Assembly: GCA_951812955.1 (NCBI GenBank)
Contig: OX638340.1
Span: forward strand, 128,001-192,000
DNA from: an uncultured Gemmatimonadota bacterium
GTDB lineage: Bacteria; JAAXHH01
Direction: 5' to 3'
DNA length: 64,000 nucleotides
Shown here piece after piece: positions 1 through 64,000 of the stretch. The translations under genes were made by a program, and so were the position numbers. The notes under the pieces were generated by a model. That model made no database searches. It was given only the letters and a program-made list of their open reading frames with translations, and was not told where the DNA came from. How positions within the stretch are numbered: the stretch's first letter is position 1; each line of letters opens with the position of its first letter.

Positions 1-1
1 C

Positions 2-658
2 GTACGTGGTGCGGGTGTGCTTGCCCAGAGTCCCATTCACCCGAATTTCGAGTTCAAGGGCGGCGACATGGGATTCGATTTCCGTCCGCGCGAAGCTCGC
101 GAACTGCTGCGTCTCCAGGGCTGGGAGGACAGCGACGGCGACGGGTTCCTCGACCGGCAAGGTCGTTCCCTCCGGTTCGAGCTGCTGTTCTCCAGGGGGC
201 AGACTTCCGCCGAGAAGACGGTGCGGGTCGTCAAACTGAACCTGAACCAAATCGGCATCCAGGTCGTTCCCGTGCCCGTTACACAGAAAGAACTGGTCCA
301 GCGGCTTGGTGTCGGCAGCTACGACGCTGCGCTGTTCGTACAGGACTTCGAACCCACAGCGGATGATCTCTACGCGGTCTTCCATTCGGAGAGCATCGGG
401 CTGGGGAATATGCTCGGATACCGGAACCGCCAGGTCGACCGCAATATCAGTTTCCTGTTCGGGCTGCCCGACCGGCAACGGGCCGGACCCGTCTTCCAGC
501 AGCTCGAGATGCTGTTGATTCGGGACCAGCCTTGCATGTTCCTCTATTTTGTCGACACCCGGTACGTCGCGTATGATCCCACCTTGAAAAACCTGGGCCG
601 CCCGGGTGAAGCGCTGCGGTCGCCCGCGGTCTGGTCCCGTACCGAATACTCCCCTTGA
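2..658 (+). CDS. ABC transporter substrate-binding protein, family 5 (peptide/nickel type), C-terminal fragment; the ORF is open to the window edge
   Basis: The reading frame is open from position 2. The translation resembles the C-terminal lobe of oligopeptide-binding proteins. The stop overlaps the next start (ATGA). Confidence 0.65.
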   Translation, partial: VRGAGVLAQSPIHPNFEFKGGDMGFDFRPREARELLRLQGWEDSDGDGFLDRQGRSLRFELLFSRGQTSAEKTVRVVKLNLNQIGIQVVPVPVTQKELVQRLGVGSYDAALFVQDFEPTADDLYAVFHSESIGLGNMLGYRNRQVDRNISFLFGLPDRQRAGPVFQQLEMLLIRDQPCMFLYFVDTRYVAYDPTLKNLGRPGEALRSPAVWSRTEYSP

Positions 659-2538
659 CGACGCGCAAATCCATGTTTCCCAGAAAGTTACGAGAAGGGC
701 TGTGGCCGCGGCTGCTCGTATCCCATATCGCGCTGGCCACCATTCCGGTGCTGATCGTCGGTCTGCTTCTGCTCGCGACGGCCCGTCGTTCGATCGAAGA
801 TACGGTGGCCGACGGCAATCTCGAGGTCGCGCGCAGGGCGAGTAACGAGATCCGGTTGTATATCGAACAGGCGCGGCGCGTGATCGACCAGGCCGCGGAC
901 AACATGGATATGATCGATGCAACGGACGCGGTGTACCAGAAGCTGATCGACAATCTGGTCATCCGGCAGGATTTCCTCAGCGAGCTGTCCGTGCTGGATC
1001 TGGCGGGGCGGGAGAAACTGACCACCCGCCTCGAAGGACCGTTGCGCGCGCGGCCGGACCTGGAACTCCCGGAGGACGGAGATCCCACGGTCTCCCCGGT
1101 GTTCATTTCAGACGATGGCCTGCCTGCGGTGACGATCTCCGTGCCCGTGCGGCGTTTAGGCGAGCACTCGGGATACCTTGCCGCGCGGGTGAACCTGAAG
1201 GACATGTGGGACCTGGTGGACAACATTAAACTGGGGGAGGGACAAAGGGAAGGCTTCGGCAACGCTTACGTCGCGTCCGGAAACGGGCGCCTGATCGCCC
1301 ATCCGGAACGGGACCGTGTATACCGTCAGGACGACCTGTCCGGTTCTCCCGTCGGCACGGCGCTGAGTGAACGGCAGAGCGGCGCGCTGGTCTACACCGG
1401 GCCGGCGGGTGAGATGGCCGCCGCTTTCGCGACCGTCGAACCGCTCGGGTGGAAGGTCGTCATCGAACAACCGGCCGCCAGCGCCTTCGCCCGGTCACGC
1501 GATATGATCCTGGGCATCAGCGTGCTCATGGCCATCAGCGCGGCGGTCGCATCCCTGATCGGTATTCTCGTCGTCCGGAAGATCGTCCGACCAATCTACG
1601 AACTGGTGCGCGGCGCGCAATTATTCGCGCAGGGCAGGTTGACCCATACCATTGAAACGCCGGGGCATGGAGAACTGACTGCGCTCGCGCGCGAGTTCAA
1701 CCAGATGGCCCGCGAGTTGATGGAGAAGGAACGCCGCCTGAAACAGGCCGAGCGCCTGGCTACCCTGAGCAAGTTTGCCACCATACTGTCTCACGAAATC
1801 CGCAACCCGCTTAATTCCATGATCATCAACCTCAGGATTCTCAAGCGGGACATGGAGAATCAGAACGGCGATCAACAAAACCGCGGCGGTCACTATGAAA
1901 AAGTAATATCGGAAATCTGGCGCATAGACAGTCTCGTCGAGAATTTCCTGAATTACGCCCGGCCGCCGGAACTGGCGCCTTACCCCCACGACATAAACGT
2001 GATCCTCGACGAGGTGATCGCGATCCACCAGGGTACGGCACAGGAAAGGGGCGTCCGGATCATTACCCGGTTCCGGGACGGCGAGCTGATGGTATCCGTC
2101 GACATCAACCAGATCAAGCAGGTGTTCTTGAACATCATGCTCAATGCATTCGATGCCATGGAGCACGGCGGTACGCTGACGATTTCCACGGAACGGGCGC
2201 CGCCCCGCAACAGTAGCGATCTGACCCTGGAAGCCGTCGGCGAAGTCCCCCATGTCATCATAAAATTCGAAGATACGGGAAGGGGTATTGATCCCGACCG
2301 GCTGGACCGTATATTCGAGGTGTACTACACGTCCAAGTCGACCGGGACGGGACTGGGCCTGCCCATCGCCCAGCAGATCGCGGAGAAGCACGGAGGCGGG
2401 ATCTCGGTCGAAAGCACGCCGGGCGAGGGGACGGCCTTTACGCTGGCCCTTCCGGCGCTGGGGGCGGATGCGGCAGGGCCCTCCACCGGACAACCTTCCG
2501 AAACCACAGGGACGGAGCAGCCCGGCCAGCGGGACTAG
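655..2538 (+). CDS. Sensor histidine kinase with a periplasmic Cache-like sensing domain, HAMP, HisKA and HATPase domains
   Basis: N-terminal TM helix, a periplasmic region and a second TM helix. H-box SHEIRNPLNSM. N, G1 and G2 boxes are present (EDTGRGID, TGLGLPI). 627 aa. Confidence 0.85.
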   Translation: MTTRKSMFPRKLREGLWPRLLVSHIALATIPVLIVGLLLLATARRSIEDTVADGNLEVARRASNEIRLYIEQARRVIDQAADNMDMIDATDAVYQKLIDNLVIRQDFLSELSVLDLAGREKLTTRLEGPLRARPDLELPEDGDPTVSPVFISDDGLPAVTISVPVRRLGEHSGYLAARVNLKDMWDLVDNIKLGEGQREGFGNAYVASGNGRLIAHPERDRVYRQDDLSGSPVGTALSERQSGALVYTGPAGEMAAAFATVEPLGWKVVIEQPAASAFARSRDMILGISVLMAISAAVASLIGILVVRKIVRPIYELVRGAQLFAQGRLTHTIETPGHGELTALAREFNQMARELMEKERRLKQAERLATLSKFATILSHEIRNPLNSMIINLRILKRDMENQNGDQQNRGGHYEKVISEIWRIDSLVENFLNYARPPELAPYPHDINVILDEVIAIHQGTAQERGVRIITRFRDGELMVSVDINQIKQVFLNIMLNAFDAMEHGGTLTISTERAPPRNSSDLTLEAVGEVPHVIIKFEDTGRGIDPDRLDRIFEVYYTSKSTGTGLGLPIAQQIAEKHGGGISVESTPGEGTAFTLALPALGADAAGPSTGQPSETTGTEQPGQRD

Positions 2539-2556
2539 TCGAAACAGGGGTATTTA

Positions 2557-3906
2557 ATGGAACGCATCCTGATCGCGGAAGACGACCGGAACACCCGGGA
2601 AGGACTGGTGGAACTGCTATCGGGCGAGGGGTACGAAGTGACGGGTGTGGCGGACGGTGAGCAGGCCTATGAAACGGCCCGGAACGACCGATTCGACGTT
2701 TTGCTCACAGATATGAAAATGCCACGGATCAACGGACTAAACCTGATCAAGCGCATGACCGGCACCTCTCCGGAGACGAGTATCATCATGATGACGGCCT
2801 TCGCCACGGTCGAGACGGCTGTAAAGGCCATGCGCGACGGCGCCTTTTCCTACCTGACCAAGCCGGTCAAGGTCGAGGAACTGCTCGCCACCATCGAAGG
2901 GGCGCTGCAGGAGAAGAAGAACAAGCGGCGCGCTGAAGGGTCGCCCGGGTCTTCGTCCATCCCCGATCCGGACATCATTGGCGAAAGCGTCCAGATCAGA
3001 GGTATTTTCGATCGGGTGGACAAGGTCGCCAGGGCCAATACCACGGTCCTGCTGCTTGGCGAGAGCGGTACGGGCAAGAGCCTGATCGCCCGGGCGATAC
3101 ACGCCAGGAGCTTTCGAAAGGACCGGCCGTTCGTGGATGTGAGTTGCGCCTCGATTCCTGAAAGCCTGCTTGAAAGCGAACTCTTTGGTACCGAAAAAGG
3201 GGCGTACACCGGTGCGCTCAGCACGACGCGCAAGGGGTACTTCGAGCGAGCGGCCGGAGGAACGATATTTCTGGACGAAATCGGCGAAATAACCGGTAGC
3301 GTTCAGGTTAAGCTGCTGCGCGTACTGCAGGAACGCCGGTTCGAAAGACTCGGCGGAACCGAACCGCTGAATATCGACGTCCGCGTGATCGCGGCCACCA
3401 ACCGGAACCTGGAGGACGCGGTTACGGAAGGGCGTTACCGGCAGGATCTCTACTACCGCTTGAACGTCATCCCCATTCTCGTTCCTCCCCTGCGCGAGCA
3501 TCCGGACGACATCCCGCCCCTCATCGACTATTTCATCCGGAAATACACGCGGGAGAACGGGCTCGAAGACAAATACATCACCGACGACGCCCTGGAGATC
3601 TGCACGAAGTACGACTGGCCCGGAAACATCAGGGAAGTGGAGAACGCCATCGAAAGCGCCGTAGTATTGAGTGACGGCGAACGCATCCTGCCGGAACATC
3701 TGCCCGATTTCCACCATGCTCCGGCGGCCGTTTCAAGCGCGGGGCCCGTACAGGGTACGCTCAAGGACACCAGGGGACAGGCGGAGAAACGCCTCATTCA
3801 ACAGGCGCTGCTGGAGTCGGGCGGCAATCGAACGCGCGCGGCGGAAGCCCTCGGGGTGACGGTCAGGACCATCCAGTACAAGATCAAGAAATACGATCTT
3901 CAGTGA
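2557..3906 (+). CDS. Sigma54-dependent response regulator (NtrC family): REC, AAA+ and Fis-type HTH domains
   Basis: REC domain (DD..LTDMKMP). Walker A GESGTGKS and the GAFTGA-like ESELFG motif. C-terminal HTH. RBS AGGGG lies upstream of the ATG at 2557. Confidence 0.9.
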   Translation: MERILIAEDDRNTREGLVELLSGEGYEVTGVADGEQAYETARNDRFDVLLTDMKMPRINGLNLIKRMTGTSPETSIIMMTAFATVETAVKAMRDGAFSYLTKPVKVEELLATIEGALQEKKNKRRAEGSPGSSSIPDPDIIGESVQIRGIFDRVDKVARANTTVLLLGESGTGKSLIARAIHARSFRKDRPFVDVSCASIPESLLESELFGTEKGAYTGALSTTRKGYFERAAGGTIFLDEIGEITGSVQVKLLRVLQERRFERLGGTEPLNIDVRVIAATNRNLEDAVTEGRYRQDLYYRLNVIPILVPPLREHPDDIPPLIDYFIRKYTRENGLEDKYITDDALEICTKYDWPGNIREVENAIESAVVLSDGERILPEHLPDFHHAPAAVSSAGPVQGTLKDTRGQAEKRLIQQALLESGGNRTRAAEALGVTVRTIQYKIKKYDLQ

Positions 3907-3967
3907 CGAACCTTCCGGAGGGACGCCATCCGTCGACCGGGATAGCGCTTACAGTCGGTACCGGGTA

Positions 3968-4864
3968 ATGGAATCGAAAACCCTCGCCGTATCCGTCGTG
4001 ATGCCCACGTATAATCGTGAGGAAAGACTGCCGGCGGCGATCCGTTCCGTCCTGGAGCAGTCGTCGCCGCCGTCGGAGATCGTCGTGATCGACGATGGTT
4101 CGACAGACGCGACTCCGGCTCTCATGGAGCGATTTCCAGACGAATTTGCCTCGGAGGGAACTCCGGAAGTACGGTACATCCGGCAGGAAAACCAGGGCGT
4201 CAGCGTGGCCAGGAACCACGGCATCCGCGCTGCGAAGCACGATTGGATCGCCTTTCTCGACTCGGACGACGAATGGCTTCCCCACAAGCTGGAGAAGCAG
4301 TGCCGCGCCCTTGCACGCGAGCCGGGATTCCGGTTCTGCCATACCGACGAAATCTGGATCCGCAAGGGCAGGCGGGTCAATCCCATGAAGAAGCATGCCA
4401 AGTCCGGGGGCCGAATCTTCAACCAGTGTCTGCCCCTGTGCGTCATCTCCCCTTCTTCGGCGCTGATACATCGAACCCTGTTCGATCGCTACGGCATGTT
4501 CGATCCGGAACTGCCGGTGTGCGAAGACTACGACCTGTGGCTGCGCATCTGTGCGCGTGAACCCGTACTCTATATCGACGAACCCCTGCTGAAGAAGTTC
4601 GGCGGCCATGATGACCAGTTGTCGCGCCGTTACTGGGGCATGGACCGTTTCCGCATCCGTGCGCTGGAGAAGCTGATTCAAAGCGGCATACTGGAAGGAG
4701 ATGCACTGTCCGCCGCGCTGGATACCCTATACCGGAAAATCGACATTTACGTTGCCGGCGCGGAGAAGCGACGCAAATTCGAGGAAGCCGACCGCTACAG
4801 GGACAGGAAACGTCAATTCAAACAGCAATTTGAAGCATGCTACGACGGGACATCGGACGGCTGA
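3968..4864 (+). CDS. Family 2 glycosyltransferase
   Basis: N-terminal VVMPTYNRE...IVVIDDGSTD and the DSDDE motif typical of the GT2 fold. Confidence 0.75.
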   Translation: MESKTLAVSVVMPTYNREERLPAAIRSVLEQSSPPSEIVVIDDGSTDATPALMERFPDEFASEGTPEVRYIRQENQGVSVARNHGIRAAKHDWIAFLDSDDEWLPHKLEKQCRALAREPGFRFCHTDEIWIRKGRRVNPMKKHAKSGGRIFNQCLPLCVISPSSALIHRTLFDRYGMFDPELPVCEDYDLWLRICAREPVLYIDEPLLKKFGGHDDQLSRRYWGMDRFRIRALEKLIQSGILEGDALSAALDTLYRKIDIYVAGAEKRRKFEEADRYRDRKRQFKQQFEACYDGTSDG

Positions 4865-5112
4865 CTATACGCAAAACCTTTCACATCGTTCTGAAGGGGT
4901 TTTCCTGTTATTGCCCGAGACTCGCGCGGTTCGGTCCCTGAATTCCTGTTGTTTGGCCGGTCCGGGCCGAAAACACCGGTCCTGAATACCTGTCGGCATG
5001 TTATTTGCGAACTTTTATGATTACGGGTGATCTTTAATAGACGCGTACTGGCCATTACGCTATGTCGCGGGTACTGCGCACCCGGGTCCGTTTTGCCTGT
5101 TGATTGGGAGAG

Positions 5113-7719
5113 ATGATGAAGCGCCTCGCTACGCTGTTCATCCTTTACTGCGGTCTTGCTTCGTTTTCGGCGCATGCGGCTACCTCCGGCAAAGTCACGG
5201 GATTCGTCCGGGACGCGGCGACCAACGATCCGCTGGCGGGTGTCACGGTTCGCGCCGAAGGTACCGAATTGCGGGCCATATCCGGCTTGAACGGCGAGTA
5301 TTTCATCCTCAACGTTCCAGTAGGCTCCATCCGGCTCGAAGTCCAGATGATCGGTTACCTGCCAATCCGGACACAGGAGTTTACCGTTAACAGCGATCGC
5401 ACCACGCGGATCGATTTCGAACTGGAAACGACGATACTCGACCTGGCAGAGCCCGTTGCCATCACCGCGCCGAGGACCTCGATCCGGTCGGACCTGACCG
5501 CTTCGAGTGAAGTGATCGTTCCCCGTGAAATCGAGTCTCTGCCCGTAACGGATCTGTCGGACCTCATCTTTCTGCAGAACGGGGTGGTCCGGGATGCCGA
5601 AGGGAACCTGCACGTTAGAGGCGGCCGCGGGAACGAGATCTCCTATTACGTGGACGGAGCCACCCTGGAGGATCCCCTGCTGGGCGGCATGGGAACGCAT
5701 ATTCAGCTAGGCTCGGTCGAGGAACTGGTAATCAACCGGGGCGGTTTCAACGCGCAGTACGGGGAGGCCATGTCCGGTGTCGTCAATATCGTGACCCGCG
5801 AGGGAAGCGGTTCCCTGTCTGGTACCCTCAGGGCCGCGACGGCCATGCAGTCTCAATACGACCTGGCGTCGGGAGGCTTCGGCGAAACTTCGGCGGGAAG
5901 AGGTGGGCGCCTCGAGGGAATACTGAGCGGCGCGCTGCCCTGGCTCAAAGACCGTGGCGGTTACTTTCTTTCCGGCCAGGTATTGAGCGACGGGCACCAT
6001 ATCCCGCACAACAGCCGATCTCTGGCCACGGTGGCGGGCAACCTAGTGTTCAAACCCTATCCCCTAATGAAACTGAAGGTCAGCGGGCATTACTTCCGTC
6101 AGCGCCATCTTCAGTACGACCACCGCAATGAAAATGGACTATCCTACGATTTCAACCCGGACGGGCTGCCCGAACGACAGGCCCGGAGCCACGCGCTTAA
6201 CCTGTCCGTCAGCCAGAACATCAGCCCGCGTTTCTTCTATACTGCCCGGTTCTACAGGTATTCCACCAACAGCACGCTGCTCCCCTCCATGCTTACGGAC
6301 CGGTATTGGACGCAGTGGCCGGGCTACTCGCAAAACAGTCTCGGCGAGTACGACGGATCGATCTATGAATCCACCCAACTGCCCTCGGAACGATACGAGG
6401 GACTTCCCTTTACCGCTGCAGGCGATTTCTTCCCGCTCTACCGGGATACCCGGGCTACGTACCACGGGGTCCGGGCCGACCTGAGCGGTCAGATAACCTA
6501 TTGGAGCCAGATCCGGGCGGGCGCCGAAGCGCAGTGGTACCGGCTGAACTGGGACGAGAGGTCCTTTCTTCAGGCCGCGCCGCACGGCCAGAGATACTCC
6601 GTCAATCCCGTGGAAGGCGCGCTTTACTTTCAGAACAAGCTTGAAATGAGCAGGTTGATCGTCGACGCCGGACTCCGGGTGGACTACCTGGACACGAGCC
6701 AGCGGTTTTTTGTCGATCTGCCCACGGGCCAGGCGGAGCGAAGAGACAACTCGACCAAGATCCGGCTGAGTCCCCGGCTCGGTGTTTCCCACTCATTTAC
6801 GCCACGGAGCCTGCTCCGGTTCAATTACGGTTACTTCTACCAGCCGCCCGAGTTCCGGCTCGCTTACGCGAACTTGAGACGCGACTTCAGCGGAGATTCC
6901 CCGCGGCTGGGAAACCCGGACCTTGCGCCCCAGAAGACGGTGGCCTATGAGTTCGGGCTGGAGCATATGCTTACAGGGGACGTCCGCATCGGGTTTACGG
7001 CGTCCTACAAGACCATTTCCAACCTGACCTCGACGGCACAGGTCCAGTACCCCGGTGGGATGTATTACATCTTCAACAACGCGGACTTCGGCTCCGTGCG
7101 CAGCGTCGAACTGATCGTGAAACGGGACGTGTCGCGCGTGCTTTCCGGGTCCTTCAACTACACCTATTCCATCGCCCGGGGAAGCGCTTCGTCGCCCCAG
7201 GAGCACGCGCAGCAGGCCGATACCGGCGAGAGAGGCTATTTCCCGCTCGCTTTCGACCAGCGGCATACTGCGAAAGCCGTGATGAGCCTGCTTGCGCCCG
7301 AGACCATCCAGCGGCGCATCCTGGGCGTTCCGCTCAACGGATGGGGGTTGTCTATGATCGGCTACTTCGGCAGCGGCCTGCCGTACACGCCGACCAACAC
7401 CTTGCGCGAAAGTACGGCAACCGCACGGAACCAGGCGCGCCTGCCGGCCTTTGTCAATCTTGATCTCCGCGTTAAAAAGCGTTTCAAGGCCGGCGGATTC
7501 AGTTACACGCTGTTCTCGGAGGTCCGGAACGTGTTCGATCGCCGGAATGTCGTAAGCGTTTATGCCAACACGGGACGTCCGGGGGACGACGGATACACCC
7601 TGGAATCATTCTCGGGCCGTTCGGAGGAGTTTATCCGGTTGAGGCGCCTGTTGAGCCTGGATCCCCAACAGTACGCCCCACCCCGAGAAATCCGCATGGG
7701 TTTCGAAATAGGCTTCTGA
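5113..7719 (+). CDS. TonB-dependent outer-membrane receptor with an N-terminal carboxypeptidase-regulatory-like domain
   Basis: Signal peptide. CarbopepD_reg-like region (GKVTGFVRDAATNDPLAGVTV). Plug and beta-barrel regions. C-terminal aromatic residue (…EIGF). The ORF opens with TTG at 5104; ATG at 5113 or 5116 is the more likely start. Confidence 0.8.
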   Translation: MMKRLATLFILYCGLASFSAHAATSGKVTGFVRDAATNDPLAGVTVRAEGTELRAISGLNGEYFILNVPVGSIRLEVQMIGYLPIRTQEFTVNSDRTTRIDFELETTILDLAEPVAITAPRTSIRSDLTASSEVIVPREIESLPVTDLSDLIFLQNGVVRDAEGNLHVRGGRGNEISYYVDGATLEDPLLGGMGTHIQLGSVEELVINRGGFNAQYGEAMSGVVNIVTREGSGSLSGTLRAATAMQSQYDLASGGFGETSAGRGGRLEGILSGALPWLKDRGGYFLSGQVLSDGHHIPHNSRSLATVAGNLVFKPYPLMKLKVSGHYFRQRHLQYDHRNENGLSYDFNPDGLPERQARSHALNLSVSQNISPRFFYTARFYRYSTNSTLLPSMLTDRYWTQWPGYSQNSLGEYDGSIYESTQLPSERYEGLPFTAAGDFFPLYRDTRATYHGVRADLSGQITYWSQIRAGAEAQWYRLNWDERSFLQAAPHGQRYSVNPVEGALYFQNKLEMSRLIVDAGLRVDYLDTSQRFFVDLPTGQAERRDNSTKIRLSPRLGVSHSFTPRSLLRFNYGYFYQPPEFRLAYANLRRDFSGDSPRLGNPDLAPQKTVAYEFGLEHMLTGDVRIGFTASYKTISNLTSTAQVQYPGGMYYIFNNADFGSVRSVELIVKRDVSRVLSGSFNYTYSIARGSASSPQEHAQQADTGERGYFPLAFDQRHTAKAVMSLLAPETIQRRILGVPLNGWGLSMIGYFGSGLPYTPTNTLRESTATARNQARLPAFVNLDLRVKKRFKAGGFSYTLFSEVRNVFDRRNVVSVYANTGRPGDDGYTLESFSGRSEEFIRLRRLLSLDPQQYAPPREIRMGFEIGF

Positions 7720-7729
7720 TTTTTCGACC

Positions 7730-8131
7730 TTAGAGCGGTTTCGCTCGCTGCACCAGTTGCAGCGGAGCCCCTTCCGGATCGCGGAAGAAAAGCAGGATGT
7801 TCTCTCCCGCCCTCGCTGGCGGACCTTCCAGTTTCACACCCTTCGATTCGAGTACGGCGACGGCTTCGTCCATGTCATCCACGTTAAAGGCAAGATGAAC
7901 GTGGGCGGTTCGGATGTCGGCGAGTTGCGTGTCATCGTCACCGGGCATGGGGATGATCTCGATGTGTCCCGTTCCTCTGGGATCCCGGATGAAGTAGATA
8001 TTCGCGTCGTTCCCGGGATTATTGAATCTGAGCGCGATCTCGAAGCCCAGCACGTCGCAATACCACTTTGCCGCGGCGTCCGTGTCCCGGTAGGCCACGG
8101 CCACGTGTTCCAGTGAATGAATCTTTACCAA
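7730..8131 (-). CDS. VOC (glyoxalase/bleomycin-resistance/dioxygenase) family protein
   Basis: 133-aa protein with the glyoxalase-like beta-alpha-beta-beta-beta pattern (HVAVAY.D...A..WY.DVLGF). Confidence 0.65.
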   Translation of the reverse strand: MVKIHSLEHVAVAYRDTDAAAKWYCDVLGFEIALRFNNPGNDANIYFIRDPRGTGHIEIIPMPGDDDTQLADIRTAHVHLAFNVDDMDEAVAVLESKGVKLEGPPARAGENILLFFRDPEGAPLQLVQRAKPL

Positions 8132-8149
8132 GGCAATGCTCCTTCCTGT

Positions 8150-10216
8150 TCAGGTATGATCTGTAATCCGCCGCAATCTGAGCGTTCCCGACCAGGGGTC
8201 GATTACGACGGGACTCAACACGATTTCTTCACCGGGTGAAGGCCTCCCCTCCACCTTGACCGCCATGCGCGATCCGTAATCAGGAAATTCGACAAGGACG
8301 TTCCGCTCCCTCGTTTCGAGTACGGTCGCCCGGATTCGGACGTCCTTGCGCTGCTCCAGGTACTTCAGGAGCCAGTACCATTCCCTCCGGGCCTGTATCT
8401 TGTTCAGGATCCTGCTGCGTTCCAGGGCGGACAATTCGTCCATCATTTCACTGGCGTTGTAAGCCGGGGAGCCGTCCGCCAGGGCCGCCCGCAACTGCCG
8501 CTGATGGACCAGGTCCGCATAGCGGCGGATCGGCGACGTGACCTGGCAGTAGGTATCTACGCCAAGCGTGGCGTGCGGCCTGGACTTCAGGCTCAGTTCA
8601 AGCGGTTTCATCCTTCTCAGCACCTGGAAGCGCCAGACCGCGTCGCGTTCCGCCTGCTCAAGGTCGCCCAGATCGGTCTCTGGCTGGGTACGAAAAATCG
8701 CGGGCATGTCGCGGCCGTTCAGGTACGCCGCGGCAGTCCAATTGGCGAGGATCATCAACTCCGATACGATGTGCTCGGAACGGGTGGAAGTGTCCCGGTT
8801 CACGATCCGGATGCGTTTCTCGCCGTCGACCTTGATCATGACTACACTGCGTTCCAGATCGACCGCGCCCTGGTCGATGCGCCGCTGGTAGAAAACGTCA
8901 ACCGCCTGGTTCAGGATCTGCAGCACTTCGGCGTACGGTTGCTCAATCGTTCCCAGCAGTCGGTTGGCTTCGTCGTAGGACATTCTCGCACGGTTGACGA
9001 TCACGGAAGGCACGATCCGGGATTCCAGCAATTCGAAGCCGGATGACAGCGAGAATAGGAAACTGATGGCGCAACGCCTTTCACCTTCGAGCAACGCGCA
9101 GTGGCCCTGGGAAAGGTTGGCGGGCAGCATGGGGACGTGCCGGTCCGGCAGATAAAGGGAGGACATCCGTTCCCGGGCCGCGAGGTCCAGGACCGAATCC
9201 CGAGGCACGAGGTCGGCCACGTCGGTGATATGCACGCCGATCCGGTATCCGTCCGCGGTGCGTTCCGCGGAAATGGCGTCGTCCATATCCTGGGTTGACG
9301 CGTCGTCTATCGACAGGATCGGCAATCCGGTCAGGTCTTCCCGGCCTACTTCCGAAGACCGACAGGAAGCGGTGAATGCGAGCACCTCTTCTGAGAACTC
9401 GGTCGGTATCTCGTAACGCAGCAGATCGAGATGTTGATCTTCGTCCCAGAACCCCTTGCGTACCATGACATCGAAGATGGATCGTTGCGGGTCGCCTCCC
9501 GCCAGGGTGGGTATTTCCTTAAGCAGGGAACGCACTTTTTCGATCGCAGTGTATTCGTCGCCCTGAATGACGTACTCCCGGAGATGGGATAGCCAGCGTT
9601 TCTGCCGGTTCGTCAGGGAGTGCAGGTCCTGCCGCGTATCGTCCGCGAACCAGCGGTTGAATCCTTCCCGCTCGGTCTCCACGGCCTGCTGGCGCGCTTC
9701 TTGATCGCGGATGTTGTTGACCTGGTCGGATGAGCGGGACCTGAAGCCGTTGTCCCCTTCGGAGAAGTAGAGGCACTGGCGGCTTAGATGCAGATGCATG
9801 GCCGCCCGTTGCTCCGGCGAGCCGGGTTCGCCCCAGTACAGTTCGCCGATGTCCTCCGAAGTATAGACGGCGGGATCGTCCTTCAGGACCTCCCATACTT
9901 CTTCCAGGTCGAAGGATCCGGCCTGTTCTTCGATATTTCGCCGGACTTCCAGCATTTCGGCCAGGTCGCGCACCCGGATTTCAGTGTACCGTACGATCGG
10001 GTCCGTCGAGATGTCCATGACCCGGTTGGCGGAGGTCGCCACCTTGAATTTTTTCCTGGAAACGGCCTGCAGCATGCCTATTTGAATGTCCCCGCGATGG
10101 CGGAAGATGATCAGATCGCCTGTATGCACCGATTGCCCTTTTCTACACGGATGAGACCGGGTGAATCTGCGGGGATTCGATCCATTTATCCTGTGTCTGG
10201 ACCGGGTCGAAGTCAA
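8150..10216 (-). CDS. rnr: Ribonuclease R / RNase II-family 3'-5' exoribonuclease
   Basis: RNB catalytic domain motifs (DDAIS...; VTSPIRRYADLVHQRQL). OB/cold-shock-like N-terminus and S1-like C-terminus. Confidence 0.85.
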   Translation of the reverse strand: MTSTRSRHRINGSNPRRFTRSHPCRKGQSVHTGDLIIFRHRGDIQIGMLQAVSRKKFKVATSANRVMDISTDPIVRYTEIRVRDLAEMLEVRRNIEEQAGSFDLEEVWEVLKDDPAVYTSEDIGELYWGEPGSPEQRAAMHLHLSRQCLYFSEGDNGFRSRSSDQVNNIRDQEARQQAVETEREGFNRWFADDTRQDLHSLTNRQKRWLSHLREYVIQGDEYTAIEKVRSLLKEIPTLAGGDPQRSIFDVMVRKGFWDEDQHLDLLRYEIPTEFSEEVLAFTASCRSSEVGREDLTGLPILSIDDASTQDMDDAISAERTADGYRIGVHITDVADLVPRDSVLDLAARERMSSLYLPDRHVPMLPANLSQGHCALLEGERRCAISFLFSLSSGFELLESRIVPSVIVNRARMSYDEANRLLGTIEQPYAEVLQILNQAVDVFYQRRIDQGAVDLERSVVMIKVDGEKRIRIVNRDTSTRSEHIVSELMILANWTAAAYLNGRDMPAIFRTQPETDLGDLEQAERDAVWRFQVLRRMKPLELSLKSRPHATLGVDTYCQVTSPIRRYADLVHQRQLRAALADGSPAYNASEMMDELSALERSRILNKIQARREWYWLLKYLEQRKDVRIRATVLETRERNVLVEFPDYGSRMAVKVEGRPSPGEEIVLSPVVIDPWSGTLRLRRITDHT

Positions 10217-10244
10217 GGGATTTCACGGGTGGAAAGTATGCGGG

Positions 10245-10273
10245 TTGACTTCGCTCCGGCTATGGGATATCAT
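10245..10273 (+). promoter_or_regulatory. Candidate sigma70-type promoter for the MBL-fold hydrolase gene
   Basis: TTGACT at 10245-10250, a 17-nt spacer, then TATCAT at 10268-10273, about 55 nt upstream of the ATG at 10328. Confidence 0.4.
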
Positions 10274-10327
10274 GCGTTGAGTTGAATCGCGACAGACTGT
10301 TTTTCAGACGAATCGAAAGGGTCAAAG

Positions 10328-10966
10328 ATGATTTTCGAACAGGTACTGAACGGGGGCGACCGGAACTTCGGTTACCTGGTGGCCGACGAAAAGACCCGGA
10401 AAGCGGCGGCGGTCGATCCATCCTACCGGCCCGAATACTACATGCAGCGAGCGGGCGAGCTGGGCGTGGAACTTGCCTGCATCATCTGCACGCATTCCCA
10501 CCACGACCACGTAAACGGCAATGATCATCTTATCGAGGAACTGGGCATCGACGTGGTGATGTATCGGGACGCGGAGTATTTCTACGATATCGAGGTGACG
10601 GACGGCGAGGTGTTCACACTGGGTGAACTCGAACTGGCTGTGATTCACACGCCCGGCCACTGCGAGGACGGCATGTGTCTTCTGGCGGAAGACAGGCTGA
10701 TTACCGGGGACACGCTTTTCGTGGGTAAAGTGGGCGGCACGGCCACCAAAGAAGAAGCGAGGAAGGAATATGACAGCCTGCGGCGCCTGATGGAACTGGA
10801 CGACGATATCGGCGTCTACCCCGGCCATGACTTCGGAGTAAAGCCCTCGTCGTCGATCGGCTACGAGAGAGAGAACAATCCCTTTATCATGCAGCCCACT
10901 TTCGAGGATTTCCTGCATCTCAAGGAAAACTGGCTCGCGTACAAAGCGGAGCACAACATCCCATAG
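10328..10966 (+). CDS. MBL-fold metallo-hydrolase
   Basis: THxHxDH metal-binding motif (CTHSHHDHVNG) plus downstream His and Asp ligands. Confidence 0.8.
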   Translation: MIFEQVLNGGDRNFGYLVADEKTRKAAAVDPSYRPEYYMQRAGELGVELACIICTHSHHDHVNGNDHLIEELGIDVVMYRDAEYFYDIEVTDGEVFTLGELELAVIHTPGHCEDGMCLLAEDRLITGDTLFVGKVGGTATKEEARKEYDSLRRLMELDDDIGVYPGHDFGVKPSSSIGYERENNPFIMQPTFEDFLHLKENWLAYKAEHNIP

Positions 10967-10982
10967 CCCGCCCCGGGATGCG

Positions 10983-11072
10983 CTTCACGAAATCCGGTCA
11001 AGTCTCTATTCGGTTCACGACGTCCGGTCCGGTTTTGGTGCGGCTCACGACGTCCTGTCCAGTCCCTCTGCA
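10983..11072. repeat. Three imperfect tandem copies of a ~30-bp unit; the copy nearest 11045 is the genuine 3' end (including the stop) of the minus-strand DegT gene
   Basis: The three copies are gcttcacgaaatccggtcaagtctct / ggttcacgacgtccggtccggttttg / ggctcacgacgtcctgtccagtccctctg. The last copy encodes …EGLDRTS* on the minus strand. Confidence 0.6.
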
Positions 11073-12277
11073 ACCTTTCGCACGGCGCCAACCACGTCGT
11101 CGATATCCCCTTCGGTGTAACGCTCGTTGAATGAAATCAGCACGAGTTGTCCGAGCAGTTCGCGGGTTCTGGGGCAGAGTTCGTCCACGCGCTCGAAGTT
11201 GCGGTCTGTATACGGGCTGTAAAAGGGGAAACGGGAGTTCCCGTAGGTCCTGTGCTCCGCGAGCGCCGCCGAACACTGGAATATCGGATCGCCGATATAG
11301 CCGGCGCGTGCGCCGATCCCTTCGGCATTCAGCGCCCGTGCGAAAGTTTCGTTCGAAAACCCGGTAACGCGCATGGGATACGTCCAGTAGCTGTGTCTTG
11401 CGCCGGGCGTGACCGGCGCCGGTACGATACCGCCGAGGTGCTTTATCCCCTCGGTTAACCGGCCGCCAAGTCTGTTTCGCGATTCGACGACCCCGCCGAC
11501 TTTCTCCAACTGGGCCAGCCCCACCGCGGAATGCAGTTCCGTTATGCGGCAGTTCATGCCAAGTGATCCGTACATGCGAGATCCCGCCCGGTCCCGGTCG
11601 TATTGCTTGTCCGCGAACATCCGCATGCAACGGCCCAGGGCGTCGTCCATCGTGATGGTCATGCCGCCGTCCCCGGTGGTCATGTGCTTCGACTGCTGGA
11701 AACTGAAGCATCCCATATCCCCGAAGGTCCCGAGCAACTGTCCCCGGTAACGCGTAAGGTGGGCCTGGCAGCAGTCCTCGATCAGCGTTATCCCCTTTCG
11801 CCGTGCAATCTCCGTCAAGGCCTCCATCCGGCAAGCATTGCCGAAGAGGTGTATGGCGATGATCGCCCGCGTCCTCGGCGTAATCAGTCTTTCGACGTCA
11901 TCCGGGTCCACAGTCAGGGTATCCTGATCCGTGTCCGCGAAGACGGGCACGGCGTTCTGGTACAGGATCGGGATGATCGTGCCCAGGTCGGTGATCGCAC
12001 TCGTAATGATCTCGTCGCCGGGTTCCGGGTTTACCGCGCCGACCGCGACATGGAGGGCCGCCGTTCCCGACGTGGAACCCGTAGCGTGCTTCGCGCCATA
12101 CGTCTCGGCAAACCTGGATTCGAACAGCGGGGTGAGTTCCCCGCCCCACCTGAAAAGATTCTGGGAACGCAGCGCTTTTGTTACGAGTCGGATTTCTTCT
12201 TCGTCGAAGGGGATTCTGGCGGGGAAAGGGCGGGATACCGCGTCCCGGTAGGGGGTCCCGCCGTGCAGGGCCAGCAT
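11045..12277 (-). CDS. DegT/DnrJ/EryC1/StrS-family PLP-dependent sugar aminotransferase
   Basis: Family-typical N-terminus and a PLP-binding region (…SFQQSKHMTTGDGG…). 410 aa. Confidence 0.85.
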   Translation of the reverse strand: MLALHGGTPYRDAVSRPFPARIPFDEEEIRLVTKALRSQNLFRWGGELTPLFESRFAETYGAKHATGSTSGTAALHVAVGAVNPEPGDEIITSAITDLGTIIPILYQNAVPVFADTDQDTLTVDPDDVERLITPRTRAIIAIHLFGNACRMEALTEIARRKGITLIEDCCQAHLTRYRGQLLGTFGDMGCFSFQQSKHMTTGDGGMTITMDDALGRCMRMFADKQYDRDRAGSRMYGSLGMNCRITELHSAVGLAQLEKVGGVVESRNRLGGRLTEGIKHLGGIVPAPVTPGARHSYWTYPMRVTGFSNETFARALNAEGIGARAGYIGDPIFQCSAALAEHRTYGNSRFPFYSPYTDRNFERVDELCPRTRELLGQLVLISFNERYTEGDIDDVVGAVRKVAEGLDRTS

Positions 12278-12317
12278 GAACGATCTCCGTGTCTTCCGCC
12301 TGACGCTCGAATCGATA

Positions 12318-12361
12318 TGGCGGCTTTACTCCGTCACCTGCGGCTTTACTCCGTCACCTGC
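12318..12361. repeat. Perfect 22-bp tandem duplication (GGCTTTACTCCGTCACCTGC ×2) in an intergenic region
   Basis: Read directly from the sequence. It lies between the GNAT gene 3' end and the DegT gene 5' end. Confidence 0.8.
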
Positions 12362-12389
12362 GGCTGTCACTACGTGCCGGCGTGAAGAC

Positions 12390-12905
12390 CTACAGATCCA
12401 CCCGGTAACGGCACTTCCATTTCGTGTCCCACGTGTACAGCGGATCGTCCGGGGGAATGGGGACGGTTTCGACCAGCGTTGAACCGATAATCTCGCAGGT
12501 TCTCCTGGAGGCGGCGTTATCGGGGTTGCAGGTGATCCACAGCGGGTTGATACCGTGCGCCCGGGCCAGGGGCAGGAGGAGCAGGCAACCGCGCGCGGCC
12601 AGGCGGCGGCCGCGGTAAGGCGGTTCCACGGAGTAGCCGATATGCCCCGCATACAATTCGATATGCTCCGTGTGGCCGATGCGCAGGGAGAGTCGTCCCA
12701 TCACGATGGACTGACGGTCCGTCTGCACCATGTCGAATATGTATTCGGGAACGACGCCCCTTCGTGCGTTGCCCTGCAGCGTCCTGCGGAGCAGCAACTG
12801 CAGATCGCCGTCCACGAGCACGCCCGGATCGCGAAATCGAAACGGGTCGTCCTCGACCTTGAATCGGTTTCTGAGGTCAGAAATCAACAGACTGATGTTT
12901 TTCAT
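12390..12905 (-). CDS. GNAT-family N-acetyltransferase (probable)
   Basis: Motif A-like R/Q-x-x-G-x-A (YRGRRLAARGC) followed by the …NPDNAASRRTCEIIG region. 171 aa. Confidence 0.55.
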   Translation of the reverse strand: MKNISLLISDLRNRFKVEDDPFRFRDPGVLVDGDLQLLLRRTLQGNARRGVVPEYIFDMVQTDRQSIVMGRLSLRIGHTEHIELYAGHIGYSVEPPYRGRRLAARGCLLLLPLARAHGINPLWITCNPDNAASRRTCEIIGSTLVETVPIPPDDPLYTWDTKWKCRYRVDL

Positions 12906-12973
12906 CGACTATGATGGACTTCCCACACCGGATCTCCGGGGCAGGAGTGAAGTCCACGTCTTTGGCGTACCCG

Positions 12974-14416
12974 TCAATACCGGTAGTGATCGGGTTTGAA
13001 GGGACCTTCGATTGGAACGCCGATGTAGTCCGCCTGGTTCCGGGACAACCGGGTCAGCGTCACGCCCAGCTTGTGCAGGTGAAGCCTGGCCACTTCCTCG
13101 TCCAGGTGTTTGGGCAGGGTCGTGACTCCGGTCTCGCGGTCATGAAGCCGCAGGTCGATCTGCGCGATCACCTGGTTGGTGAAGGAACTGGACATGACAA
13201 ATGAAGGATGGCCCGTGGCGCATCCCAGGTTGACCAGTCTTCCCTCGGCAAGCAGGTAGATGACGTGGCCGTCGGGAAAGACGTACTTGTCCACCTGGGG
13301 CTTGATGTTCTGTTTCACGATACCGGGGTATTCGTTCAGCGCGTCCACCTGGATTTCGTTGTCGAAATGGCCGATGTTGCAAACTATGGCCTGGTCCTGC
13401 ATGTTCTCCATGTGTTCGATCCGGATGATGTCGCGGTTTCCGGTCGTCGTTACGAAGATCTGGCCCTGATCGAGCGCATCTTCGACTGTAGTCACTTCAT
13501 AGCCTTCCATGGCGGCCTGAAGCGCGCAGATTGGATCGATCTCCGTGATCAGGATGCGCGCGCCGAACCCCCGCATGGACTGAGCACAACCCTTGCCCAC
13601 GTCTCCATATCCGCAGACGACGACCGTTTTTCCGGCGACCATGACGTCCAGGGCGCGTTTCAGGCCGTCCGCTAGCGATTCGCGGCAGCCGTACAGGTTG
13701 TCGAACTTCGATTTGGTCACCGAATCGTTGACGTTGATGGCCGGAAACAGAAGCTTGCCGTCCTGCATCATCTGGTAGAGCCGGTGGACCCCGGTGGTCG
13801 TCTCTTCGGATACGCCGCGGATGTTGGCACTCATTTCGTGCCAGAACCGTGGGTTTCTATCCAGCTGCCGCCTGAGCACTTCGTTAATGATCTGCATCTC
13901 GCGGCTGTCGGCCGGTTCGTCCAGGATGGAGGGGTCATCTTCGGCTTCCACGCCCCGATGAATCAGCAGGGTGGCGTCGCCGCCGTCATCCACGATCTGC
14001 GTCGGGCCGGTCTCGCCTTCGAAGGTCAACGCCTGCAGCGTGCAGGCCCAGTATTCTTCCAGACTCTCCCCCTTCCACGCGTAGACGGGCAGGCCATCGT
14101 CCGCGATGGCCGCCGCCGCGTGGTCCTGGGTCGAGAAGACGTTGCAGGATGCCCACCGTACGTCCGCGCCCAGGGCCTTGAGCGTCTGGATGAGCACGGC
14201 GGTCTGAATCGTCATGTGGAGGGAACCCATGATACGCGTGTCTTTGAGGGGCTGTTCACGGGCGTGTTTCTCTCGAATGGCCATCAGTCCGGGCATTTCC
14301 TGTTCTGCGATGGCGATTTCGCGGTGACCCAATTCGGCCTCGGACAGGTCGGCTACTTTATAGGGAAGATCGGAATAGTCCGGCAATTCGATGGTGGTCG
14401 GCACTTCCTGCGCCAT
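12974..14416 (-). CDS. ahcY: Adenosylhomocysteinase (S-adenosyl-L-homocysteine hydrolase)
   Basis: Full-length match to the AhcY family, including the NAD-binding [10 protein letters not shown] motif. Start assigned to MAQEVP, whose ATG is preceded by AAGGAGAG. The ORF extends 34 codons further upstream. Confidence 0.93.
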
Positions 14417-14691
14417 GTAAGCTCTCCTTGGTACTGTTTTGCGGACTGCAGGCTCGAGGTTTCGTTCAGATAATCGATCCCTATTATATGCGGTAGCCAC
14501 CTCGAATGCAACAACCACGTTGACTGTCTACCGTCCCGCCCGGATGATTCGCGGAACCGGCCGCAATGCTGGAACTCCGCCCGCGTAGTGCAGAAATCGC
14601 TTGTAAACCGGTATCCGGACTCTTATAGTCTTTCCCATCCACTGCCATGCAGCATTACTCCACTGGACGATCTCGCACGCGGGAGGGACTC

Positions 14692-14958
14692 ATGATCGAT
14701 CAGGCATTGCTGGACATACTGGCCTGCCCGGAAACCAAGGAGGAAGTCAATCTCGCGCCAGATCACGTCGTCGAAACCGTCAATGGCCGGATAAGTGCCG
14801 GTACGCTCGTCAACCGGGGCGGCGAGAAGGTGACGGAGCCCATCGAGGGTGGATTGGTACGGGCCGACGGAGCGTATCTGTATCCTATCAGGGAAGAGAT
14901 CCCGATCATGCTGATCGACGAAGCGATTCCCCTTTCCGGCGAGGTCAACGCGCCCTGA
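14692..14958 (+). CDS. Trm112-family protein
   Basis: LLDILACP motif and a short (~89 aa) size. RBS GGGAGGG lies upstream of the ATG at 14692. Confidence 0.65.
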   Translation: MIDQALLDILACPETKEEVNLAPDHVVETVNGRISAGTLVNRGGEKVTEPIEGGLVRADGAYLYPIREEIPIMLIDEAIPLSGEVNAP

Positions 14959-15027
14959 CCGGTTCGCAGCGGCAACGAACGGTCAGATTCCCTATCTTAC
15001 CCGTACCACTCGTACAAGCGAAACTGC

Positions 15028-16383
15028 ATGTCCCAGGCACCCGATCCCTACGCACAGCTTCCCGAACACGTTAAAGACCCGCCCAAGGACCGATGGTCTA
15101 CAATCCGTCAACTGGGACCGGGCCTGCTGCTGACCGGTTCAATCGTAGGTTCCGGCGAACTCATTGCCACCACGCGACTGGGTGCCGAGGTCGGTTTCGT
15201 CGTTCTCTGGCTCATACTCCTGAGCTGCGCGGTCAAGGTACCGGTGCAAAGCGAACTCGGCCGGCACGCCATCGCCACCGGCCAGACCACCTTCGTGGCC
15301 TTCAACAAGGTGCCCGGACCGCGATTCCGGGTAACCTGGCTCGTCTGGGGAAGCCTGCTCCTCCTGCTCTGGAGCACCATGCAGGTGGGCGGCATTTTTG
15401 GAACGATGAGCCTGTCGCTGGACCTGATCTTTCCATTCTTCGGAAACACGTCCTGGCTGATTATTCTCACCTTGGTCGGCATGGGGCTCGGTCTCGTGGG
15501 ACAGTACATGACGCTGGAACGGATTACCACCCTCCTGGTGGCCCTGTTCACCTTCACGACACTGGCCAGCGCGCTGCTCCTGTTCTGGACCCCCTATGCC
15601 GTTACACCGGCAGCGCTCCTGGACGGATTGCGGTTCGCCCTCCCGTCGGACGGCGCCGTGACAGCCTTTGCCGTCTTCGGCATCACCGGTGTAGGCGCTT
15701 CCGAACTGTTGCTTTACCCGTACTGGTGCGTGGAAAAGGGCTATGCCCGGGCGGCCGGACCCCGCGACGGCAGCGCGGCCTGGCGTGAACGCGCCATGGG
15801 ATGGATCAGTGTAATGAAGAAGGACGTATGGCTGTGCATGGTCATTTACACGGTGGCGACGCTGGCCTTCTTCTTCCTCGGCGCGGCTGTGCTCCACGCC
15901 CAGGGCCTTGTTCCGGAGGGGTTCGGTACCGTGCAGATCCTTTCCGGGATGTACACCGAAACGCTGGGAAACTGGGCGTTCTACCTGTTCGGCGTCGGCG
16001 CTTTCGTAGTCCTGTTTTCGACGTATTTCGTCACCATCGTAGGCCAGTCGCGCATGCTGGCAGACGCCCTTTCGGTACTCGGCTTCATAACCTACGCGCG
16101 GCCCGAGGACAGACGCCGCGTCGTGCAGGTGATCGGTGTCCTGCTGCCCCTGGTTTACCTCGTCCTCTTCGTCTTGTGGTCCGCGCCGGTCACGATGGTG
16201 ATCTTCGGTGGACTGATGCAGACAATCCTCTTGCCAGCCATTGGATGGGCGGCGCTCTACTTCAGCCGGACCACGGCGAAGGAAGCGGGCGTCCCGCCGT
16301 CCAGGACCTTGCTGGTCGCACTGACTGCCGCCACGATCATCATGGCCGTTTTTGCCGTGTACGCCGTCTGGGTTAGACTGTAG
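15028..16383 (+). CDS. Nramp-family divalent metal cation transporter
   Basis: N-terminal GPG..LTGSIVGSGEL Nramp signature. Roughly 11 predicted TM helices. 451 aa. Confidence 0.8.
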   Translation: MSQAPDPYAQLPEHVKDPPKDRWSTIRQLGPGLLLTGSIVGSGELIATTRLGAEVGFVVLWLILLSCAVKVPVQSELGRHAIATGQTTFVAFNKVPGPRFRVTWLVWGSLLLLLWSTMQVGGIFGTMSLSLDLIFPFFGNTSWLIILTLVGMGLGLVGQYMTLERITTLLVALFTFTTLASALLLFWTPYAVTPAALLDGLRFALPSDGAVTAFAVFGITGVGASELLLYPYWCVEKGYARAAGPRDGSAAWRERAMGWISVMKKDVWLCMVIYTVATLAFFFLGAAVLHAQGLVPEGFGTVQILSGMYTETLGNWAFYLFGVGAFVVLFSTYFVTIVGQSRMLADALSVLGFITYARPEDRRRVVQVIGVLLPLVYLVLFVLWSAPVTMVIFGGLMQTILLPAIGWAALYFSRTTAKEAGVPPSRTLLVALTAATIIMAVFAVYAVWVRL

Positions 16384-16439
16384 TCAGGGCCGGACAGGAA
16401 ATGGCCACGCTGGACCGGACCCGAGGCGGGATGCCTCCC

Positions 16440-16575
16440 GATCAGACCAGGCTGGATTGCTGGTCGCGGGCACGATGGGCTTCCCGATCAGACCAGGCTG
16501 GATTGCTGGTCGCGGGCACCATGGGCTTCCCGTTCAGACCAGGCTGGATTGCTGGTCGCGGGTACGATGGGATGA
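16440..16575. repeat. 46-bp unit repeated three times in tandem; the third copy contains the real stop and last codons of the minus-strand hydantoinase-fusion gene
   Basis: Copies 1 and 2 differ at one position. Copy 3 is diverged and encodes …RDQQSSLV*. An out-of-frame ORF (16442..16843) ends with the same peptide. Confidence 0.8.
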
Positions 16576-19500
16576 GGCCCTCGACCGAGGCGGTCCGTAA
16601 CCGCCACCACCGGCGGACAGGGCGACGATGTGGTCCCCCGGCAGAATCGGTACCTCGGTTTCCTTGGACTTCAACATTCTTTCCGTGCCGTTGGATACCA
16701 CCTTGTAGCGGTGCGGCAGGCCCGGCTCGCCTCCGAACAGTCCGAAGGGAGGATTGATCACGCCGTCTCCGGCCATATTCAGTTTCGCTGGTTCGTCCCC
16801 CTCGTAGACCATTTCGAAAACCGCGCCCAGACCGCCCCGCCACGTGCCGTCTCCTCCTGATCCCGGCCTCAGGTCGTTCCGGACGATCTTGAAGGGGAAG
16901 CGCTCCTCGGTGATCTCCACGCTGGGACTCCGGATCGCCCCGGCCACGTTGACCTCGCCCACGCAGGACCAGCCGTCGTACCCCCGGGAAGCGCCTCCTC
17001 CGCCCCGTCCGAAGAAGAAATGCCAGATGAAGCGTTGGCCCGTCCGCGGGTCGCGTCCGGTGATCGCGAAACGAAGCCGCCTGGAAAACCCCGCGTTCAC
17101 GGCATCAGGCGCCACGGGCGCCAGCGCCTTGAAGACGGCCTCCACGATCTCTTCCCCGCAGTGATTGGTGCTCATGCAGACCGGCGCGGGAGGATTCGGG
17201 TTCACGATCAGACCCTTCGGGGCGATCACCTTCACCGGCCGCATGGATCCCTCGTTTTTGGGCACGTCGGAGGGCGCCATGTACATGATGGCGACGTGAG
17301 CCAGCGAGCGTGTATTGGCATAGGCGCTGTTGATGAATCCGGTGACCTGGGGACTCGAATCGCCCAGGTCTATGGTCATGTTGTCGTCCTGGACGGTGAC
17401 CCGTGCGCGGATGGGGATCGACACGGCGTCGAACCCGTCGTCGTCCAGCAGCGTTTCCCCGTAGTACACGCCGTCCCTCCAGCCGGTAATCAGTTGCCGG
17501 ATCCGCCGTTCCGCGCTGTCCAGGATGGCCGCGACGGAGGTTGTCAGGCCTTCGGTGCCGTAATCGTCGAGGAGCGACTGCAGCCGGCGGGCGGCGATCT
17601 GTACCGAACCGATCTGGGCGTGCAGGTCGCCGGTGAAGTTCTCAGCGTGTCTCACGTTGACCGCCAGCATGCGCAGCAGGTCCTCCCTTGGCCGGCCCGC
17701 TTCGTACAGCCTTACGGGAGGTATGCGAAGGCCCTCGTGGTAAAGTTCGCTGGCCGAGGGATTGTATCCACCGTGGGTTCCTCCGCCGATGTCGCTGTGA
17801 TGGGCGCGGTTGACGGCGAAAAACAGCAGGTTTCCGTCGCGGAACACGGGATAGATCGCCGTGATGTCCGGCAGGTGGCTGCCGCCGAAATAAGGGTCGT
17901 TCAGGATGAACAGATCGCCTTCGACGATGCCATCGCCGAAGTACTCGCGCACCGCTTCGACGGCCGGAGGCAGGGCGCTGATATGCACGGGTATACCCTC
18001 GCCCTGCGCCACGAGTTGACCCTCCGCGTCCAGGATCGCGGTGGAGAAGTCCCTGCTGGAGTTCAGGATCTGCGACATGGAGGTGCGGATCATGACGTCG
18101 GCCATCTCTCGGGCGATCGATTCCAGGCGGTGGCCCACGACCGAATGGGTAACCGGATCCGAGGTGGCCGATGCAGGGTCCAATGTAGCCGATGTCTGGT
18201 CCGATGTAGCCGAGACCGGGTCGGGCGTGGTGTGCGAAACGGACAGCACCATGCCCCCGTAGGAGTCGATTTCGAGCCGGTCGCCTTCTTCCACGAGTAC
18301 GGTGGTGAAGTCGGACTCCACGATGGCCGGTCCTTCGATCCCGACTCCGGGCGCCAGGTCGTCGGCCGTGAAAACGGCGGCTTCGGTCCAGGCGCCGGTG
18401 TATATCCGCCGCGTGCCCTTGCGGGCAGCAGGGGTCGATGCGGCGTTCGCTTTCTCCGGCAGGATGATGGAGGGCAGTTTCCCGGTAATTGTGGCCCGCA
18501 GTGTGACCAGGCGGACTTCCTGGTCGAGTTGATGGTAGGAGTAGAGGACCCGGTATCTTTCGTGAAACAGTGCCGCCCAGGTACGCCGGATGGCGTCGTC
18601 GACCTGGTCCAGGTCCGGGATGCTCACGTTGACTTCATAGATCTGGTCCAGGTACCGCATGTCGGCGGTGAACAGGGTGGTGATGTCATCGCCTGCCAGT
18701 CCCTGTTTCCTAAGCTGTGCGGTGCCCTGTTCCGCCATGCGGTCCATCAGCCTTCTCACTTCGTCCAGGTCGACTACGTCCAGACTGGCCGTGAATGACT
18801 GCGCATAGTCGTACCTCAGGTCGGATGCGAGCATGCCGTATGCAGAAAGCACCGGTGCCGCCGAAGGGAGATGGACCGTGCTTATGCCGGTCTTGCGTGC
18901 CACCTTGCCCACGTGAAGTCCTGCCGCGCCGCCGAAGGCCAGCAGGGAGAAGTTCCGGGGATCCCCGCCGCGCCGCACGGTCAGCAGCCGGATGCCTTCG
19001 GCCATGGCCGTGGTTACGACGTCCAGCACGCCGTGTGCGGCTTCCTCAACGGTAAGCCCCAGGGGTTTCGCCACGTGTGCCTCCAGTGCCTCTTGAGACC
19101 GGTTCGGATGCAGCAGGGTCCGCCCGCCCAGGAAATTCCCCGGATCGAGGTACCCCAGGACCAGGTTTGCGTCGGTCACCGTGGGCCGGTCGCCTCCCTG
19201 CCCGTAACAGGCCGGCCCCGGATCGGCCCCGGCGCTCTGGGGCCCCACGTGCAGGGTGCCTCCATCATCCACCCGGGCGATGCTACCGCCACCCGCCCCC
19301 AGCGTATGGAGATCGATCATCGGCACGGCGATTTTCCATCCCCCTTCGTAGTGTTCCCCCGAAACCTGCGGATCGCCGCCTTCGATCACCGAAATGTCCG
19401 TGCTCGTCCCGCCCATATCGAATCCGATGAGATTGGCCTCGCCGATCAGCCGGCCGTAGGCCACAGCGCCGCTGACGCCGCCGGCGGGACCCGAGAGTAT

Positions 19501-20316
19501 AGCCTGCACGGCCTGCCGTGCCGCGGCGTCCAGCGGTGTGACGCCGCCGTTGGAGGTCATGGTGAGTATCTCGTTCTCCAGCCCCAGTCCCGAAGTCTCT
19601 TCCTGCATGCGCCTGAGGTACCTGGCGTAGACTGGTCCCACGTAGGCGTTGACGGCCGTCGTGCTCAGCCGGTCGTATTCCTTGATCTGCGGCAGGATCC
19701 CGGAGGAGAGCGACAGGTAAAGGTCGGGATGCCGCTCCCGGATGCGTTCGCCCACGAACCGCTCATGGGACGGGTTCAGGTAGGAGAAAATCAGACACAC
19801 GGCCACGGATTCCACGCCGGCCTGTACGAGGACGTCCAGAATCTCGTCCAGCGCTTCGTCATCCACGGGCGCTTCGACGGCGCCGTCGGCGCGGACACGC
19901 TCCGCGAGCGTGCGGCGCAAAGCCCTGGGTACCAAAGGTTCCACGGGCGTCATCCGGAGATTGTACCGGTCTTCTTTCAAGCCTTCCCGAAGCTCCAGGA
20001 GGTCCCGGAAGCCCTCCGTAGTAATCAGGCCAACCCGGGCGCCCTTGCGCTCAAGCAGCGTGTTGGTCGCGACAGTGGTGCCGTGGATGAACAGGCGCGT
20101 CTGAGCCAGAAGTTCGGCAATGGGAAGACCGTAGGATCCTGCAATGTCCCGGAGCCCGTCCATCACCGCGTTGGAAGGTGCGTCGGGGGTGGATGCCGTC
20201 TTGAAGTAACGAGGCGCGGAACGACCTTCGACCACGACGAAATCCGTGAATGTCCCGCCAACGTCAATGCCGATGGAAAAGGGCTGAGGAGTGTCGTCCG
20301 TGGACCGACTATTCAT
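16534..20316 (-). CDS. Fused hydantoinase/oxoprolinase HyuA-HyuB polypeptide (5-oxoprolinase-like, ATP-dependent)
   Basis: The N-terminal half is Hydantoinase_A (FSIGIDVGGTFTDFV…). The C-terminal half is Hydantoinase_B (…GEGIPVHISALP…). They are joined by a Ser/Thr/Asp/Pro-rich linker. Start assigned to MNSRS at 20316; the ORF extends to 20424. Confidence 0.85.
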   Translation of the reverse strand: MNSRSTDDTPQPFSIGIDVGGTFTDFVVVEGRSAPRYFKTASTPDAPSNAVMDGLRDIAGSYGLPIAELLAQTRLFIHGTTVATNTLLERKGARVGLITTEGFRDLLELREGLKEDRYNLRMTPVEPLVPRALRRTLAERVRADGAVEAPVDDEALDEILDVLVQAGVESVAVCLIFSYLNPSHERFVGERIRERHPDLYLSLSSGILPQIKEYDRLSTTAVNAYVGPVYARYLRRMQEETSGLGLENEILTMTSNGGVTPLDAAARQAVQAILSGPAGGVSGAVAYGRLIGEANLIGFDMGGTSTDISVIEGGDPQVSGEHYEGGWKIAVPMIDLHTLGAGGGSIARVDDGGTLHVGPQSAGADPGPACYGQGGDRPTVTDANLVLGYLDPGNFLGGRTLLHPNRSQEALEAHVAKPLGLTVEEAAHGVLDVVTTAMAEGIRLLTVRRGGDPRNFSLLAFGGAAGLHVGKVARKTGISTVHLPSAAPVLSAYGMLASDLRYDYAQSFTASLDVVDLDEVRRLMDRMAEQGTAQLRKQGLAGDDITTLFTADMRYLDQIYEVNVSIPDLDQVDDAIRRTWAALFHERYRVLYSYHQLDQEVRLVTLRATITGKLPSIILPEKANAASTPAARKGTRRIYTGAWTEAAVFTADDLAPGVGIEGPAIVESDFTTVLVEEGDRLEIDSYGGMVLSVSHTTPDPVSATSDQTSATLDPASATSDPVTHSVVGHRLESIAREMADVMIRTSMSQILNSSRDFSTAILDAEGQLVAQGEGIPVHISALPPAVEAVREYFGDGIVEGDLFILNDPYFGGSHLPDITAIYPVFRDGNLLFFAVNRAHHSDIGGGTHGGYNPSASELYHEGLRIPPVRLYEAGRPREDLLRMLAVNVRHAENFTGDLHAQIGSVQIAARRLQSLLDDYGTEGLTTSVAAILDSAERRIRQLITGWRDGVYYGETLLDDDGFDAVSIPIRARVTVQDDNMTIDLGDSSPQVTGFINSAYANTRSLAHVAIMYMAPSDVPKNEGSMRPVKVIAPKGLIVNPNPPAPVCMSTNHCGEEIVEAVFKALAPVAPDAVNAGFSRRLRFAITGRDPRTGQRFIWHFFFGRGGGGASRGYDGWSCVGEVNVAGAIRSPSVEITEERFPFKIVRNDLRPGSGGDGTWRGGLGAVFEMVYEGDEPAKLNMAGDGVINPPFGLFGGEPGLPHRYKVVSNGTERMLKSKETEVPILPGDHIVALSAGGGGYGPPRSRASSHRTRDQQSSLV
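18130..18245. repeat. Nucleotide-level short repeats (gatgtagccga-like) encoding the low-complexity linker (…SATSDQTSATLDPASATSDPV…) between the HyuA and HyuB halves of the fused gene
   Basis: Read directly from the sequence and from the minus-strand translation. Confidence 0.6.
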
Positions 20317-20469
20317 GGGTGTTCTCCGGACCGTGTTGACGAAAAACGATCTGTGTCCTATACTATCGAAAGGCTCGTGTGAAGGGCTCGCAGAACGGAG
20401 TGCGGAAGCTGCATGCCGGAGCACGGCAGCATCCGACAGGTCCTATCGAAGATACAGCTGGACGAATAT

Positions 20470-21063
20470 ATGAATACAGACCGCATTTTCGAAAAAAACG
20501 AACACTGGATCAAGCGAAAACTAAGCGCCGATCCCGGTTATCTCGAGCGGCTTTCGCGGCAACAACAACCCGATATACTCTACATCGGATGCGCCGACAG
20601 CCGAGTAGCTCCCGAGGCCTTCATGGGCGCCGGGCCGGGTGAGGTCTTCGTGCACCGCAACGTGGGCAATCTGGCGATCCCCCTCGACCCGAACACCGGG
20701 TCCGCCATCGTCTACGGGGTCGAACACTTGAAAGTCGGGCACATCGTCGTGTGCGGGCACTACGACTGCGGTGCGGTGAAGGCGGTCATTCAGTCGGAGG
20801 ACCTCGGCACGCTCGAGCCCTGGCTGCGGCACTTGAGGAAGGTTTACCGCCGCCACGAGTCCGTACTGGTGTCCATTCCGGATTTCGCGGCCCGGTGCGA
20901 CCGCCTGGTCGAATGCAATGTCCGCGCGCAATGCGCCAACATATTGGAGTTTCCCGAGGTGCGAAAGTCGATCGAAGAGCACGGGTTGCAGGTGCACGGC
21001 TGGGTCTTCGACCTGCGCAACGGGCTGATCAAGGACCTGGCGGTCGGTCCCGTTCGGAAATGA
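20470..21063 (+). CDS. Beta-class carbonic anhydrase
   Basis: CADSRV…HYDCGAV zinc-ligand and active-site motifs. The ORF opens at 20413; MNTDRIF at 20470 is the plausible start. Confidence 0.8.
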   Translation: MNTDRIFEKNEHWIKRKLSADPGYLERLSRQQQPDILYIGCADSRVAPEAFMGAGPGEVFVHRNVGNLAIPLDPNTGSAIVYGVEHLKVGHIVVCGHYDCGAVKAVIQSEDLGTLEPWLRHLRKVYRRHESVLVSIPDFAARCDRLVECNVRAQCANILEFPEVRKSIEEHGLQVHGWVFDLRNGLIKDLAVGPVRK

Positions 21064-21135
21064 AATCGCGCTTCCGATCGGCCCGACGCCTCTTCGACCG
21101 GTTTTTACCTGCTGTTTGCGGCGTAGGCCACGCCG

Positions 21136-22833
21136 TCAGTCTCCCCCCGCCTGCTTCCGCAATACCCTGCCCGTCAGCGCGCCCGTATGTTCCCCCGTTT
21201 CTATCACGACCGTGCCATTGACCAGGACGCTGTCGATACCCCGGGCATACTGGTGTGGATTCATGAAGTCCGCCCGGTCGATGACGGAATCCGGATCGAA
21301 GACCACGAGATCGGCGACCTGTCCGACATCGATCGTGCCGCGGCCGGAAAGGCCCAGCCTGCGGGCCGGCATGCCGGTCATCTTGTGGACGGCGGTGGGC
21401 AGGTCGAACAACCGGTCTTCGCGGCAGTACTTGCCGAGTACCCTGGGAAACGTCCCGTAGTACCTGGGATGGGGCCTGGTCTCGCTTAAAGGGCCATAGT
21501 CCGCCGCGGCGCCACCGTCCGACGCGACCATGACGAGCGGATGGGTCAGCACGGAACGGATCTCCTCCTCGCTCATGCCGAACCCCACCATGCCCACACT
21601 CCCGTTCTCGGCGATGAGGAGTTCCCGGACGAAATCGAAAGGGTCTTGTCCGCTGCGCGCGACGATCTCCGACACCCGTCGTCCCACGTAGTCCTGGTTT
21701 TCCGCCCTGCCGACCGACGTGATCATCACGGCGCTCCAGTCTCCCAGCATGTCGACTTTCTCGATGGCTGCCTGTTTCATCAGGGACAGTGTTTCCGGTG
21801 TCTGCAGCCGGCTCAGGAACGCCTCGGCGCCGCCTGCCCGGAACCGGGTTGGAAACAGGTTCTGCAGCGTCGTGGCGTAGGCGATGTAGGGATACCGGTC
21901 CAGGGTGATGTCCATCCCTTCCCCAACCGCCTGTTCGATCATTTCGAAGGCCACAGATACCTTTTCCCGGTTGCGCCTGCCGGAGGCTTTGAAGTGGGCG
22001 ATCTGCAGGGCGATTTCGGCCTTCCTTGCGGTACTGATCGCTTCGCTTACGGCTTCTATGAGGTAGTCGTCCTCGTTGCGCATGTGGGTGGCGTAAAAAC
22101 CGCTATACCCCGCCGCCACACGGCCGAGTTCGGCGATTTCATCCTCGTCGGCGAAACTTCCGGGAGTATATTCAAGCCCGGAGGAGAGTCCCCAGGCTCC
22201 TTCCGACATGGCCTGGTCCACAAGCGCCTTCATGGTATCGATCTGCCGCGCGCTGGCCGGAATGTTTTCATATCCGACCACATGTCCGCGAATGGTGCCC
22301 TGCCCCGCCAGAGATATGAAGTTAACCCCGATGCCCTGCTGTTCCAGCGTGTTGAACAGGCCCGTGAAGTCCGTCCAACCGATATCCACGCCGTACCGCC
22401 GGCCGTAACCGTCCCGCAGCGACCTTTGCCGGTCTTCGGTCAGGGGTGCAAGTGATGAGCCGTCCTGACCGGCCACTTCCGTGGTTACACCCTGCCTGAT
22501 CTTGCTTTCGGCCTTGGGATCTACCAGCAACGAAAGGTCGGTGTGCGAATGTATGTCAATGAATCCCGGACAGACGATCTTCCCCGAAGCATCGATCGTC
22601 TTTGCACCCGTGCCGCTGACCGGGCCGATCTGGACGATCCGGTCTTCCGCGATGGCAATGTCGGCATCCACGGGAGGCGCTCCCGTACCGTCGATCACGC
22701 GTCCGCCTCTTATGATCACATCGTAATTCTGAGCGATCGCACATCCGTCAATCATCAGCGGCAGAGCGCCGACAGCCGCGCCGGCGCCCGCAATTCCGGT
22801 GCTCCTGAGAAAGGTACGTCTGGTCCAATCCAT
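21136..22833 (-). CDS. Amidohydrolase-superfamily enzyme of the D-aminoacylase (N-acyl-D-amino-acid deacylase) type, with a Tat signal
   Basis: RRTFLRSTGIAGAGAAVGA twin-arginine signal. DIHSHTD metal-binding motif. ~565 aa, typical of the D-aminoacylase subfamily. Confidence 0.75.
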   Translation of the reverse strand: MDWTRRTFLRSTGIAGAGAAVGALPLMIDGCAIAQNYDVIIRGGRVIDGTGAPPVDADIAIAEDRIVQIGPVSGTGAKTIDASGKIVCPGFIDIHSHTDLSLLVDPKAESKIRQGVTTEVAGQDGSSLAPLTEDRQRSLRDGYGRRYGVDIGWTDFTGLFNTLEQQGIGVNFISLAGQGTIRGHVVGYENIPASARQIDTMKALVDQAMSEGAWGLSSGLEYTPGSFADEDEIAELGRVAAGYSGFYATHMRNEDDYLIEAVSEAISTARKAEIALQIAHFKASGRRNREKVSVAFEMIEQAVGEGMDITLDRYPYIAYATTLQNLFPTRFRAGGAEAFLSRLQTPETLSLMKQAAIEKVDMLGDWSAVMITSVGRAENQDYVGRRVSEIVARSGQDPFDFVRELLIAENGSVGMVGFGMSEEEIRSVLTHPLVMVASDGGAAADYGPLSETRPHPRYYGTFPRVLGKYCREDRLFDLPTAVHKMTGMPARRLGLSGRGTIDVGQVADLVVFDPDSVIDRADFMNPHQYARGIDSVLVNGTVVIETGEHTGALTGRVLRKQAGGD

Positions 22834-22847
22834 GCGTTCTGCTCCTG

Positions 22848-23624
22848 TTAACCGGTCAGTCGAATCTTCAGTCCCTTATCAGAAAGAAACTGCTTGATGG
22901 AATTCACGGAGTAGTGTCCGTAATGCAGCATGGAAGCCACCAGTGCCGCATCGGCGCGGCCGGCCGTGAGCGCGTCGTATAGGTGCTCGGGCCGTCCCCC
23001 GCCGCCAGAGGCGATGACCGGGATTCCCACGGTTTCGGCGATCATCCGGGTCAGCGTCAACTCGTAGCCTTCGAGGGTGCCGTCCGCGTCGATGGAATTG
23101 ACGACGATCTCACCCGCCCCGAGGGCCTCGCCCCGCCGGGCCCATTCGATGGCGTCCATGCCGGTGTCCCGGCGGCCGCCATGGGTCACGATTTCGTAAC
23201 CGGAAGGCAACGAACCGGATGATTTGGCCTTCACGTCCATGGACAGCACGACGGCCTGTACCCCGAATGCGTCGGCCGCTTCGGAAATGACACCTGGATT
23301 TGCGACGGCCGCCGTGTTCAGGTTCACCTTTTCCGCGCCGGCTTCGAGCACCTTTCTGCAGTCATCGACCGTTCGCAGGCCCCCGCCCACCGAAAAGGGT
23401 ATGAATACCTGCCGGGCTACCTCTTCCACCACGTCCAGCATGATGCCGCGCTGGTCGCTCGACGCCGTAATGTCGTAGAAGACGAGCTCGTCCAGGCCGG
23501 CCTCGTAGTACCGTCTCGCCGCCGAAACCGGGTCGCCGATGTCTTTCGTGTTGACGAAACGGACGCTCTTGACCAGCCGGCCGTCCCGGACGTCCAGGCA
23601 GGAAATGAGCCGCTTGCTCAGCAT
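22848..23624 (-). CDS. hisF: Imidazole glycerol phosphate synthase, cyclase subunit
   Basis: [23 protein letters not shown] aligns with the canonical HisF N-terminus (MLAKRIIPCLDV…). The start overlaps the hisH stop by 7 nt. Confidence 0.9.
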
Positions 23625-24238
23625 GCGTTCCCGTCCCACTTCACGAATTCGTCCAGGATCTTCAGGCCCACGGGACCGCTTTTCTCCACGTGAAACTGGG
23701 TCGCGACGATGTTGTTCCTGCCGATGACGGCCGCAAACTCAACGTCGTACCGGCATTTTGCCAGTACATCCGTATCGTCAACCGGCGCTGGATAGTATGA
23801 ATGTACAAAGTAGACCTCGTCGCCCGTTCGCAGGTGACGGAGCACGGGATGCGCGCTGCACACCCGCAGTTCGTTCCATCCCATGTGCGGTACCTTCAGG
23901 GCGGCGTCCTCCGGTTTAAATCGAAGGCACCTGCCCTCGATCAGGTCCAGACAGCGCTGGTCGGTTTCCTCGGAATCCGAAAGCAGGATCTGGCAGCCGA
24001 CGCAGATCCCCAGGATGGGCGTTCCCCTGGCGGCGGCCGATTTGAGCGCTACGTCGAGCCCTCTTTCGTGGAGGGTTTCCAGGGCTGAATGAGCATGGCC
24101 CACCCCGGGGAAGATGATGCGTTCCGCGTGGTCCAGGTCATCCGGGATCGACGTGATGATCGAACCCACACCCAGGTGGTCCAGCGCTCTTTTCACCGAG
24201 GTCTGATTTCCAGCGTCGTAATCTACAATGTGAATCAT
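23618..24238 (-). CDS. hisH: Imidazole glycerol phosphate synthase, glutamine amidotransferase subunit
   Basis: [11 protein letters not shown]…GICVGCQ, a class-I glutamine amidotransferase catalytic-Cys motif. 206 aa. Confidence 0.9.
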
Positions 24239-24382
24239 GGAGAAGTGCGTTCGTCGAGGTTGCCTGGAGGGTACCGATCCGATTCCAACCGCATGTCCCT
24301 AGTAATCGCGGCAGAGGTTATTTGTCAAGGGAAAGATGGTGCAGCGGGGCTGCCGCGGAAGCCCTTTTATCTTGAATAGGAC

Positions 24383-24411
24383 GTTGACATGATCGATAGG
24401 CGTTTCTATAC
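24383..24411 (+). promoter_or_regulatory. Candidate sigma70-type promoter upstream of the M24 peptidase gene
   Basis: TTGACA at 24383-24388, a 17-nt spacer, then TATACT at 24406-24411, about 100 nt upstream of the ATG at 24511. Confidence 0.5.
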
Positions 24412-24510
24412 TGGTTTGGTCCGTCATCGCACCTCGACTACCGCGCCGGAATTCGCCCCGGACCGTGAACCCAGCGCACTGAATTCGCACCATCCGGAGT
24501 CGATACCCAG

Positions 24511-25767
24511 ATGCTCTTCAACGTCGAACGTGCAACGGAGTACATGCGAGATTGCGGTCTCGATGCGCTGGTCGCGACTTCGCCCGTTAATATCACCTAT
24601 TTCACGGGTTATTTCATCTGGATCGACGGGCTCATGAAGGAGTACATGGTCAGCCCCGGCGGTTCAGCGGATATAGCGCAGGGATACGCGCTGTTTCCGG
24701 CCGACGGCGAGCCCGCTCTGGCGGTTACCGGATCGATGCTGGCCGTCAACGGCGTGGACCTCCGGGTCCGTGATCTCAGGGTAAGCGGCGACTCCGGTTT
24801 GGACTGGTCGCTGGCGCCTCGGTCGCTGTCCGGCCGAATGAACCGGGTGTACGCCCTTGTGAAGGATGCGCCGGGTTACGGCACGACTACCGAGGCACTC
24901 GCCGGCGCCCTGAGCGACCGGGGACTTGCGAGCGGGACACTGGGCGTGGAAGCGGACGGGATGACCGCCGGCCGGTACGCGCAGCTGCGCCGGACGCTCC
25001 CTGACGCCCGGCTGCTCGATTGCTCGAACCTCATACGGCTGCTCCGCATGGTCAAGACCGGCGACGAGATCGATCGGCTCGTGCAGGCGGCGGAAATCAG
25101 CGAGACGGCGGCCATGTCGGCCATGGAACAGGCGCGACCGGGCGACAACGTGCAGGACGTCATCCGCCGGTTCAGAGCGGAGTTGGGGGGCCGGGGGGCG
25201 GACCTGGATCATTTCGCCTTCGGGGTCCACGGACTGGGTATCGCGACGGAACCGGATTTCATCCTGGGAGAAACCGACGTGGAATATGTGGACTGGGGAT
25301 GCAGGTACCGCTCGGTTTATTCGGATACCGGGACCACTTACGCCATGCGGCCCTTGTCCGGGGACATGCAAGGCCGGTTCGAAGTGCTCCGCGCGTCCAT
25401 GGACGCCGGCCTGGCGGCCATACGGCCCGGAGTCCTTTCCTCGACGGTCCAGGCGGCGATGCAGGACGTGGTGGACGATGCCGGCATGGCCATGTATCCT
25501 CACGGTCACGGGGTCGGCATGGAAGTGCGAGACTACCCCATCCTGGCGCCGGATAACGGCCTGAGGATCGCCGATGACTGCGTGGATGTTCCGTCCGACC
25601 TGGTCATCGAAGAAAACATGGTGCTTAACGTGGAAGCGCCGCTCTGCCTGGCGGGGGTCGGTTCCCTGCACCTGGAACAGTCCGTCGTCGTGACGGATAG
25701 CGGGTCTCGTCCTCTCGTCGAGCAGCAACGGGAGCGGCCGGTGTTTCCCCTCGGCGCCTCGACGTAG
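24511..25767 (+). CDS. M24-family metallopeptidase (creatinase/prolidase fold; Xaa-Pro peptidase-like)
   Basis: Creatinase-like N-terminal domain followed by a pita-bread domain with His/Asp/Glu metal ligands (…HGHGVGMEVRD…). Confidence 0.8.
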   Translation: MLFNVERATEYMRDCGLDALVATSPVNITYFTGYFIWIDGLMKEYMVSPGGSADIAQGYALFPADGEPALAVTGSMLAVNGVDLRVRDLRVSGDSGLDWSLAPRSLSGRMNRVYALVKDAPGYGTTTEALAGALSDRGLASGTLGVEADGMTAGRYAQLRRTLPDARLLDCSNLIRLLRMVKTGDEIDRLVQAAEISETAAMSAMEQARPGDNVQDVIRRFRAELGGRGADLDHFAFGVHGLGIATEPDFILGETDVEYVDWGCRYRSVYSDTGTTYAMRPLSGDMQGRFEVLRASMDAGLAAIRPGVLSSTVQAAMQDVVDDAGMAMYPHGHGVGMEVRDYPILAPDNGLRIADDCVDVPSDLVIEENMVLNVEAPLCLAGVGSLHLEQSVVVTDSGSRPLVEQQRERPVFPLGAST

Positions 25768-25813
25768 GAGATGGGAAGTACTTAATCGGCAGCGACCTCG
25801 AAATCGGCATCCT

Positions 25814-26839
25814 ATGAAAATAACAGGGATCCAACTTCATCAGCCCGCGGGCCTGCTTCGTTTGCTTACCAACGCCGGGCTCGAGGGGCACTGTACGGGG
25901 GTTGCCGCATTGGGGCACGACGTCGATCGCGTGGCATCCATCCTGGTGGATACGAACCCCGTAGACCGGGAACGGACCTGGTGGGCGATGAAGGATCCGG
26001 GTGAAGGGTTGTCCGCATCCCTTCGCGCCGGGATCGACGTTGCCCTGTGGGACCTTTCCGCGAAGATCGCGGGCCGGCCGCTGTTCAGGCACCTGGGCGG
26101 ATTCAGGGCCCGCGTCCCAGTCTGCCGGGCTGGTACGGCGTCAGGCACTGATCGGACTGATCGGGCCCCCTCCGAGATCGTCCGGGAAGCGAAAGACGCG
26201 CGGCAGGCCGGGTTCGGAGCCTATCGATTCGGCATGCGGACCGACGAGACCTCGCTGATCCAGCTGATACATGAAGTGCGGGCGGCCGTGGGTCCGGAGT
26301 TCCCGTTGGTGCTCGACGGCCAGGCCCGGTGCGTAATCGACGAGGCGATACGAATCGGCAGGGCGCTCGACGAGGCGGATTATTTCTACTTCGACCGTCC
26401 CCGTCCTCCCGGAGATCACTCCGGCGGGAAACAGGTGGCCGGTGAGATCGATACGCCGACCAGCACCGAGGTGTCCAGTCCCATTGCGGCGTCTCAGGTC
26501 ATGTCGGCCGGGTCTGCCGATCACATTCGCACCGACGTGCTAAGTTGCGGCGGCTTGACGGACGTGTTGAAGTCGGCCCGCTGCGCCGAGGCCTTTGGCG
26601 CCTACTGCCATCTGCGCGGTTTCGGGATCTGTGACGGTTTCGCCCATCTGCATCTGGCCGGCGCCCTCAGAAACACGCCCTTTATCGAGATGACGGAACT
26701 CGAGACTGCATCGCCTTTTGTTCGAAACCCACCGCGGGCTGACGGCGGGTTTGTCCAATTGCCCGATCTTCCGGGCCTCGGGATGGAAGTCGACCTGGAC
26801 GCGGTAATGGATAGTACATCGGAATTGATCGAAGCATGA
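25814..26839 (+). CDS. Enolase-superfamily protein (mandelate racemase/muconate-lactonizing enzyme type)
   Basis: The DVALWDLSAKIAGRPL motif is typical of MR/MLE capping and barrel domains. The usual metal-ligand EEP motif reads FDRP here. Confidence 0.7.
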   Translation: MKITGIQLHQPAGLLRLLTNAGLEGHCTGVAALGHDVDRVASILVDTNPVDRERTWWAMKDPGEGLSASLRAGIDVALWDLSAKIAGRPLFRHLGGFRARVPVCRAGTASGTDRTDRAPSEIVREAKDARQAGFGAYRFGMRTDETSLIQLIHEVRAAVGPEFPLVLDGQARCVIDEAIRIGRALDEADYFYFDRPRPPGDHSGGKQVAGEIDTPTSTEVSSPIAASQVMSAGSADHIRTDVLSCGGLTDVLKSARCAEAFGAYCHLRGFGICDGFAHLHLAGALRNTPFIEMTELETASPFVRNPPRADGGFVQLPDLPGLGMEVDLDAVMDSTSELIEA

Positions 26840-26878
26840 TCGAAGCATGATCGAAGCACGATCCGAAGTACGATCAGG
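26827..26878. repeat. 11-bp unit GATCGAAGCAT repeated ~4 times, starting inside the last codons and stop of the upstream enolase-superfamily gene
   Basis: The gene ends …ttg atc gaa gca tga. This is followed by tcgaagcatga tcgaagcacga tccgaagtacgatcag, whose later copies are decayed. Confidence 0.75.
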
Positions 26879-26892
26879 GATTAAGGAATACC

Positions 26893-28083
26893 ATGCAGAT
26901 CCAGGATGTAAAATGTTACGTAATGGAGGATGAGCCGGAAACGCGCCGGGAAAGCAGCGCGGACCGGGGCAGCATGGCGCCTGTGCCGCCGGGCATCTCC
27001 GGGCTGTTTACCCACGACCAGGGATTCGGCGCGGGCGCGCCCGACGGATTCTCCTTCACCGGCGACAGTCCCGAACCCAAGTATCGCCTGGTGATCCGGC
27101 TCGTGACGGACGGCGACCTGGACGCCTACGCGGATTATGGCACAGGATTCGATCCCCGGGAACTGGAATGGCAGGGCAAAGCGTTCCTTGCCCGGTACGC
27201 CCACATGCTCATCGGCGTGGACGCCTTCGACCGGGAGTATGTCTGGCAGCGTTTGTGGATGGCCCAACGCTTCATGTACACGGGAAGGGGGCTGCTCGAT
27301 ACAGTCGACCGCATGCTGTGGGACCTGGCCAGCCGGAGCGCGAGGCTCCCCATCTACAAACTCCTCGGCGCATGCCGCGAAAGCGTGCCCGCCTACTGCA
27401 ACGTGGGCGGCCGGACCATCGACGACCTGGTTGAGAACGCGGTGACGCGCGTGAACGAGGAAGGATTCATCGGCTGCAAGGATCATTCCTACCGGGGCGT
27501 GAAGGCCAACGGTGAGATGGCCGTGAGACTGCGGGAAGCGCTGGGCGACGACATCATGCTCTTTCACGACCCCGTCGAATCATACACCTACGAGGAGGCC
27601 GTGAAGATCGGGCGCATCATGGAAAGGTGCCGGTACCGGTGGATCGAAGAACCATTGCAGGACTACGACATCCTGGGACTTCAGAAGCTGTGCGCGACCC
27701 TCGACCTCCCGGTCCTGACCCTGGAGTGGATCGGGGCCATCGGGGGACAGCCCTACAACACGGCGCCGTACCTGGCGCTGCAGGCCGCCGATATCGTTCG
27801 TCAGCGGGGTATCGGCATTACGGGGCAGGTCAAGCAGGCCCAGCTGGCCGAGAGTTTCGGCGTGGAAGTGCATGGCGGGGATCCACACGTCATCCTGGCC
27901 ATCGGAAACGATCCCGTCTTCGAAGCATTCATGGGATTGCAGCCGCGCCCCCCTGCAGCGGAGCTTGACTGCCGCGGGACTCTTGTAGTGGAAAACGGCG
28001 CCATGTCGATCGCCTGGAGCGACCGCCCCGCGCCCGAACCGGACTGGGACGAGATGGCGCGCGACGCAGTAAGCGTTATTTGA
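26893..28083 (+). CDS. Enolase-superfamily protein (MR/MLE type), second paralog
   Basis: MLWDLASRSARLPIYKLLG, the canonical IEEP metal-ligand motif and a DP metal-ligand motif. Confidence 0.75.
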   Translation: MQIQDVKCYVMEDEPETRRESSADRGSMAPVPPGISGLFTHDQGFGAGAPDGFSFTGDSPEPKYRLVIRLVTDGDLDAYADYGTGFDPRELEWQGKAFLARYAHMLIGVDAFDREYVWQRLWMAQRFMYTGRGLLDTVDRMLWDLASRSARLPIYKLLGACRESVPAYCNVGGRTIDDLVENAVTRVNEEGFIGCKDHSYRGVKANGEMAVRLREALGDDIMLFHDPVESYTYEEAVKIGRIMERCRYRWIEEPLQDYDILGLQKLCATLDLPVLTLEWIGAIGGQPYNTAPYLALQAADIVRQRGIGITGQVKQAQLAESFGVEVHGGDPHVILAIGNDPVFEAFMGLQPRPPAAELDCRGTLVVENGAMSIAWSDRPAPEPDWDEMARDAVSVI

Positions 28084-28122
28084 CCCGGGTTACCAACCGA
28101 ATCACCAATATGTGGAGTGAAC

Positions 28123-29112
28123 ATGACTGAGAAAATACGTTGGGGCATACTCGGAACGGGCGCCATTGCCCACAAGTTCGCGGAAGCCATGGAATTCGTT
28201 CCGGATGCGGAAGTGGCGGCGGTGGGGTCGAGGGCGCGTAATACGGCGCACGCTTTCGCCGACGAGTTCGCGATACCCGGGAGGCACGAATCCTACCGGG
28301 CCCTGGCGGAAGCCCCGGATGTCGACGCGATCTACGTGGCCTCCCCGCATCCCATGCACCACGATCACACGCTGCTGTGCCTGAACGCGGACAAGGCCGT
28401 GCTTTGTGAGAAACCCTTTGCCCTCAACGCCGGGGAAGCAGAATCCATGGTTCATTGCGCAAGAGACCGGGGCCTTTTCCTCATGGAGGCCATGTGGACT
28501 CGGTATCTGCCCGCGATCGCGCAGGTACGCCGGTGGCTCGCTAAGGATGCGATCGGCGAAGTGCGCTTGATGATGGCCGATTTTGGATTCCGCGCGGGGT
28601 TCAACCCGGAAGGCCGGCTGCTGAATCCGGTGCTGGGCGGCGGTGCCCTTCTCGACATCGGCGTCTACATTGTCTCGCTGGCCTCCATGGTCTACGGAGC
28701 GCAGCCGACCCGCATCACCGCGCTCGCGGATATCGGCGAAACCGGCGTGGATGAGCAGACCACCATGGCATTTCGCTACGGTTCGGGCGCCATGGCTTCC
28801 CTGTCCTGCGCGATCCGGACCGACACGCCCAGGGATGTCCGGATCCTGGGAACAGGGGGCAGCATCCATATCCCGGCGCCCTTCTATGACGCCTGCATCG
28901 CGACGCTGAACGCGGACGGCGAAGAGCAGGTTACGGCCGAGCCCGACCGTGTGGAGAACGGATTCAAGTACGAGATCGAGGAAGCGGGCCGGTGCCTGCG
29001 GGAAGGGCTGCTCGAGAGTCCCGCGCTCCCGTTGGACGAGACCCTGGCCATCATGCGGACCCTGGACGCCGTCCGGGCGGAGATCGGGTTGGAATACCCA
29101 ATGGAGGCGTGA
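28123..29112 (+). CDS. Gfo/Idh/MocA-family NAD(P)-dependent oxidoreductase
   Basis: N-terminal Rossmann WGILGTGAIAHKF and an EKP motif (LCEKPFAL). Confidence 0.85.
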   Translation: MTEKIRWGILGTGAIAHKFAEAMEFVPDAEVAAVGSRARNTAHAFADEFAIPGRHESYRALAEAPDVDAIYVASPHPMHHDHTLLCLNADKAVLCEKPFALNAGEAESMVHCARDRGLFLMEAMWTRYLPAIAQVRRWLAKDAIGEVRLMMADFGFRAGFNPEGRLLNPVLGGGALLDIGVYIVSLASMVYGAQPTRITALADIGETGVDEQTTMAFRYGSGAMASLSCAIRTDTPRDVRILGTGGSIHIPAPFYDACIATLNADGEEQVTAEPDRVENGFKYEIEEAGRCLREGLLESPALPLDETLAIMRTLDAVRAEIGLEYPMEA

Positions 29113-29189
29113 CTCCTTTCGAGTGGAGGCGTGATTCCTTTCGAATAAAGGCATGGTTCCTATCGAGTAGAGGCGCGATCCCTTTCGAG
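29102..29189. repeat. Four decaying tandem copies of a 22-bp unit that begins with the last codons and stop of the Gfo/Idh/MocA gene
   Basis: The copies are tggaggcgtgactcctttcgag / tggaggcgtgattcctttcgaa / taaaggcatggttcctatcgag / tagaggcgcgatccctttcgag. The gene ends …P M E A *. Confidence 0.8.
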
Positions 29190-29266
29190 GATCCGGGTAC
29201 ACTTCACCCCACATTACCGTATCATTGAAATCTAGCGGTGTACCATTGAAATATTGAGGAGCCCCA

Positions 29267-30244
29267 ATGGAATACGGCAATATTACGAATGTAGACAAGC
29301 CCGTATCGCGACTGGTTCAGGGTACGATCATGTTGAGTACCGCCGAAGAAGAGTACAGTTTCGACTTGCTGGACCAGGTGTACGAGGCCGGCATAAACAC
29401 CTTCGACAGCGGCCATCTTTACGGGGGTGGCGAATGCGAACGCGCGTTGGGCAAGTGGATCGAGGACCGGGGCCTGCGCGACGAGATTGTTATTCTGACC
29501 AAGTGTTGCCATATGAATTCCGACCGGGAGCGGGTGACGCCCTACGATATCTCGTCTGACCTGCACGATTCGCTGGCCCGGTTGCGCACGGATTACATCG
29601 ATCTCTACCTGCTGCATCGGGATGACATCCGCGTGCCTGTCCGGCCGATCGTGGACCGGCTCAATCACTATATCGGCGCGGGCAACCTGGGCGTAATCGG
29701 CGGATCCAACTGGACCCACGACCGGATCGAGCGAGCCAACCTGTACGCCGCGACAAGCGGGCAGCAGCCTTTCACGGTCAGCAGTCCGAATTTCAGCCTG
29801 GCCGAGCAGGCCGAACCGCCCTGGAGGGGATGCATCAGTATCAGCGGGAAAGACGGCGCCGAAGCGCGTTCGTGGTACCAGGAAAACCAGATGCCGCTCT
29901 TTACCTGGTCCAGTATCGCCAGTGGTTTCTTTTCGGGCAGGGTGAACCGGGAGAACTATGACGGGATGGTCGAACAGGGCCTGCTCGACGAGAGCACGGT
30001 AAGGGCCTACTGCACGGACGACAACTTCGAACGGCTGGACCGTGTCGGACAGTTGGCGGAGGAAAAAGAACTGTCCATCCCCCAGATCGCCCTGGCCTAC
30101 GTCCTCGGACAGCCCTTGAATATCTACGCCCTCGTAGGCGCCCGAAACGGCGATGAAATCAGTGCCAACCTGCAGGCATTGCAAACTGAGCTCTCCGCGG
30201 AAGAGATGGCCTGGTTGAACCTGGAACGACCGGAACGTCCGTGA
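29267..30244 (+). CDS. Aldo/keto reductase
   Basis: AKR catalytic tetrad context (DSGHLYGGGECE…), ~325 aa. RBS GAGGAG lies upstream of the start. Confidence 0.85.
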   Translation: MEYGNITNVDKPVSRLVQGTIMLSTAEEEYSFDLLDQVYEAGINTFDSGHLYGGGECERALGKWIEDRGLRDEIVILTKCCHMNSDRERVTPYDISSDLHDSLARLRTDYIDLYLLHRDDIRVPVRPIVDRLNHYIGAGNLGVIGGSNWTHDRIERANLYAATSGQQPFTVSSPNFSLAEQAEPPWRGCISISGKDGAEARSWYQENQMPLFTWSSIASGFFSGRVNRENYDGMVEQGLLDESTVRAYCTDDNFERLDRVGQLAEEKELSIPQIALAYVLGQPLNIYALVGARNGDEISANLQALQTELSAEEMAWLNLERPERP

Positions 30245-30282
30245 CCTGGTGGAAGAACTCGCAGACCGGTGGGGACATGATC

Positions 30283-31953
30283 ATGAACAAGGTTACGAAA
30301 ACTGCAGCATTCTGCATTTGCGGGCTGGCAGTGATAACCTGCGTACTCTTGCTTGCCGGCCACCCTGATGCCCAGGTGCATAACGTCGTGGGCAAGGCGA
30401 TGCCCGATGATGCGGCGCCGCTGGACCGGCAGGTCTTCCGCTTTCTGAACGACGAACCGACCAACCTGGACATCGGCGTGGCCATCTACGAGGTGGGCGG
30501 CATTGTATTCCTCTTCGAACGCCTCACCATGCTGGACCACAACAACCGGGTGATACCGGGCGCCGCGACGGAATGGACGGCCAACGAGGACCAGTCGAAG
30601 TGGACCTTCAGCATGCGGCCCGGCGCCCGTTGGAGCGACGGCCGGCCAGTGACGGCCCACGATTTCGAATACAGCTACAAGCGCATGCTGGACCCGGCGT
30701 CGGGGAGCGGATACGCCTTTTTCTACTACAACATCAGGGGCGCGCGGGAATTCAACACCGGGCAGAACGCCGATCCGAACTCAGTAGGCGTTTACGCGGT
30801 GGACGATATGACCCTGGTCATCGAAACCGAAGGGCCCTGCCCCTATCTGCCCATGATCGCCGCATTCTTCACGTCGATTCCAGTACCGCGCTGGCAGGAG
30901 GAGAAATTCGGCCCCCGCTGGGCGTCCGACGAGAACGTCGTCAGCAATTCATCCTACAAGGTCGATCGCTGGCGTATCGGTGAGCGCCTTACGTTGTCGC
31001 TCGACGCCTACTACAACGGACCGGTAAAGGGGTTCTTTTCGCAGATCCATTCCATTTTCAAGAACCGGGGCAACACCGGGCTGCTTTCGTACGAAAACGA
31101 CGAGTTGGACCTGGTGCAGATCGACGTGCGCGAACTCAGCCGGATCGAGCAGGACCCGGTGTTGAGCACACAGCTGCACAAGTACATGGATTTCAACGCG
31201 CTCTACCTGTTTTTCAAGACGCGGGAAGGCCTGTTCAGCGACCTTCGCGTGCGACAGGCCATCAGCCACGCCATCGACCGCGACGCGCTTTGCAACATCG
31301 TGCTCCGGGACACGGCGCTTCCTGCGTACACCATGCTGCCCCCGGGTTTCCCGGGTTATTCCGGCGATGAATTGAAGGACGTGCAGCGATACGACCCCGA
31401 ATTGGCCAGGCGCCTGCTGGCCGAAGCCGGATATCCAGGAGGACGGGGGTTCCCATCCGTGGACATCTGGCTGCGCAACGACCCGAACCGTATCATGGCC
31501 GCCGAGGCCGTATCGGGCATGCTGTCCAACAACCTGGGCCTAAAGGTCGGCGTGCGGAACATGGAGCCCCGGGTCTACAGCGAGGCCATGGCCCAGTACC
31601 GGATCGACCTCAGCCTGATCCCCTTCCAGTACGATTTCCCCGACCCCCACAACCTCCTCGGCATGGTCTGGCACTCGCAGCCCGTGGGCGCGGGACGGCA
31701 TGACTGGATGAACGCGGAGTTCGACCGCCTTGTAGACGACGCGGCGCGGGAGACCGATGCAGAACGCCGATTCGAGATGTATCGCGAGGCGGAACGGATC
31801 CTGGTCGAGGACGTGGGCGGCGTCTTCCTCTACCACGACTACTTCCTGCAGCTTCGCAAACCCTGGCTGGCGGGCTGGCAAAAGGACTCCATGGGCCAGG
31901 AACCCTTCTTCATCGACAATTCCACGATTACGGATCTGTATATACGGCGGTAG
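30283..31953 (+). CDS. ABC transporter substrate-binding protein, family 5 (peptide/nickel/opine type)
   Basis: Signal peptide MNKVTKTAAFCICGLAVITCVLLLAG, then the SBP_bac_5 fold. The ORF opens at 30241. ATG at 30283 has the better RBS spacing (GGGGA then 7 nt). Confidence 0.8.
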   Translation: MNKVTKTAAFCICGLAVITCVLLLAGHPDAQVHNVVGKAMPDDAAPLDRQVFRFLNDEPTNLDIGVAIYEVGGIVFLFERLTMLDHNNRVIPGAATEWTANEDQSKWTFSMRPGARWSDGRPVTAHDFEYSYKRMLDPASGSGYAFFYYNIRGAREFNTGQNADPNSVGVYAVDDMTLVIETEGPCPYLPMIAAFFTSIPVPRWQEEKFGPRWASDENVVSNSSYKVDRWRIGERLTLSLDAYYNGPVKGFFSQIHSIFKNRGNTGLLSYENDELDLVQIDVRELSRIEQDPVLSTQLHKYMDFNALYLFFKTREGLFSDLRVRQAISHAIDRDALCNIVLRDTALPAYTMLPPGFPGYSGDELKDVQRYDPELARRLLAEAGYPGGRGFPSVDIWLRNDPNRIMAAEAVSGMLSNNLGLKVGVRNMEPRVYSEAMAQYRIDLSLIPFQYDFPDPHNLLGMVWHSQPVGAGRHDWMNAEFDRLVDDAARETDAERRFEMYREAERILVEDVGGVFLYHDYFLQLRKPWLAGWQKDSMGQEPFFIDNSTITDLYIRR

Positions 31954-32004
31954 GTGGTTTCTCAGGCGTGCGTTTGTTGAGCAGATGAGCACGCCGCGTC
32001 GCGC

Positions 32005-33300
32005 TCAGTGGATCTGTGCCAGATCCTCCCAGAAGCGCGGATAGGTCTTCCCCACCACGTCCGGATCGAGGATGTTCAGGTTACCCAACCGGGTCCCCAG
32101 CACGGCGAAACTCATGGCCATGCGGTGGTCGTGGTAGGTCTCAATATCTACGGTATCTTCGGTGCGCCGTGCGGTAGTATTCCCCGGTAGTTCGCCGATC
32201 TCGATGTAGTCCGGGCCGGTCTTCACTTCAATACCGATTTTTCGCAGCTCGGTCGCGGGACACTCGATCCGGTCACACTCTTTCTTCTTCAGTGTGCCAA
32301 TCCCCGTAATCCTTGTTGAGCCGGGAATCAGCGGTGATATGGCTATCAGGGTCAGGGCGGCGTCCGGAATGTCTGCGCAGTCTATCGCGCCGTCCACCGG
32401 CGTAACGTGACCGGCATCGGGACCGGCAATGACGGATTTTTGGTCCTCCATCTGAACGCGCGCTCCCAGGCTTTCGCAAACGGAAAGAAACCGCATATCG
32501 CCCTGCCGGCTCGCCGAACCGAGGTTCTCGAAGACCACGCTTCCTCCGTGTATGAGGGCGAGCGCTGCGAAGTACGAACCAGCGGAAGCATCTCCTTCCA
32601 CCGACCGGGAACCGGCGCGGTACTGTTGTGGAGCGACATCGAACCCGCGGTAATCGCGGTTCGCCACTTCGACGCCGAACTTACGCATCTCATCGAGGGT
32701 GATGTCGACGTACGGCCGGCTGACAAGATGGCCTTCGACCTGTATATCAAGTCCGTCGGGAAGCAAAGGCGCAATCTGCAGCAGGGCGGAGAAGAACTGG
32801 CTGGAAACATCGCCTTTCATCCGGACCGAACGGCGGAACGTACCGGGTCCTCTAATGGATACAGGTAAGCATCCGCCATTAGCAGCTTCTGTCGCTCCCC
32901 CTAATTGTTCCACCGCATCGAGCAGCGGCAGGTTCGGTCTTTCGTTCAGGCTGCCCCGTCCAACCAGTCTGGTTTCCTCGGTTCGCAGGGCGGAGAGCGC
33001 GATCAGGAATCGGGCCGATGTGCCGCTGAGTCCAAGACCAAGCGTTACAGGACCATTCGAAAAACGGCCGCCTTTCCCTTCTACGGTCAACGTTCGATAG
33101 TCTTCACTCGTTTCGATGGAAATCCCTAGGTCGCCCAGGCACTCCACCATTTCTCGCGTGTCGTCACAGTCGCAAGGCGAGGCGATCTCGGTCGTCCCTT
33201 CGGCCAGCGCGGCGAGCACCAGGTTTCTCAGCGTTATGGATTTGCTTCCTGGCAAATCGATAAACGCATTAATGGAATTACGAAACGTATTAACTAACAT
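32005..33300 (-). CDS. aroA: 3-phosphoshikimate 1-carboxyvinyltransferase (EPSP synthase)
   Basis: LPGSKSITLRNLVLAALAEGTT signature near the N-terminus. 431 aa. Confidence 0.85.
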   Translation of the reverse strand: MLVNTFRNSINAFIDLPGSKSITLRNLVLAALAEGTTEIASPCDCDDTREMVECLGDLGISIETSEDYRTLTVEGKGGRFSNGPVTLGLGLSGTSARFLIALSALRTEETRLVGRGSLNERPNLPLLDAVEQLGGATEAANGGCLPVSIRGPGTFRRSVRMKGDVSSQFFSALLQIAPLLPDGLDIQVEGHLVSRPYVDITLDEMRKFGVEVANRDYRGFDVAPQQYRAGSRSVEGDASAGSYFAALALIHGGSVVFENLGSASRQGDMRFLSVCESLGARVQMEDQKSVIAGPDAGHVTPVDGAIDCADIPDAALTLIAISPLIPGSTRITGIGTLKKKECDRIECPATELRKIGIEVKTGPDYIEIGELPGNTTARRTEDTVDIETYHDHRMAMSFAVLGTRLGNLNILDPDVVGKTYPRFWEDLAQIH

Positions 33301-33385
33301 AGTATTAATATCATATCAATTATTATTTTAAATAATATTACGTATCGTATTCAAAGACTGTTTCACTCAACTCTGTTTCACACTC
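33290..33385. promoter_or_regulatory. AT-rich island (~25-30% GC) immediately upstream of aroA (minus strand), containing direct repeats CTGTTTCAC ×2
   Basis: The sequence runs tattaatatcatatcaattattattttaaataatattacg…gactgtttcactcaactctgtttcac. It is compositionally extreme compared with the rest of the window. Confidence 0.5.
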
Positions 33386-33408
33386 GATTTTCATCTTGCC
33401 TGGCCTGC

Positions 33409-34173
33409 CTACACGCATCCACCATAAGCTCGACCCGATACCAGGTCGTACTCGGGCATGGCGCCGCTTCCGATATACTTTGACCGGGCATCCATGTACG
33501 CGACGGTTAGGCCGATACGCCGTTCGTCGCTGGTATTGGCGTCGGTCCGGTGCAGGGCAAGGCTGTGGTGGAACGAACAGCCCCCGGCCTTGAGCGGAAC
33601 GGCTACTTCCCGTTCATAGCTGACGTGGGCGTCTTCGACACGAAAGTCCTCGAGATGTTTGTGCTCGATCACACCGTCTTTGTGTGAACCGGATATGAAT
33701 CGCATGCACCCGTTCTGCTCGGTGGCGTCGTCCAGGGCGATCCAGCAGATCACGAGGTTGGGCGGATCGATGTTCGTCCAGTAGGCGGAGTCCTGGTGGG
33801 GCGGTTTCGCCGAACCGACCCTCGGTGGTTTGCAGAGTGTCTGGTCCACGTAGATCTTGAGATCGGGGCCAATCAGGTTTCGAACCACGCCCAGGATCTT
33901 CGGATGCCGGGCCAGCTCTTTGAATACCGGGTCGTGCTTCGTCAGATTCCAGATTTTACGGACGTTGTTGAACCGCACGGGATCAGCCTGCGCTTCACCC
34001 TTCACGACCCTGGGTTCGATTTGAACGTACTCGGCCGGATAATCGACCACTTCGTTGCCGATATCTTCGAGACGCTGGTGGAGCGCTTTGGTCTCCAGCG
34101 GCGTCAGCAGGCTCTCGTAAGGTAGAAATCCCCGTTCGTTGAACTGGTCGACCTGTGCCTGGGTCAACGACAC
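33409..34173 (-). CDS. Phytanoyl-CoA dioxygenase (PhyH)-family Fe(II)/2-oxoglutarate oxygenase
   Basis: PhyH-like N-terminus (QVDQFNERGFLPYE) with an HxD…H facial triad context. Confidence 0.75.
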   Translation of the reverse strand: MSLTQAQVDQFNERGFLPYESLLTPLETKALHQRLEDIGNEVVDYPAEYVQIEPRVVKGEAQADPVRFNNVRKIWNLTKHDPVFKELARHPKILGVVRNLIGPDLKIYVDQTLCKPPRVGSAKPPHQDSAYWTNIDPPNLVICWIALDDATEQNGCMRFISGSHKDGVIEHKHLEDFRVEDAHVSYEREVAVPLKAGGCSFHHSLALHRTDANTSDERRIGLTVAYMDARSKYIGSGAMPEYDLVSGRAYGGCV

Positions 34174-34203
34174 GACTTGCCTCCTTTAAGAAGCATTCAT
34201 CAT

Positions 34204-34800
34204 CTAAGCAGCATTAAACCACCACTCCGGCCACCCGAGCACCAGTTCCGCCAGCGCGGAGTATCCGCCAGCGCCCGGATGAACCCGGTCACCGAGTGCG
34301 GCTTCGCTCCGCCAGACCTCACCGGTATTCAGATCATGGATCACCTCGAGGTAGGGCACGCCGAGTCTTCCGGCGATTTCGCCGATGAGCGAAGAAACCT
34401 CCATCCTGCGGCCGTGTTCCTCCTCGTCGATCCCGGGCGGCGGTCCGATCATCAACGTGGGTAAAAGCGATCGCGCGCGTGACAGAATCTCTTCGGTGTT
34501 GCGCACGGTATCGGCCCGTTCCACGCGCGGCTTCCCATCTATGAACCAGCAGTCGTTTGCGCCGAAGCCGAAGACCACCCGGCCGTCATGAGGTATAAGG
34601 CGCCTGGCCTCGACTTCCCGTTCCCATCGCCGGAGCACGTCCGCGCTCGTGTCACCGCGAATGCCGAGATTGTAGCTCGTGATGGAGGTTTCGTCGGACC
34701 TCGATGCGGCACACGCGCGCCCCGGCCATCCAAGATAGGCGGGATCACCGGTACCGTTCACGTAGGAATCACCTATAAAGTATACACGAATGTCTTCCAT
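34204..34800 (-). CDS. SGNH/GDSL-family hydrolase
   Basis: GDSY block I near the N-terminus (VYFIGDSYVNG). Block V has DGVHP-like spacing (DRVHPGAGG). Confidence 0.75.
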   Translation of the reverse strand: MEDIRVYFIGDSYVNGTGDPAYLGWPGRACAASRSDETSITSYNLGIRGDTSADVLRRWEREVEARRLIPHDGRVVFGFGANDCWFIDGKPRVERADTVRNTEEILSRARSLLPTLMIGPPPGIDEEEHGRRMEVSSLIGEIAGRLGVPYLEVIHDLNTGEVWRSEAALGDRVHPGAGGYSALAELVLGWPEWWFNAA

Positions 34801-34812
34801 AAATCCTTCGGT

Positions 34813-34868
34813 TCTCTAAATCCGCTCGTTCTCTCCGCTCTGTTCTCTCCGTTTTGTTCTCTCCGCTT
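34813..34868. repeat. Three tandem copies of GTTCTCTCCG(C/T)T in the 5' region of the GDSL hydrolase gene, followed (34895-34930) by a 9-bp-stem inverted repeat TTCCGTGAC…GTCACGGAA
   Basis: Read directly from the sequence. Confidence 0.6.
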
Positions 34869-35096
34869 TGCCATCCTGCCATGCTGTATATCCTCACGTC
34901 TTCGGTTCCGTGACGTGATTCAGGATCCGGTCACGGAAGCCGAAAACGCCTTTAGCATACGAATTCCGAGTGTATTTATCAATTGCCAATTTCGTCGCAG
35001 CGTGGAAAATTGGTAATGAGTATGGTAATGGGAATCATGTATTGAAACACGTCGCATGACCGACGCATTATCCAGGCTTTCCGGGAGAACGCCACC

Positions 35097-36104
35097 GTGC
35101 ACGGTTACATCATCGATAACAACCTGATTCGTCATGCTGAGCTTCCCGATCCGGTAGAGCCCGGTCCCGGCGAGGCGCTCGTCAAGGTCCGTTCCATTTC
35201 ATTGAACTACCGGGATCTCATGGTCGCCAGGGGCAGGTACGGAAGGCCGTATGAGGGTACGTTCGTCGCCGGTTCCGACATGGCGGGCGATGTGTTGGAC
35301 ACGGGGCCGGGGGTCGAGCACCTTCGGCCGGGCGACCGGGTGGTGAACGCGCCGTTCCTCGACTGGCCTGCCGGAAAACTCACAACCGACGGTATGATGA
35401 CCCTCGTAGGCGCAGGCGGCGTGGACGGCGTCCTGTGCGAACAGGTGCGCTATCCCGCGGCAGCCCTGGTCCACATGCCGTCCCATTTCTCCTATCACGA
35501 AGGCGCGACGCTGCCCATAGCCGGGCTGACCGCCTGGGCCTCGGTCGTGTCACAGGGTCATGTACTGGCCGGGGAGTGGGTCCTGCTTCACGGAACAGGC
35601 GGGGTTTCCGTGTTTGCCGCCCAACTGGCCAGGATCGCGGGCGCGCGGGCTTTGCTGACCACGTCTTCCAAAGAGAAAGCCGGCAGGATGAAGGCAGCAT
35701 TCGGCGTGGTGGAGACTTTCGATTACCGCGACGAAGACTGGCCCGAACGGGTCCGGTCTTTCACCGGGGGCACGGGGGTCGACCTGGTCGTGGACGTGGC
35801 CGGCGGCCAGACCTTCGCCAATTCCCTCAAGGCCTGTGCGCTGCATGCCCGGGTATCGCTCGTGGGCATCCTGGACGGCTTCGAAACCCGCCTCAACCCT
35901 TTCGATATTATCGGCCGGCAGATCCAGGTGCGCGGAATATACACTTCTTCGGCCGAAGACCTGCGCGACCTCGCAAGGGCGTGCGAGGCGTCGAAGCTCA
36001 GGCCCTGTATCGACCGCGTGTTTCCCTTCGACGAAGTTCCCGCAGCCTACGATTACCTTGAATCCCAGCGGCACATTGGAAAGATCGTGTGTGCGATGCC
36101 CTGA
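35097..36104 (+). CDS. Medium-chain dehydrogenase/reductase (quinone oxidoreductase/zinc-type ADH family)
   Basis: N-terminal GroES-like fold and a Rossmann GTGGVSVFAAQLA motif. Confidence 0.85.
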   Translation: MHGYIIDNNLIRHAELPDPVEPGPGEALVKVRSISLNYRDLMVARGRYGRPYEGTFVAGSDMAGDVLDTGPGVEHLRPGDRVVNAPFLDWPAGKLTTDGMMTLVGAGGVDGVLCEQVRYPAAALVHMPSHFSYHEGATLPIAGLTAWASVVSQGHVLAGEWVLLHGTGGVSVFAAQLARIAGARALLTTSSKEKAGRMKAAFGVVETFDYRDEDWPERVRSFTGGTGVDLVVDVAGGQTFANSLKACALHARVSLVGILDGFETRLNPFDIIGRQIQVRGIYTSSAEDLRDLARACEASKLRPCIDRVFPFDEVPAAYDYLESQRHIGKIVCAMP

Positions 36105-36334
36105 CGATTCCGCCGGGTGTCACCGGTAATACCGAAGACCCGCGTAATGATCGCTGGCAAAAACTTGTCACGTATAAGCACGTCGCGAAATGATCGTTTG
36201 ACAAAAAGCACGTCGCGGCATCGCTCGCTACGTGATATCCCCCTGGAAATCGCTCACGCAACACTGCGCTTTACGGGATTTCTCGTGGTAATTCGCCCGC
36301 GGAACACTAACTGCTGAAGTCGCCCGCTTGAAAA

Positions 36335-38563
36335 TCAGAGGAAACTCAGGTGGCGTTTCCTGTCGTTGACCCGTCCGATGCAGGCCGCCTGTTCGTATCC
36401 GGCGTCCCGGAGTTTCGCGATCACCTCTTCTTCCCGTGATGAAGGTACGCCGGCCAGAAGGCCTCCCGATGTCTGGGGATCGTAGAGGATGGCGTCTGCT
36501 ACGCCGGTTTCGGCCTCGACTTTCCACCTCTTCTGTAGATGTTCGCGGTTGGACGGCGCCAGCGTGCTTTCCACACCGGCCGCAATACACTCCTCGGTGC
36601 CCGCGTAACGGGGTATCCGATCTATTTCGAGCTCCGCGCTGGTGCCGCTGGCTTCGAGCATTTCGGCCAGGTGGCCCGCCAGGCCGAAGCCGGTCACGTC
36701 GGTGACTGCCGGAATCCCGACTTGCTTGAGGATGCTCGCCGCTTCACCGTTGGATTTCAGCATGCCCTCGAAGACCTCGTCGATCCAGGTGCCCTTCGCC
36801 TTCAGGTGCATGTCGGCTGCGAGTATGACTCCCGTGCCGACGGGCTTGGCCAAGATGATCCCGTCACCGGGACGCAGTCCGCCCTTTCTGAAAACCGAAT
36901 CGCTTCCGGCCAGACCGTTCATGGTCACGCTGACGGCCGTTTCCGAACCTTCGCTGGTATGGCCGCCCAGAAGCGTGATACGCAAGCGCCGCGCCTCTTC
37001 CGCGATCCCGCCCATGAGCTGTCTCAGATCGTTCGCCACGAGGTGTTTCTCCGCGTAGGGCAGGGTGACCGTAACGAGCGCCGAATGAGGTTCGGCCCCC
37101 ATGGCATATAGGTCGGACGCGGCGTGGACCAGGGCGATGCGGCCGAAGAGATGCAGGTCGCCTGTGAATGCGCGGAATCCGTCCACGGTCTGCACCAGCG
37201 ACCGGCCCGGAGGTATCTCCAGGAGCGCGGCGTCGTCGGCGTCATGCAGGCCGATCCGCACGTCCTCCCGGTCGAATACCTCCAGTTCATCGAGTACGCC
37301 GGTCAACACGGTCGAACCGACCTTGGCGCCGCACCCTGCACAGCGCATGGCGGCCTCGTCCGCGTCTCTGCCAGTTTCCTTACCGGAGGGCAGCGAATCG
37401 CCGGCCGGTTCCATGGGCGGCAGCAGCGAGGGATCGAACTTTCGCATCCACCGCTGGTCAATCCAGTTCTTCAGTCGCCATACCCACGCCCCATGGAATG
37501 AAATGTGGCGCCGGCTCGCGACGGCGTTCCGCGTACCGGTCATGAGCAGTGCGAGCGCCGAGGCCTGGGGCCTGAACGGAACCAGGGGGCGCTGCTCCAG
37601 CCATGCGTGGATATTCCGTGCGAGAATTGGCCCTTCCCGGACGGCGTATACCCCCGATTTAGGAAGGGGGCGTGACTCGAACTCGATGCAATCCCCCGCC
37701 GCGAAGACATTGTCGTAATCCATGGCCTGCAGCGTGGGGCGTACCCGGATGAAGCCGTTCCCGCTGGTTTCCAGGTTCGTCCGTTTCAGCAGGTCCGGCG
37801 ACGCTCCACCCGTGGCCCAGAGCAGGAAATCGCAGGGCAAGGATGAATGGTCCTCGAAATGGACGCCGTCCTCGTCCACCGCAGACACCCGAAGGCCCGT
37901 CAGGCACGTGATCCCCTTCTCTTCGAGATACCGCATGATCGTCCTGGCTACCCTGGGATTATGGCCGGTCAGCAAAGTGGACTGCGATTCCACAAGCGTG
38001 ATCTCTACCGGCGCGAAACGTACGCCCCACCTGGAGTGCATGGCGAAGGCCAGTTCCGCGCCGGCCGCACCGCCGCCCGCGATGACGATCCGCAGGGGTT
38101 GTCCGTCTGCGCGATAGTTTTTTTCGAACTGGTGAACCCTTCGCAGCAGCCTGCCGAGCGGTCTCGTGGGTACGGCGTTCTCACGCACGCCCGGGGTATC
38201 CAGGCCCCTGGGAATCGAACCGATATTGACCGATAGGGCATCGTAGGCCAGGGGCGGCCTGCCATCCTCGAAAAAAACCTGCTGGATTACGGGATCGATG
38301 GCGTCTACCCTTGCCCTAATGAACCGGATTCCCGCCCACGCGCACAGGGGCCTTAGTTCCATTTCCATTTCATCGGGTCGGTACAACCCGGCCAGGCAGC
38401 CGGGGAGCATTCCTGAATAGCAGACGCTGGATTCGTCTGAAATGAGCGTAACGCGGACGTCTCGAAGGGCTTTTTTCATGGTCAACATGCGGATTACCTG
38501 CACATGGGCGTGTCCGCCGCCGACCAGTACGAGGTCTTTCTTATAGGGTGATGCCTGGTTCAT
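36335..38563 (-). CDS. selD: Bifunctional fusion of an NADH-dehydrogenase-like FAD-dependent pyridine-nucleotide-disulfide oxidoreductase domain (N-terminus) with selenide, water dikinase SelD (C-terminus)
   Basis: The N-terminus has LVLVGGGHAH FAD-binding and later GGGAAG Rossmann motifs. The C-terminal half has the SelD N-terminal Cys/Lys motif (RCAGCGAKVG) and the AIR-synthase-like PurM fold. 742 aa. Confidence 0.8.
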   Translation of the reverse strand: MNQASPYKKDLVLVGGGHAHVQVIRMLTMKKALRDVRVTLISDESSVCYSGMLPGCLAGLYRPDEMEMELRPLCAWAGIRFIRARVDAIDPVIQQVFFEDGRPPLAYDALSVNIGSIPRGLDTPGVRENAVPTRPLGRLLRRVHQFEKNYRADGQPLRIVIAGGGAAGAELAFAMHSRWGVRFAPVEITLVESQSTLLTGHNPRVARTIMRYLEEKGITCLTGLRVSAVDEDGVHFEDHSSLPCDFLLWATGGASPDLLKRTNLETSGNGFIRVRPTLQAMDYDNVFAAGDCIEFESRPLPKSGVYAVREGPILARNIHAWLEQRPLVPFRPQASALALLMTGTRNAVASRRHISFHGAWVWRLKNWIDQRWMRKFDPSLLPPMEPAGDSLPSGKETGRDADEAAMRCAGCGAKVGSTVLTGVLDELEVFDREDVRIGLHDADDAALLEIPPGRSLVQTVDGFRAFTGDLHLFGRIALVHAASDLYAMGAEPHSALVTVTLPYAEKHLVANDLRQLMGGIAEEARRLRITLLGGHTSEGSETAVSVTMNGLAGSDSVFRKGGLRPGDGIILAKPVGTGVILAADMHLKAKGTWIDEVFEGMLKSNGEAASILKQVGIPAVTDVTGFGLAGHLAEMLEASGTSAELEIDRIPRYAGTEECIAAGVESTLAPSNREHLQKRWKVEAETGVADAILYDPQTSGGLLAGVPSSREEEVIAKLRDAGYEQAACIGRVNDRKRHLSFL

Positions 38564-38919
38564 GAATATCTCGAGTTAGAATCTTCATCGCGACGATCCA
38601 GCGAATATCGGGACGATTCCGGGAATTCGGCAATCTTTGGATGAGAACCCGCTTTGTACATCCCGATTGACCTGGTGATCACGTAACCACGCTAAAACGG
38701 ACGATATCGGGCGAATGCGAGCGAGTACGAAATATACAATGTAACATCAGGCGGTCAAAAGGCCATATTGAACCGAATGGTATGGGCCGTACGGGGACGA
38801 TTCCGTTGCCCGCTCAACCTTGACAGGCCCTGTAGATTAACCATGCGTGATCACCGTGTAAAAAGCGCGCATTCAAGCATGAATCGAAGTCGGAACAACA
38901 CCACTATAGAGGAGTTTAG

Positions 38920-39444
38920 ATGGCTTTCAATATCAAAAAACGCGGCAAACTGACCTACTATTACCACGGGGACAGCCCGGTGCTGTCGGCCCTGGTGACC
39001 GAAGAGCAGTCCGACGGCGACCTGAGGATCTATTTCGCCGGGCTGACGGGCGGCTATTCGGCCAAGGGCGTGCTGGAACGGGACGAGTTGGTCTCGATGG
39101 AACCGGAGCAGGAGATCCCCCTCGTGTTTCAGAGCTGGGAGAGGTGGCTGATCGACGCCGGACTGTGCAGTTCGCTCAGGGAAATCGATTTTATTGAGGT
39201 GCACGCCTTCGGATGCCAGCCCAAGTCTCCGAATCCCCTCGTGGACCCAATTGGGTACGCCGCGGAGCAGGACCGGCTAAAAGAAGCCTACGCCCGCGCG
39301 TACAGCGGGTTCTTCCGGGATTACCTGCCGGATAACGGGGTTCCATGCCGCTTCACGGTCCACCTCGTAGACGTGCCCGACAAGGCCGCGTCTTACGAAT
39401 TCTATTCCACGGCGCTCTGGCAACGGTCGCTGCAATCCGATTAG
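38920..39444 (+). CDS. Hypothetical protein (no family recognised)
   Basis: 174-aa ORF with a good RBS (GAGGAG, 5 nt, ATG). Its GC content is typical of coding sequence. Confidence 0.5.
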   Translation: MAFNIKKRGKLTYYYHGDSPVLSALVTEEQSDGDLRIYFAGLTGGYSAKGVLERDELVSMEPEQEIPLVFQSWERWLIDAGLCSSLREIDFIEVHAFGCQPKSPNPLVDPIGYAAEQDRLKEAYARAYSGFFRDYLPDNGVPCRFTVHLVDVPDKAASYEFYSTALWQRSLQSD

Positions 39445-39607
39445 TCCCAAACAGGCGCGTTCGTCTGATCGACGGGTGAACAACCTGTACAGCATGGCCG
39501 ACTGTGTTTCGGCAGAAATCTCTGCAGTCCGGTTCCTCCGGATGACCGGATGGTTCTGTCGCTTCGGGACGGTCGAACACCCGTAGCTGGCCGCACCCAT
39601 AACCGGC

Positions 39608-39636
39608 TTGACACCCATCCGGTTCAGGATCATATT
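39608..39636 (+). promoter_or_regulatory. Candidate sigma70-type promoter for the RraA-like/sulfatase operon
   Basis: TTGACA at 39608-39613, a 17-nt spacer, then CATATT at 39631-39636, about 75 nt upstream of the ATG at 39711 (RBS GGAAGGAG). Confidence 0.4.
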
Positions 39637-39710
39637 CACCGGGTTGCATCCACCGTTCAGCCTGTTTTATTCCCGATCCGCTGCCGTAAGCACCCTGGAA
39701 GGAGCAACGC

Positions 39711-40448
39711 ATGTCCGCGCGGTCCTCGCAGGAGGCGCTGGAAGCGCTGAAACAGTTCGATACGCCCTCGATTACGAACGTGGTGGCGACCTACCCGACC
39801 CACCCCCTCTGCCTGGGCCTGTACAATCCCTGGTCGGAGAACTGGTATACCGATCAGACCATCAAGTGCATCTATCCCGATCTCGGGCGCACCGTGGGCT
39901 ATGCCGTCACGTGCGTATTCGGTCTTCCCGAGCCGGGCTTCAAGAACCTTTCCTTCCTGGACGTGATCGATGCCCTGGACGCATCCCCGCAACCGACGAT
40001 TCTGGCAATCCAGCAGAAATTTCCCCCGGAGATCGCCGGCAAGGTGGGGCTCGCCGGCGGTAATATGACCGCTTCTGCCAAGGCGGTGGGATGTGTGGGG
40101 GTCGTCTCGAACGGACCCTCCCGCGATATCGACGAGATCCGCCCCATGAAGGTACAGTATCTGCTCAGCGGAATTACGCCGGGACATGGCGACATGGCCG
40201 TGCACGCGGTGAACGTGCCCGTATCCGTTGGCGGAATGGACGTGGCCCCGGGCGAGATCATCCACATGGACGAGAACGGCGCCTGCAAGTTCCCGGCCAA
40301 CAAACTGGACGCGGTGCTCGAAAACGCCACGGCGCTTGCGGTCGAGGAAGAGTCCCGCATCGCCGCCTTCCAAAGCGCGCGCAATGCCGACGATGTCCGG
40401 GCTATCCTGGGCGGACACAGCTACGGCAAGAAAGAAGAGGCTGAATGA
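39711..40448 (+). CDS. RraA-family protein (RNase E inhibitor / 4-hydroxy-4-methyl-2-oxoglutarate aldolase / demethylmenaquinone methyltransferase-like fold)
   Basis: RraA-like fold motifs (…AGGNMTASAKAVGCVGVV…GITPGHGDM…). The stop overlaps the next ATG (ATGA). Confidence 0.7.
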   Translation: MSARSSQEALEALKQFDTPSITNVVATYPTHPLCLGLYNPWSENWYTDQTIKCIYPDLGRTVGYAVTCVFGLPEPGFKNLSFLDVIDALDASPQPTILAIQQKFPPEIAGKVGLAGGNMTASAKAVGCVGVVSNGPSRDIDEIRPMKVQYLLSGITPGHGDMAVHAVNVPVSVGGMDVAPGEIIHMDENGACKFPANKLDAVLENATALAVEEESRIAAFQSARNADDVRAILGGHSYGKKEEAE

Positions 40449-41926
40449 AATGCGTCTTTGTCGTACTTGATACCGTCCGCCGGGACTTCCTGTCCTCATA
40501 CGGCAACGACTGGGTCCATACGCCGGCCCTCGACCGTCTGGCCGAGCGAGGCGTCGTTTTCGACAACCACTGGGTAGGTTCGCTTCCGTGCATGCCCGCG
40601 CGCCGGGAGTTCATGACCGGCAGGTACAACTTCATCTACCGGGGCTGGGGACCCATCGAGCCCTACGACGACACCCTGCCCGGCGAGTTGCGTAAGAACG
40701 AAGTATTCACCCACTTGCTGACCGATCATTACCACTATTTCGAACTCGGCGGCGAGAACTACCACACGGCCTTCAACACCTGGGACTTCTTCCGAGGCCA
40801 GGAAAACGACTGGTGGGCGTCCCACGTGGACCGGATGGCCCTGCCGGATCACCTGGGGCAGCTCACGCAGCAGAACTATGGCAACCGCAAGCTGCAGCAG
40901 CGGGAGGAAGACTTCTCCGGTCCCAAGACCGCGCAGGCGGCCATCGAGTGGCTGAAGTCGAACCAGGCGGCGGAGGACTGGTTCCTTCAGGTCGAGATCT
41001 TCGATCCCCACGAACCCTTCTATTGCACGGAGAAGTATAGGTCCATGTACGGGGACGATTACAAAGGCCCCTTTTACGACTGGCCGAGTTACGACGAAGT
41101 GCACGAGTCGCCGGAAGCCATAGACCACGTCCGGAAGTGCTATGCCGGGCTGCTTACGATGACGGACCACTGGGTCGGCAAGATCTTCGACACCCTCGAC
41201 GAACTTGGGTTGTGGGAAGATACCCTGGTCGTGTTCACCACGGATCACGGCACCATGCTGGCCGAGCATGATTTCTGGATGAAGAACATTATGCCGCTGT
41301 ACAACGAGATCGTCCGCATTCCCCTGATCGCCAGTCTGCCCGGCAACGAGAGAGCCGGAACGCGGACCGGCGCGCTCACGCAGACCATCGACCTGATGCC
41401 GACCTTTCTCGACTACTTCGATACACCGCCGCCGCCCCACGTGCAGGGTACGTCGTTGCGCGGGATGCTGGACGGCGAAGGCGTGCGATCGGACGGCATT
41501 TTCGGATATTTCGGCATGGCGATGAACATCACCGACGGCCGGTACGTGTACATGCGCAACCCGGTGAACGAGGATGCCGGCCCCCTCTACGCCTATACGG
41601 CCATGCCCACCGGCGGCCTGAACCGCTGGTATCCGCGGGAGGTGTACGACCGGGTGGAAACGGGCCGCTACTTCGGCCACACCTACAACCTGCCGCTGTA
41701 CAAGATCCCGACGGAGGGCAAGGTCCCGAGGCACCATCCAGACGAGGCGTCCTACGCGGGGCGCAACCAGCTGTTTGACGTGGTCGCCGATCCCGCTCAA
41801 CAGCACCCGATCGTCGATCCGGAACTGGAAAGGCATTTCACCGACGGGATTGCCCGGCACCTTGAAACCTGCGAGGCCATGCCGGAGCAGTTCGCCCGGC
41901 TCGGTATCGACCCGCCCGGCGCATAG
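40445..41926 (+). CDS. Cys-type sulfatase (formylglycine-dependent arylsulfatase family)
   Basis: Signature C-M-P-A-R-R-E-F-M-T-G-R (C-x-P-x-R-x4-T-G) and an N-terminal metal-binding DxxR…D motif. Confidence 0.9.
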   Translation: MKCVFVVLDTVRRDFLSSYGNDWVHTPALDRLAERGVVFDNHWVGSLPCMPARREFMTGRYNFIYRGWGPIEPYDDTLPGELRKNEVFTHLLTDHYHYFELGGENYHTAFNTWDFFRGQENDWWASHVDRMALPDHLGQLTQQNYGNRKLQQREEDFSGPKTAQAAIEWLKSNQAAEDWFLQVEIFDPHEPFYCTEKYRSMYGDDYKGPFYDWPSYDEVHESPEAIDHVRKCYAGLLTMTDHWVGKIFDTLDELGLWEDTLVVFTTDHGTMLAEHDFWMKNIMPLYNEIVRIPLIASLPGNERAGTRTGALTQTIDLMPTFLDYFDTPPPPHVQGTSLRGMLDGEGVRSDGIFGYFGMAMNITDGRYVYMRNPVNEDAGPLYAYTAMPTGGLNRWYPREVYDRVETGRYFGHTYNLPLYKIPTEGKVPRHHPDEASYAGRNQLFDVVADPAQQHPIVDPELERHFTDGIARHLETCEAMPEQFARLGIDPPGA

Positions 41927-42094
41927 CGTATTGCACGATGGAGGGATCCGTTGGGCGGTACGCGGAACGAGCAGGCCGGAAAAACCCAATACGCGGAACA
42001 AGCAGTACGCGGACCAAGCAGGCCAGAGCCTGCAAGGTACGAGCTGCGATAAATGGTTCGCTGTAACGAGTACGCAGATACAAGGGGTAAGCTG

Positions 42095-43891
42095 ATGATT
42101 CACCGCCTTCGTCGCCAGGCGCCGGTTTTCGTCGCGGCCGTACTTGCGCTGTCATTTCTGCAATGCGGCGCGCAGCCCGATCCTGATGAGACCGAAGAAG
42201 GCAGCGGCCCCCAGCTGTTGTTCGGTCAGACCGCGGAGATGAAAGAGGCTGCCCACGCCGCGTTGATGGAACGTCTTCCTGAAGATGCCGCGCCCCTGGA
42301 GTACCAGGTGTTCCGGTACATGGCCGCCGAACCCAAGAGCATGGACCAGGGCGTCTCGATTTACGTGGCCGGCGGCAGCGAATTCCACTTCGAAAGGCTC
42401 GCCATGTTCGGTGTGAATGGGGAGCTCATCCCGGGTGCGGCGGATTCCTGGGAGACCACGGAAGACGGGAAGACTTGGACCTTTCACCTGCGCCGGGACG
42501 CACGGTGGAGCGACGGACGGCCCGTCACCGCGCACGATTTCGAATACACCTTCAAGCGGTTCCTCCATCCGAACGCGGGCAACGTTTACGCCTTTCTCTA
42601 CTACGATATCAAGGGCGCCCGGGCATACAACCAGCGGGAAACGGACGATGTCGACACCGTGGGGGTCTGGGCCGTGGACGACTATACCCTGGTCATAGAG
42701 ACGGAACAATCCTGCGCCTTCCTGCCCCATATCACCGCCTACCTGACCTCCGCACCCGTTCCCCCGTGGCAGGTCGAGAAGTATGGGGACCAGTGGGCGC
42801 TCGCCGGCACCTGCCTGACCAATGGGCCCTTTCAACTCGAGACCTGGAAAACGGGCCAGTACATGACCTTCGGCCTGAATCCCCATTACTCCGGCCCCAA
42901 TCCCGGCCATCTCCGCCAGATCGTCCGCATATTCAACGCCATGGTTGGCTCGGTCAGCGCGTCGAACGACATGGGGCTGCTGCCCTACGAAAATGACGAG
43001 ATCGACGTAATCGATATCAGCCCCATGGTCTACGGCGGCCTGCGCGGCGACCCGGAGTGGAACGAACCCGCGTGGACTTACGACCAGTTCACGACGATCT
43101 ACCTTTTCTTCCGGACGCGTCAGCCCCCCTTCGACAACCTCAAGGTCCGCCAGGCCTTCGCCCATGCCATCGACAAAGTGTCGCTGAACGAGACGATTCT
43201 CCAGGACATGATGATTCCCGCCTATACCATGCTTCCGCTCCATTTCCCAGGTTACGTCGGGGATAAATACCAGGACCACCAGCGGTTCGACGTGGAACTC
43301 GCCCGGCAACTGCTCGCGGAGGCGGGTTATCCGGACGGCAGGGGTTTTCCGCGGATGGATATCTGGCTCGCCGACGCGACGCCCGCTTCTTCCATCAGCC
43401 AGGCTGCCCAGGCGTTACAGGAGATGCTCAAGGAGAATCTGAATATCCAGATCGGCATCCGGAACACGGAAGGGGCCGCGTACCGGTCGGCCATGTACAA
43501 CTGGGACATGCCCATGAGCATCGTCGGTTTCAACTACGACTTCCCCGATCCCCATAGCATGCTCGGCATCATCTGGCGATCACAGCCCAGGGGCTATACC
43601 CGCCACGACTGGCTGAATCCGGCCTTCGACCGGCTGATCGACATGGCTGCCGGGGAGCTGCATCACGAGGCCCGCATGGCCATGTACGACGAGGCCGAAG
43701 GGATTCTCGCCTCCGAGGCCGCCGCGGTCTTCCTGTGGCATGTCAATACCTACCAGTTGCGCAAGCCGTGGTTGAAGGGGTTCAAGGAAGACCGGTGGGG
43801 CAATTTTCCCAATTACCGGAACGCGGGCACGTATTACGACCTCTACATTGGGAAAGAGGCCGTGGAAAGCGATCGCCGCATTGATTACTGA
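42095..43891 (+). CDS. ABC transporter substrate-binding protein, family 5, lipoprotein-type signal; paralog of 30283..31953
   Basis: MIHRLRRQAPVFVAAVLALSFLQCG lipobox-like signal. ~600 aa SBP_bac_5 fold. The ORF opens at 42053. Confidence 0.8.
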   Translation: MIHRLRRQAPVFVAAVLALSFLQCGAQPDPDETEEGSGPQLLFGQTAEMKEAAHAALMERLPEDAAPLEYQVFRYMAAEPKSMDQGVSIYVAGGSEFHFERLAMFGVNGELIPGAADSWETTEDGKTWTFHLRRDARWSDGRPVTAHDFEYTFKRFLHPNAGNVYAFLYYDIKGARAYNQRETDDVDTVGVWAVDDYTLVIETEQSCAFLPHITAYLTSAPVPPWQVEKYGDQWALAGTCLTNGPFQLETWKTGQYMTFGLNPHYSGPNPGHLRQIVRIFNAMVGSVSASNDMGLLPYENDEIDVIDISPMVYGGLRGDPEWNEPAWTYDQFTTIYLFFRTRQPPFDNLKVRQAFAHAIDKVSLNETILQDMMIPAYTMLPLHFPGYVGDKYQDHQRFDVELARQLLAEAGYPDGRGFPRMDIWLADATPASSISQAAQALQEMLKENLNIQIGIRNTEGAAYRSAMYNWDMPMSIVGFNYDFPDPHSMLGIIWRSQPRGYTRHDWLNPAFDRLIDMAAGELHHEARMAMYDEAEGILASEAAAVFLWHVNTYQLRKPWLKGFKEDRWGNFPNYRNAGTYYDLYIGKEAVESDRRIDY

Positions 43892-44050
43892 GGCACCCGG
43901 CGATGATCGCGCCCGGCCTTCGGATCGCGTCCTGCGACTATCACGCTCGGCCTCCGGATTGACTGCGTGTTTCGCATAGAAGCATCGGTTTTTCCTGAGG
44001 CTTGCAGATTGACCACAGAACGTCGATAAAGAAAACGGACAGGCTCACCC

Positions 44051-44875
44051 ATGGAAAACGAACACCAGTACGCCAAGATGACCGACGCGCAGCGTGAGCA
44101 TCTGGACCAGTACGGCTATCTGGTTATCGAAGACGCGTTGCCCCCAGCCGTTGTAGGCGAGTTGAACGCAGGCATCGACGAAGTGTACGACAGAGCCTGG
44201 AACGAAGGCAAGCTGGGGGATAAAGACGATCTGAACTTGCGGAACTGCATTGTGGCACACGACGCCTTTCTTCAGTTGCTCGACTGGCCGGCGACGATCC
44301 CGCTGGCCTGGGGCGCGCTCAGCTGGAACATCCAGATGATCACCTCCCACCTGATCGTGCTTCCGTCCGGACCGGAACCCTCCGAGGAGGCCAAGCGCGG
44401 GCATGGCATGCACCGCGACGGCGGCCGTTCCTTCGTCGAAATGCAAGAGCCCCATCCCCGCATCCTGCTGAAGATCGCCTACGTACTCAGCGACCAGACG
44501 GACCCGGCATCGGGCGCCACGGCCCTGGTGCCCGGCAGCAACCGGATCACGGGAGAACCGCCGCGGGATCCGGCCACTGGATGGCCATATGGCGCTATCC
44601 AGATGAACCTGCCCGCCGGAAGCGCCTTCCTGTTCGAACAGCGCACCTTTCACAGCATCGGGAAGAACTGGTGCGGCCAGGACCGCCGGACCATCTTCAT
44701 GGGGTATGCCTACCGCTGGGTAAAGCCCATGGACTATATCCAGATGCCGAAGTCGCTCGTGGACCGCTGCACTCCCCTGCAGAAGCAGTTGATCGGCGAA
44801 GTGGGCGACGCACTGAGCTACTATCTGCCGGAGGAAGAGGACGTTCCCCTCAAGGCGTATCTGGAAGGGAAATGA
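44051..44875 (+). CDS. PhyH-family Fe(II)/2-oxoglutarate dioxygenase
   Basis: PhyH-like motifs (DQYGYLVIEDALP…HRDG…). Confidence 0.75.
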   Translation: MENEHQYAKMTDAQREHLDQYGYLVIEDALPPAVVGELNAGIDEVYDRAWNEGKLGDKDDLNLRNCIVAHDAFLQLLDWPATIPLAWGALSWNIQMITSHLIVLPSGPEPSEEAKRGHGMHRDGGRSFVEMQEPHPRILLKIAYVLSDQTDPASGATALVPGSNRITGEPPRDPATGWPYGAIQMNLPAGSAFLFEQRTFHSIGKNWCGQDRRTIFMGYAYRWVKPMDYIQMPKSLVDRCTPLQKQLIGEVGDALSYYLPEEEDVPLKAYLEGK

Positions 44876-44884
44876 GGTCCGCAC

Positions 44885-46240
44885 ATGGCCAATGTCCTCC
44901 TGCTCATGTCCGACGAGCACAATCCGTTCTACGCTTCAGTCTACGGCCATTCCTTCGTGCATACCCCGGCCATGGACCGGCTCGCGGAGAACGGGGTCGT
45001 CTACGAGAGCGCCTACTGTCCCTCGCCCCTGTGCACGCCCAGCAGGTCCGCCTTCATGTCGGGACGCCGGGTCCACCAGATACAGGCCTATTCCAACTGC
45101 ACAATCGGCGTGGAGCCGGATATACCGACCTATGGACGCGCCCTGGCCGAACAGGGGGTTCATTCCGTGCACGTGGGCAAGACCCACGTTTACGCTCCGA
45201 GCAGTGGACTGGGATTCCGTGAGACGCGGAACGCCGTGGAGAATATGGGCGCCGGCGATCTGGAAATCGGCCGCCGTCCTTTCCGTATCAGGCGAGCGGC
45301 CGCGGAACGGGCCACCCAGTTCGGCGTGAAAGCATCGCATCTCCGGGTCGACCTGGACCGCGTCGACGCCGCCATAGACTGGATATCAAATACCGCGCCG
45401 ACCCTGGATACGCCGTGGACGCTCTCGGTAAACATCATCCATCCCCACTTCCCCCACTATACGTCGCAGGAACTCTGGGATCTCTATCCGCAAGGCGGCG
45501 ATCTGCCGGAGTACGGGACGGATCGGGAGACTGCGAACCACCCCAGGGCACGGGAAGTCAGGGAGCACTTCCAGACGGACGCGTTCACCGAGGAACAGGT
45601 ACGGGGACAGCGGCGGGGATACCTGGCGTGCGTGACGTTCGTGGACCGGCAGCTGGCGCGGCTTATCGAAGCGCTGAAGGCATCGGGACAATACGACGAT
45701 ACGAATGTCATTTACACGTCGGACCACGGCGAAATGCTTGGAAAGTTCGGCATGTGGTGGAAGTGTTCTCTCTACGAAGACGCGAGCCGGATCCCATGCA
45801 TCGCGGCGGGACCCGATTTTCCTGCGGATCTGCGCGTGTCGACGCCGGTGGACCTCCACGATGTACAGGCGAGCCTCTTCGAATCGACCGGCGCCGACCG
45901 TCCAATCGACTGGGTGGGGCGGCCTCTGCAGAACATGCCCGAACAGGATGACCAGCGCGTCGTTTTCTCCGAATACCATGGCCACGGCGTTCGCCAAAGT
46001 GCCTTCATGATCCGAAAAGGCAGATGGAAGTACATTCACCACCTTAACGCGCCGCACCAACTGTTCGACCTGGACCGGGATCCCGATGAACTGCAGAACG
46101 TGCATGGCGCGTGCGCCGAGGTGGCCGCAGACCTGGAGCGGGAGCTCCGCGCGATCTGCGATCCGGAAGTGGAGAACGACCGCGCGGATCGATTCATTGA
46201 AACGCAACTTGCGTCCATGTCGTCGAGTGGCCCATCGTAG
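44885..46240 (+). CDS. Cys-type sulfatase
   Basis: Signature C-T-P-S-R-S-A-F-M-S-G-R and the N-terminal LLLMSDEHN motif. Confidence 0.9.
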   Translation: MANVLLLMSDEHNPFYASVYGHSFVHTPAMDRLAENGVVYESAYCPSPLCTPSRSAFMSGRRVHQIQAYSNCTIGVEPDIPTYGRALAEQGVHSVHVGKTHVYAPSSGLGFRETRNAVENMGAGDLEIGRRPFRIRRAAAERATQFGVKASHLRVDLDRVDAAIDWISNTAPTLDTPWTLSVNIIHPHFPHYTSQELWDLYPQGGDLPEYGTDRETANHPRAREVREHFQTDAFTEEQVRGQRRGYLACVTFVDRQLARLIEALKASGQYDDTNVIYTSDHGEMLGKFGMWWKCSLYEDASRIPCIAAGPDFPADLRVSTPVDLHDVQASLFESTGADRPIDWVGRPLQNMPEQDDQRVVFSEYHGHGVRQSAFMIRKGRWKYIHHLNAPHQLFDLDRDPDELQNVHGACAEVAADLERELRAICDPEVENDRADRFIETQLASMSSSGPS

Positions 46241-46285
46241 CGAGCCCATCGTAACAAGCCCATCTGAATAAGCAAACGGAGCGAA

Positions 46286-47695
46286 ATGAGCGGGAAACGA
46301 TTGCTAGGAATCACCGTTCTGGCCGACTTCATCCTGAACGAGGGGGTGGAGTCCGTGCTGGACAATCTCGTCGAACGGGCCGGCGCCACAGCCGTGGCGC
46401 TGAACCCCACGGTGACCGCGCCGTCGGAGGAGGGGGCCGGTTCCTTCCAGCCACCCACCGACGCCGGAAGCAGTCCAAGGCTCTTCGATCGTCCCCTGTG
46501 GGGCCGGCGCTCGCTCTGGGTCCGTAGCGCGCCCAGTTATCACCCCCGAACCTCGTACTATGCCGATACTCCGTACAAGCCCCGCGCGCCGAACGAGTTG
46601 ACCGACGAGCATGGCGATCTGGTCGGACGATTCATCGACGCGGCCCTGGACCGGGGACTCAAGGTCTACCTGCAGTTGAGCGGCGCGACGCCACCCGGAC
46701 TCCTGGACGACGACCGGCCGCGACGGCCGGACGGACAACTGCCGGACCGCATGGCCGACACGGGATGTCTCGCCAGCGAGGCGATCCGGGCTTACATCGC
46801 GGCCTACGTGCGCGACCTGTTGGAGCAGTACCCTCGGATTACAGGATTCCGGCCGGACTGGCCCGAGTATCCCTGTTACAAGCTGGACGAAGCCTTTCAG
46901 GATTTCAATCCACAGGTGGCGCACTGGGCGGCGGCCCATGGATTCGACTACGCGTCCATACACCGGGAGGTCCTGGCGGCGTTCGAATATCTGCACGGAC
47001 GGCTCGAGAACGGTGATCTGCTGGACTTCAGCGGTCCCGGCCGGGGCACGGCGACGCTGGCTGAACTGCTCCGTTCCTCACCGGGTATCGTGGAGTGGAT
47101 GCGCCTTAAGTCCGCCCTGTCCAACGACCTGCTGCGCCACTGGAGGACCGTCGTCACGGACCATGGCGGACCCGAAATGGAGCTGTCTGCCAACGCCTTC
47201 ATGCTTCCGCTCACCCTGTGGACGGGCTTCGATTTCCGTGAAGCGGCGAAACTCTGCGACGCCCTGTCTCCCAAGCTGTATACCATGCACTGGTCGGTCA
47301 TGGTGGAATTCTGGGGGCGGGTACTCCTGAAGCACAATCCCGGCCTGGACGAGCGGCTTCTGGTGCGTTCGCTCGCCCATCTCTTCGACCTGGGCGATGA
47401 AATCACGGCCACACGCATCGATCAATACAGGTATCCCGATCCCGACGAGCCCCATCCCATTCCCGACAACGTCCAGAGTCGGCGGATCGAGCAGGTCTGC
47501 GCCGAAGTGAACGGCCGCGCGTTGGTCACCCCGCTGATGCACGGTTACGGCCCGCACCACGACTTCGTCCGGCGTTTCAGGGTGGTGGCGGAAAGCCCGG
47601 CCGATGGCGTATGGATCAATCGTTACGGGTACCTCAGCGACGAAAAGCTGGATGCGGTGGGGCGCATATGGCGGCGAGCAGACCGAGCAACTTGA
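46286..47695 (+). CDS. Hypothetical protein embedded in the sulfatase locus (no family recognised; possibly a TIM-barrel hydrolase-like fold)
   Basis: 469-aa ORF with a coding-like composition. It sits between two sulfatase genes. Confidence 0.5.
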   Translation: MSGKRLLGITVLADFILNEGVESVLDNLVERAGATAVALNPTVTAPSEEGAGSFQPPTDAGSSPRLFDRPLWGRRSLWVRSAPSYHPRTSYYADTPYKPRAPNELTDEHGDLVGRFIDAALDRGLKVYLQLSGATPPGLLDDDRPRRPDGQLPDRMADTGCLASEAIRAYIAAYVRDLLEQYPRITGFRPDWPEYPCYKLDEAFQDFNPQVAHWAAAHGFDYASIHREVLAAFEYLHGRLENGDLLDFSGPGRGTATLAELLRSSPGIVEWMRLKSALSNDLLRHWRTVVTDHGGPEMELSANAFMLPLTLWTGFDFREAAKLCDALSPKLYTMHWSVMVEFWGRVLLKHNPGLDERLLVRSLAHLFDLGDEITATRIDQYRYPDPDEPHPIPDNVQSRRIEQVCAEVNGRALVTPLMHGYGPHHDFVRRFRVVAESPADGVWINRYGYLSDEKLDAVGRIWRRADRAT

Positions 47696-47745
47696 CGGCG
47701 CCTGCTGGACGAGGTGGGCCGCATCTGGCGGCGCACTCGAAAGGA
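47647..47745. repeat. Two imperfect tandem copies (~57 bp) spanning the 3' end and stop of the hypothetical gene
   Basis: Copy 1 encodes LDAVGRIWRRADRAT*. Copy 2 (ctggacgaggtgggccgcatctggcggcgcactcga) would encode LDEVGRIWRRTR. Confidence 0.7.
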
Positions 47746-47750
47746 AACCA

Positions 47751-49277
47751 ATGACCCGGCCCAACATCCTGTTCATCATGACGGACCAGCAGCGCTTCGA
47801 TACCATCGCCGCGCTGGGGAACGACGTCATCCACACGCCTAACATGGATCGCCTGGTGCGCCGGGGCGTTTCCTTTACCCGGGGCTACTCGACCTGCCCC
47901 GTCTGTGTGGCGGCGCGGACGACCATCCGCACCGGTTGTGATCCGCCCACTACCCGCGTATTCAGTAACAGCCGGTCCGCTCCTGTGCCAGGCCAGGCCG
48001 GTACGCTTGAAGGCCGGTGCGGGGACTATCTTGCACGTACCCTGTCGGCGATGGGCTACCGAACCTTCGGCGTGGGAAAGTTCCACACGGCCCCATGGGA
48101 TGAAGACATCGGATATGAATCCCAGCTGCATAGCGAGGAGCTTTACGCCAGCCCGCGTCAGCGTCGGGAGGAAGCCTACGCGGGATGGATTGCGCGGGAA
48201 CATCCGGAATTCGACTATATCGAAGCGCTCATGGGGGAACGGACTGAGATGTACTACATGCCCCAGGCGAGTCCGCTGCCCGCCCACCTGACCTTGGAAT
48301 CCTGGGCGGCCGACCGCTCGATCGAGGCATTGCAGCAACCCGGCGATCGGCCGTTCTTCGGCTTCGTGTCCTTCATCGGTCCTCATCCGCCCTTTGCGCC
48401 GCCTGTACCCTTCAATCGGATCTACGATCCCGACCGTATGCCCGGTCCGGTTCGGGGCGAAAAGGCGGTGGACCACATGGACGAGCAGATACCCTACATG
48501 AACCGGATCATCTGGGCGGACGAGATCAACGATGCCTTGACACGGACTCTAAAGGCCCGTTATTACGGAGAGATCACCTACATCGACGATTGCCTGGGAC
48601 GGATACTGGATGCCGTCGAGGCCAGGGCGGACGCCAATGATACGCTCATCTGCTTTTTCTCGGACCACGGCGACCATCTCGGCGACCATACGGCTTGGCA
48701 AAAGGAGAGTTTCTTCGACGTTTCGGCACGGGTGCCTTTCCTGGTAAGCTGGCCCGCCCGGCTTCCGCGGGATGTCCGCCGAGACGACCTGGTCTGCCTG
48801 ACCGATCTGTTTGCCATCGCCACCCATGCCGCCGGACAGACCCAGGTCCGCGACGGTGTCGACGTACTCGGCGCAATCGAAGGCAGCGTCTCGCCGAGGG
48901 AGCACCTCTTCGGATATTACGGCGAGCCGGGAACGGACCGGTTCAAAATCATGGTCCGAAGCGAAGACTGGAAATACATTTACCTGGCCAACGGAGGTGG
49001 GGAGCAACTCTTCAATACGGCCGAAGACCCCGCCGAGATCGCGAACAGGATCGAGACCGATCGGGACGTGGCGGACGGTCTGTATCGCTGTGCAGTGGAA
49101 GCATGTGGCCATCCAGGCGCTTCCGGTGCCCTGGTTGGCAAGAACCTGAGGTCCTTTCCCTACACCAGGTGGAAGGCCTCGCGGATATACCAGTTCGACC
49201 GCTCGCGGGATGTGCGGGGGTTTCCCGGTCATCCCAGCGAAGTGTTGGGTCCCTGGATCCGTCGCGGCCGCAGATAA
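47751..49277 (+). CDS. Sulfatase with a variant active-site motif C-V-A-A-R-T-T-I-R-T-G (Pro replaced by Ala)
   Basis: ILFIMTDQQRFD metal-binding N-terminus. The motif keeps the R(+4) and TG(+9/+10) spacing but has Ala at +2. The ATG at 47751 is preceded by AAGGAA. The ORF opens at 47604. Confidence 0.85.
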   Translation: MTRPNILFIMTDQQRFDTIAALGNDVIHTPNMDRLVRRGVSFTRGYSTCPVCVAARTTIRTGCDPPTTRVFSNSRSAPVPGQAGTLEGRCGDYLARTLSAMGYRTFGVGKFHTAPWDEDIGYESQLHSEELYASPRQRREEAYAGWIAREHPEFDYIEALMGERTEMYYMPQASPLPAHLTLESWAADRSIEALQQPGDRPFFGFVSFIGPHPPFAPPVPFNRIYDPDRMPGPVRGEKAVDHMDEQIPYMNRIIWADEINDALTRTLKARYYGEITYIDDCLGRILDAVEARADANDTLICFFSDHGDHLGDHTAWQKESFFDVSARVPFLVSWPARLPRDVRRDDLVCLTDLFAIATHAAGQTQVRDGVDVLGAIEGSVSPREHLFGYYGEPGTDRFKIMVRSEDWKYIYLANGGGEQLFNTAEDPAEIANRIETDRDVADGLYRCAVEACGHPGASGALVGKNLRSFPYTRWKASRIYQFDRSRDVRGFPGHPSEVLGPWIRRGRR

Positions 49278-49391
49278 GAGGCGACACGGCCGCAGATAAG
49301 AATCAGGGTGACCGGAGTTTGTCTCGGTTTTCCCCGCAATATCATTCTTGGGAATCCGCGCTCGAATCGACGAAGAGGAAGAGTTCATATC

Positions 49392-50738
49392 GTGAACCCC
49401 GTTGATACATCCACCGCAGTCCCGGCATCGGCCATGCCTTCCGCCGGAGGCGACCCGGTCCCCGTCCCGGCGTTCCACGTGATGATGAAACCCCGGGGGG
49501 CCATCTGCAATCTCGATTGCAAGTACTGCTACTTCCTCGCGAAGGAGGACCTGTACCCGGGCAGCGGATTCCGCATGTCCGAAGACCTGCTCGAAGAATA
49601 CATCCGGCAGTACATCGAGGCCCAGCAGGTACCGGAAGTCACCTTTGCCTGGCAGGGCGGCGAGCCCACGCTCATGGGACTGGACTTCTTCCGCAAAGCC
49701 GTTGAATTCCAGAAAAAACACCAGAAACCGGGAACGCGGCTATTCAACTCGCTGCAGACCAACGGTACGCTCCTCGACCGGGACTGGTGCCAGTTCTTTC
49801 ATGAAAACGACTTCCTGATCGGTCTTAGCCTGGACGGCCCCCGGGCGCTGCACGACGCCTACCGGGTCGACAAGGGCGGCAAACCGACCTTCGACACCGT
49901 AATGCGCGCCGCCGAGATGATGCAGTCCCACGAGGTCGAATTCAACATACTGACCACGGTGCACGCGGCGAACGCGGGGCACCCCGTCGAAGTCTATCGC
50001 TTCATGCGGGACGTGGTGAAGACCCGCTTTATCCAGTTCATTCCTATCGTGGAGCGGGACAACGAGACAGGGTACCAGGAAGGCAACGAAGTGACGAACC
50101 GGTCGGTGACGGGGAAGCAGTACGGCCGGTTCCTGATCGGGATTTTCGACGAATGGGTACGCCGGGACGTGGGGAATATGTACGTGCAGATATTCGACGT
50201 GTCGCTCGCTGCCTGGTCGGGCCAGAGCCCGGGTCTCTGCATATTCATGGAGACCTGCGGCGATGCCCTCGCCCTGGAGCACAACGGGGATCTATATTCC
50301 TGTGATCACTATGTCGAACCGGATTACAAGCTGGGGAATATCGCCGAAATACCCATGATGGATATGGTCCTGTCCGATCAGCAGCGGGCCTTTGGACAGG
50401 CCAAACTGGACACGCTTCCGCAATACTGCCTGTCATGCGACGTGCGGTTCATCTGCAACGGGGGTTGTCCGAAGAATCGTATCATAAACACGCCCGACGG
50501 CGAACCGGGCCTGAACTACCTGTGCGAGGGGTACAAGGCCTTCTTCCACCACATCGACGGTCCCATGCAATTTATGGCCAATGAACTGCGCAACCGGCGG
50601 GCTCCCGCCAACGTGATGTCGTACATCCGCCAGCGCGAATCCGAACTTCGGAAACAGCAGCAGTTTCAATCGGTGGGGCGAAACGATCCCTGTCCTTGCG
50701 GAAGCGGCCTGAAGTACAAGCGGTGCCACGGAAGGTAG
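49392..50738 (+). CDS. Anaerobic sulfatase-maturating enzyme (radical SAM/SPASM), with a C-terminal SEC-C metal-binding motif
   Basis: CNLDCKYCYF (Cx3Cx2C) and SPASM Cys clusters (CLSCDVRFICNGGCP). C-terminal DPCPCGSGLKYKRCHG. GTG at 49392 follows GAGGAAGAG by 8 nt. An alternative ATG lies at 49434. Confidence 0.85.
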   Translation: MNPVDTSTAVPASAMPSAGGDPVPVPAFHVMMKPRGAICNLDCKYCYFLAKEDLYPGSGFRMSEDLLEEYIRQYIEAQQVPEVTFAWQGGEPTLMGLDFFRKAVEFQKKHQKPGTRLFNSLQTNGTLLDRDWCQFFHENDFLIGLSLDGPRALHDAYRVDKGGKPTFDTVMRAAEMMQSHEVEFNILTTVHAANAGHPVEVYRFMRDVVKTRFIQFIPIVERDNETGYQEGNEVTNRSVTGKQYGRFLIGIFDEWVRRDVGNMYVQIFDVSLAAWSGQSPGLCIFMETCGDALALEHNGDLYSCDHYVEPDYKLGNIAEIPMMDMVLSDQQRAFGQAKLDTLPQYCLSCDVRFICNGGCPKNRIINTPDGEPGLNYLCEGYKAFFHHIDGPMQFMANELRNRRAPANVMSYIRQRESELRKQQQFQSVGRNDPCPCGSGLKYKRCHGR

Positions 50739-50806
50739 GACGGCACGCTTGCGTACCGCCCGGTTCCCGCCGGGACTGGGCCTGGACGACCGATCCTCAC
50801 ATCAAA

Positions 50807-51460
50807 TCACATATAGTAGCCGCGTTCCACCGCGAGGGTCAGGGAAAGCTCGATATCCGAGATCGCCCTTGACATGGCCTGGCCGATGAGGTCCAGCTTG
50901 CGCACCTGGTCGATGCGTTCGGTGGCCTGCGCGAGTTCCCGCGAGGACAGGATCTCCTTGAAGAGATTGCACGCGTGGGCGAGGTTGATGATCACGACGT
51001 CGCGCGGACCGGGGATCTTTTCGCTGAACAGCACTTCCATGATCCGGAGCTTGACTTCACGCTCGGCCGTTCCGTCGATGGTGGGATAGCGCCGCGACCG
51101 GAACACCCACAGGAAGTTTCCTTCTTCCCTGCTCAGGATTCCCCGTTCCACGAGCCGGTCGATAGCCGTCTCACGGATGTCGTCGGCACGGTCTACCGCG
51201 TGCTCGATCCAGTACCGTGCCCCATGTGTTTCTGGTGACGCCGCGATGTCCGCCAAAAGGGGGTCGAGGAGACTGTCACCCAAAGGGTTGGAGTCCACGA
51301 GGACCAGCTTGTCGACATCGGTATCGATACGGTTCTCGAGGGCCAGGTCCATCAACACGCCTCCGGCAAGGCCATACCGCAAGAGGCGGTCGGGCACACC
51401 CAGGAACTTCCCGTCGTCGTCGAGCGTCAGCAACATGATCTCTTCCGCGAATCTTAACAT
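50807..51460 (-). CDS. GPP34/GOLPH3-family protein
   Basis: The N-terminal pattern FAEEIMLLTLDDDGKF…GLAGGVLMDLAL matches the GPP34 hallmark (LAEELLLLALDDEKGK…GLAGAAL.EL). Start at MLRF, preceded by AGGAGAG. The ORF opens at 51520. Confidence 0.7.
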   Translation of the reverse strand: MLRFAEEIMLLTLDDDGKFLGVPDRLLRYGLAGGVLMDLALENRIDTDVDKLVLVDSNPLGDSLLDPLLADIAASPETHGARYWIEHAVDRADDIRETAIDRLVERGILSREEGNFLWVFRSRRYPTIDGTAEREVKLRIMEVLFSEKIPGPRDVVIINLAHACNLFKEILSSRELAQATERIDQVRKLDLIGQAMSRAISDIELSLTLAVERGYYM

Positions 51461-51653
51461 CTTCTCTCCTGGTTTGTAATTCGTTTTAGTGCATGCCGCA
51501 GGCGACCCTGGCATCTCCAAAGTTTCTTATGTATCAATAGCCATTCCGAATAGCCATCCTGAATTCACTTATCAAATTGAAGCTTTTTATACGTGTCCAT
51601 TTTCGCGTTTGCTGTCAAGGGAATAAAGCCCTGTCGAAGGCCGTCGGACCGCT

Positions 51654-54014
51654 TCAGAAATGACGTGCCAGTTCCACGCCCCAGTAGGGCGGTTCGTTTA
51701 CGAATCCGGTCAGGTTGTTGAAATCGATACCGCCGGTGAGAGATACGTCGTCGAAGATGTTTCTGCCGACCAGGGAGATCTCCAGTCCGGACCCCCGCGC
51801 CAGGTAGGAGAGGCGGACCCCGCATTCCAAAAGCCGATCGTCCTGAAACTCCACGGATTCGTATAGAAAGAACCGGACCGCGCTGCGGTAGGCCAGATCG
51901 GCCGTGGCCACCAGGTAGGAGCCGTCCGGCAGGATCATGGGGTAGCGCAGGATGGCGTCCGCGATCCACCTGGGTGCCTGGGGCAGGCCGTTGCCGTCTA
52001 TCCTTACCGTGCCGGGCTCCCGCCCCGAGGGATCCAGCACGGTACAAGGAGCGCCACAGCCCTGTACGGCGAGTTCGTCATCTTCTATACGGGTATGATT
52101 ATAGCTCAGTCCGGTCGTAAGGCGCAGCCGGCCCGCCGGTGCGAGGGTTACTTCCGCTTCGAAACCCCTCCCCAGGGTCCGCTCCGCGTTGACCAGCCGG
52201 TTGAAATTGGCTTCGCCGCCTACCGCGGTGAGTTGCTGGTTGTGAAGACGGTAGTGAAATGCGGCCAGGTCGAGGCGAAGCCGGCCGTCCCAAAGGCGCA
52301 TTTTCGTTCCGCCTTCGATGGAATATATGGTCTCATTCCCTGCCACGGAGACCATATCGCCGAACAGCAGGCGTCCTTGTATGCTCGGTGCGCGGAACCC
52401 TCTGGCGGCGCGTATGTAAGTCTGCACGCCGGATGAGACCGTATAACGCATGCTCAGGTCGCCGCTCCACGCGCTGTCGGTGGGACTGCGGTGTATCGGT
52501 CCGATCCCACCGGCCCCGGAGACCGCTGGCGCTTCGACCCTTCTGGCGGTGTAGTCCTTCGCGTCACGGGAAAACCGCAACCCCCCGCCGATCTCCACGA
52601 TATCGCCCAGGTGCAGGGTGGAAGCCAGAAACGCGGCCCAGGCCTCGGCCTCCTGGTGTTGTCGGGTGTATCCGTCCTGCGTTCCACCGGCCAGGGTATC
52701 GTAATTGAAGTCGTCTATGTCGACCGACTCATTCAGGTAGTACAGGCCGAAAAGGTAATCGAGACGCCGGTGTTCCTGGCTGACCAGCCGGATTTCCTGG
52801 CTGACCTGGCGCAGGAAGGGGATGCCCCCCGCCGTTTCGGAAGGAAATGGTATCACGCCCGGACCGCTGGGTGGACTGAATACCGCACCGTAGCCGCCGT
52901 CTATGTCTCCGCGTGAAAAACTCTCGAGCCGTTCCATGCCTGTCAGCGAAACCAGTTCGTGGGTACCCGTCCGGTAGCGTACCTCTACCGTCATGCCATG
53001 GGAATTCAACTCCCGCGTATTTCGTCCATCTATCGCGATGCGGTCGCGGGAGAAACCTTCCGTCAGTCCGCCCCGGTCCGGTGCGATTACGTTGGCGCGG
53101 AACAATCGGGCGGAGCCGTCGAGATCCCGGCCATGGATATTGACCAGCGCTTCAAGATCCGTCACGGGTTTCCAGCGCAACTGAAATCGGCCGGCCAGTT
53201 CCAGGTACCCCCCGAGCGCTGCATTCGGACCATTGTGCTCGTTATCCACCCAGTCGCCCCTCCGCTGCGCCAGCACCGAAAGACGGGCGGTGAGTGCTGG
53301 GGATCCGAGCGGTCCGGATACCGCCCCTTCGAAAGTGGCGCTGTTGAATCGCCCGTAACCCAGGCGGCCGAAACCTTCCGGTTCCTCGGTCGGCCGGGCA
53401 GATTCCAGCTTGACGATACCGGCCGGCGTGTTCCGGCCGAAAAGCGAGCCCTGGGGACCGCGGAGCACCTCGATCCGGGCGAGGTCGAATGCGGGATAGC
53501 CCTTCAACAACGCGTTTTCGAGTACGATGCCGTCGTAGACCACGGAAACAGGCTGCGAAGCGTTCAGGTCGAAGTCCGTGTTGCCCAGGCCCCGGATGTA
53601 AAAGCGGGGGAAAATCCGGCCGTAGGAGGACTCCATATGCAAACTGGGCACCCGGTTCGAAAGGAATCGAAGGTCCATGCCCGATGAACGGAGCACTTCG
53701 GACTTCCCTTGCTGAATCGTGGAAAGGGACAGTGGGACTTCGAATGCGGGTTGTTCGCGTTTCCGCGCGGTGACCACGACCTCTTCCATCAGGATCGGTG
53801 CGCCGGCCGTGCCGCGTGTTTCCGCGTCGTCCGTGGCCTGCCGAGTGTCTGCCGAGGTGCGCGGGTCCGTGTCCTGCGCGGCCGCGTTGTTCGTTGTAAA
53901 TACAAAGATCACAGTCAGGACGGTCAGAACCGCCATTAGAAGAACGGTTTCCGCCTTGCGTCTCCGCGAAGCCTGAACGGAATCGAATATACAGTTCGCA
54001 GTCGGTGTAATCAT
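51654..54014 (-). CDS. TonB-dependent outer-membrane receptor
   Basis: Signal peptide, plug region (VVTARKREQPAFEVPLSLSTI), beta-barrel and a C-terminal …ARHF. The ORF opens at 54257; the start is assigned near MITPTAN and is uncertain. Confidence 0.8.
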   Translation of the reverse strand: MITPTANCIFDSVQASRRRKAETVLLMAVLTVLTVIFVFTTNNAAAQDTDPRTSADTRQATDDAETRGTAGAPILMEEVVVTARKREQPAFEVPLSLSTIQQGKSEVLRSSGMDLRFLSNRVPSLHMESSYGRIFPRFYIRGLGNTDFDLNASQPVSVVYDGIVLENALLKGYPAFDLARIEVLRGPQGSLFGRNTPAGIVKLESARPTEEPEGFGRLGYGRFNSATFEGAVSGPLGSPALTARLSVLAQRRGDWVDNEHNGPNAALGGYLELAGRFQLRWKPVTDLEALVNIHGRDLDGSARLFRANVIAPDRGGLTEGFSRDRIAIDGRNTRELNSHGMTVEVRYRTGTHELVSLTGMERLESFSRGDIDGGYGAVFSPPSGPGVIPFPSETAGGIPFLRQVSQEIRLVSQEHRRLDYLFGLYYLNESVDIDDFNYDTLAGGTQDGYTRQHQEAEAWAAFLASTLHLGDIVEIGGGLRFSRDAKDYTARRVEAPAVSGAGGIGPIHRSPTDSAWSGDLSMRYTVSSGVQTYIRAARGFRAPSIQGRLLFGDMVSVAGNETIYSIEGGTKMRLWDGRLRLDLAAFHYRLHNQQLTAVGGEANFNRLVNAERTLGRGFEAEVTLAPAGRLRLTTGLSYNHTRIEDDELAVQGCGAPCTVLDPSGREPGTVRIDGNGLPQAPRWIADAILRYPMILPDGSYLVATADLAYRSAVRFFLYESVEFQDDRLLECGVRLSYLARGSGLEISLVGRNIFDDVSLTGGIDFNNLTGFVNEPPYWGVELARHF

Positions 54015-54287
54015 ATCGGCTCGAATGAAAATGTGAGTATGCGGAAAGTTCAGATCGAGTATTTTTCGAGCAATTATGGATAGCGCGGGTACGTGCGTGA
54101 TTGGCATCGAAACGGACGGCAATTTGACGAGTCCGGCTCGTCCTGTCAAGCGCAACATCTCGAACGCGGAAAGCCCATTCATTCCTTCAGCCAGGTGCGA
54201 TTCGGTCCACTGAATTCGCTTGTAAGCAGACCTTTGTGAAGGTATTTTTCGCCACAAACCTCCCTGCTCATGAATAGGAGACTAAAC

Positions 54288-55238
54288 ATGATATCGAAGT
54301 CAGCCATCCTCGCATCGGTTCTGTGCATGCTGGCATACCTTTCCTTCCCGACGGATTCTTCCGCAATGGCCGGGGAAAACCGCAGCCGCCAGGGGTTCTA
54401 CTTCGTGTTGCAGGCCGGCGTATCCGTTCCCGGCGATTTCGAGTCCACGCGAACGAACACCGACAGTGTTCCCACGAATTGCGATCAGTGGCTTCCCGGT
54501 GAGACACTGAACGATGGAACCAGGGTTCCCCTTCCGCTTTCCGAGTGCTCGACCCGAACGTTTCTTGCAAGCCCCAACCAGTTCGACCTGGGATCCGGTG
54601 TTATGGCTGGAGTCCAGATTGGTTATGCCCTTAGGGCCCTGCGCGTCGAAGGCGAGTATTTTCGCAGAGGACAGAGCGGAGCGCTCCTGCCATTGGTTAT
54701 ACCGGGGGATGAGAAACAGGCGGAATTCGTCGAGCGCAGCGAGAAGATCAGCGATTTCCGGTCAGATCACCTTTTTGCCAATCTCTATTACGACTTTAAC
54801 GGCATGCTGTCGCCAGATGCTCTGCCCTACCTGGGTGTGGGGATCGGGATGGCCAGGCAGCAGTTCTTCTATTCGGCCGTGTCCGTTCGGACGAACGACC
54901 GGGACAGAATGCGGCAACTCGGACGGAACTCTCACGCGGCCGGCCTGGCATCACTCGCCGATGCCACGCTCTCCGACAGGATATTAACGTTCCAGTTCCT
55001 CGCCGGCGTCGACTACGCCATGGGCGAGTGGTTTTCGGCCGATCTGAAACTGAGGTACGGCAGGACCGGTGAGTTTCTGGACGGCGAGAACACCTGGAGA
55101 CTGCTGCGCGGGCACGAATCCACCGTGGGACCGACTTCCGAAACCGGCTCCGATATGCCGGTTTTATACGAAATCAAGGGAAGCCCCGCTCAATTCTGGG
55201 GTATATCCCTGGGCCTGCGGTATCAAATCGGAGGCTAG
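54288..55238 (+). CDS. Outer-membrane beta-barrel protein (OmpA-like/porin family, probable)
   Basis: Signal peptide MISKSAILASVLCMLAYLSF. Alternating amphipathic beta-strand pattern. RBS AGGAGA lies upstream of the ATG at 54288. Confidence 0.5.
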   Translation: MISKSAILASVLCMLAYLSFPTDSSAMAGENRSRQGFYFVLQAGVSVPGDFESTRTNTDSVPTNCDQWLPGETLNDGTRVPLPLSECSTRTFLASPNQFDLGSGVMAGVQIGYALRALRVEGEYFRRGQSGALLPLVIPGDEKQAEFVERSEKISDFRSDHLFANLYYDFNGMLSPDALPYLGVGIGMARQQFFYSAVSVRTNDRDRMRQLGRNSHAAGLASLADATLSDRILTFQFLAGVDYAMGEWFSADLKLRYGRTGEFLDGENTWRLLRGHESTVGPTSETGSDMPVLYEIKGSPAQFWGISLGLRYQIGG

Positions 55239-55310
55239 CGGGGGCGGCCGACCGCGTAAATGGTTGACGCGGATCGGTGAGGCCGTGGTCGGAGGCGTCC
55301 ACGGTAAGGA

Positions 55311-55359
55311 TAAAAAAAGGCGCCGAAACAGATTGCTCCGGCGCCTTTGTCGTTTTTTT
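55311..55359. terminator. Bidirectional Rho-independent terminator between the convergent OMP and cspA genes
   Basis: A-run, then a GC-rich hairpin GGCGCCG-(12-nt loop)-CCGGCGCC, then TTTGTCGTTTTTTT. It reads as a terminator in both orientations. Confidence 0.7.
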
Positions 55360-55376
55360 CGGGGAACTTTGCCGCT

Positions 55377-55577
55377 TTACTGCTTCGTGACGTTTGCGGC
55401 CTGGAATCCCTTGGGCCCTTCCGTGATATCGAACTCGACCGCATCACCCTCGGCTAGGGACTTGAAACCCTCTCCCTGGATCGCGGAGTAGTGTACGAAG
55501 ACGTCATCGCCACCATCGTGCTCGATAAAACCGTAGCCCTTGTGGTCGTTGAACCACTTTACTTTACCGACTGCCAA
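55377..55577 (-). CDS. cspA: Cold-shock protein (CspA family)
   Basis: [18 protein letters not shown]-1 motif and [11 protein letters not shown]-2. 66 aa. Confidence 0.95.
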
Positions 55578-55822
55578 TATTGCTCACCACCTTTCAGGCA
55601 TTTGTAGATACTTCTACAGCGAAGTCTCTGTTCGACTTTCAACCCGCATATAGAAAAACGGCAGGACCGTAAGTTCTGATCCGTGCCGCATCGTTTTTTG
55701 TTTTACGATCATGCAGGAGACAGAGACAAATCCTGAAACCTAATAAATCAAAACCGCCTTGAATGTCAACACTTTTTTCTTTTTGCGGCGTAATCGCGGT
55801 CAATCAGGTCGCCATCACCAGC

Positions 55823-57439
55823 CTATCTTTCCACACGCTCGACCCGCGCTTCCATCAGCAGCCAGGAATCGGGGTCGAGCAGGACCTCACCGGGTGCTTC
55901 GTCGAGGTCGAAGCGAAACTCGTGGGATCTCTCAAGCAACTCGATCTGCCTCCGTTGTTCCCGGTCTCCATCCGCGAAGGCCAGGGTTACGGGTAGCCGG
56001 AAAGGCTCTTGCCGCTGGGTCTGCCGTACCTGCATGGCGACTTCCCCGGTTCTCTCGTCCCATGTCCAGGTCGCCTCGACCACGGGATGTCCCGCACGGA
56101 AGATCCACTGTTCGAAGAACCAATCAAGTGAACTCCCGTACCGGGCTTCCATAACAGCCCGGAAATCCCTGGTCAACACGGTCTGGTCGCGGAATTCGCG
56201 GTAGAAGCGCCGTATGCCGTCGAAGAAGGCTTCGTCCCCCATCAGGCCCCTCAGCATGTGGAGCACCAGCCCGCCCTTGCTGTAGTTGTAAGCGTTCAAT
56301 AGATCGAACAGGTCCGTTATCGCGGGATTGATTATGGGCGCGGGAGCGCGGCGGTTCGCCTCGATATACCGGGCCCTGCTCCGGGACAGCATCTGGTGAA
56401 ATCGTTCATCGCCTTCTGCTTCTTCGAAAAACAGTGCGCCGAAGTAGGTTGCGAACCCTTCGCTGAGCCACAGGTGGTGCCAGTCGGACTCGGTCACCGA
56501 GTCGCCAAACCATTGGTGGGCGATCTCGTGGGCAATAGTCAGCTCGCCCATTTTGGCACCCAATATAGACTTTTCCGAGAAAAAGATGGCACTGGCGTTC
56601 TCCATGCCGCCGAACCGGGTGGAAGACTGTACCAGCGCGAGTTTCGCGTAGGGATAAGGCCCAATCAGGTCGGTGTAGAAGGCCAGCATGTCCGTGGAAC
56701 GGGAAAAATCCGTTATTCCCGCGTCCCGGTCGCCGGGAAAGAGGTAGTATGAAACGGGGATCCCCTGCCAGGACCCCGGTCGGATAATAGAAAAGCGCGC
56801 TGCTCCGACGACCATGCAGTAGGTGGGGATGGGCGCGTCGGTCTTCCAGTGCGTTCGTTTCCTTGCAGGCGAGAGGGTCGTCGTTTCCAACAGACGGCCA
56901 TTGGCCACTACGTCGTAGGCCGCGGGCGCGGTGACGATGAACTCGGCCGTGGCCTTGTCATAGGGGTGGTCCACCCCGGGGAACCAGTGCCGGGCCCGGT
57001 TCGGCCAGTTGTCCGCGAACACCGACCGGTCGCCGAACTTGTTCGCCTGGATGAACAGGCCGTCCACGGGCTCGCCGTGATAGATCACTGCCACCGCAAC
57101 CGTGTCGCCCACGGCATGGCCGTCCCCCAGCGTAACGCGCAATCGGCCGTCCCGGTGCTCAAAGGCCGCGATTTCGCCGTCGACCGTCACCCGGTCCACG
57201 GTGAGCGAACCCAGGTCGAGGGGCAGGACGTCCCGTCTGCCGGCCAGCATCGCCGCCAGGATCGTGGTTTCGCCCTGGATGGCCTTGCCTGTTTCACCGA
57301 TATCCAGGCTGATCCGGTAATGGAGGATGTCCACGTCGTCCAGGCGGGCGTATCCGTCGCTGGCCTGGCCGGCAGCGGGCGAAAGGCCCGGGAGGAGCAG
57401 CACCGCCGTGATGATCCACCTAGTGATCCACTTCTTCAT
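55823..57439 (-). CDS. M1-family zinc aminopeptidase (aminopeptidase N-like), secreted
   Basis: HEIAHQWFG (HExxH) followed by the …LWLSEGFATY Glu ligand. GAMEN-like GGMENAS. Signal peptide MKKWITRWIITAVLLLPG, with an AGGAGG RBS. Confidence 0.9.
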   Translation of the reverse strand: MKKWITRWIITAVLLLPGLSPAAGQASDGYARLDDVDILHYRISLDIGETGKAIQGETTILAAMLAGRRDVLPLDLGSLTVDRVTVDGEIAAFEHRDGRLRVTLGDGHAVGDTVAVAVIYHGEPVDGLFIQANKFGDRSVFADNWPNRARHWFPGVDHPYDKATAEFIVTAPAAYDVVANGRLLETTTLSPARKRTHWKTDAPIPTYCMVVGAARFSIIRPGSWQGIPVSYYLFPGDRDAGITDFSRSTDMLAFYTDLIGPYPYAKLALVQSSTRFGGMENASAIFFSEKSILGAKMGELTIAHEIAHQWFGDSVTESDWHHLWLSEGFATYFGALFFEEAEGDERFHQMLSRSRARYIEANRRAPAPIINPAITDLFDLLNAYNYSKGGLVLHMLRGLMGDEAFFDGIRRFYREFRDQTVLTRDFRAVMEARYGSSLDWFFEQWIFRAGHPVVEATWTWDERTGEVAMQVRQTQRQEPFRLPVTLAFADGDREQRRQIELLERSHEFRFDLDEAPGEVLLDPDSWLLMEARVERVER

Positions 57440-57516
57440 GTTGTGTTCCTCCTTGACACGTTTCGCGGTCTTTCTCATATATTCTCCGCACACTTCCATC
57501 CATAACGAAAGGGCCG

Positions 57517-58302
57517 ATGGGCATGGTCCGTCTTACAGACGAGGACATCCGATTCTTCGTCCGCGAAGGCTACCTGATCAAACGCGGCGTGCTGAACCCC
57601 GACCTGATGGCCATGGGACGGGAACGCATGTGGCGGAATCTGCCGCCTCCCCTCGAACGCGGTAAACCGGCAACCTGGATCGGACCCTTTGCCGAACCGG
57701 TCGACGACGGCGCGTCCCACAGGCACAGGTTCATGTGGAAGTACCGGGAACCCGGCGGAGAGGACTGGATGTTGCGACTCCTGGCCACCGATCCTTCCGT
57801 GATGGGCATGGCGGAACAGCTCCTGGGGGAAGGAACGCTGGTCGACCCAGATCGCATCCGCGGTATTTACTGCGTCCTGCCCGAGGGCGACGCACCGCCC
57901 CGTCCCCTGGGTTGCCACGTGGACGCCCATCCCTTTCACCTCGGCGTCGTGGGATACATCGACGACGTGAGTCCGAAGGGTGGCGGATTCACCGTCTGGC
58001 CGGGCAGCCATCGGATATTCTATCCCGATTTCCCCACGCGTTACTGCTTCGAACGAACCCCCTCGTACCAGGCGCACCTGGAAGAGGTGAACCGGATGCC
58101 TTACGCAGACTGTCACGGCAATGCCGGAGACATCGTCTTCTGGCACCACCGCATGGGCCATTCAGTCGGCCACAACCGGTCCACCCGGATCCGCCAGGCG
58201 GTCCTCTACGACTACAAGCGGACGGACCTGGACGAGAACGCGCCTCCCGGCGACAACATGTGGGTGGATTGGCCCGGCGTCCGTGCCGTTTTAGCATCTT
58301 GA
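57517..58302 (+). CDS. PhyH-family Fe(II)/2-oxoglutarate dioxygenase (third paralog in the window)
   Basis: PhyH-like motifs (FFVREGYLI…HVDAHP…H). Confidence 0.75.
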   Translation: MGMVRLTDEDIRFFVREGYLIKRGVLNPDLMAMGRERMWRNLPPPLERGKPATWIGPFAEPVDDGASHRHRFMWKYREPGGEDWMLRLLATDPSVMGMAEQLLGEGTLVDPDRIRGIYCVLPEGDAPPRPLGCHVDAHPFHLGVVGYIDDVSPKGGGFTVWPGSHRIFYPDFPTRYCFERTPSYQAHLEEVNRMPYADCHGNAGDIVFWHHRMGHSVGHNRSTRIRQAVLYDYKRTDLDENAPPGDNMWVDWPGVRAVLAS

Positions 58303-58395
58303 CATGTGGGTAGACTGGCCCGGCGTCCGTGCCGTTTTAGCATCTTGACATGTGGGGTAGACTGGCCAGGCGTCCGTGCCTTACTGGCGTCTTGA
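58265..58395. repeat. 46-bp unit repeated three times in tandem, beginning inside the last codons and stop of the PhyH gene and filling the gap to the convergent MTAP gene
   Basis: Copy 1 (…ggcccggcgtccgtgccgttttagcatcttga) contains the real stop. Copy 2 is near-identical. Copy 3 is diverged. Confidence 0.85.
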
Positions 58396-58399
58396 ATCC

Positions 58400-59263
58400 C
58401 TACTCGAAGTAGCGGCCCACGATCGGCTTCAGCTTCTCCAGCGTGCCGCCGGGTACCGAATCCCGGTCGGAAACGATGGCGTTGGCCAGCGCGTTGTGAC
58501 AGCGGCACGTGCTTTCCACCGGGATGGCCGGCACCACGTGGCGGACGACCTGCCGCGCCTGTTCCACGTTGGCGTGCAGGTTCTCGATGATCATGTCGAC
58601 GGTGACGGCGTCGTGATCTTCGTGCCAGCAGTCGTAGTCGGTGGAACACGCGATCGTGGCGTAGCAGATCTCGGCCTCCCGGGCCAGCTTGGCTTCCGGC
58701 GCGGCCGTCATGCCGATGACCGAGAACCCCCAGCCCCGGTAAACGTTCGATTCCGCCCTGGTCGAGAACTGGGGTCCCTCCATGCAGAGATAGGTGCCGC
58801 CGTCATGTACCGTCAACCCCGTCGATTCAGCGCCGTCGACGAGCAGTTTGCGCAAGGGGCCGCAAAAGGGTTCGGCGAGGCCCACGTGCACGACGAGATC
58901 GTTGCCGAAGAAGCTGGTCGCGCGGTGCCGCGTATGGTCGTACAGCTGATCCGGAATGACGAAGTCCCGCGGACGTATGTGCTCCTGGAGACTGCCCACC
59001 GCGCTGACCGACAGGATCCACTGCACGCCCAGCGTCTTCAGCGCGAAGATGTTCGCCCGCACGTTAATTTCAGACGGCCCGATGCGGTGGCCGCGGCCGT
59101 GACGTGCCAGGAAAGCCACGCGCCGGCCCTCGAGGGTGCCGGTCACGATTGCGTCGCTGGGATCGCCGAAGGGGGTGGCGGGCCGGACCTCCTTGAGATC
59201 CGTCAGGCCTTCCATACCGTAGAACCCCGTGCCGCCGATAACCGCGATCTGCGCGTTCGCCAT
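58400..59263 (-). CDS. mtnP: S-methyl-5'-thioadenosine phosphorylase
   Basis: MANAQIAVIGGTGFY…, a PNP/MTAP family-2 N-terminus and conserved body. 287 aa. Confidence 0.88.
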   Translation of the reverse strand: MANAQIAVIGGTGFYGMEGLTDLKEVRPATPFGDPSDAIVTGTLEGRRVAFLARHGRGHRIGPSEINVRANIFALKTLGVQWILSVSAVGSLQEHIRPRDFVIPDQLYDHTRHRATSFFGNDLVVHVGLAEPFCGPLRKLLVDGAESTGLTVHDGGTYLCMEGPQFSTRAESNVYRGWGFSVIGMTAAPEAKLAREAEICYATIACSTDYDCWHEDHDAVTVDMIIENLHANVEQARQVVRHVVPAIPVESTCRCHNALANAIVSDRDSVPGGTLEKLKPIVGRYFE

Positions 59264-59385
59264 TTCGCAACTCCCCTGGTTGATTCGAACGGTTCGTTTA
59301 CAACGATGAAACCTGATGAAATGGTGCTGGAGTAGACATATAACCCGCCCCTCTTTTTATATCAATAAATAAAATCGATTAGTTC

Positions 59386-59413
59386 TTGACAACGCCCCCC
59401 GGCGGTTTATCTT
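59386..59413 (+). promoter_or_regulatory. Candidate sigma70-type promoter of the nuo operon, with an AT-rich UP-like element upstream (59350-59385)
   Basis: TTGACA at 59386-59391, a 16-nt spacer, then TATCTT at 59408-59413, preceded by tttttatatcaataaataaaatcgatt. Confidence 0.45.
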
Positions 59414-59434
59414 GATCGGCGAGTTCAGGGATAG

Positions 59435-59842
59435 ATGTACCTGGAAGCAGCCTCTGTCGACCGATCTATCTGGTTATCCCGAATCGACTACATGTCATAC
59501 CTTCCCCTTATCCTGCTCGTCCTGCTTGTCCTGATCGTCGCGGCCGTAATCATTACCCTTTCTACTTTCATAGGCAGAAAAAAAACGAGCGCCTCCAAGC
59601 TTGCGTCCTACGAATGCGGTGTTCCGCTTCAGGACTCCGCCCGGAAGAGCTTCTCCGTCAAGTTCTACCTGATCGCAATCCTTTTCATTCTTTTTGACGT
59701 GGAGATCATTTACCTCTACCCATGGGCCGTCGTTTATGGCGATCTTCAGGTATTCGGCGCATTAGCCATGGGGGTGTTCTTTCTGATGCTTGTCATCGGA
59801 TTCCTGTACGAATGGAAACGGGGAGCCCTGGAATGGGATTAG
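59435..59842 (+). CDS. nuoA: NADH-quinone oxidoreductase subunit A
   Basis: [10 protein letters not shown]…[24 protein letters not shown] NuoA signature. Start is ATG at 59435, or the alternative ATG at 59492. Confidence 0.85.
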
Positions 59843-60303
59843 AAGACCAGCTTCAGGAAAACGTCATGACCACCAAGGTCGACGCGATGGTCGGCTGGGC
59901 CCGGAAAAATTCGCTCTGGCCGATGCCTTTCGGCACCGCCTGTTGCGCCATCGAACTCATGGCGACGCTGGCCTCCCGGTTCGACCTGGCCCGTTTCGGA
60001 GCCGAAGCCATACGGTTTTCCCCCCGGCAGTCCGATCTGCTGATCGTTTCCGGGAGGGTTTCCATCAAGATGATGCCCGTACTGAAGACGATCTACGACC
60101 AGATGCCGGAACCCAAGTGGGTCGTCTCCATGGGAGCCTGTGCCTCCTCTGGCGGCGTATTCAATACCTATACGCTAGTGCAGGGCGTTGACCAGTATAT
60201 CCCGGTGGATGTGTATATCCCGGGTTGTCCCCCCAGGCCCGAAAACGTGATCCAGGCGTTGATGAAGATCCAGGAGAAAGTGGCCCAGGCCAAAGCGAAC
60301 TGA
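59833..60303 (+). CDS. nuoB: NADH-quinone oxidoreductase subunit B
   Basis: The Cys ligands of the N2 [4Fe-4S] cluster are present (…CCAIELM…GACASSGG…CPP). The start overlaps the nuoA stop. Confidence 0.9.
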
Positions 60304-60944
60304 TGAACAGAAAATCCATCGCAGAGCTTCTGCTCGACATCAAAGCAGTCACCATCAACGTCGAAGCCCCCTACCATTACAGTTCCGGTATAATATCTCC
60401 TATATATTGCGATAACCGCCTGATCATATCCTGTCTGGAAGAGCGCAAGGTGATCGTCGACGCATTTATCGAGATCATCGACGCCCTCGAAGTTTCGCCG
60501 GATGTCATCGCGGGAACGGCGACCGCCGCCATCCCATTCGCGGCGTGGGTATCGAACCGCCTGGACCTGCCCATGGTCTATGCGCGTTCGGGACAGAAAG
60601 GCTACGGCAAGGAACACCGGGTCGAGGGCACCCTGGTCCCCGGTCAGAAGGTGCTTTTCACCGAAGACCTGGTCACCACGGGTGGGGGCGTGCTGAAAGC
60701 GGTCGAAGACGTGGTCAGGTTCGACGTGGAGGTGATCGGCGTGGCCACCATTTTCGAGTACGGCCTGCCCGCCGCCACGGAGGGATTCCAGAAGGCCGGT
60801 CTGCCGAAATGGAGCATGGCGGACTTCGTGGCCATTCTGGACGTCATGAGTGAGCGGGGCGAGCTTTCGGACGACAGTAGAGACATCGCAATGGACTGGC
60901 AATCGGATCCCAGGGGCTGGGGCAGCAAGATGGGTTTCGAATAA
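60303..60944 (+). CDS. pyrE: Orotate phosphoribosyltransferase
   Basis: Type-I PRTase PRPP-binding motif (VLFTEDLVTTGGGV) and an OPRTase-like N-terminus. The ATG overlaps the nuoB TGA (TGATG). Confidence 0.8.
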   Translation: MNRKSIAELLLDIKAVTINVEAPYHYSSGIISPIYCDNRLIISCLEERKVIVDAFIEIIDALEVSPDVIAGTATAAIPFAAWVSNRLDLPMVYARSGQKGYGKEHRVEGTLVPGQKVLFTEDLVTTGGGVLKAVEDVVRFDVEVIGVATIFEYGLPAATEGFQKAGLPKWSMADFVAILDVMSERGELSDDSRDIAMDWQSDPRGWGSKMGFE

Positions 60945-60955
60945 AGGGGATTGAA

Positions 60956-61492
60956 GTGGAGAACCAGGAGGAACGCCAGACCGAGGGCGTTGATCCGCAG
61001 GAGCCGGACCAGGGCGAGGTAACGGCGCGAATCCGGGCCCGGTTCGTCGACGCGTCGGTCCGGCGCGGCAACGCGGTGGGGTGCGAGAGTGTCATCGCCG
61101 AGCTGGATTCGCTTCACCCGTTCATGACCTTTCTGAGAGACGATCCGGAATTGGCTTTCGATTATCTCGTCGACGTGACCGCCGTGGACCGGTTGAAGCT
61201 CGACGAGGCCATCCGTTACGCCGTAGTCTACCAGCTGTATTCCTACAAATTCAACCGCCGTTTCAGCGTAAGCGTTCCCGTTCCGGAAGCAGACCCCCGG
61301 ATCGAGTCGGTGGTGTCTGTCTGGCCTGGCGCGAACTGGCTGGAACGGGAAGTGTACGACATGTACGGGATCGTCTTCGACGGCCATCCCGACCTGCGCC
61401 GCATCCTGATGCCGGACGACTTCGGCTCGCATCCCCTGAGGAAGGACTATCCCCTTCACGGCAAAGGGGAAAGGGACAACTTCGTTTTCTAG
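60956..61492 (+). CDS. nuoC: NADH-quinone oxidoreductase subunit C
   Basis: NuoC/30-kDa subunit motifs (…WLEREVYDMYGIVFDGHPDLRRIL…). GTG start follows AAGGGGA by 5 nt. Confidence 0.85.
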   Translation: MENQEERQTEGVDPQEPDQGEVTARIRARFVDASVRRGNAVGCESVIAELDSLHPFMTFLRDDPELAFDYLVDVTAVDRLKLDEAIRYAVVYQLYSYKFNRRFSVSVPVPEADPRIESVVSVWPGANWLEREVYDMYGIVFDGHPDLRRILMPDDFGSHPLRKDYPLHGKGERDNFVF

Positions 61493-61525
61493 CCGGCCGT
61501 TCGCGATGGACACGGCCAGGCCCCT

Positions 61526-62803
61526 GTGAAAGCACGCACCGTGAATACCACGCAAATCGATAAGCTCGCCGAGACGGACCTCGAGGAAATCCGGAACGAA
61601 CGGGTAACTTTCGAGCGCACGCCCGACATGCCCAGCGAGCACATGATCCTCAATTTCGGTCCCCAGCATCCGGCGACCCACGGGACGCTGCACATCGTGC
61701 TGGAACTGGACGGAGAAAAGGTCGTGGGCGCCACGCCGCACCTCGGCTACCTGCACACCGGCTTCGAGAAACTGGGAGAGTACCGGAGTTACAACCAGTT
61801 CGTCACGCTGACCGACCGGATGAATTACCTGTCCCCCTTAAGCAACAACATTGGCTATTCTCACGCGGTCGAGAAACTGATGGATATCGAAATCACGCCG
61901 CGCTGCCGGAATATACGGGTCGCCCTGGCCGAACTTTCCCGCCTCGCCGACCACCTGTTGTGCGTCGGCACGGCCGCCCTCGATATCGGTGCGTTCACCG
62001 CCTTTCTGTACGGGTTCAGGGCCCGGGAAGTGCTGTACGACCTGTTCGAAGCGGTATGCGGCACGCGGCTGACCACGAGTTATACGCGCGTGGGCGGTCT
62101 CCTGCGCGACGTGCCGGACAATTTCGCGGAGATGGCCCGTGAATCGGTGGAGGAGACACTGACGGCCGCGTCGGAAATCGACCGGCTCCTGACGCATAAC
62201 CGCATCTGGCGCGACCGGACCGAGGGCGTGGGCGTACTCTCCGCGGAAGACGCCGTGGCCTGGGGCGCCACGGGACCGGTGCTCAGGGCGTCGGGTGTCG
62301 ACTGGGACATCCGCAAGAACGAGCCTTACCTCGGGTACGAGGGCTACGATTTCGACATCCCCATCGGCCGGAACGGGGACGCGTACGACCGCTATCTCGT
62401 GCGGATGGAAGAGATCAGGCAGAGTGCGGAGATTGTTCGGCAGGCCGTGGAAAACATGCCGTCGGGGCCCGTGAACGCCGAGGAAGAACACGCCGTACTG
62501 CCCGAGAAATCGGAAGTTTACGAGTCCATGGAATCGTTGATCTACCATTTCAAGATGACCATGGAGGGGCATGGGCCGACACCGCCGGTGGGCGAGGTGT
62601 ATGCCGCGACGGAAGCGCCGAACGGAGAACTGGGTTTTTTCATCGTCAGCGACGGCAGCCGGGAACCTTACCGTATACGGGTGCGTCCCCCGTCTTTCAT
62701 CAACTTTTCGTTATTCCCCATGCTGATAAAGGGGCATATGCTTTCCGACGTCGTTGCGATACTGGGCAGCCTGAATGTCATCGCCGGAGAACTGGACCGA
62801 TAG
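61526..62803 (+). CDS. nuoD: NADH-quinone oxidoreductase subunit D
   Basis: …NFGPQHPATHG… and …RVGG… 49-kDa subunit signatures. GTG start. Confidence 0.9.
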   Translation: MKARTVNTTQIDKLAETDLEEIRNERVTFERTPDMPSEHMILNFGPQHPATHGTLHIVLELDGEKVVGATPHLGYLHTGFEKLGEYRSYNQFVTLTDRMNYLSPLSNNIGYSHAVEKLMDIEITPRCRNIRVALAELSRLADHLLCVGTAALDIGAFTAFLYGFRAREVLYDLFEAVCGTRLTTSYTRVGGLLRDVPDNFAEMARESVEETLTAASEIDRLLTHNRIWRDRTEGVGVLSAEDAVAWGATGPVLRASGVDWDIRKNEPYLGYEGYDFDIPIGRNGDAYDRYLVRMEEIRQSAEIVRQAVENMPSGPVNAEEEHAVLPEKSEVYESMESLIYHFKMTMEGHGPTPPVGEVYAATEAPNGELGFFIVSDGSREPYRIRVRPPSFINFSLFPMLIKGHMLSDVVAILGSLNVIAGELDR

Positions 62804-63296
62804 CTTGGCCACACCGTTGGAATTCACAGAAGAGGCGCGGAAGCGCGCGGCGGAGATCCTGAGCCGGTATCCTGATGAATACAGGAAGTCGGCCGTGGTT
62901 CCGCTCCTGCATCTCGCGCAGGAAGAGTGGGGTTTCGTCTCGCCGGAAGCCATGGCCTGCGTGGCCAGGCTGATCGGCTGCTCGCCGGTCAAGGTCGCCG
63001 AAATCGCGACGTTCTATCCCATGTTCAACAAGGAGCCCGTGGGCGATCATGTACTGGCGGTATGCCATACGCTGCCCTGCGCGCTGACCGGATGCGGGGA
63101 CATTTTCGATCACCTGTCGGATAAACTCGGCATCCGACTCGGCGAGACCACGGAAGACGGCCGTTTCACGCTGCGTAAGTCGGAATGCCTTGCTGCCTGC
63201 GACCGCGGCCCCGTGCTCTTGGTAAACCGGAAACTGCACACCCATCTCACCACGGCTAGGGTCGACGAAATTCTCGATGGCCTGGAAGAAGGATAG
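62775..63296 (+). CDS. nuoE: NADH-quinone oxidoreductase subunit E (24-kDa, [2Fe-2S])
   Basis: The four-Cys ligand pattern (C…C…C…C) is present in a thioredoxin-like fold. The start overlaps the nuoD 3' end. Confidence 0.9.
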   Translation: MSSPENWTDSLATPLEFTEEARKRAAEILSRYPDEYRKSAVVPLLHLAQEEWGFVSPEAMACVARLIGCSPVKVAEIATFYPMFNKEPVGDHVLAVCHTLPCALTGCGDIFDHLSDKLGIRLGETTEDGRFTLRKSECLAACDRGPVLLVNRKLHTHLTTARVDEILDGLEEG

Positions 63297-63299
63297 CGC

Positions 63300-64000
63300 A
63301 TGGCCGCACCGCTAGCGATACTGACGGCGCACCCGCCGGCGGGAACCGATCCCGGTGATATCGAAGCGTACATGGCCGGCGGCGGTTACGGCGCGGTACG
63401 GAAGGCGCTCACGACCATAAGCAAGGACGGACTGATCGAAGAGATCAACGCCTCGGGGATCAAGGGCCGGGGCGGTGCCGGATTCTCGACGGGCATGAAG
63501 TGGAACCTGTGCGCCGACCTGTATCCGCGGTACCTGTGCGCAAACGCGGACGAAAGCGAACCCGGCAGCTTCAAGGACCGGCTCCTGCTGGAATCGAAAC
63601 CCCATCAGATCATCGAAGGCATGATCATCACCAGCTACGCCCTGGGGATCAACCTGGGCTATATCTATATCCGCGGTGAGTTCTTCCAGATCATCGACCA
63701 GATGGAAGCCGCCCTGGCGGACGCCGAAAAACACGGCTTCCTCGGCAAGAATATCCTGGATTCGGGCTTCGATCTGGAACTGTACGTCCATCCCGGCGCC
63801 GGGGCCTACATTTGCGGAGAAGAGACGGGCCTGATCGAATCCCTCGAGGGCAACCGGCCCTACCCCCGGCTGAAACCGCCGTTCTTCCCCGCCGCCATCG
63901 GTCTCTGGGGACAGCCCACGATCGTGAACAACGTGGAAACCATGGCCCAGATCACCACGATCGTCGACATGGGGGCGGAAGCCTACAAGCAGATCGGAAC
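63300..64000 (+). CDS. nuoF: NADH-quinone oxidoreductase subunit F (51-kDa), 5' fragment running off the window
   Basis: GIKGRGGAGFSTGMKW (FMN/NADH-binding) in the translation. The ATG is 4 nt after the nuoE stop. Confidence 0.9.
   Translation, partial: MAAPLAILTAHPPAGTDPGDIEAYMAGGGYGAVRKALTTISKDGLIEEINASGIKGRGGAGFSTGMKWNLCADLYPRYLCANADESEPGSFKDRLLLESKPHQIIEGMIITSYALGINLGYIYIRGEFFQIIDQMEAALADAEKHGFLGKNILDSGFDLELYVHPGAGAYICGEETGLIESLEGNRPYPRLKPPFFPAAIGLWGQPTIVNNVETMAQITTIVDMGAEAYKQIG

Follow-up and report, generated by a model that had tools for sequence, protein, structure and literature searches.

In the canonical 14-gene nuo/nqo operon (nuoA-N in E. coli, nqo in Thermus), the complex I genes follow a single upstream promoter and are joined by short or overlapping junctions. 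The nqo operon of Paracoccus and the nuo operon of Rhodobacter capsulatus additionally hold URFs, and a similar tolerance of unrelated ORFs inside a complex I operon is seen in the outgroup locus L095, where four small uncharacterised ORFs follow nuoD ahead of nuoE, and nuoF is separated from nuoG by an AF2212-like/PIN pair. Published surveys take into account that nuo genes can be interspersed with non-nuo ORFs (PMC4453560). In other bacteria the B, C and D subunits are fused, and NCBIfam NF009808 models such a fusion.

The pyrE gene for orotate phosphoribosyltransferase (OPRTase, EC 2.4.2.10), the enzyme that turns orotate and PRPP into OMP and PPi, is known from other surroundings. In B. 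subtilis, the Bacillus-type pyrE sits in the pyr operon. E. coli pyrE is located downstream of the unrelated gene rph, and a UTP-sensitive attenuator lies between the two cistrons. Its output depends on translation of the upstream gene (PMC11148124), and the same paper, citing Jensen 1993, states that the rph-1 frameshift lowers PyrE and leads to pyrimidine starvation.

We analysed a stretch of 64,000 nt (the window) from an uncultured bacterium, in which pyrE lies inside a complex I operon. All genes are on the + strand, in the order nuoA (59492..59842; 116 aa, the length found in all relatives; PF00507, E 6e-35), nuoB (59833..60303; 156 aa, overlapping the end of nuoA by 10 nt; PF01058 and TIGR01957, 230 bits), pyrE (60303..60944; 213 aa, Bacillus-type OPRTase; TIGR00336), nuoC (60956..61492; 178 aa, GTG start; PF00329, E 1e-46, and TIGR01961), nuoD (61526..62803; 425 aa from the GTG at 61526, with an alternative GTG start at 61541; TIGR01962, 527 bits), nuoE (62775..63296; starting at ATG 62775 or at the in-frame TTG 62805; TIGR01958, 170 bits) and the 5′ part of nuoF (63300..64000; TIGR01959 and PF01512), which is cut by the window end. 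In relatives nuoE is called at 159–163 aa, with the gene calls in locus L001 used as basis. Pfam and NCBIfam bear out the gene order and identities that the sequence-only reading had proposed, with pyrE between nuoB and nuoC. Since nuoG to nuoL follow nuoF in L001, genes and order agree with the canonical operon (A–F in the window, G–L in L001), and the co-linear nuo genes are preceded by one conserved promoter. Unlike in the canonical operon, a non-nuo housekeeping gene splits nuoB from nuoC. Upstream, a divergent gene of the PNP_UDP_1 family, presumably for methylthioadenosine phosphorylase (58400..59263, − strand; ORF, PF01048 in relatives), serves as a synteny anchor in most relatives examined by tblastn, including those with decayed nuo genes; in L005 and L093 different genes lie upstream.

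The comparison of nuo organisation in related genomes that the sequence-only reading had suggested places the insertion throughout the clade and not in outgroups. Among the relatives examined, defined by a PyrE at least 59% identical, the order nuoA-B-pyrE-C-D-E-F(-G-H...) was found in all intact loci (about 13 distinct loci, PyrE 59–99% identical), and identity of nuoB across the clade is 92–98%. More distant pyrE loci never had nuo neighbours (0/81 and 0/65, about 146 loci). The nearest outgroup pyrE sits in a classic pyr operon (L091), and in the two outgroup nuo operons examined nuoC directly follows nuoB at a distance of 3–15 nt. A scan of GTDB genomes with the general motif SPIYCDNR was swamped and gave one close relative, L007; the spread over species representatives is under-sampled. 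For close pairs, to which the calculation is limited by saturation of synonymous sites between sublineages, dN/dS against L001 was 0.088 for pyrE, 0.129 for nuoC and 0.060 for nuoD; as judged by these ratios, purifying selection acts on pyrE as it does on the adjacent genes. GC and GC3 of pyrE equal those of the neighbouring genes, which rules out a recent horizontal transfer. The loci derive from independent assemblies (ENA, NCBI, JGI, Logan), and an artefact of assembly or sequencing that joined pyrE to nuo genes is next to impossible: the same order recurs in over a dozen independent assemblies from several sequencing projects, including multi-megabase contigs, one of which has a suffix in its name that points to a circular assembly. 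This excludes the artificial junction that had been named as a possible refutation. No description of pyrE inside nuo was found in the literature searched, and the arrangement appears to be undescribed. It differs from the URF-bearing operons in that the insert is a core metabolic enzyme of known function that is fixed lineage-wide, and in that the promoter persists where the nuo genes ahead of the insert have decayed.

The PyrE assignment, for which an HMM check had been proposed, was supported by TIGR00336, by matches to solved structures and by the predicted fold. TIGR00336 is passed narrowly (109.4 bits, cut-off 106.8), and the score for NF001729 stays below its cut-off (145 versus 245). 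Solved Bacillus and Streptococcus OPRTases match with E values of 5e-46 to 6e-62 (5e-46 for PDB 3m3h), and identity to the B. anthracis OPRTase is 46%. A PF00156 match and the PRPP-binding motif VLFTEDLVTTGGG, an acidic pair and then a Thr/Ser-Gly loop with E121, D122, T126 and G127 invariant, indicate a type I PRT fold; R95 and K99 of the flexible catalytic loop do not vary among 21 sequences. Also invariant are the F-x-Y strand and the hood motif IYCDNR, which are common to solved Bacillus-type OPRTases. Several substitutions near the active site are clade-specific (EAPYHY, AAIPF, SGQKGYGK, TTGGG). The usual loop His is Tyr in the clade, likewise in the Leishmania UMP synthase 3qw4, and Phe in the Burkholderia enzyme 4ohc; the loop His-to-Tyr and the IPF substitutions, both specific to the clade, recur in the OPRTases 3qw4 and 4ohc. 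An AF2 model (pLDDT 91.8) reaches TM scores of 0.87–0.92 to the OPRTase crystal structures 2aee, 4rv4 and 3dez, and its top 29 fold matches in the PDB are all OPRTases. The 213 aa span the full OPRTase fold, with no extra domain or extension. The best explanation of these data is a normal OPRTase that is predicted to be catalytically competent.

A phosphoribosyltransferase for a base other than orotate would account for the marginal equivalog score, for the replacement in the clade of positions conserved in other Bacillus-type PyrE, and for PGAP naming some cluster members just 'phosphoribosyltransferase family protein'. The closest proteins by sequence and by predicted fold are, however, all OPRTases, and the F-x-Y strand and hood motif do not vary, which makes such an altered specificity highly improbable.

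No database record was found for the exact sequence of the window PyrE. The 64-kb window holds no second pyrE, and no other pyr gene was present among the window ORFs scanned; pyrE-like matches at about 40.1–40.2 kb are at chance level (E > 0.2), and Pfam gave no match for the ORF at that place. No second Bacillus-type pyrE of complete genomes was seen among the best 120 homologues listed. This PyrE belongs to the same enzyme subfamily as those of the B. subtilis pyr operon and of L091, and it is 49% identical to P0040, whose gene lies in the order carB, pyrB, pyrI, pyrD, pyrK, pyrC, pyrE, pyrF. In contrast to a pyrE within a pyr operon, the gene here has neither pyr neighbours nor a PyrR-type RNA element, and its expression signals are those of a respiratory operon.

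The nuo promoter (59386..59413, + strand) consists of the −35 hexamer TTGACA, a spacer of 16 nt and the −10 hexamer TATCTT, and is preceded by an AT-rich tract at about 59350–59380, as previously read from the window. It is the sole sigma-70-like match on the + strand between 59200 and 61600; a single consensus match is not above chance (shuffles average 1.2), and the promoter is taken as real because its hexamers are conserved. CTTGAC and TAT(C/T)TTG are found unchanged in all 8 aligned loci, one of which has decayed nuo genes, and the scanner found the same site in L089, L005 and L004. The 5′ untranslated leader (59414..59491, + strand) contains the inverted repeat GATAGAT...ATCTATC; this putative hairpin folds no better than shuffled sequences (z +0.3 to +0.6) and is not kept in L007. 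No terminator-like site was found on the + strand at 59200–61600 of the window, and no promoter-like site in the nuoB-pyrE spacers of L089 (61 nt) and L005 (62 nt). In L089 a weak 9/12 promoter match lies inside pyrE and another inside nuoC, about at shuffle level; with L089, L005 and the window scanned, + strand terminator-like matches occurred only in the 5′ leader and nuoB of L089, at chance level. Rfam gave no match in the window, L004, L005, L089 and L093, which argues against a PyrR site or a known attenuator. Since there is no room for a promoter or terminator of its own, pyrE is most naturally read as sharing the conserved nuo promoter, and we infer that it is transcribed together with the complex I genes. 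As in E. coli, pyrE lies downstream of an unrelated gene; unlike there, the nuoB-pyrE junction has no attenuator-like terminator or structure, and further genes of the host operon come after pyrE.

In the window, the TGA of nuoB (60301–60303) and the ATG of pyrE (60303–60305) share one base (cTGATGa, 60301–60305), exactly as the sequence-only reading had described. A TGATG or TAATG overlap is likewise present in L001, L007 and L087, and in these overlap-type loci no purine-rich Shine-Dalgarno sequence precedes the pyrE ATG; the four loci thus show stop/start overlap together with a downstream gene lacking a Shine-Dalgarno sequence, as expected for a coupled pair. This geometry is not conserved wherever nuoB and pyrE are paired, since elsewhere in the clade the two are separated by 24 nt (L093), 61 nt (L089) and 62 nt (L005). 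The 'obligate co-translation' claimed earlier is therefore overstated: because an unstructured spacer of 24–62 nt replaces the overlap in other members, tight coupling to nuoB, as read from these junctions, is specific to some lineages and not a requirement. A start-masking hairpin at the nuoB-pyrE junction was also considered; z reached only −1.2 to −1.4 for the window and for L001 and was above zero elsewhere, and the hairpin is not conserved. Downstream, nuoC does have the Shine-Dalgarno-like sequence (AGGGGA) ascribed to it, in a spacer (60945..60955, + strand) that is 11 nt long and not 12 as first stated. In every intact relative this pyrE-nuoC spacer measures 1–15 nt.

In two independent sublineages nuoA, nuoB and nuoC onward are deleted or degraded around pyrE, while the promoter and the 3′ tail of nuoB are kept. 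Several separate deletions in these loci spared pyrE, and in L004 and L102 nothing but nuo remnants surrounds a full-length pyrE, so pyrE is not retained solely together with complex I genes. In these two loci PyrE has branches about as long as in intact relatives, and its divergence is no faster. The other three of the five nuo-decayed contigs leave some ambiguity, as their pyrE is damaged: L108 carries W82 changed from TGG to TAG, L110 a 4-nt deletion in a G-run, and L111 a 349-bp deletion and a frameshift; for two of the three lesions sequencing error is possible. Lesions were thus seen in 3/5 decayed versus 0/13 distinct intact loci (Fisher p = 0.012, a value that ignores phylogeny). That they occur only in nuo-decayed loci means that pyrE is dispensable there or that its maintenance is connected in some way with the operon.

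Considering these data together, pyrE probably is a long-fixed housekeeping passenger of the complex I operon that encodes a normal OPRTase; its insertion between nuoB and nuoC would date back to the lineage's common ancestor, with the gene kept in place since. Of the three options offered by the sequence-only reading (a tie between pyrimidine synthesis and respiratory-chain expression, a moonlighting role, an insertion tolerated in the operon), the last fits best. Without its own promoter, pyrE would be transcribed from the conserved nuo promoter, and in the sublineage of the window ribosomes that end nuoB probably reinitiate on pyrE, since it lacks a Shine-Dalgarno sequence and starts with an ATG that overlaps the stop codon of nuoB. 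With nuoC following within 1–15 nt, pyrE may now lie on the expression path of nuoC and later genes. OPRTase supply would then track complex I expression, and OPRTase function would not need complex I. The pyrE lesions seen only in nuo-decayed loci, the narrow pass of TIGR00336, the NF001729 score below cut-off and the lack of another pyr gene among the scanned ORFs are the weak points of this passenger status, which we infer. The position could instead be adaptive and match OPRTase output to respiratory capacity, possibly because a quinone-dependent dihydroorotate dehydrogenase supplies PyrE with orotate and passes electrons to the same quinone pool that is reduced by complex I. The arrangement is stable over a divergence deep enough to saturate synonymous sites between sublineages, the pyrE-nuoC junction is tight throughout, decayed operons keep the nuo promoter before pyrE, and the output of E. 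coli pyrE can hinge on translation of the unrelated upstream rph (PMC11148124). Such stability is, however, equally expected of a neutral passenger whose excision would be polar to an essential-like operon, Rfam revealed no regulatory RNA in the window and four relatives, and leader and junction folds are no better than shuffles; we therefore regard selected regulatory coupling as unlikely.

A PyrE-like protein recruited to complex I assembly or function, perhaps besides catalysis, would agree with the clade-wide slot between nuoB and nuoC, both Q-module genes, with the clade-specific substitutions near the active site, and with damaged pyrE being found solely in nuo-decayed lineages. Yet full-length pyrE persists in L004 and L102 without flanking nuo genes and diverges no faster, no catalytic motif has been lost, its unusual residues are also found in genuine OPRTases, and the protein has no additional domain. 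The moonlighting role, for which no positive evidence was obtained and which is weakened by the intact pyrE left after decay of the surrounding nuo genes, is thus very unlikely. Upkeep of PyrE might also be functionally tied to complex I, with the protein cooperating with the Q-module or serving as a metabolic partner, e.g., by channelling orotate from a quinone-linked dihydroorotate dehydrogenase. If true, this would explain both the lasting nuoB-nuoC slot and the restriction of lesions to nuo-decayed lineages; we consider it quite unlikely. With the passenger reading preferred, pyrE looks like a long-established passenger and not like a new part of complex I, and existing knowledge of the working of complex I or OPRTase is unchanged by the arrangement.

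The arrangement represents a clean lineage-wide case in which a respiratory operon has captured a core biosynthetic gene, and in this group the supply of pyrimidine nucleotides is probably tied to transcription of complex I. The relatives with decayed nuo genes form a natural deletion series, in which complex I genes are lost while promoter, nuoB tail and pyrE stay, and which shows the parts of the host operon that the passenger gene depends on. The remaining nuoB tail was considered as a selected leader ORF for pyrE, which is speculation only: it is supported in L102, where the tail is in frame, ends with TAATG and differs from L087 in 19/99 nt and 3/33 aa, and not in L004, where it differs from L089 in 12/32 aa and an upstream stop is present. 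As a simple synteny marker, the pyrE-in-nuo order is also of use for this uncultured lineage. Its members are marine and sponge-associated and are labelled Gemmatimonadota by NCBI.

The locus comprises seven genes on the plus strand, as read from the ORF listing and directly from the sequence: nuoA (59492–59842), nuoB (59833–60303, overlapping nuoA by 10 nt), a pyrE-like ORF (60303–60944), nuoC (60956–61492, with a GTG start), nuoD (61526–62803), nuoE (start at 62775 or 62805, end at 63296) and a partial nuoF (63300 to the window end). All nuo genes were assigned unambiguously by Pfam and NCBIfam. The TGA of nuoB (60301–60303) and the ATG of pyrE (60303–60305) have one base in common (cTGATGa). 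ORFs, direct reading, HMMs and a promoter scan showed that the gene order, the nuoB/pyrE overlap and the promoter were described accurately in the sequence-only reading; the gap between the pyrE TAA and the nuoC GTG, given there as 12 nt, counts 11 nt by direct reading and contains AGGGGA.

The inserted ORF is predicted to be an orotate phosphoribosyltransferase (OPRTase), on the basis of sequence matches and a structural model. An HMM check of the earlier PyrE assignment was favourable: the protein narrowly passed the TIGR00336 equivalog cut-off (109.4 versus 106.8 bits), fell short of the threshold for NF001729, the full-length model, and matched the solved OPRTases of Bacillus anthracis, Streptococcus mutans and S. 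pyogenes at E-values of 5e-46 to 4e-42, improving to 7e-62 when a clade profile was used. An alignment including distant relatives shows no variation in the PRPP motif VLFTEDLVTTGGG, in the IYCDNR hood or at loop residues R95 and K99. A clade-specific signature consists of EAPYHY, AAIPF, SGQKGYGK (where the loop carries Tyr instead of its customary His) and TTGGG. Leishmania UMP synthase (3qw4) also has Tyr at this loop position, and Burkholderia OPRTase (4ohc) has Phe there together with an IPFAAW variant. The AlphaFold2 model of the protein has a mean pLDDT of 91.8, with confidence dropping only in the flexible loop, and its best 29 PDB fold matches are all OPRTases (TM 0.87–0.92 to the closest).

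Homologues of this PyrE form a tight clade with at least 59% identity, after which identity falls to 49% or less; NuoD shows a matching break (at least 73%, then 67% or less). Most members are labelled as "Gemmatimonadetes/Gemmatimonadota bacterium" MAGs by NCBI, which annotates the gene as OPRTase or, for a few, only as "phosphoribosyltransferase family protein". Contigs with clade PyrE were taken from ENA, NCBI, JGI and Logan. Comparison of the nuo operons of relatives revealed the order nuoA-nuoB-pyrE-nuoC-nuoD-nuoE-nuoF(-G-H-I-J-K-L) in every intact clade contig fetched (L001-3, L005-7, L087-90, L093-94, L097-L100, L103-L105), and the short contigs L101, L106 and L107 carry portions of it. 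Contigs of equal length in the PyrE and NuoD match lists suggest the same arrangement in six more clusters. One metagenome contig, MKWU01002708.1, shares 97–99% protein identity with the window from nuoA to nuoF.

Outside the clade, no nuo gene was found near pyrE at any of 81 more distant pyrE loci, nor at 65 further loci found via a shared C-terminal motif. The nearest outgroup PyrE (49% identical) is encoded in a classic pyr operon, and in two outgroup nuo operons (NuoD 62–64% identical) nuoC follows nuoB directly. Insertions into the nuo operon are tolerated in this part of the tree, because one of these two operons, L095 (GCA_964577695.1), holds other foreign ORFs: four small ORFs without Pfam match between nuoD and nuoE (6338–7775), and an AF2212-like/PIN toxin-antitoxin-like pair between nuoF and nuoG (9979–10723).

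The pyrE insertion is old and the gene is under constraint. In comparison to L001, an intact relative, dN/dS was 0.088 for pyrE, 0.017 for nuoB, 0.129 for nuoC and 0.060 for nuoD; synonymous sites are saturated in comparisons between sublineages. PyrE identity (61–70%) lies between that of NuoC (55–65%) and NuoD (74–77%), and the GC and GC3 values of pyrE equal those of the neighbouring genes.

A consensus scan of positions 59200–61600 identified the promoter-like sequence TTGACA-16-TATCTT (59386–59413) as the sole plus strand match, and no terminator-like site was detected on this strand in the same region. CTTGAC and TAT(C/T)TTG are invariant in all eight aligned upstream regions, while the remaining region averages 47% column identity, and the scanner picked the orthologous site in L089, L005 and L004. 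Both the window group and the L087 group have the 1-nt overlap of nuoB and pyrE (TGATG or TAATG); spacers of 24 nt (L093), 61 nt (L089) and 62 nt (L005) are found elsewhere in the clade, so that the obligate co-translation proposed by the sequence-only reading is not conserved. The spacers of L089 and L005 contain no promoter-like site. The pyrE-nuoC gap is 1–15 nt throughout. In every lineage pyrE lacks a Shine-Dalgarno sequence, and the region around its start is rich in A and, in most lineages, carries less structure than shuffled controls do. Considering these features and the variable junctions, reinitiation after nuoB is plausible where the codons overlap, with no conserved requirement for it. 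No Rfam family matched in the window or in L004, L005, L089 or L093. The nuo 5′ leader contains an inverted repeat, GATAGAT...(30 nt)...ATCTATC (59431–59478), which is also present in L001 and L087 and absent from L007. As RNA this repeat forms no better fold than shuffled sequence; it may instead be a protein-binding site.

Five clade loci without nuo genes represent two independent lineages in the PyrE tree; GCA_036337135.1 and JGI Ga0315338_1000076 (461 kb) are among these nuo-decayed genomes. L102, L110 and L111 are the sisters of the L087 group and share a deletion of 752 bp that reaches from within the 5′ leader to roughly codon 117 of nuoB. What remains is the promoter together with an ORF of 39 codons, composed of MDRSTFP and the final 32 residues of NuoB, that ends in TAATG on the pyrE start and is intact in L102 (2560–2736); none of these three loci retains a trace of nuoC. 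The sister loci of the L089 group, L004 and L108, retain a 3′ piece of nuoA, a weak trace of the nuoC N-terminus, and two nuoB segments, the initial 17 and the final 32 codons, fused in frame at a Val-Asp repeat. In L004 (7669–8003) the former nuoB stop is now CAA, so that an ORF runs on to a TGA overlapping the pyrE ATG (ATGA). Both types of decay retained the promoter and the upstream PNP-family gene (presumed MTAP), and the same methyltransferase gene now lies 3′ of pyrE. Full-length pyrE is present in L004 and L102, with branch lengths in the PyrE tree resembling those of intact relatives. The survival of pyrE and its promoter through several separate deletions, in two lineages, speaks for a need for pyrE at a time when the complex I genes were no longer required.

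The other decayed loci count against a simple picture of an essential gene, since pyrE carries lesions in three of the five: TGG to TAG at codon 82 in L108, a 4-nt deletion in the G-run of the TTGGG codons in L110, and a 349-bp deletion plus a 1-nt G-run frameshift in L111. In this sublineage the TTGGG codons, which belong to the PRPP loop, form a run of 8 G (about 3100–3125 in L102) that is 7 G long in L111; the run is either a sequencing artefact or a hypermutable tract inactivating pyrE. Errors in sequencing could explain two of the lesions, but the large deletion is harder to dismiss. None of 13 distinct intact loci has a lesion (Fisher p 0.012, though only two independent events are involved). 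In the decayed lineages, then, either some strains can do without pyrE, by salvage or by means of another copy, or maintenance of the gene is tied to the operon.

On the best-supported view, pyrE encodes a working OPRTase and joined the complex I operon long ago, as a passenger that has since become fixed and is transcribed together with the nuo genes; its removal would be difficult without polar effects. It would now rely on the nuo promoter, which in the decayed loci has outlasted the nuo genes and still stands ahead of pyrE. The arrangement would place pyrE under joint regulation with respiration, a link that selection may or may not have favoured. A moonlighting role of PyrE, also offered by the earlier reading, could account for its position within the nuo operon and for lesions occurring in decayed loci only; beyond position and lesion pattern it found no positive support. 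The nearest functional analogy is rph-pyrE of E. coli, where pyrE output depends on the unrelated upstream gene rph (PMC11148124). A full-text literature search found no description of an OPRTase gene inside a nuo operon. One survey of complex I across genomes makes no reference to orotate or pyrE (PMC4758237), and another accepts as many as 10 non-nuo ORFs among the nuo genes (PMC4453560). In public MAGs the clade gene already carries the OPRTase annotation; complex I operons that hold foreign genes are a known kind of arrangement, of which this one is an apparently undescribed form.

Further features were seen elsewhere in the window. A 742-aa ORF on the minus strand (36335–38563) fuses Pyr_redox_2 (pyridine nucleotide-disulphide oxidoreductase) to AIRS/AIRS_C, a SelD-like or ThiL-like fusion. 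On the plus strand (44885–50738), two sulfatase genes are followed by a gene for a radical SAM/SPASM protein with a terminal SEC-C motif. The product is likely a sulfatase-maturase-like enzyme of the anaerobic type whose C-terminal tail is unusual. Three sizeable ORFs (174, 280 and 535 aa) at 38920–42103 have no Pfam match; GC3 of the two on the minus strand is 0.61, below that of neighbouring genes, so these two may be spurious, with the actual genes perhaps on the opposite strand. A 1296-aa single-chain hydantoinase/oxoprolinase with fused A and B parts (16534–20424, minus strand) adjoins genes for a beta-class carbonic anhydrase (20413–21063) and an amidohydrolase.
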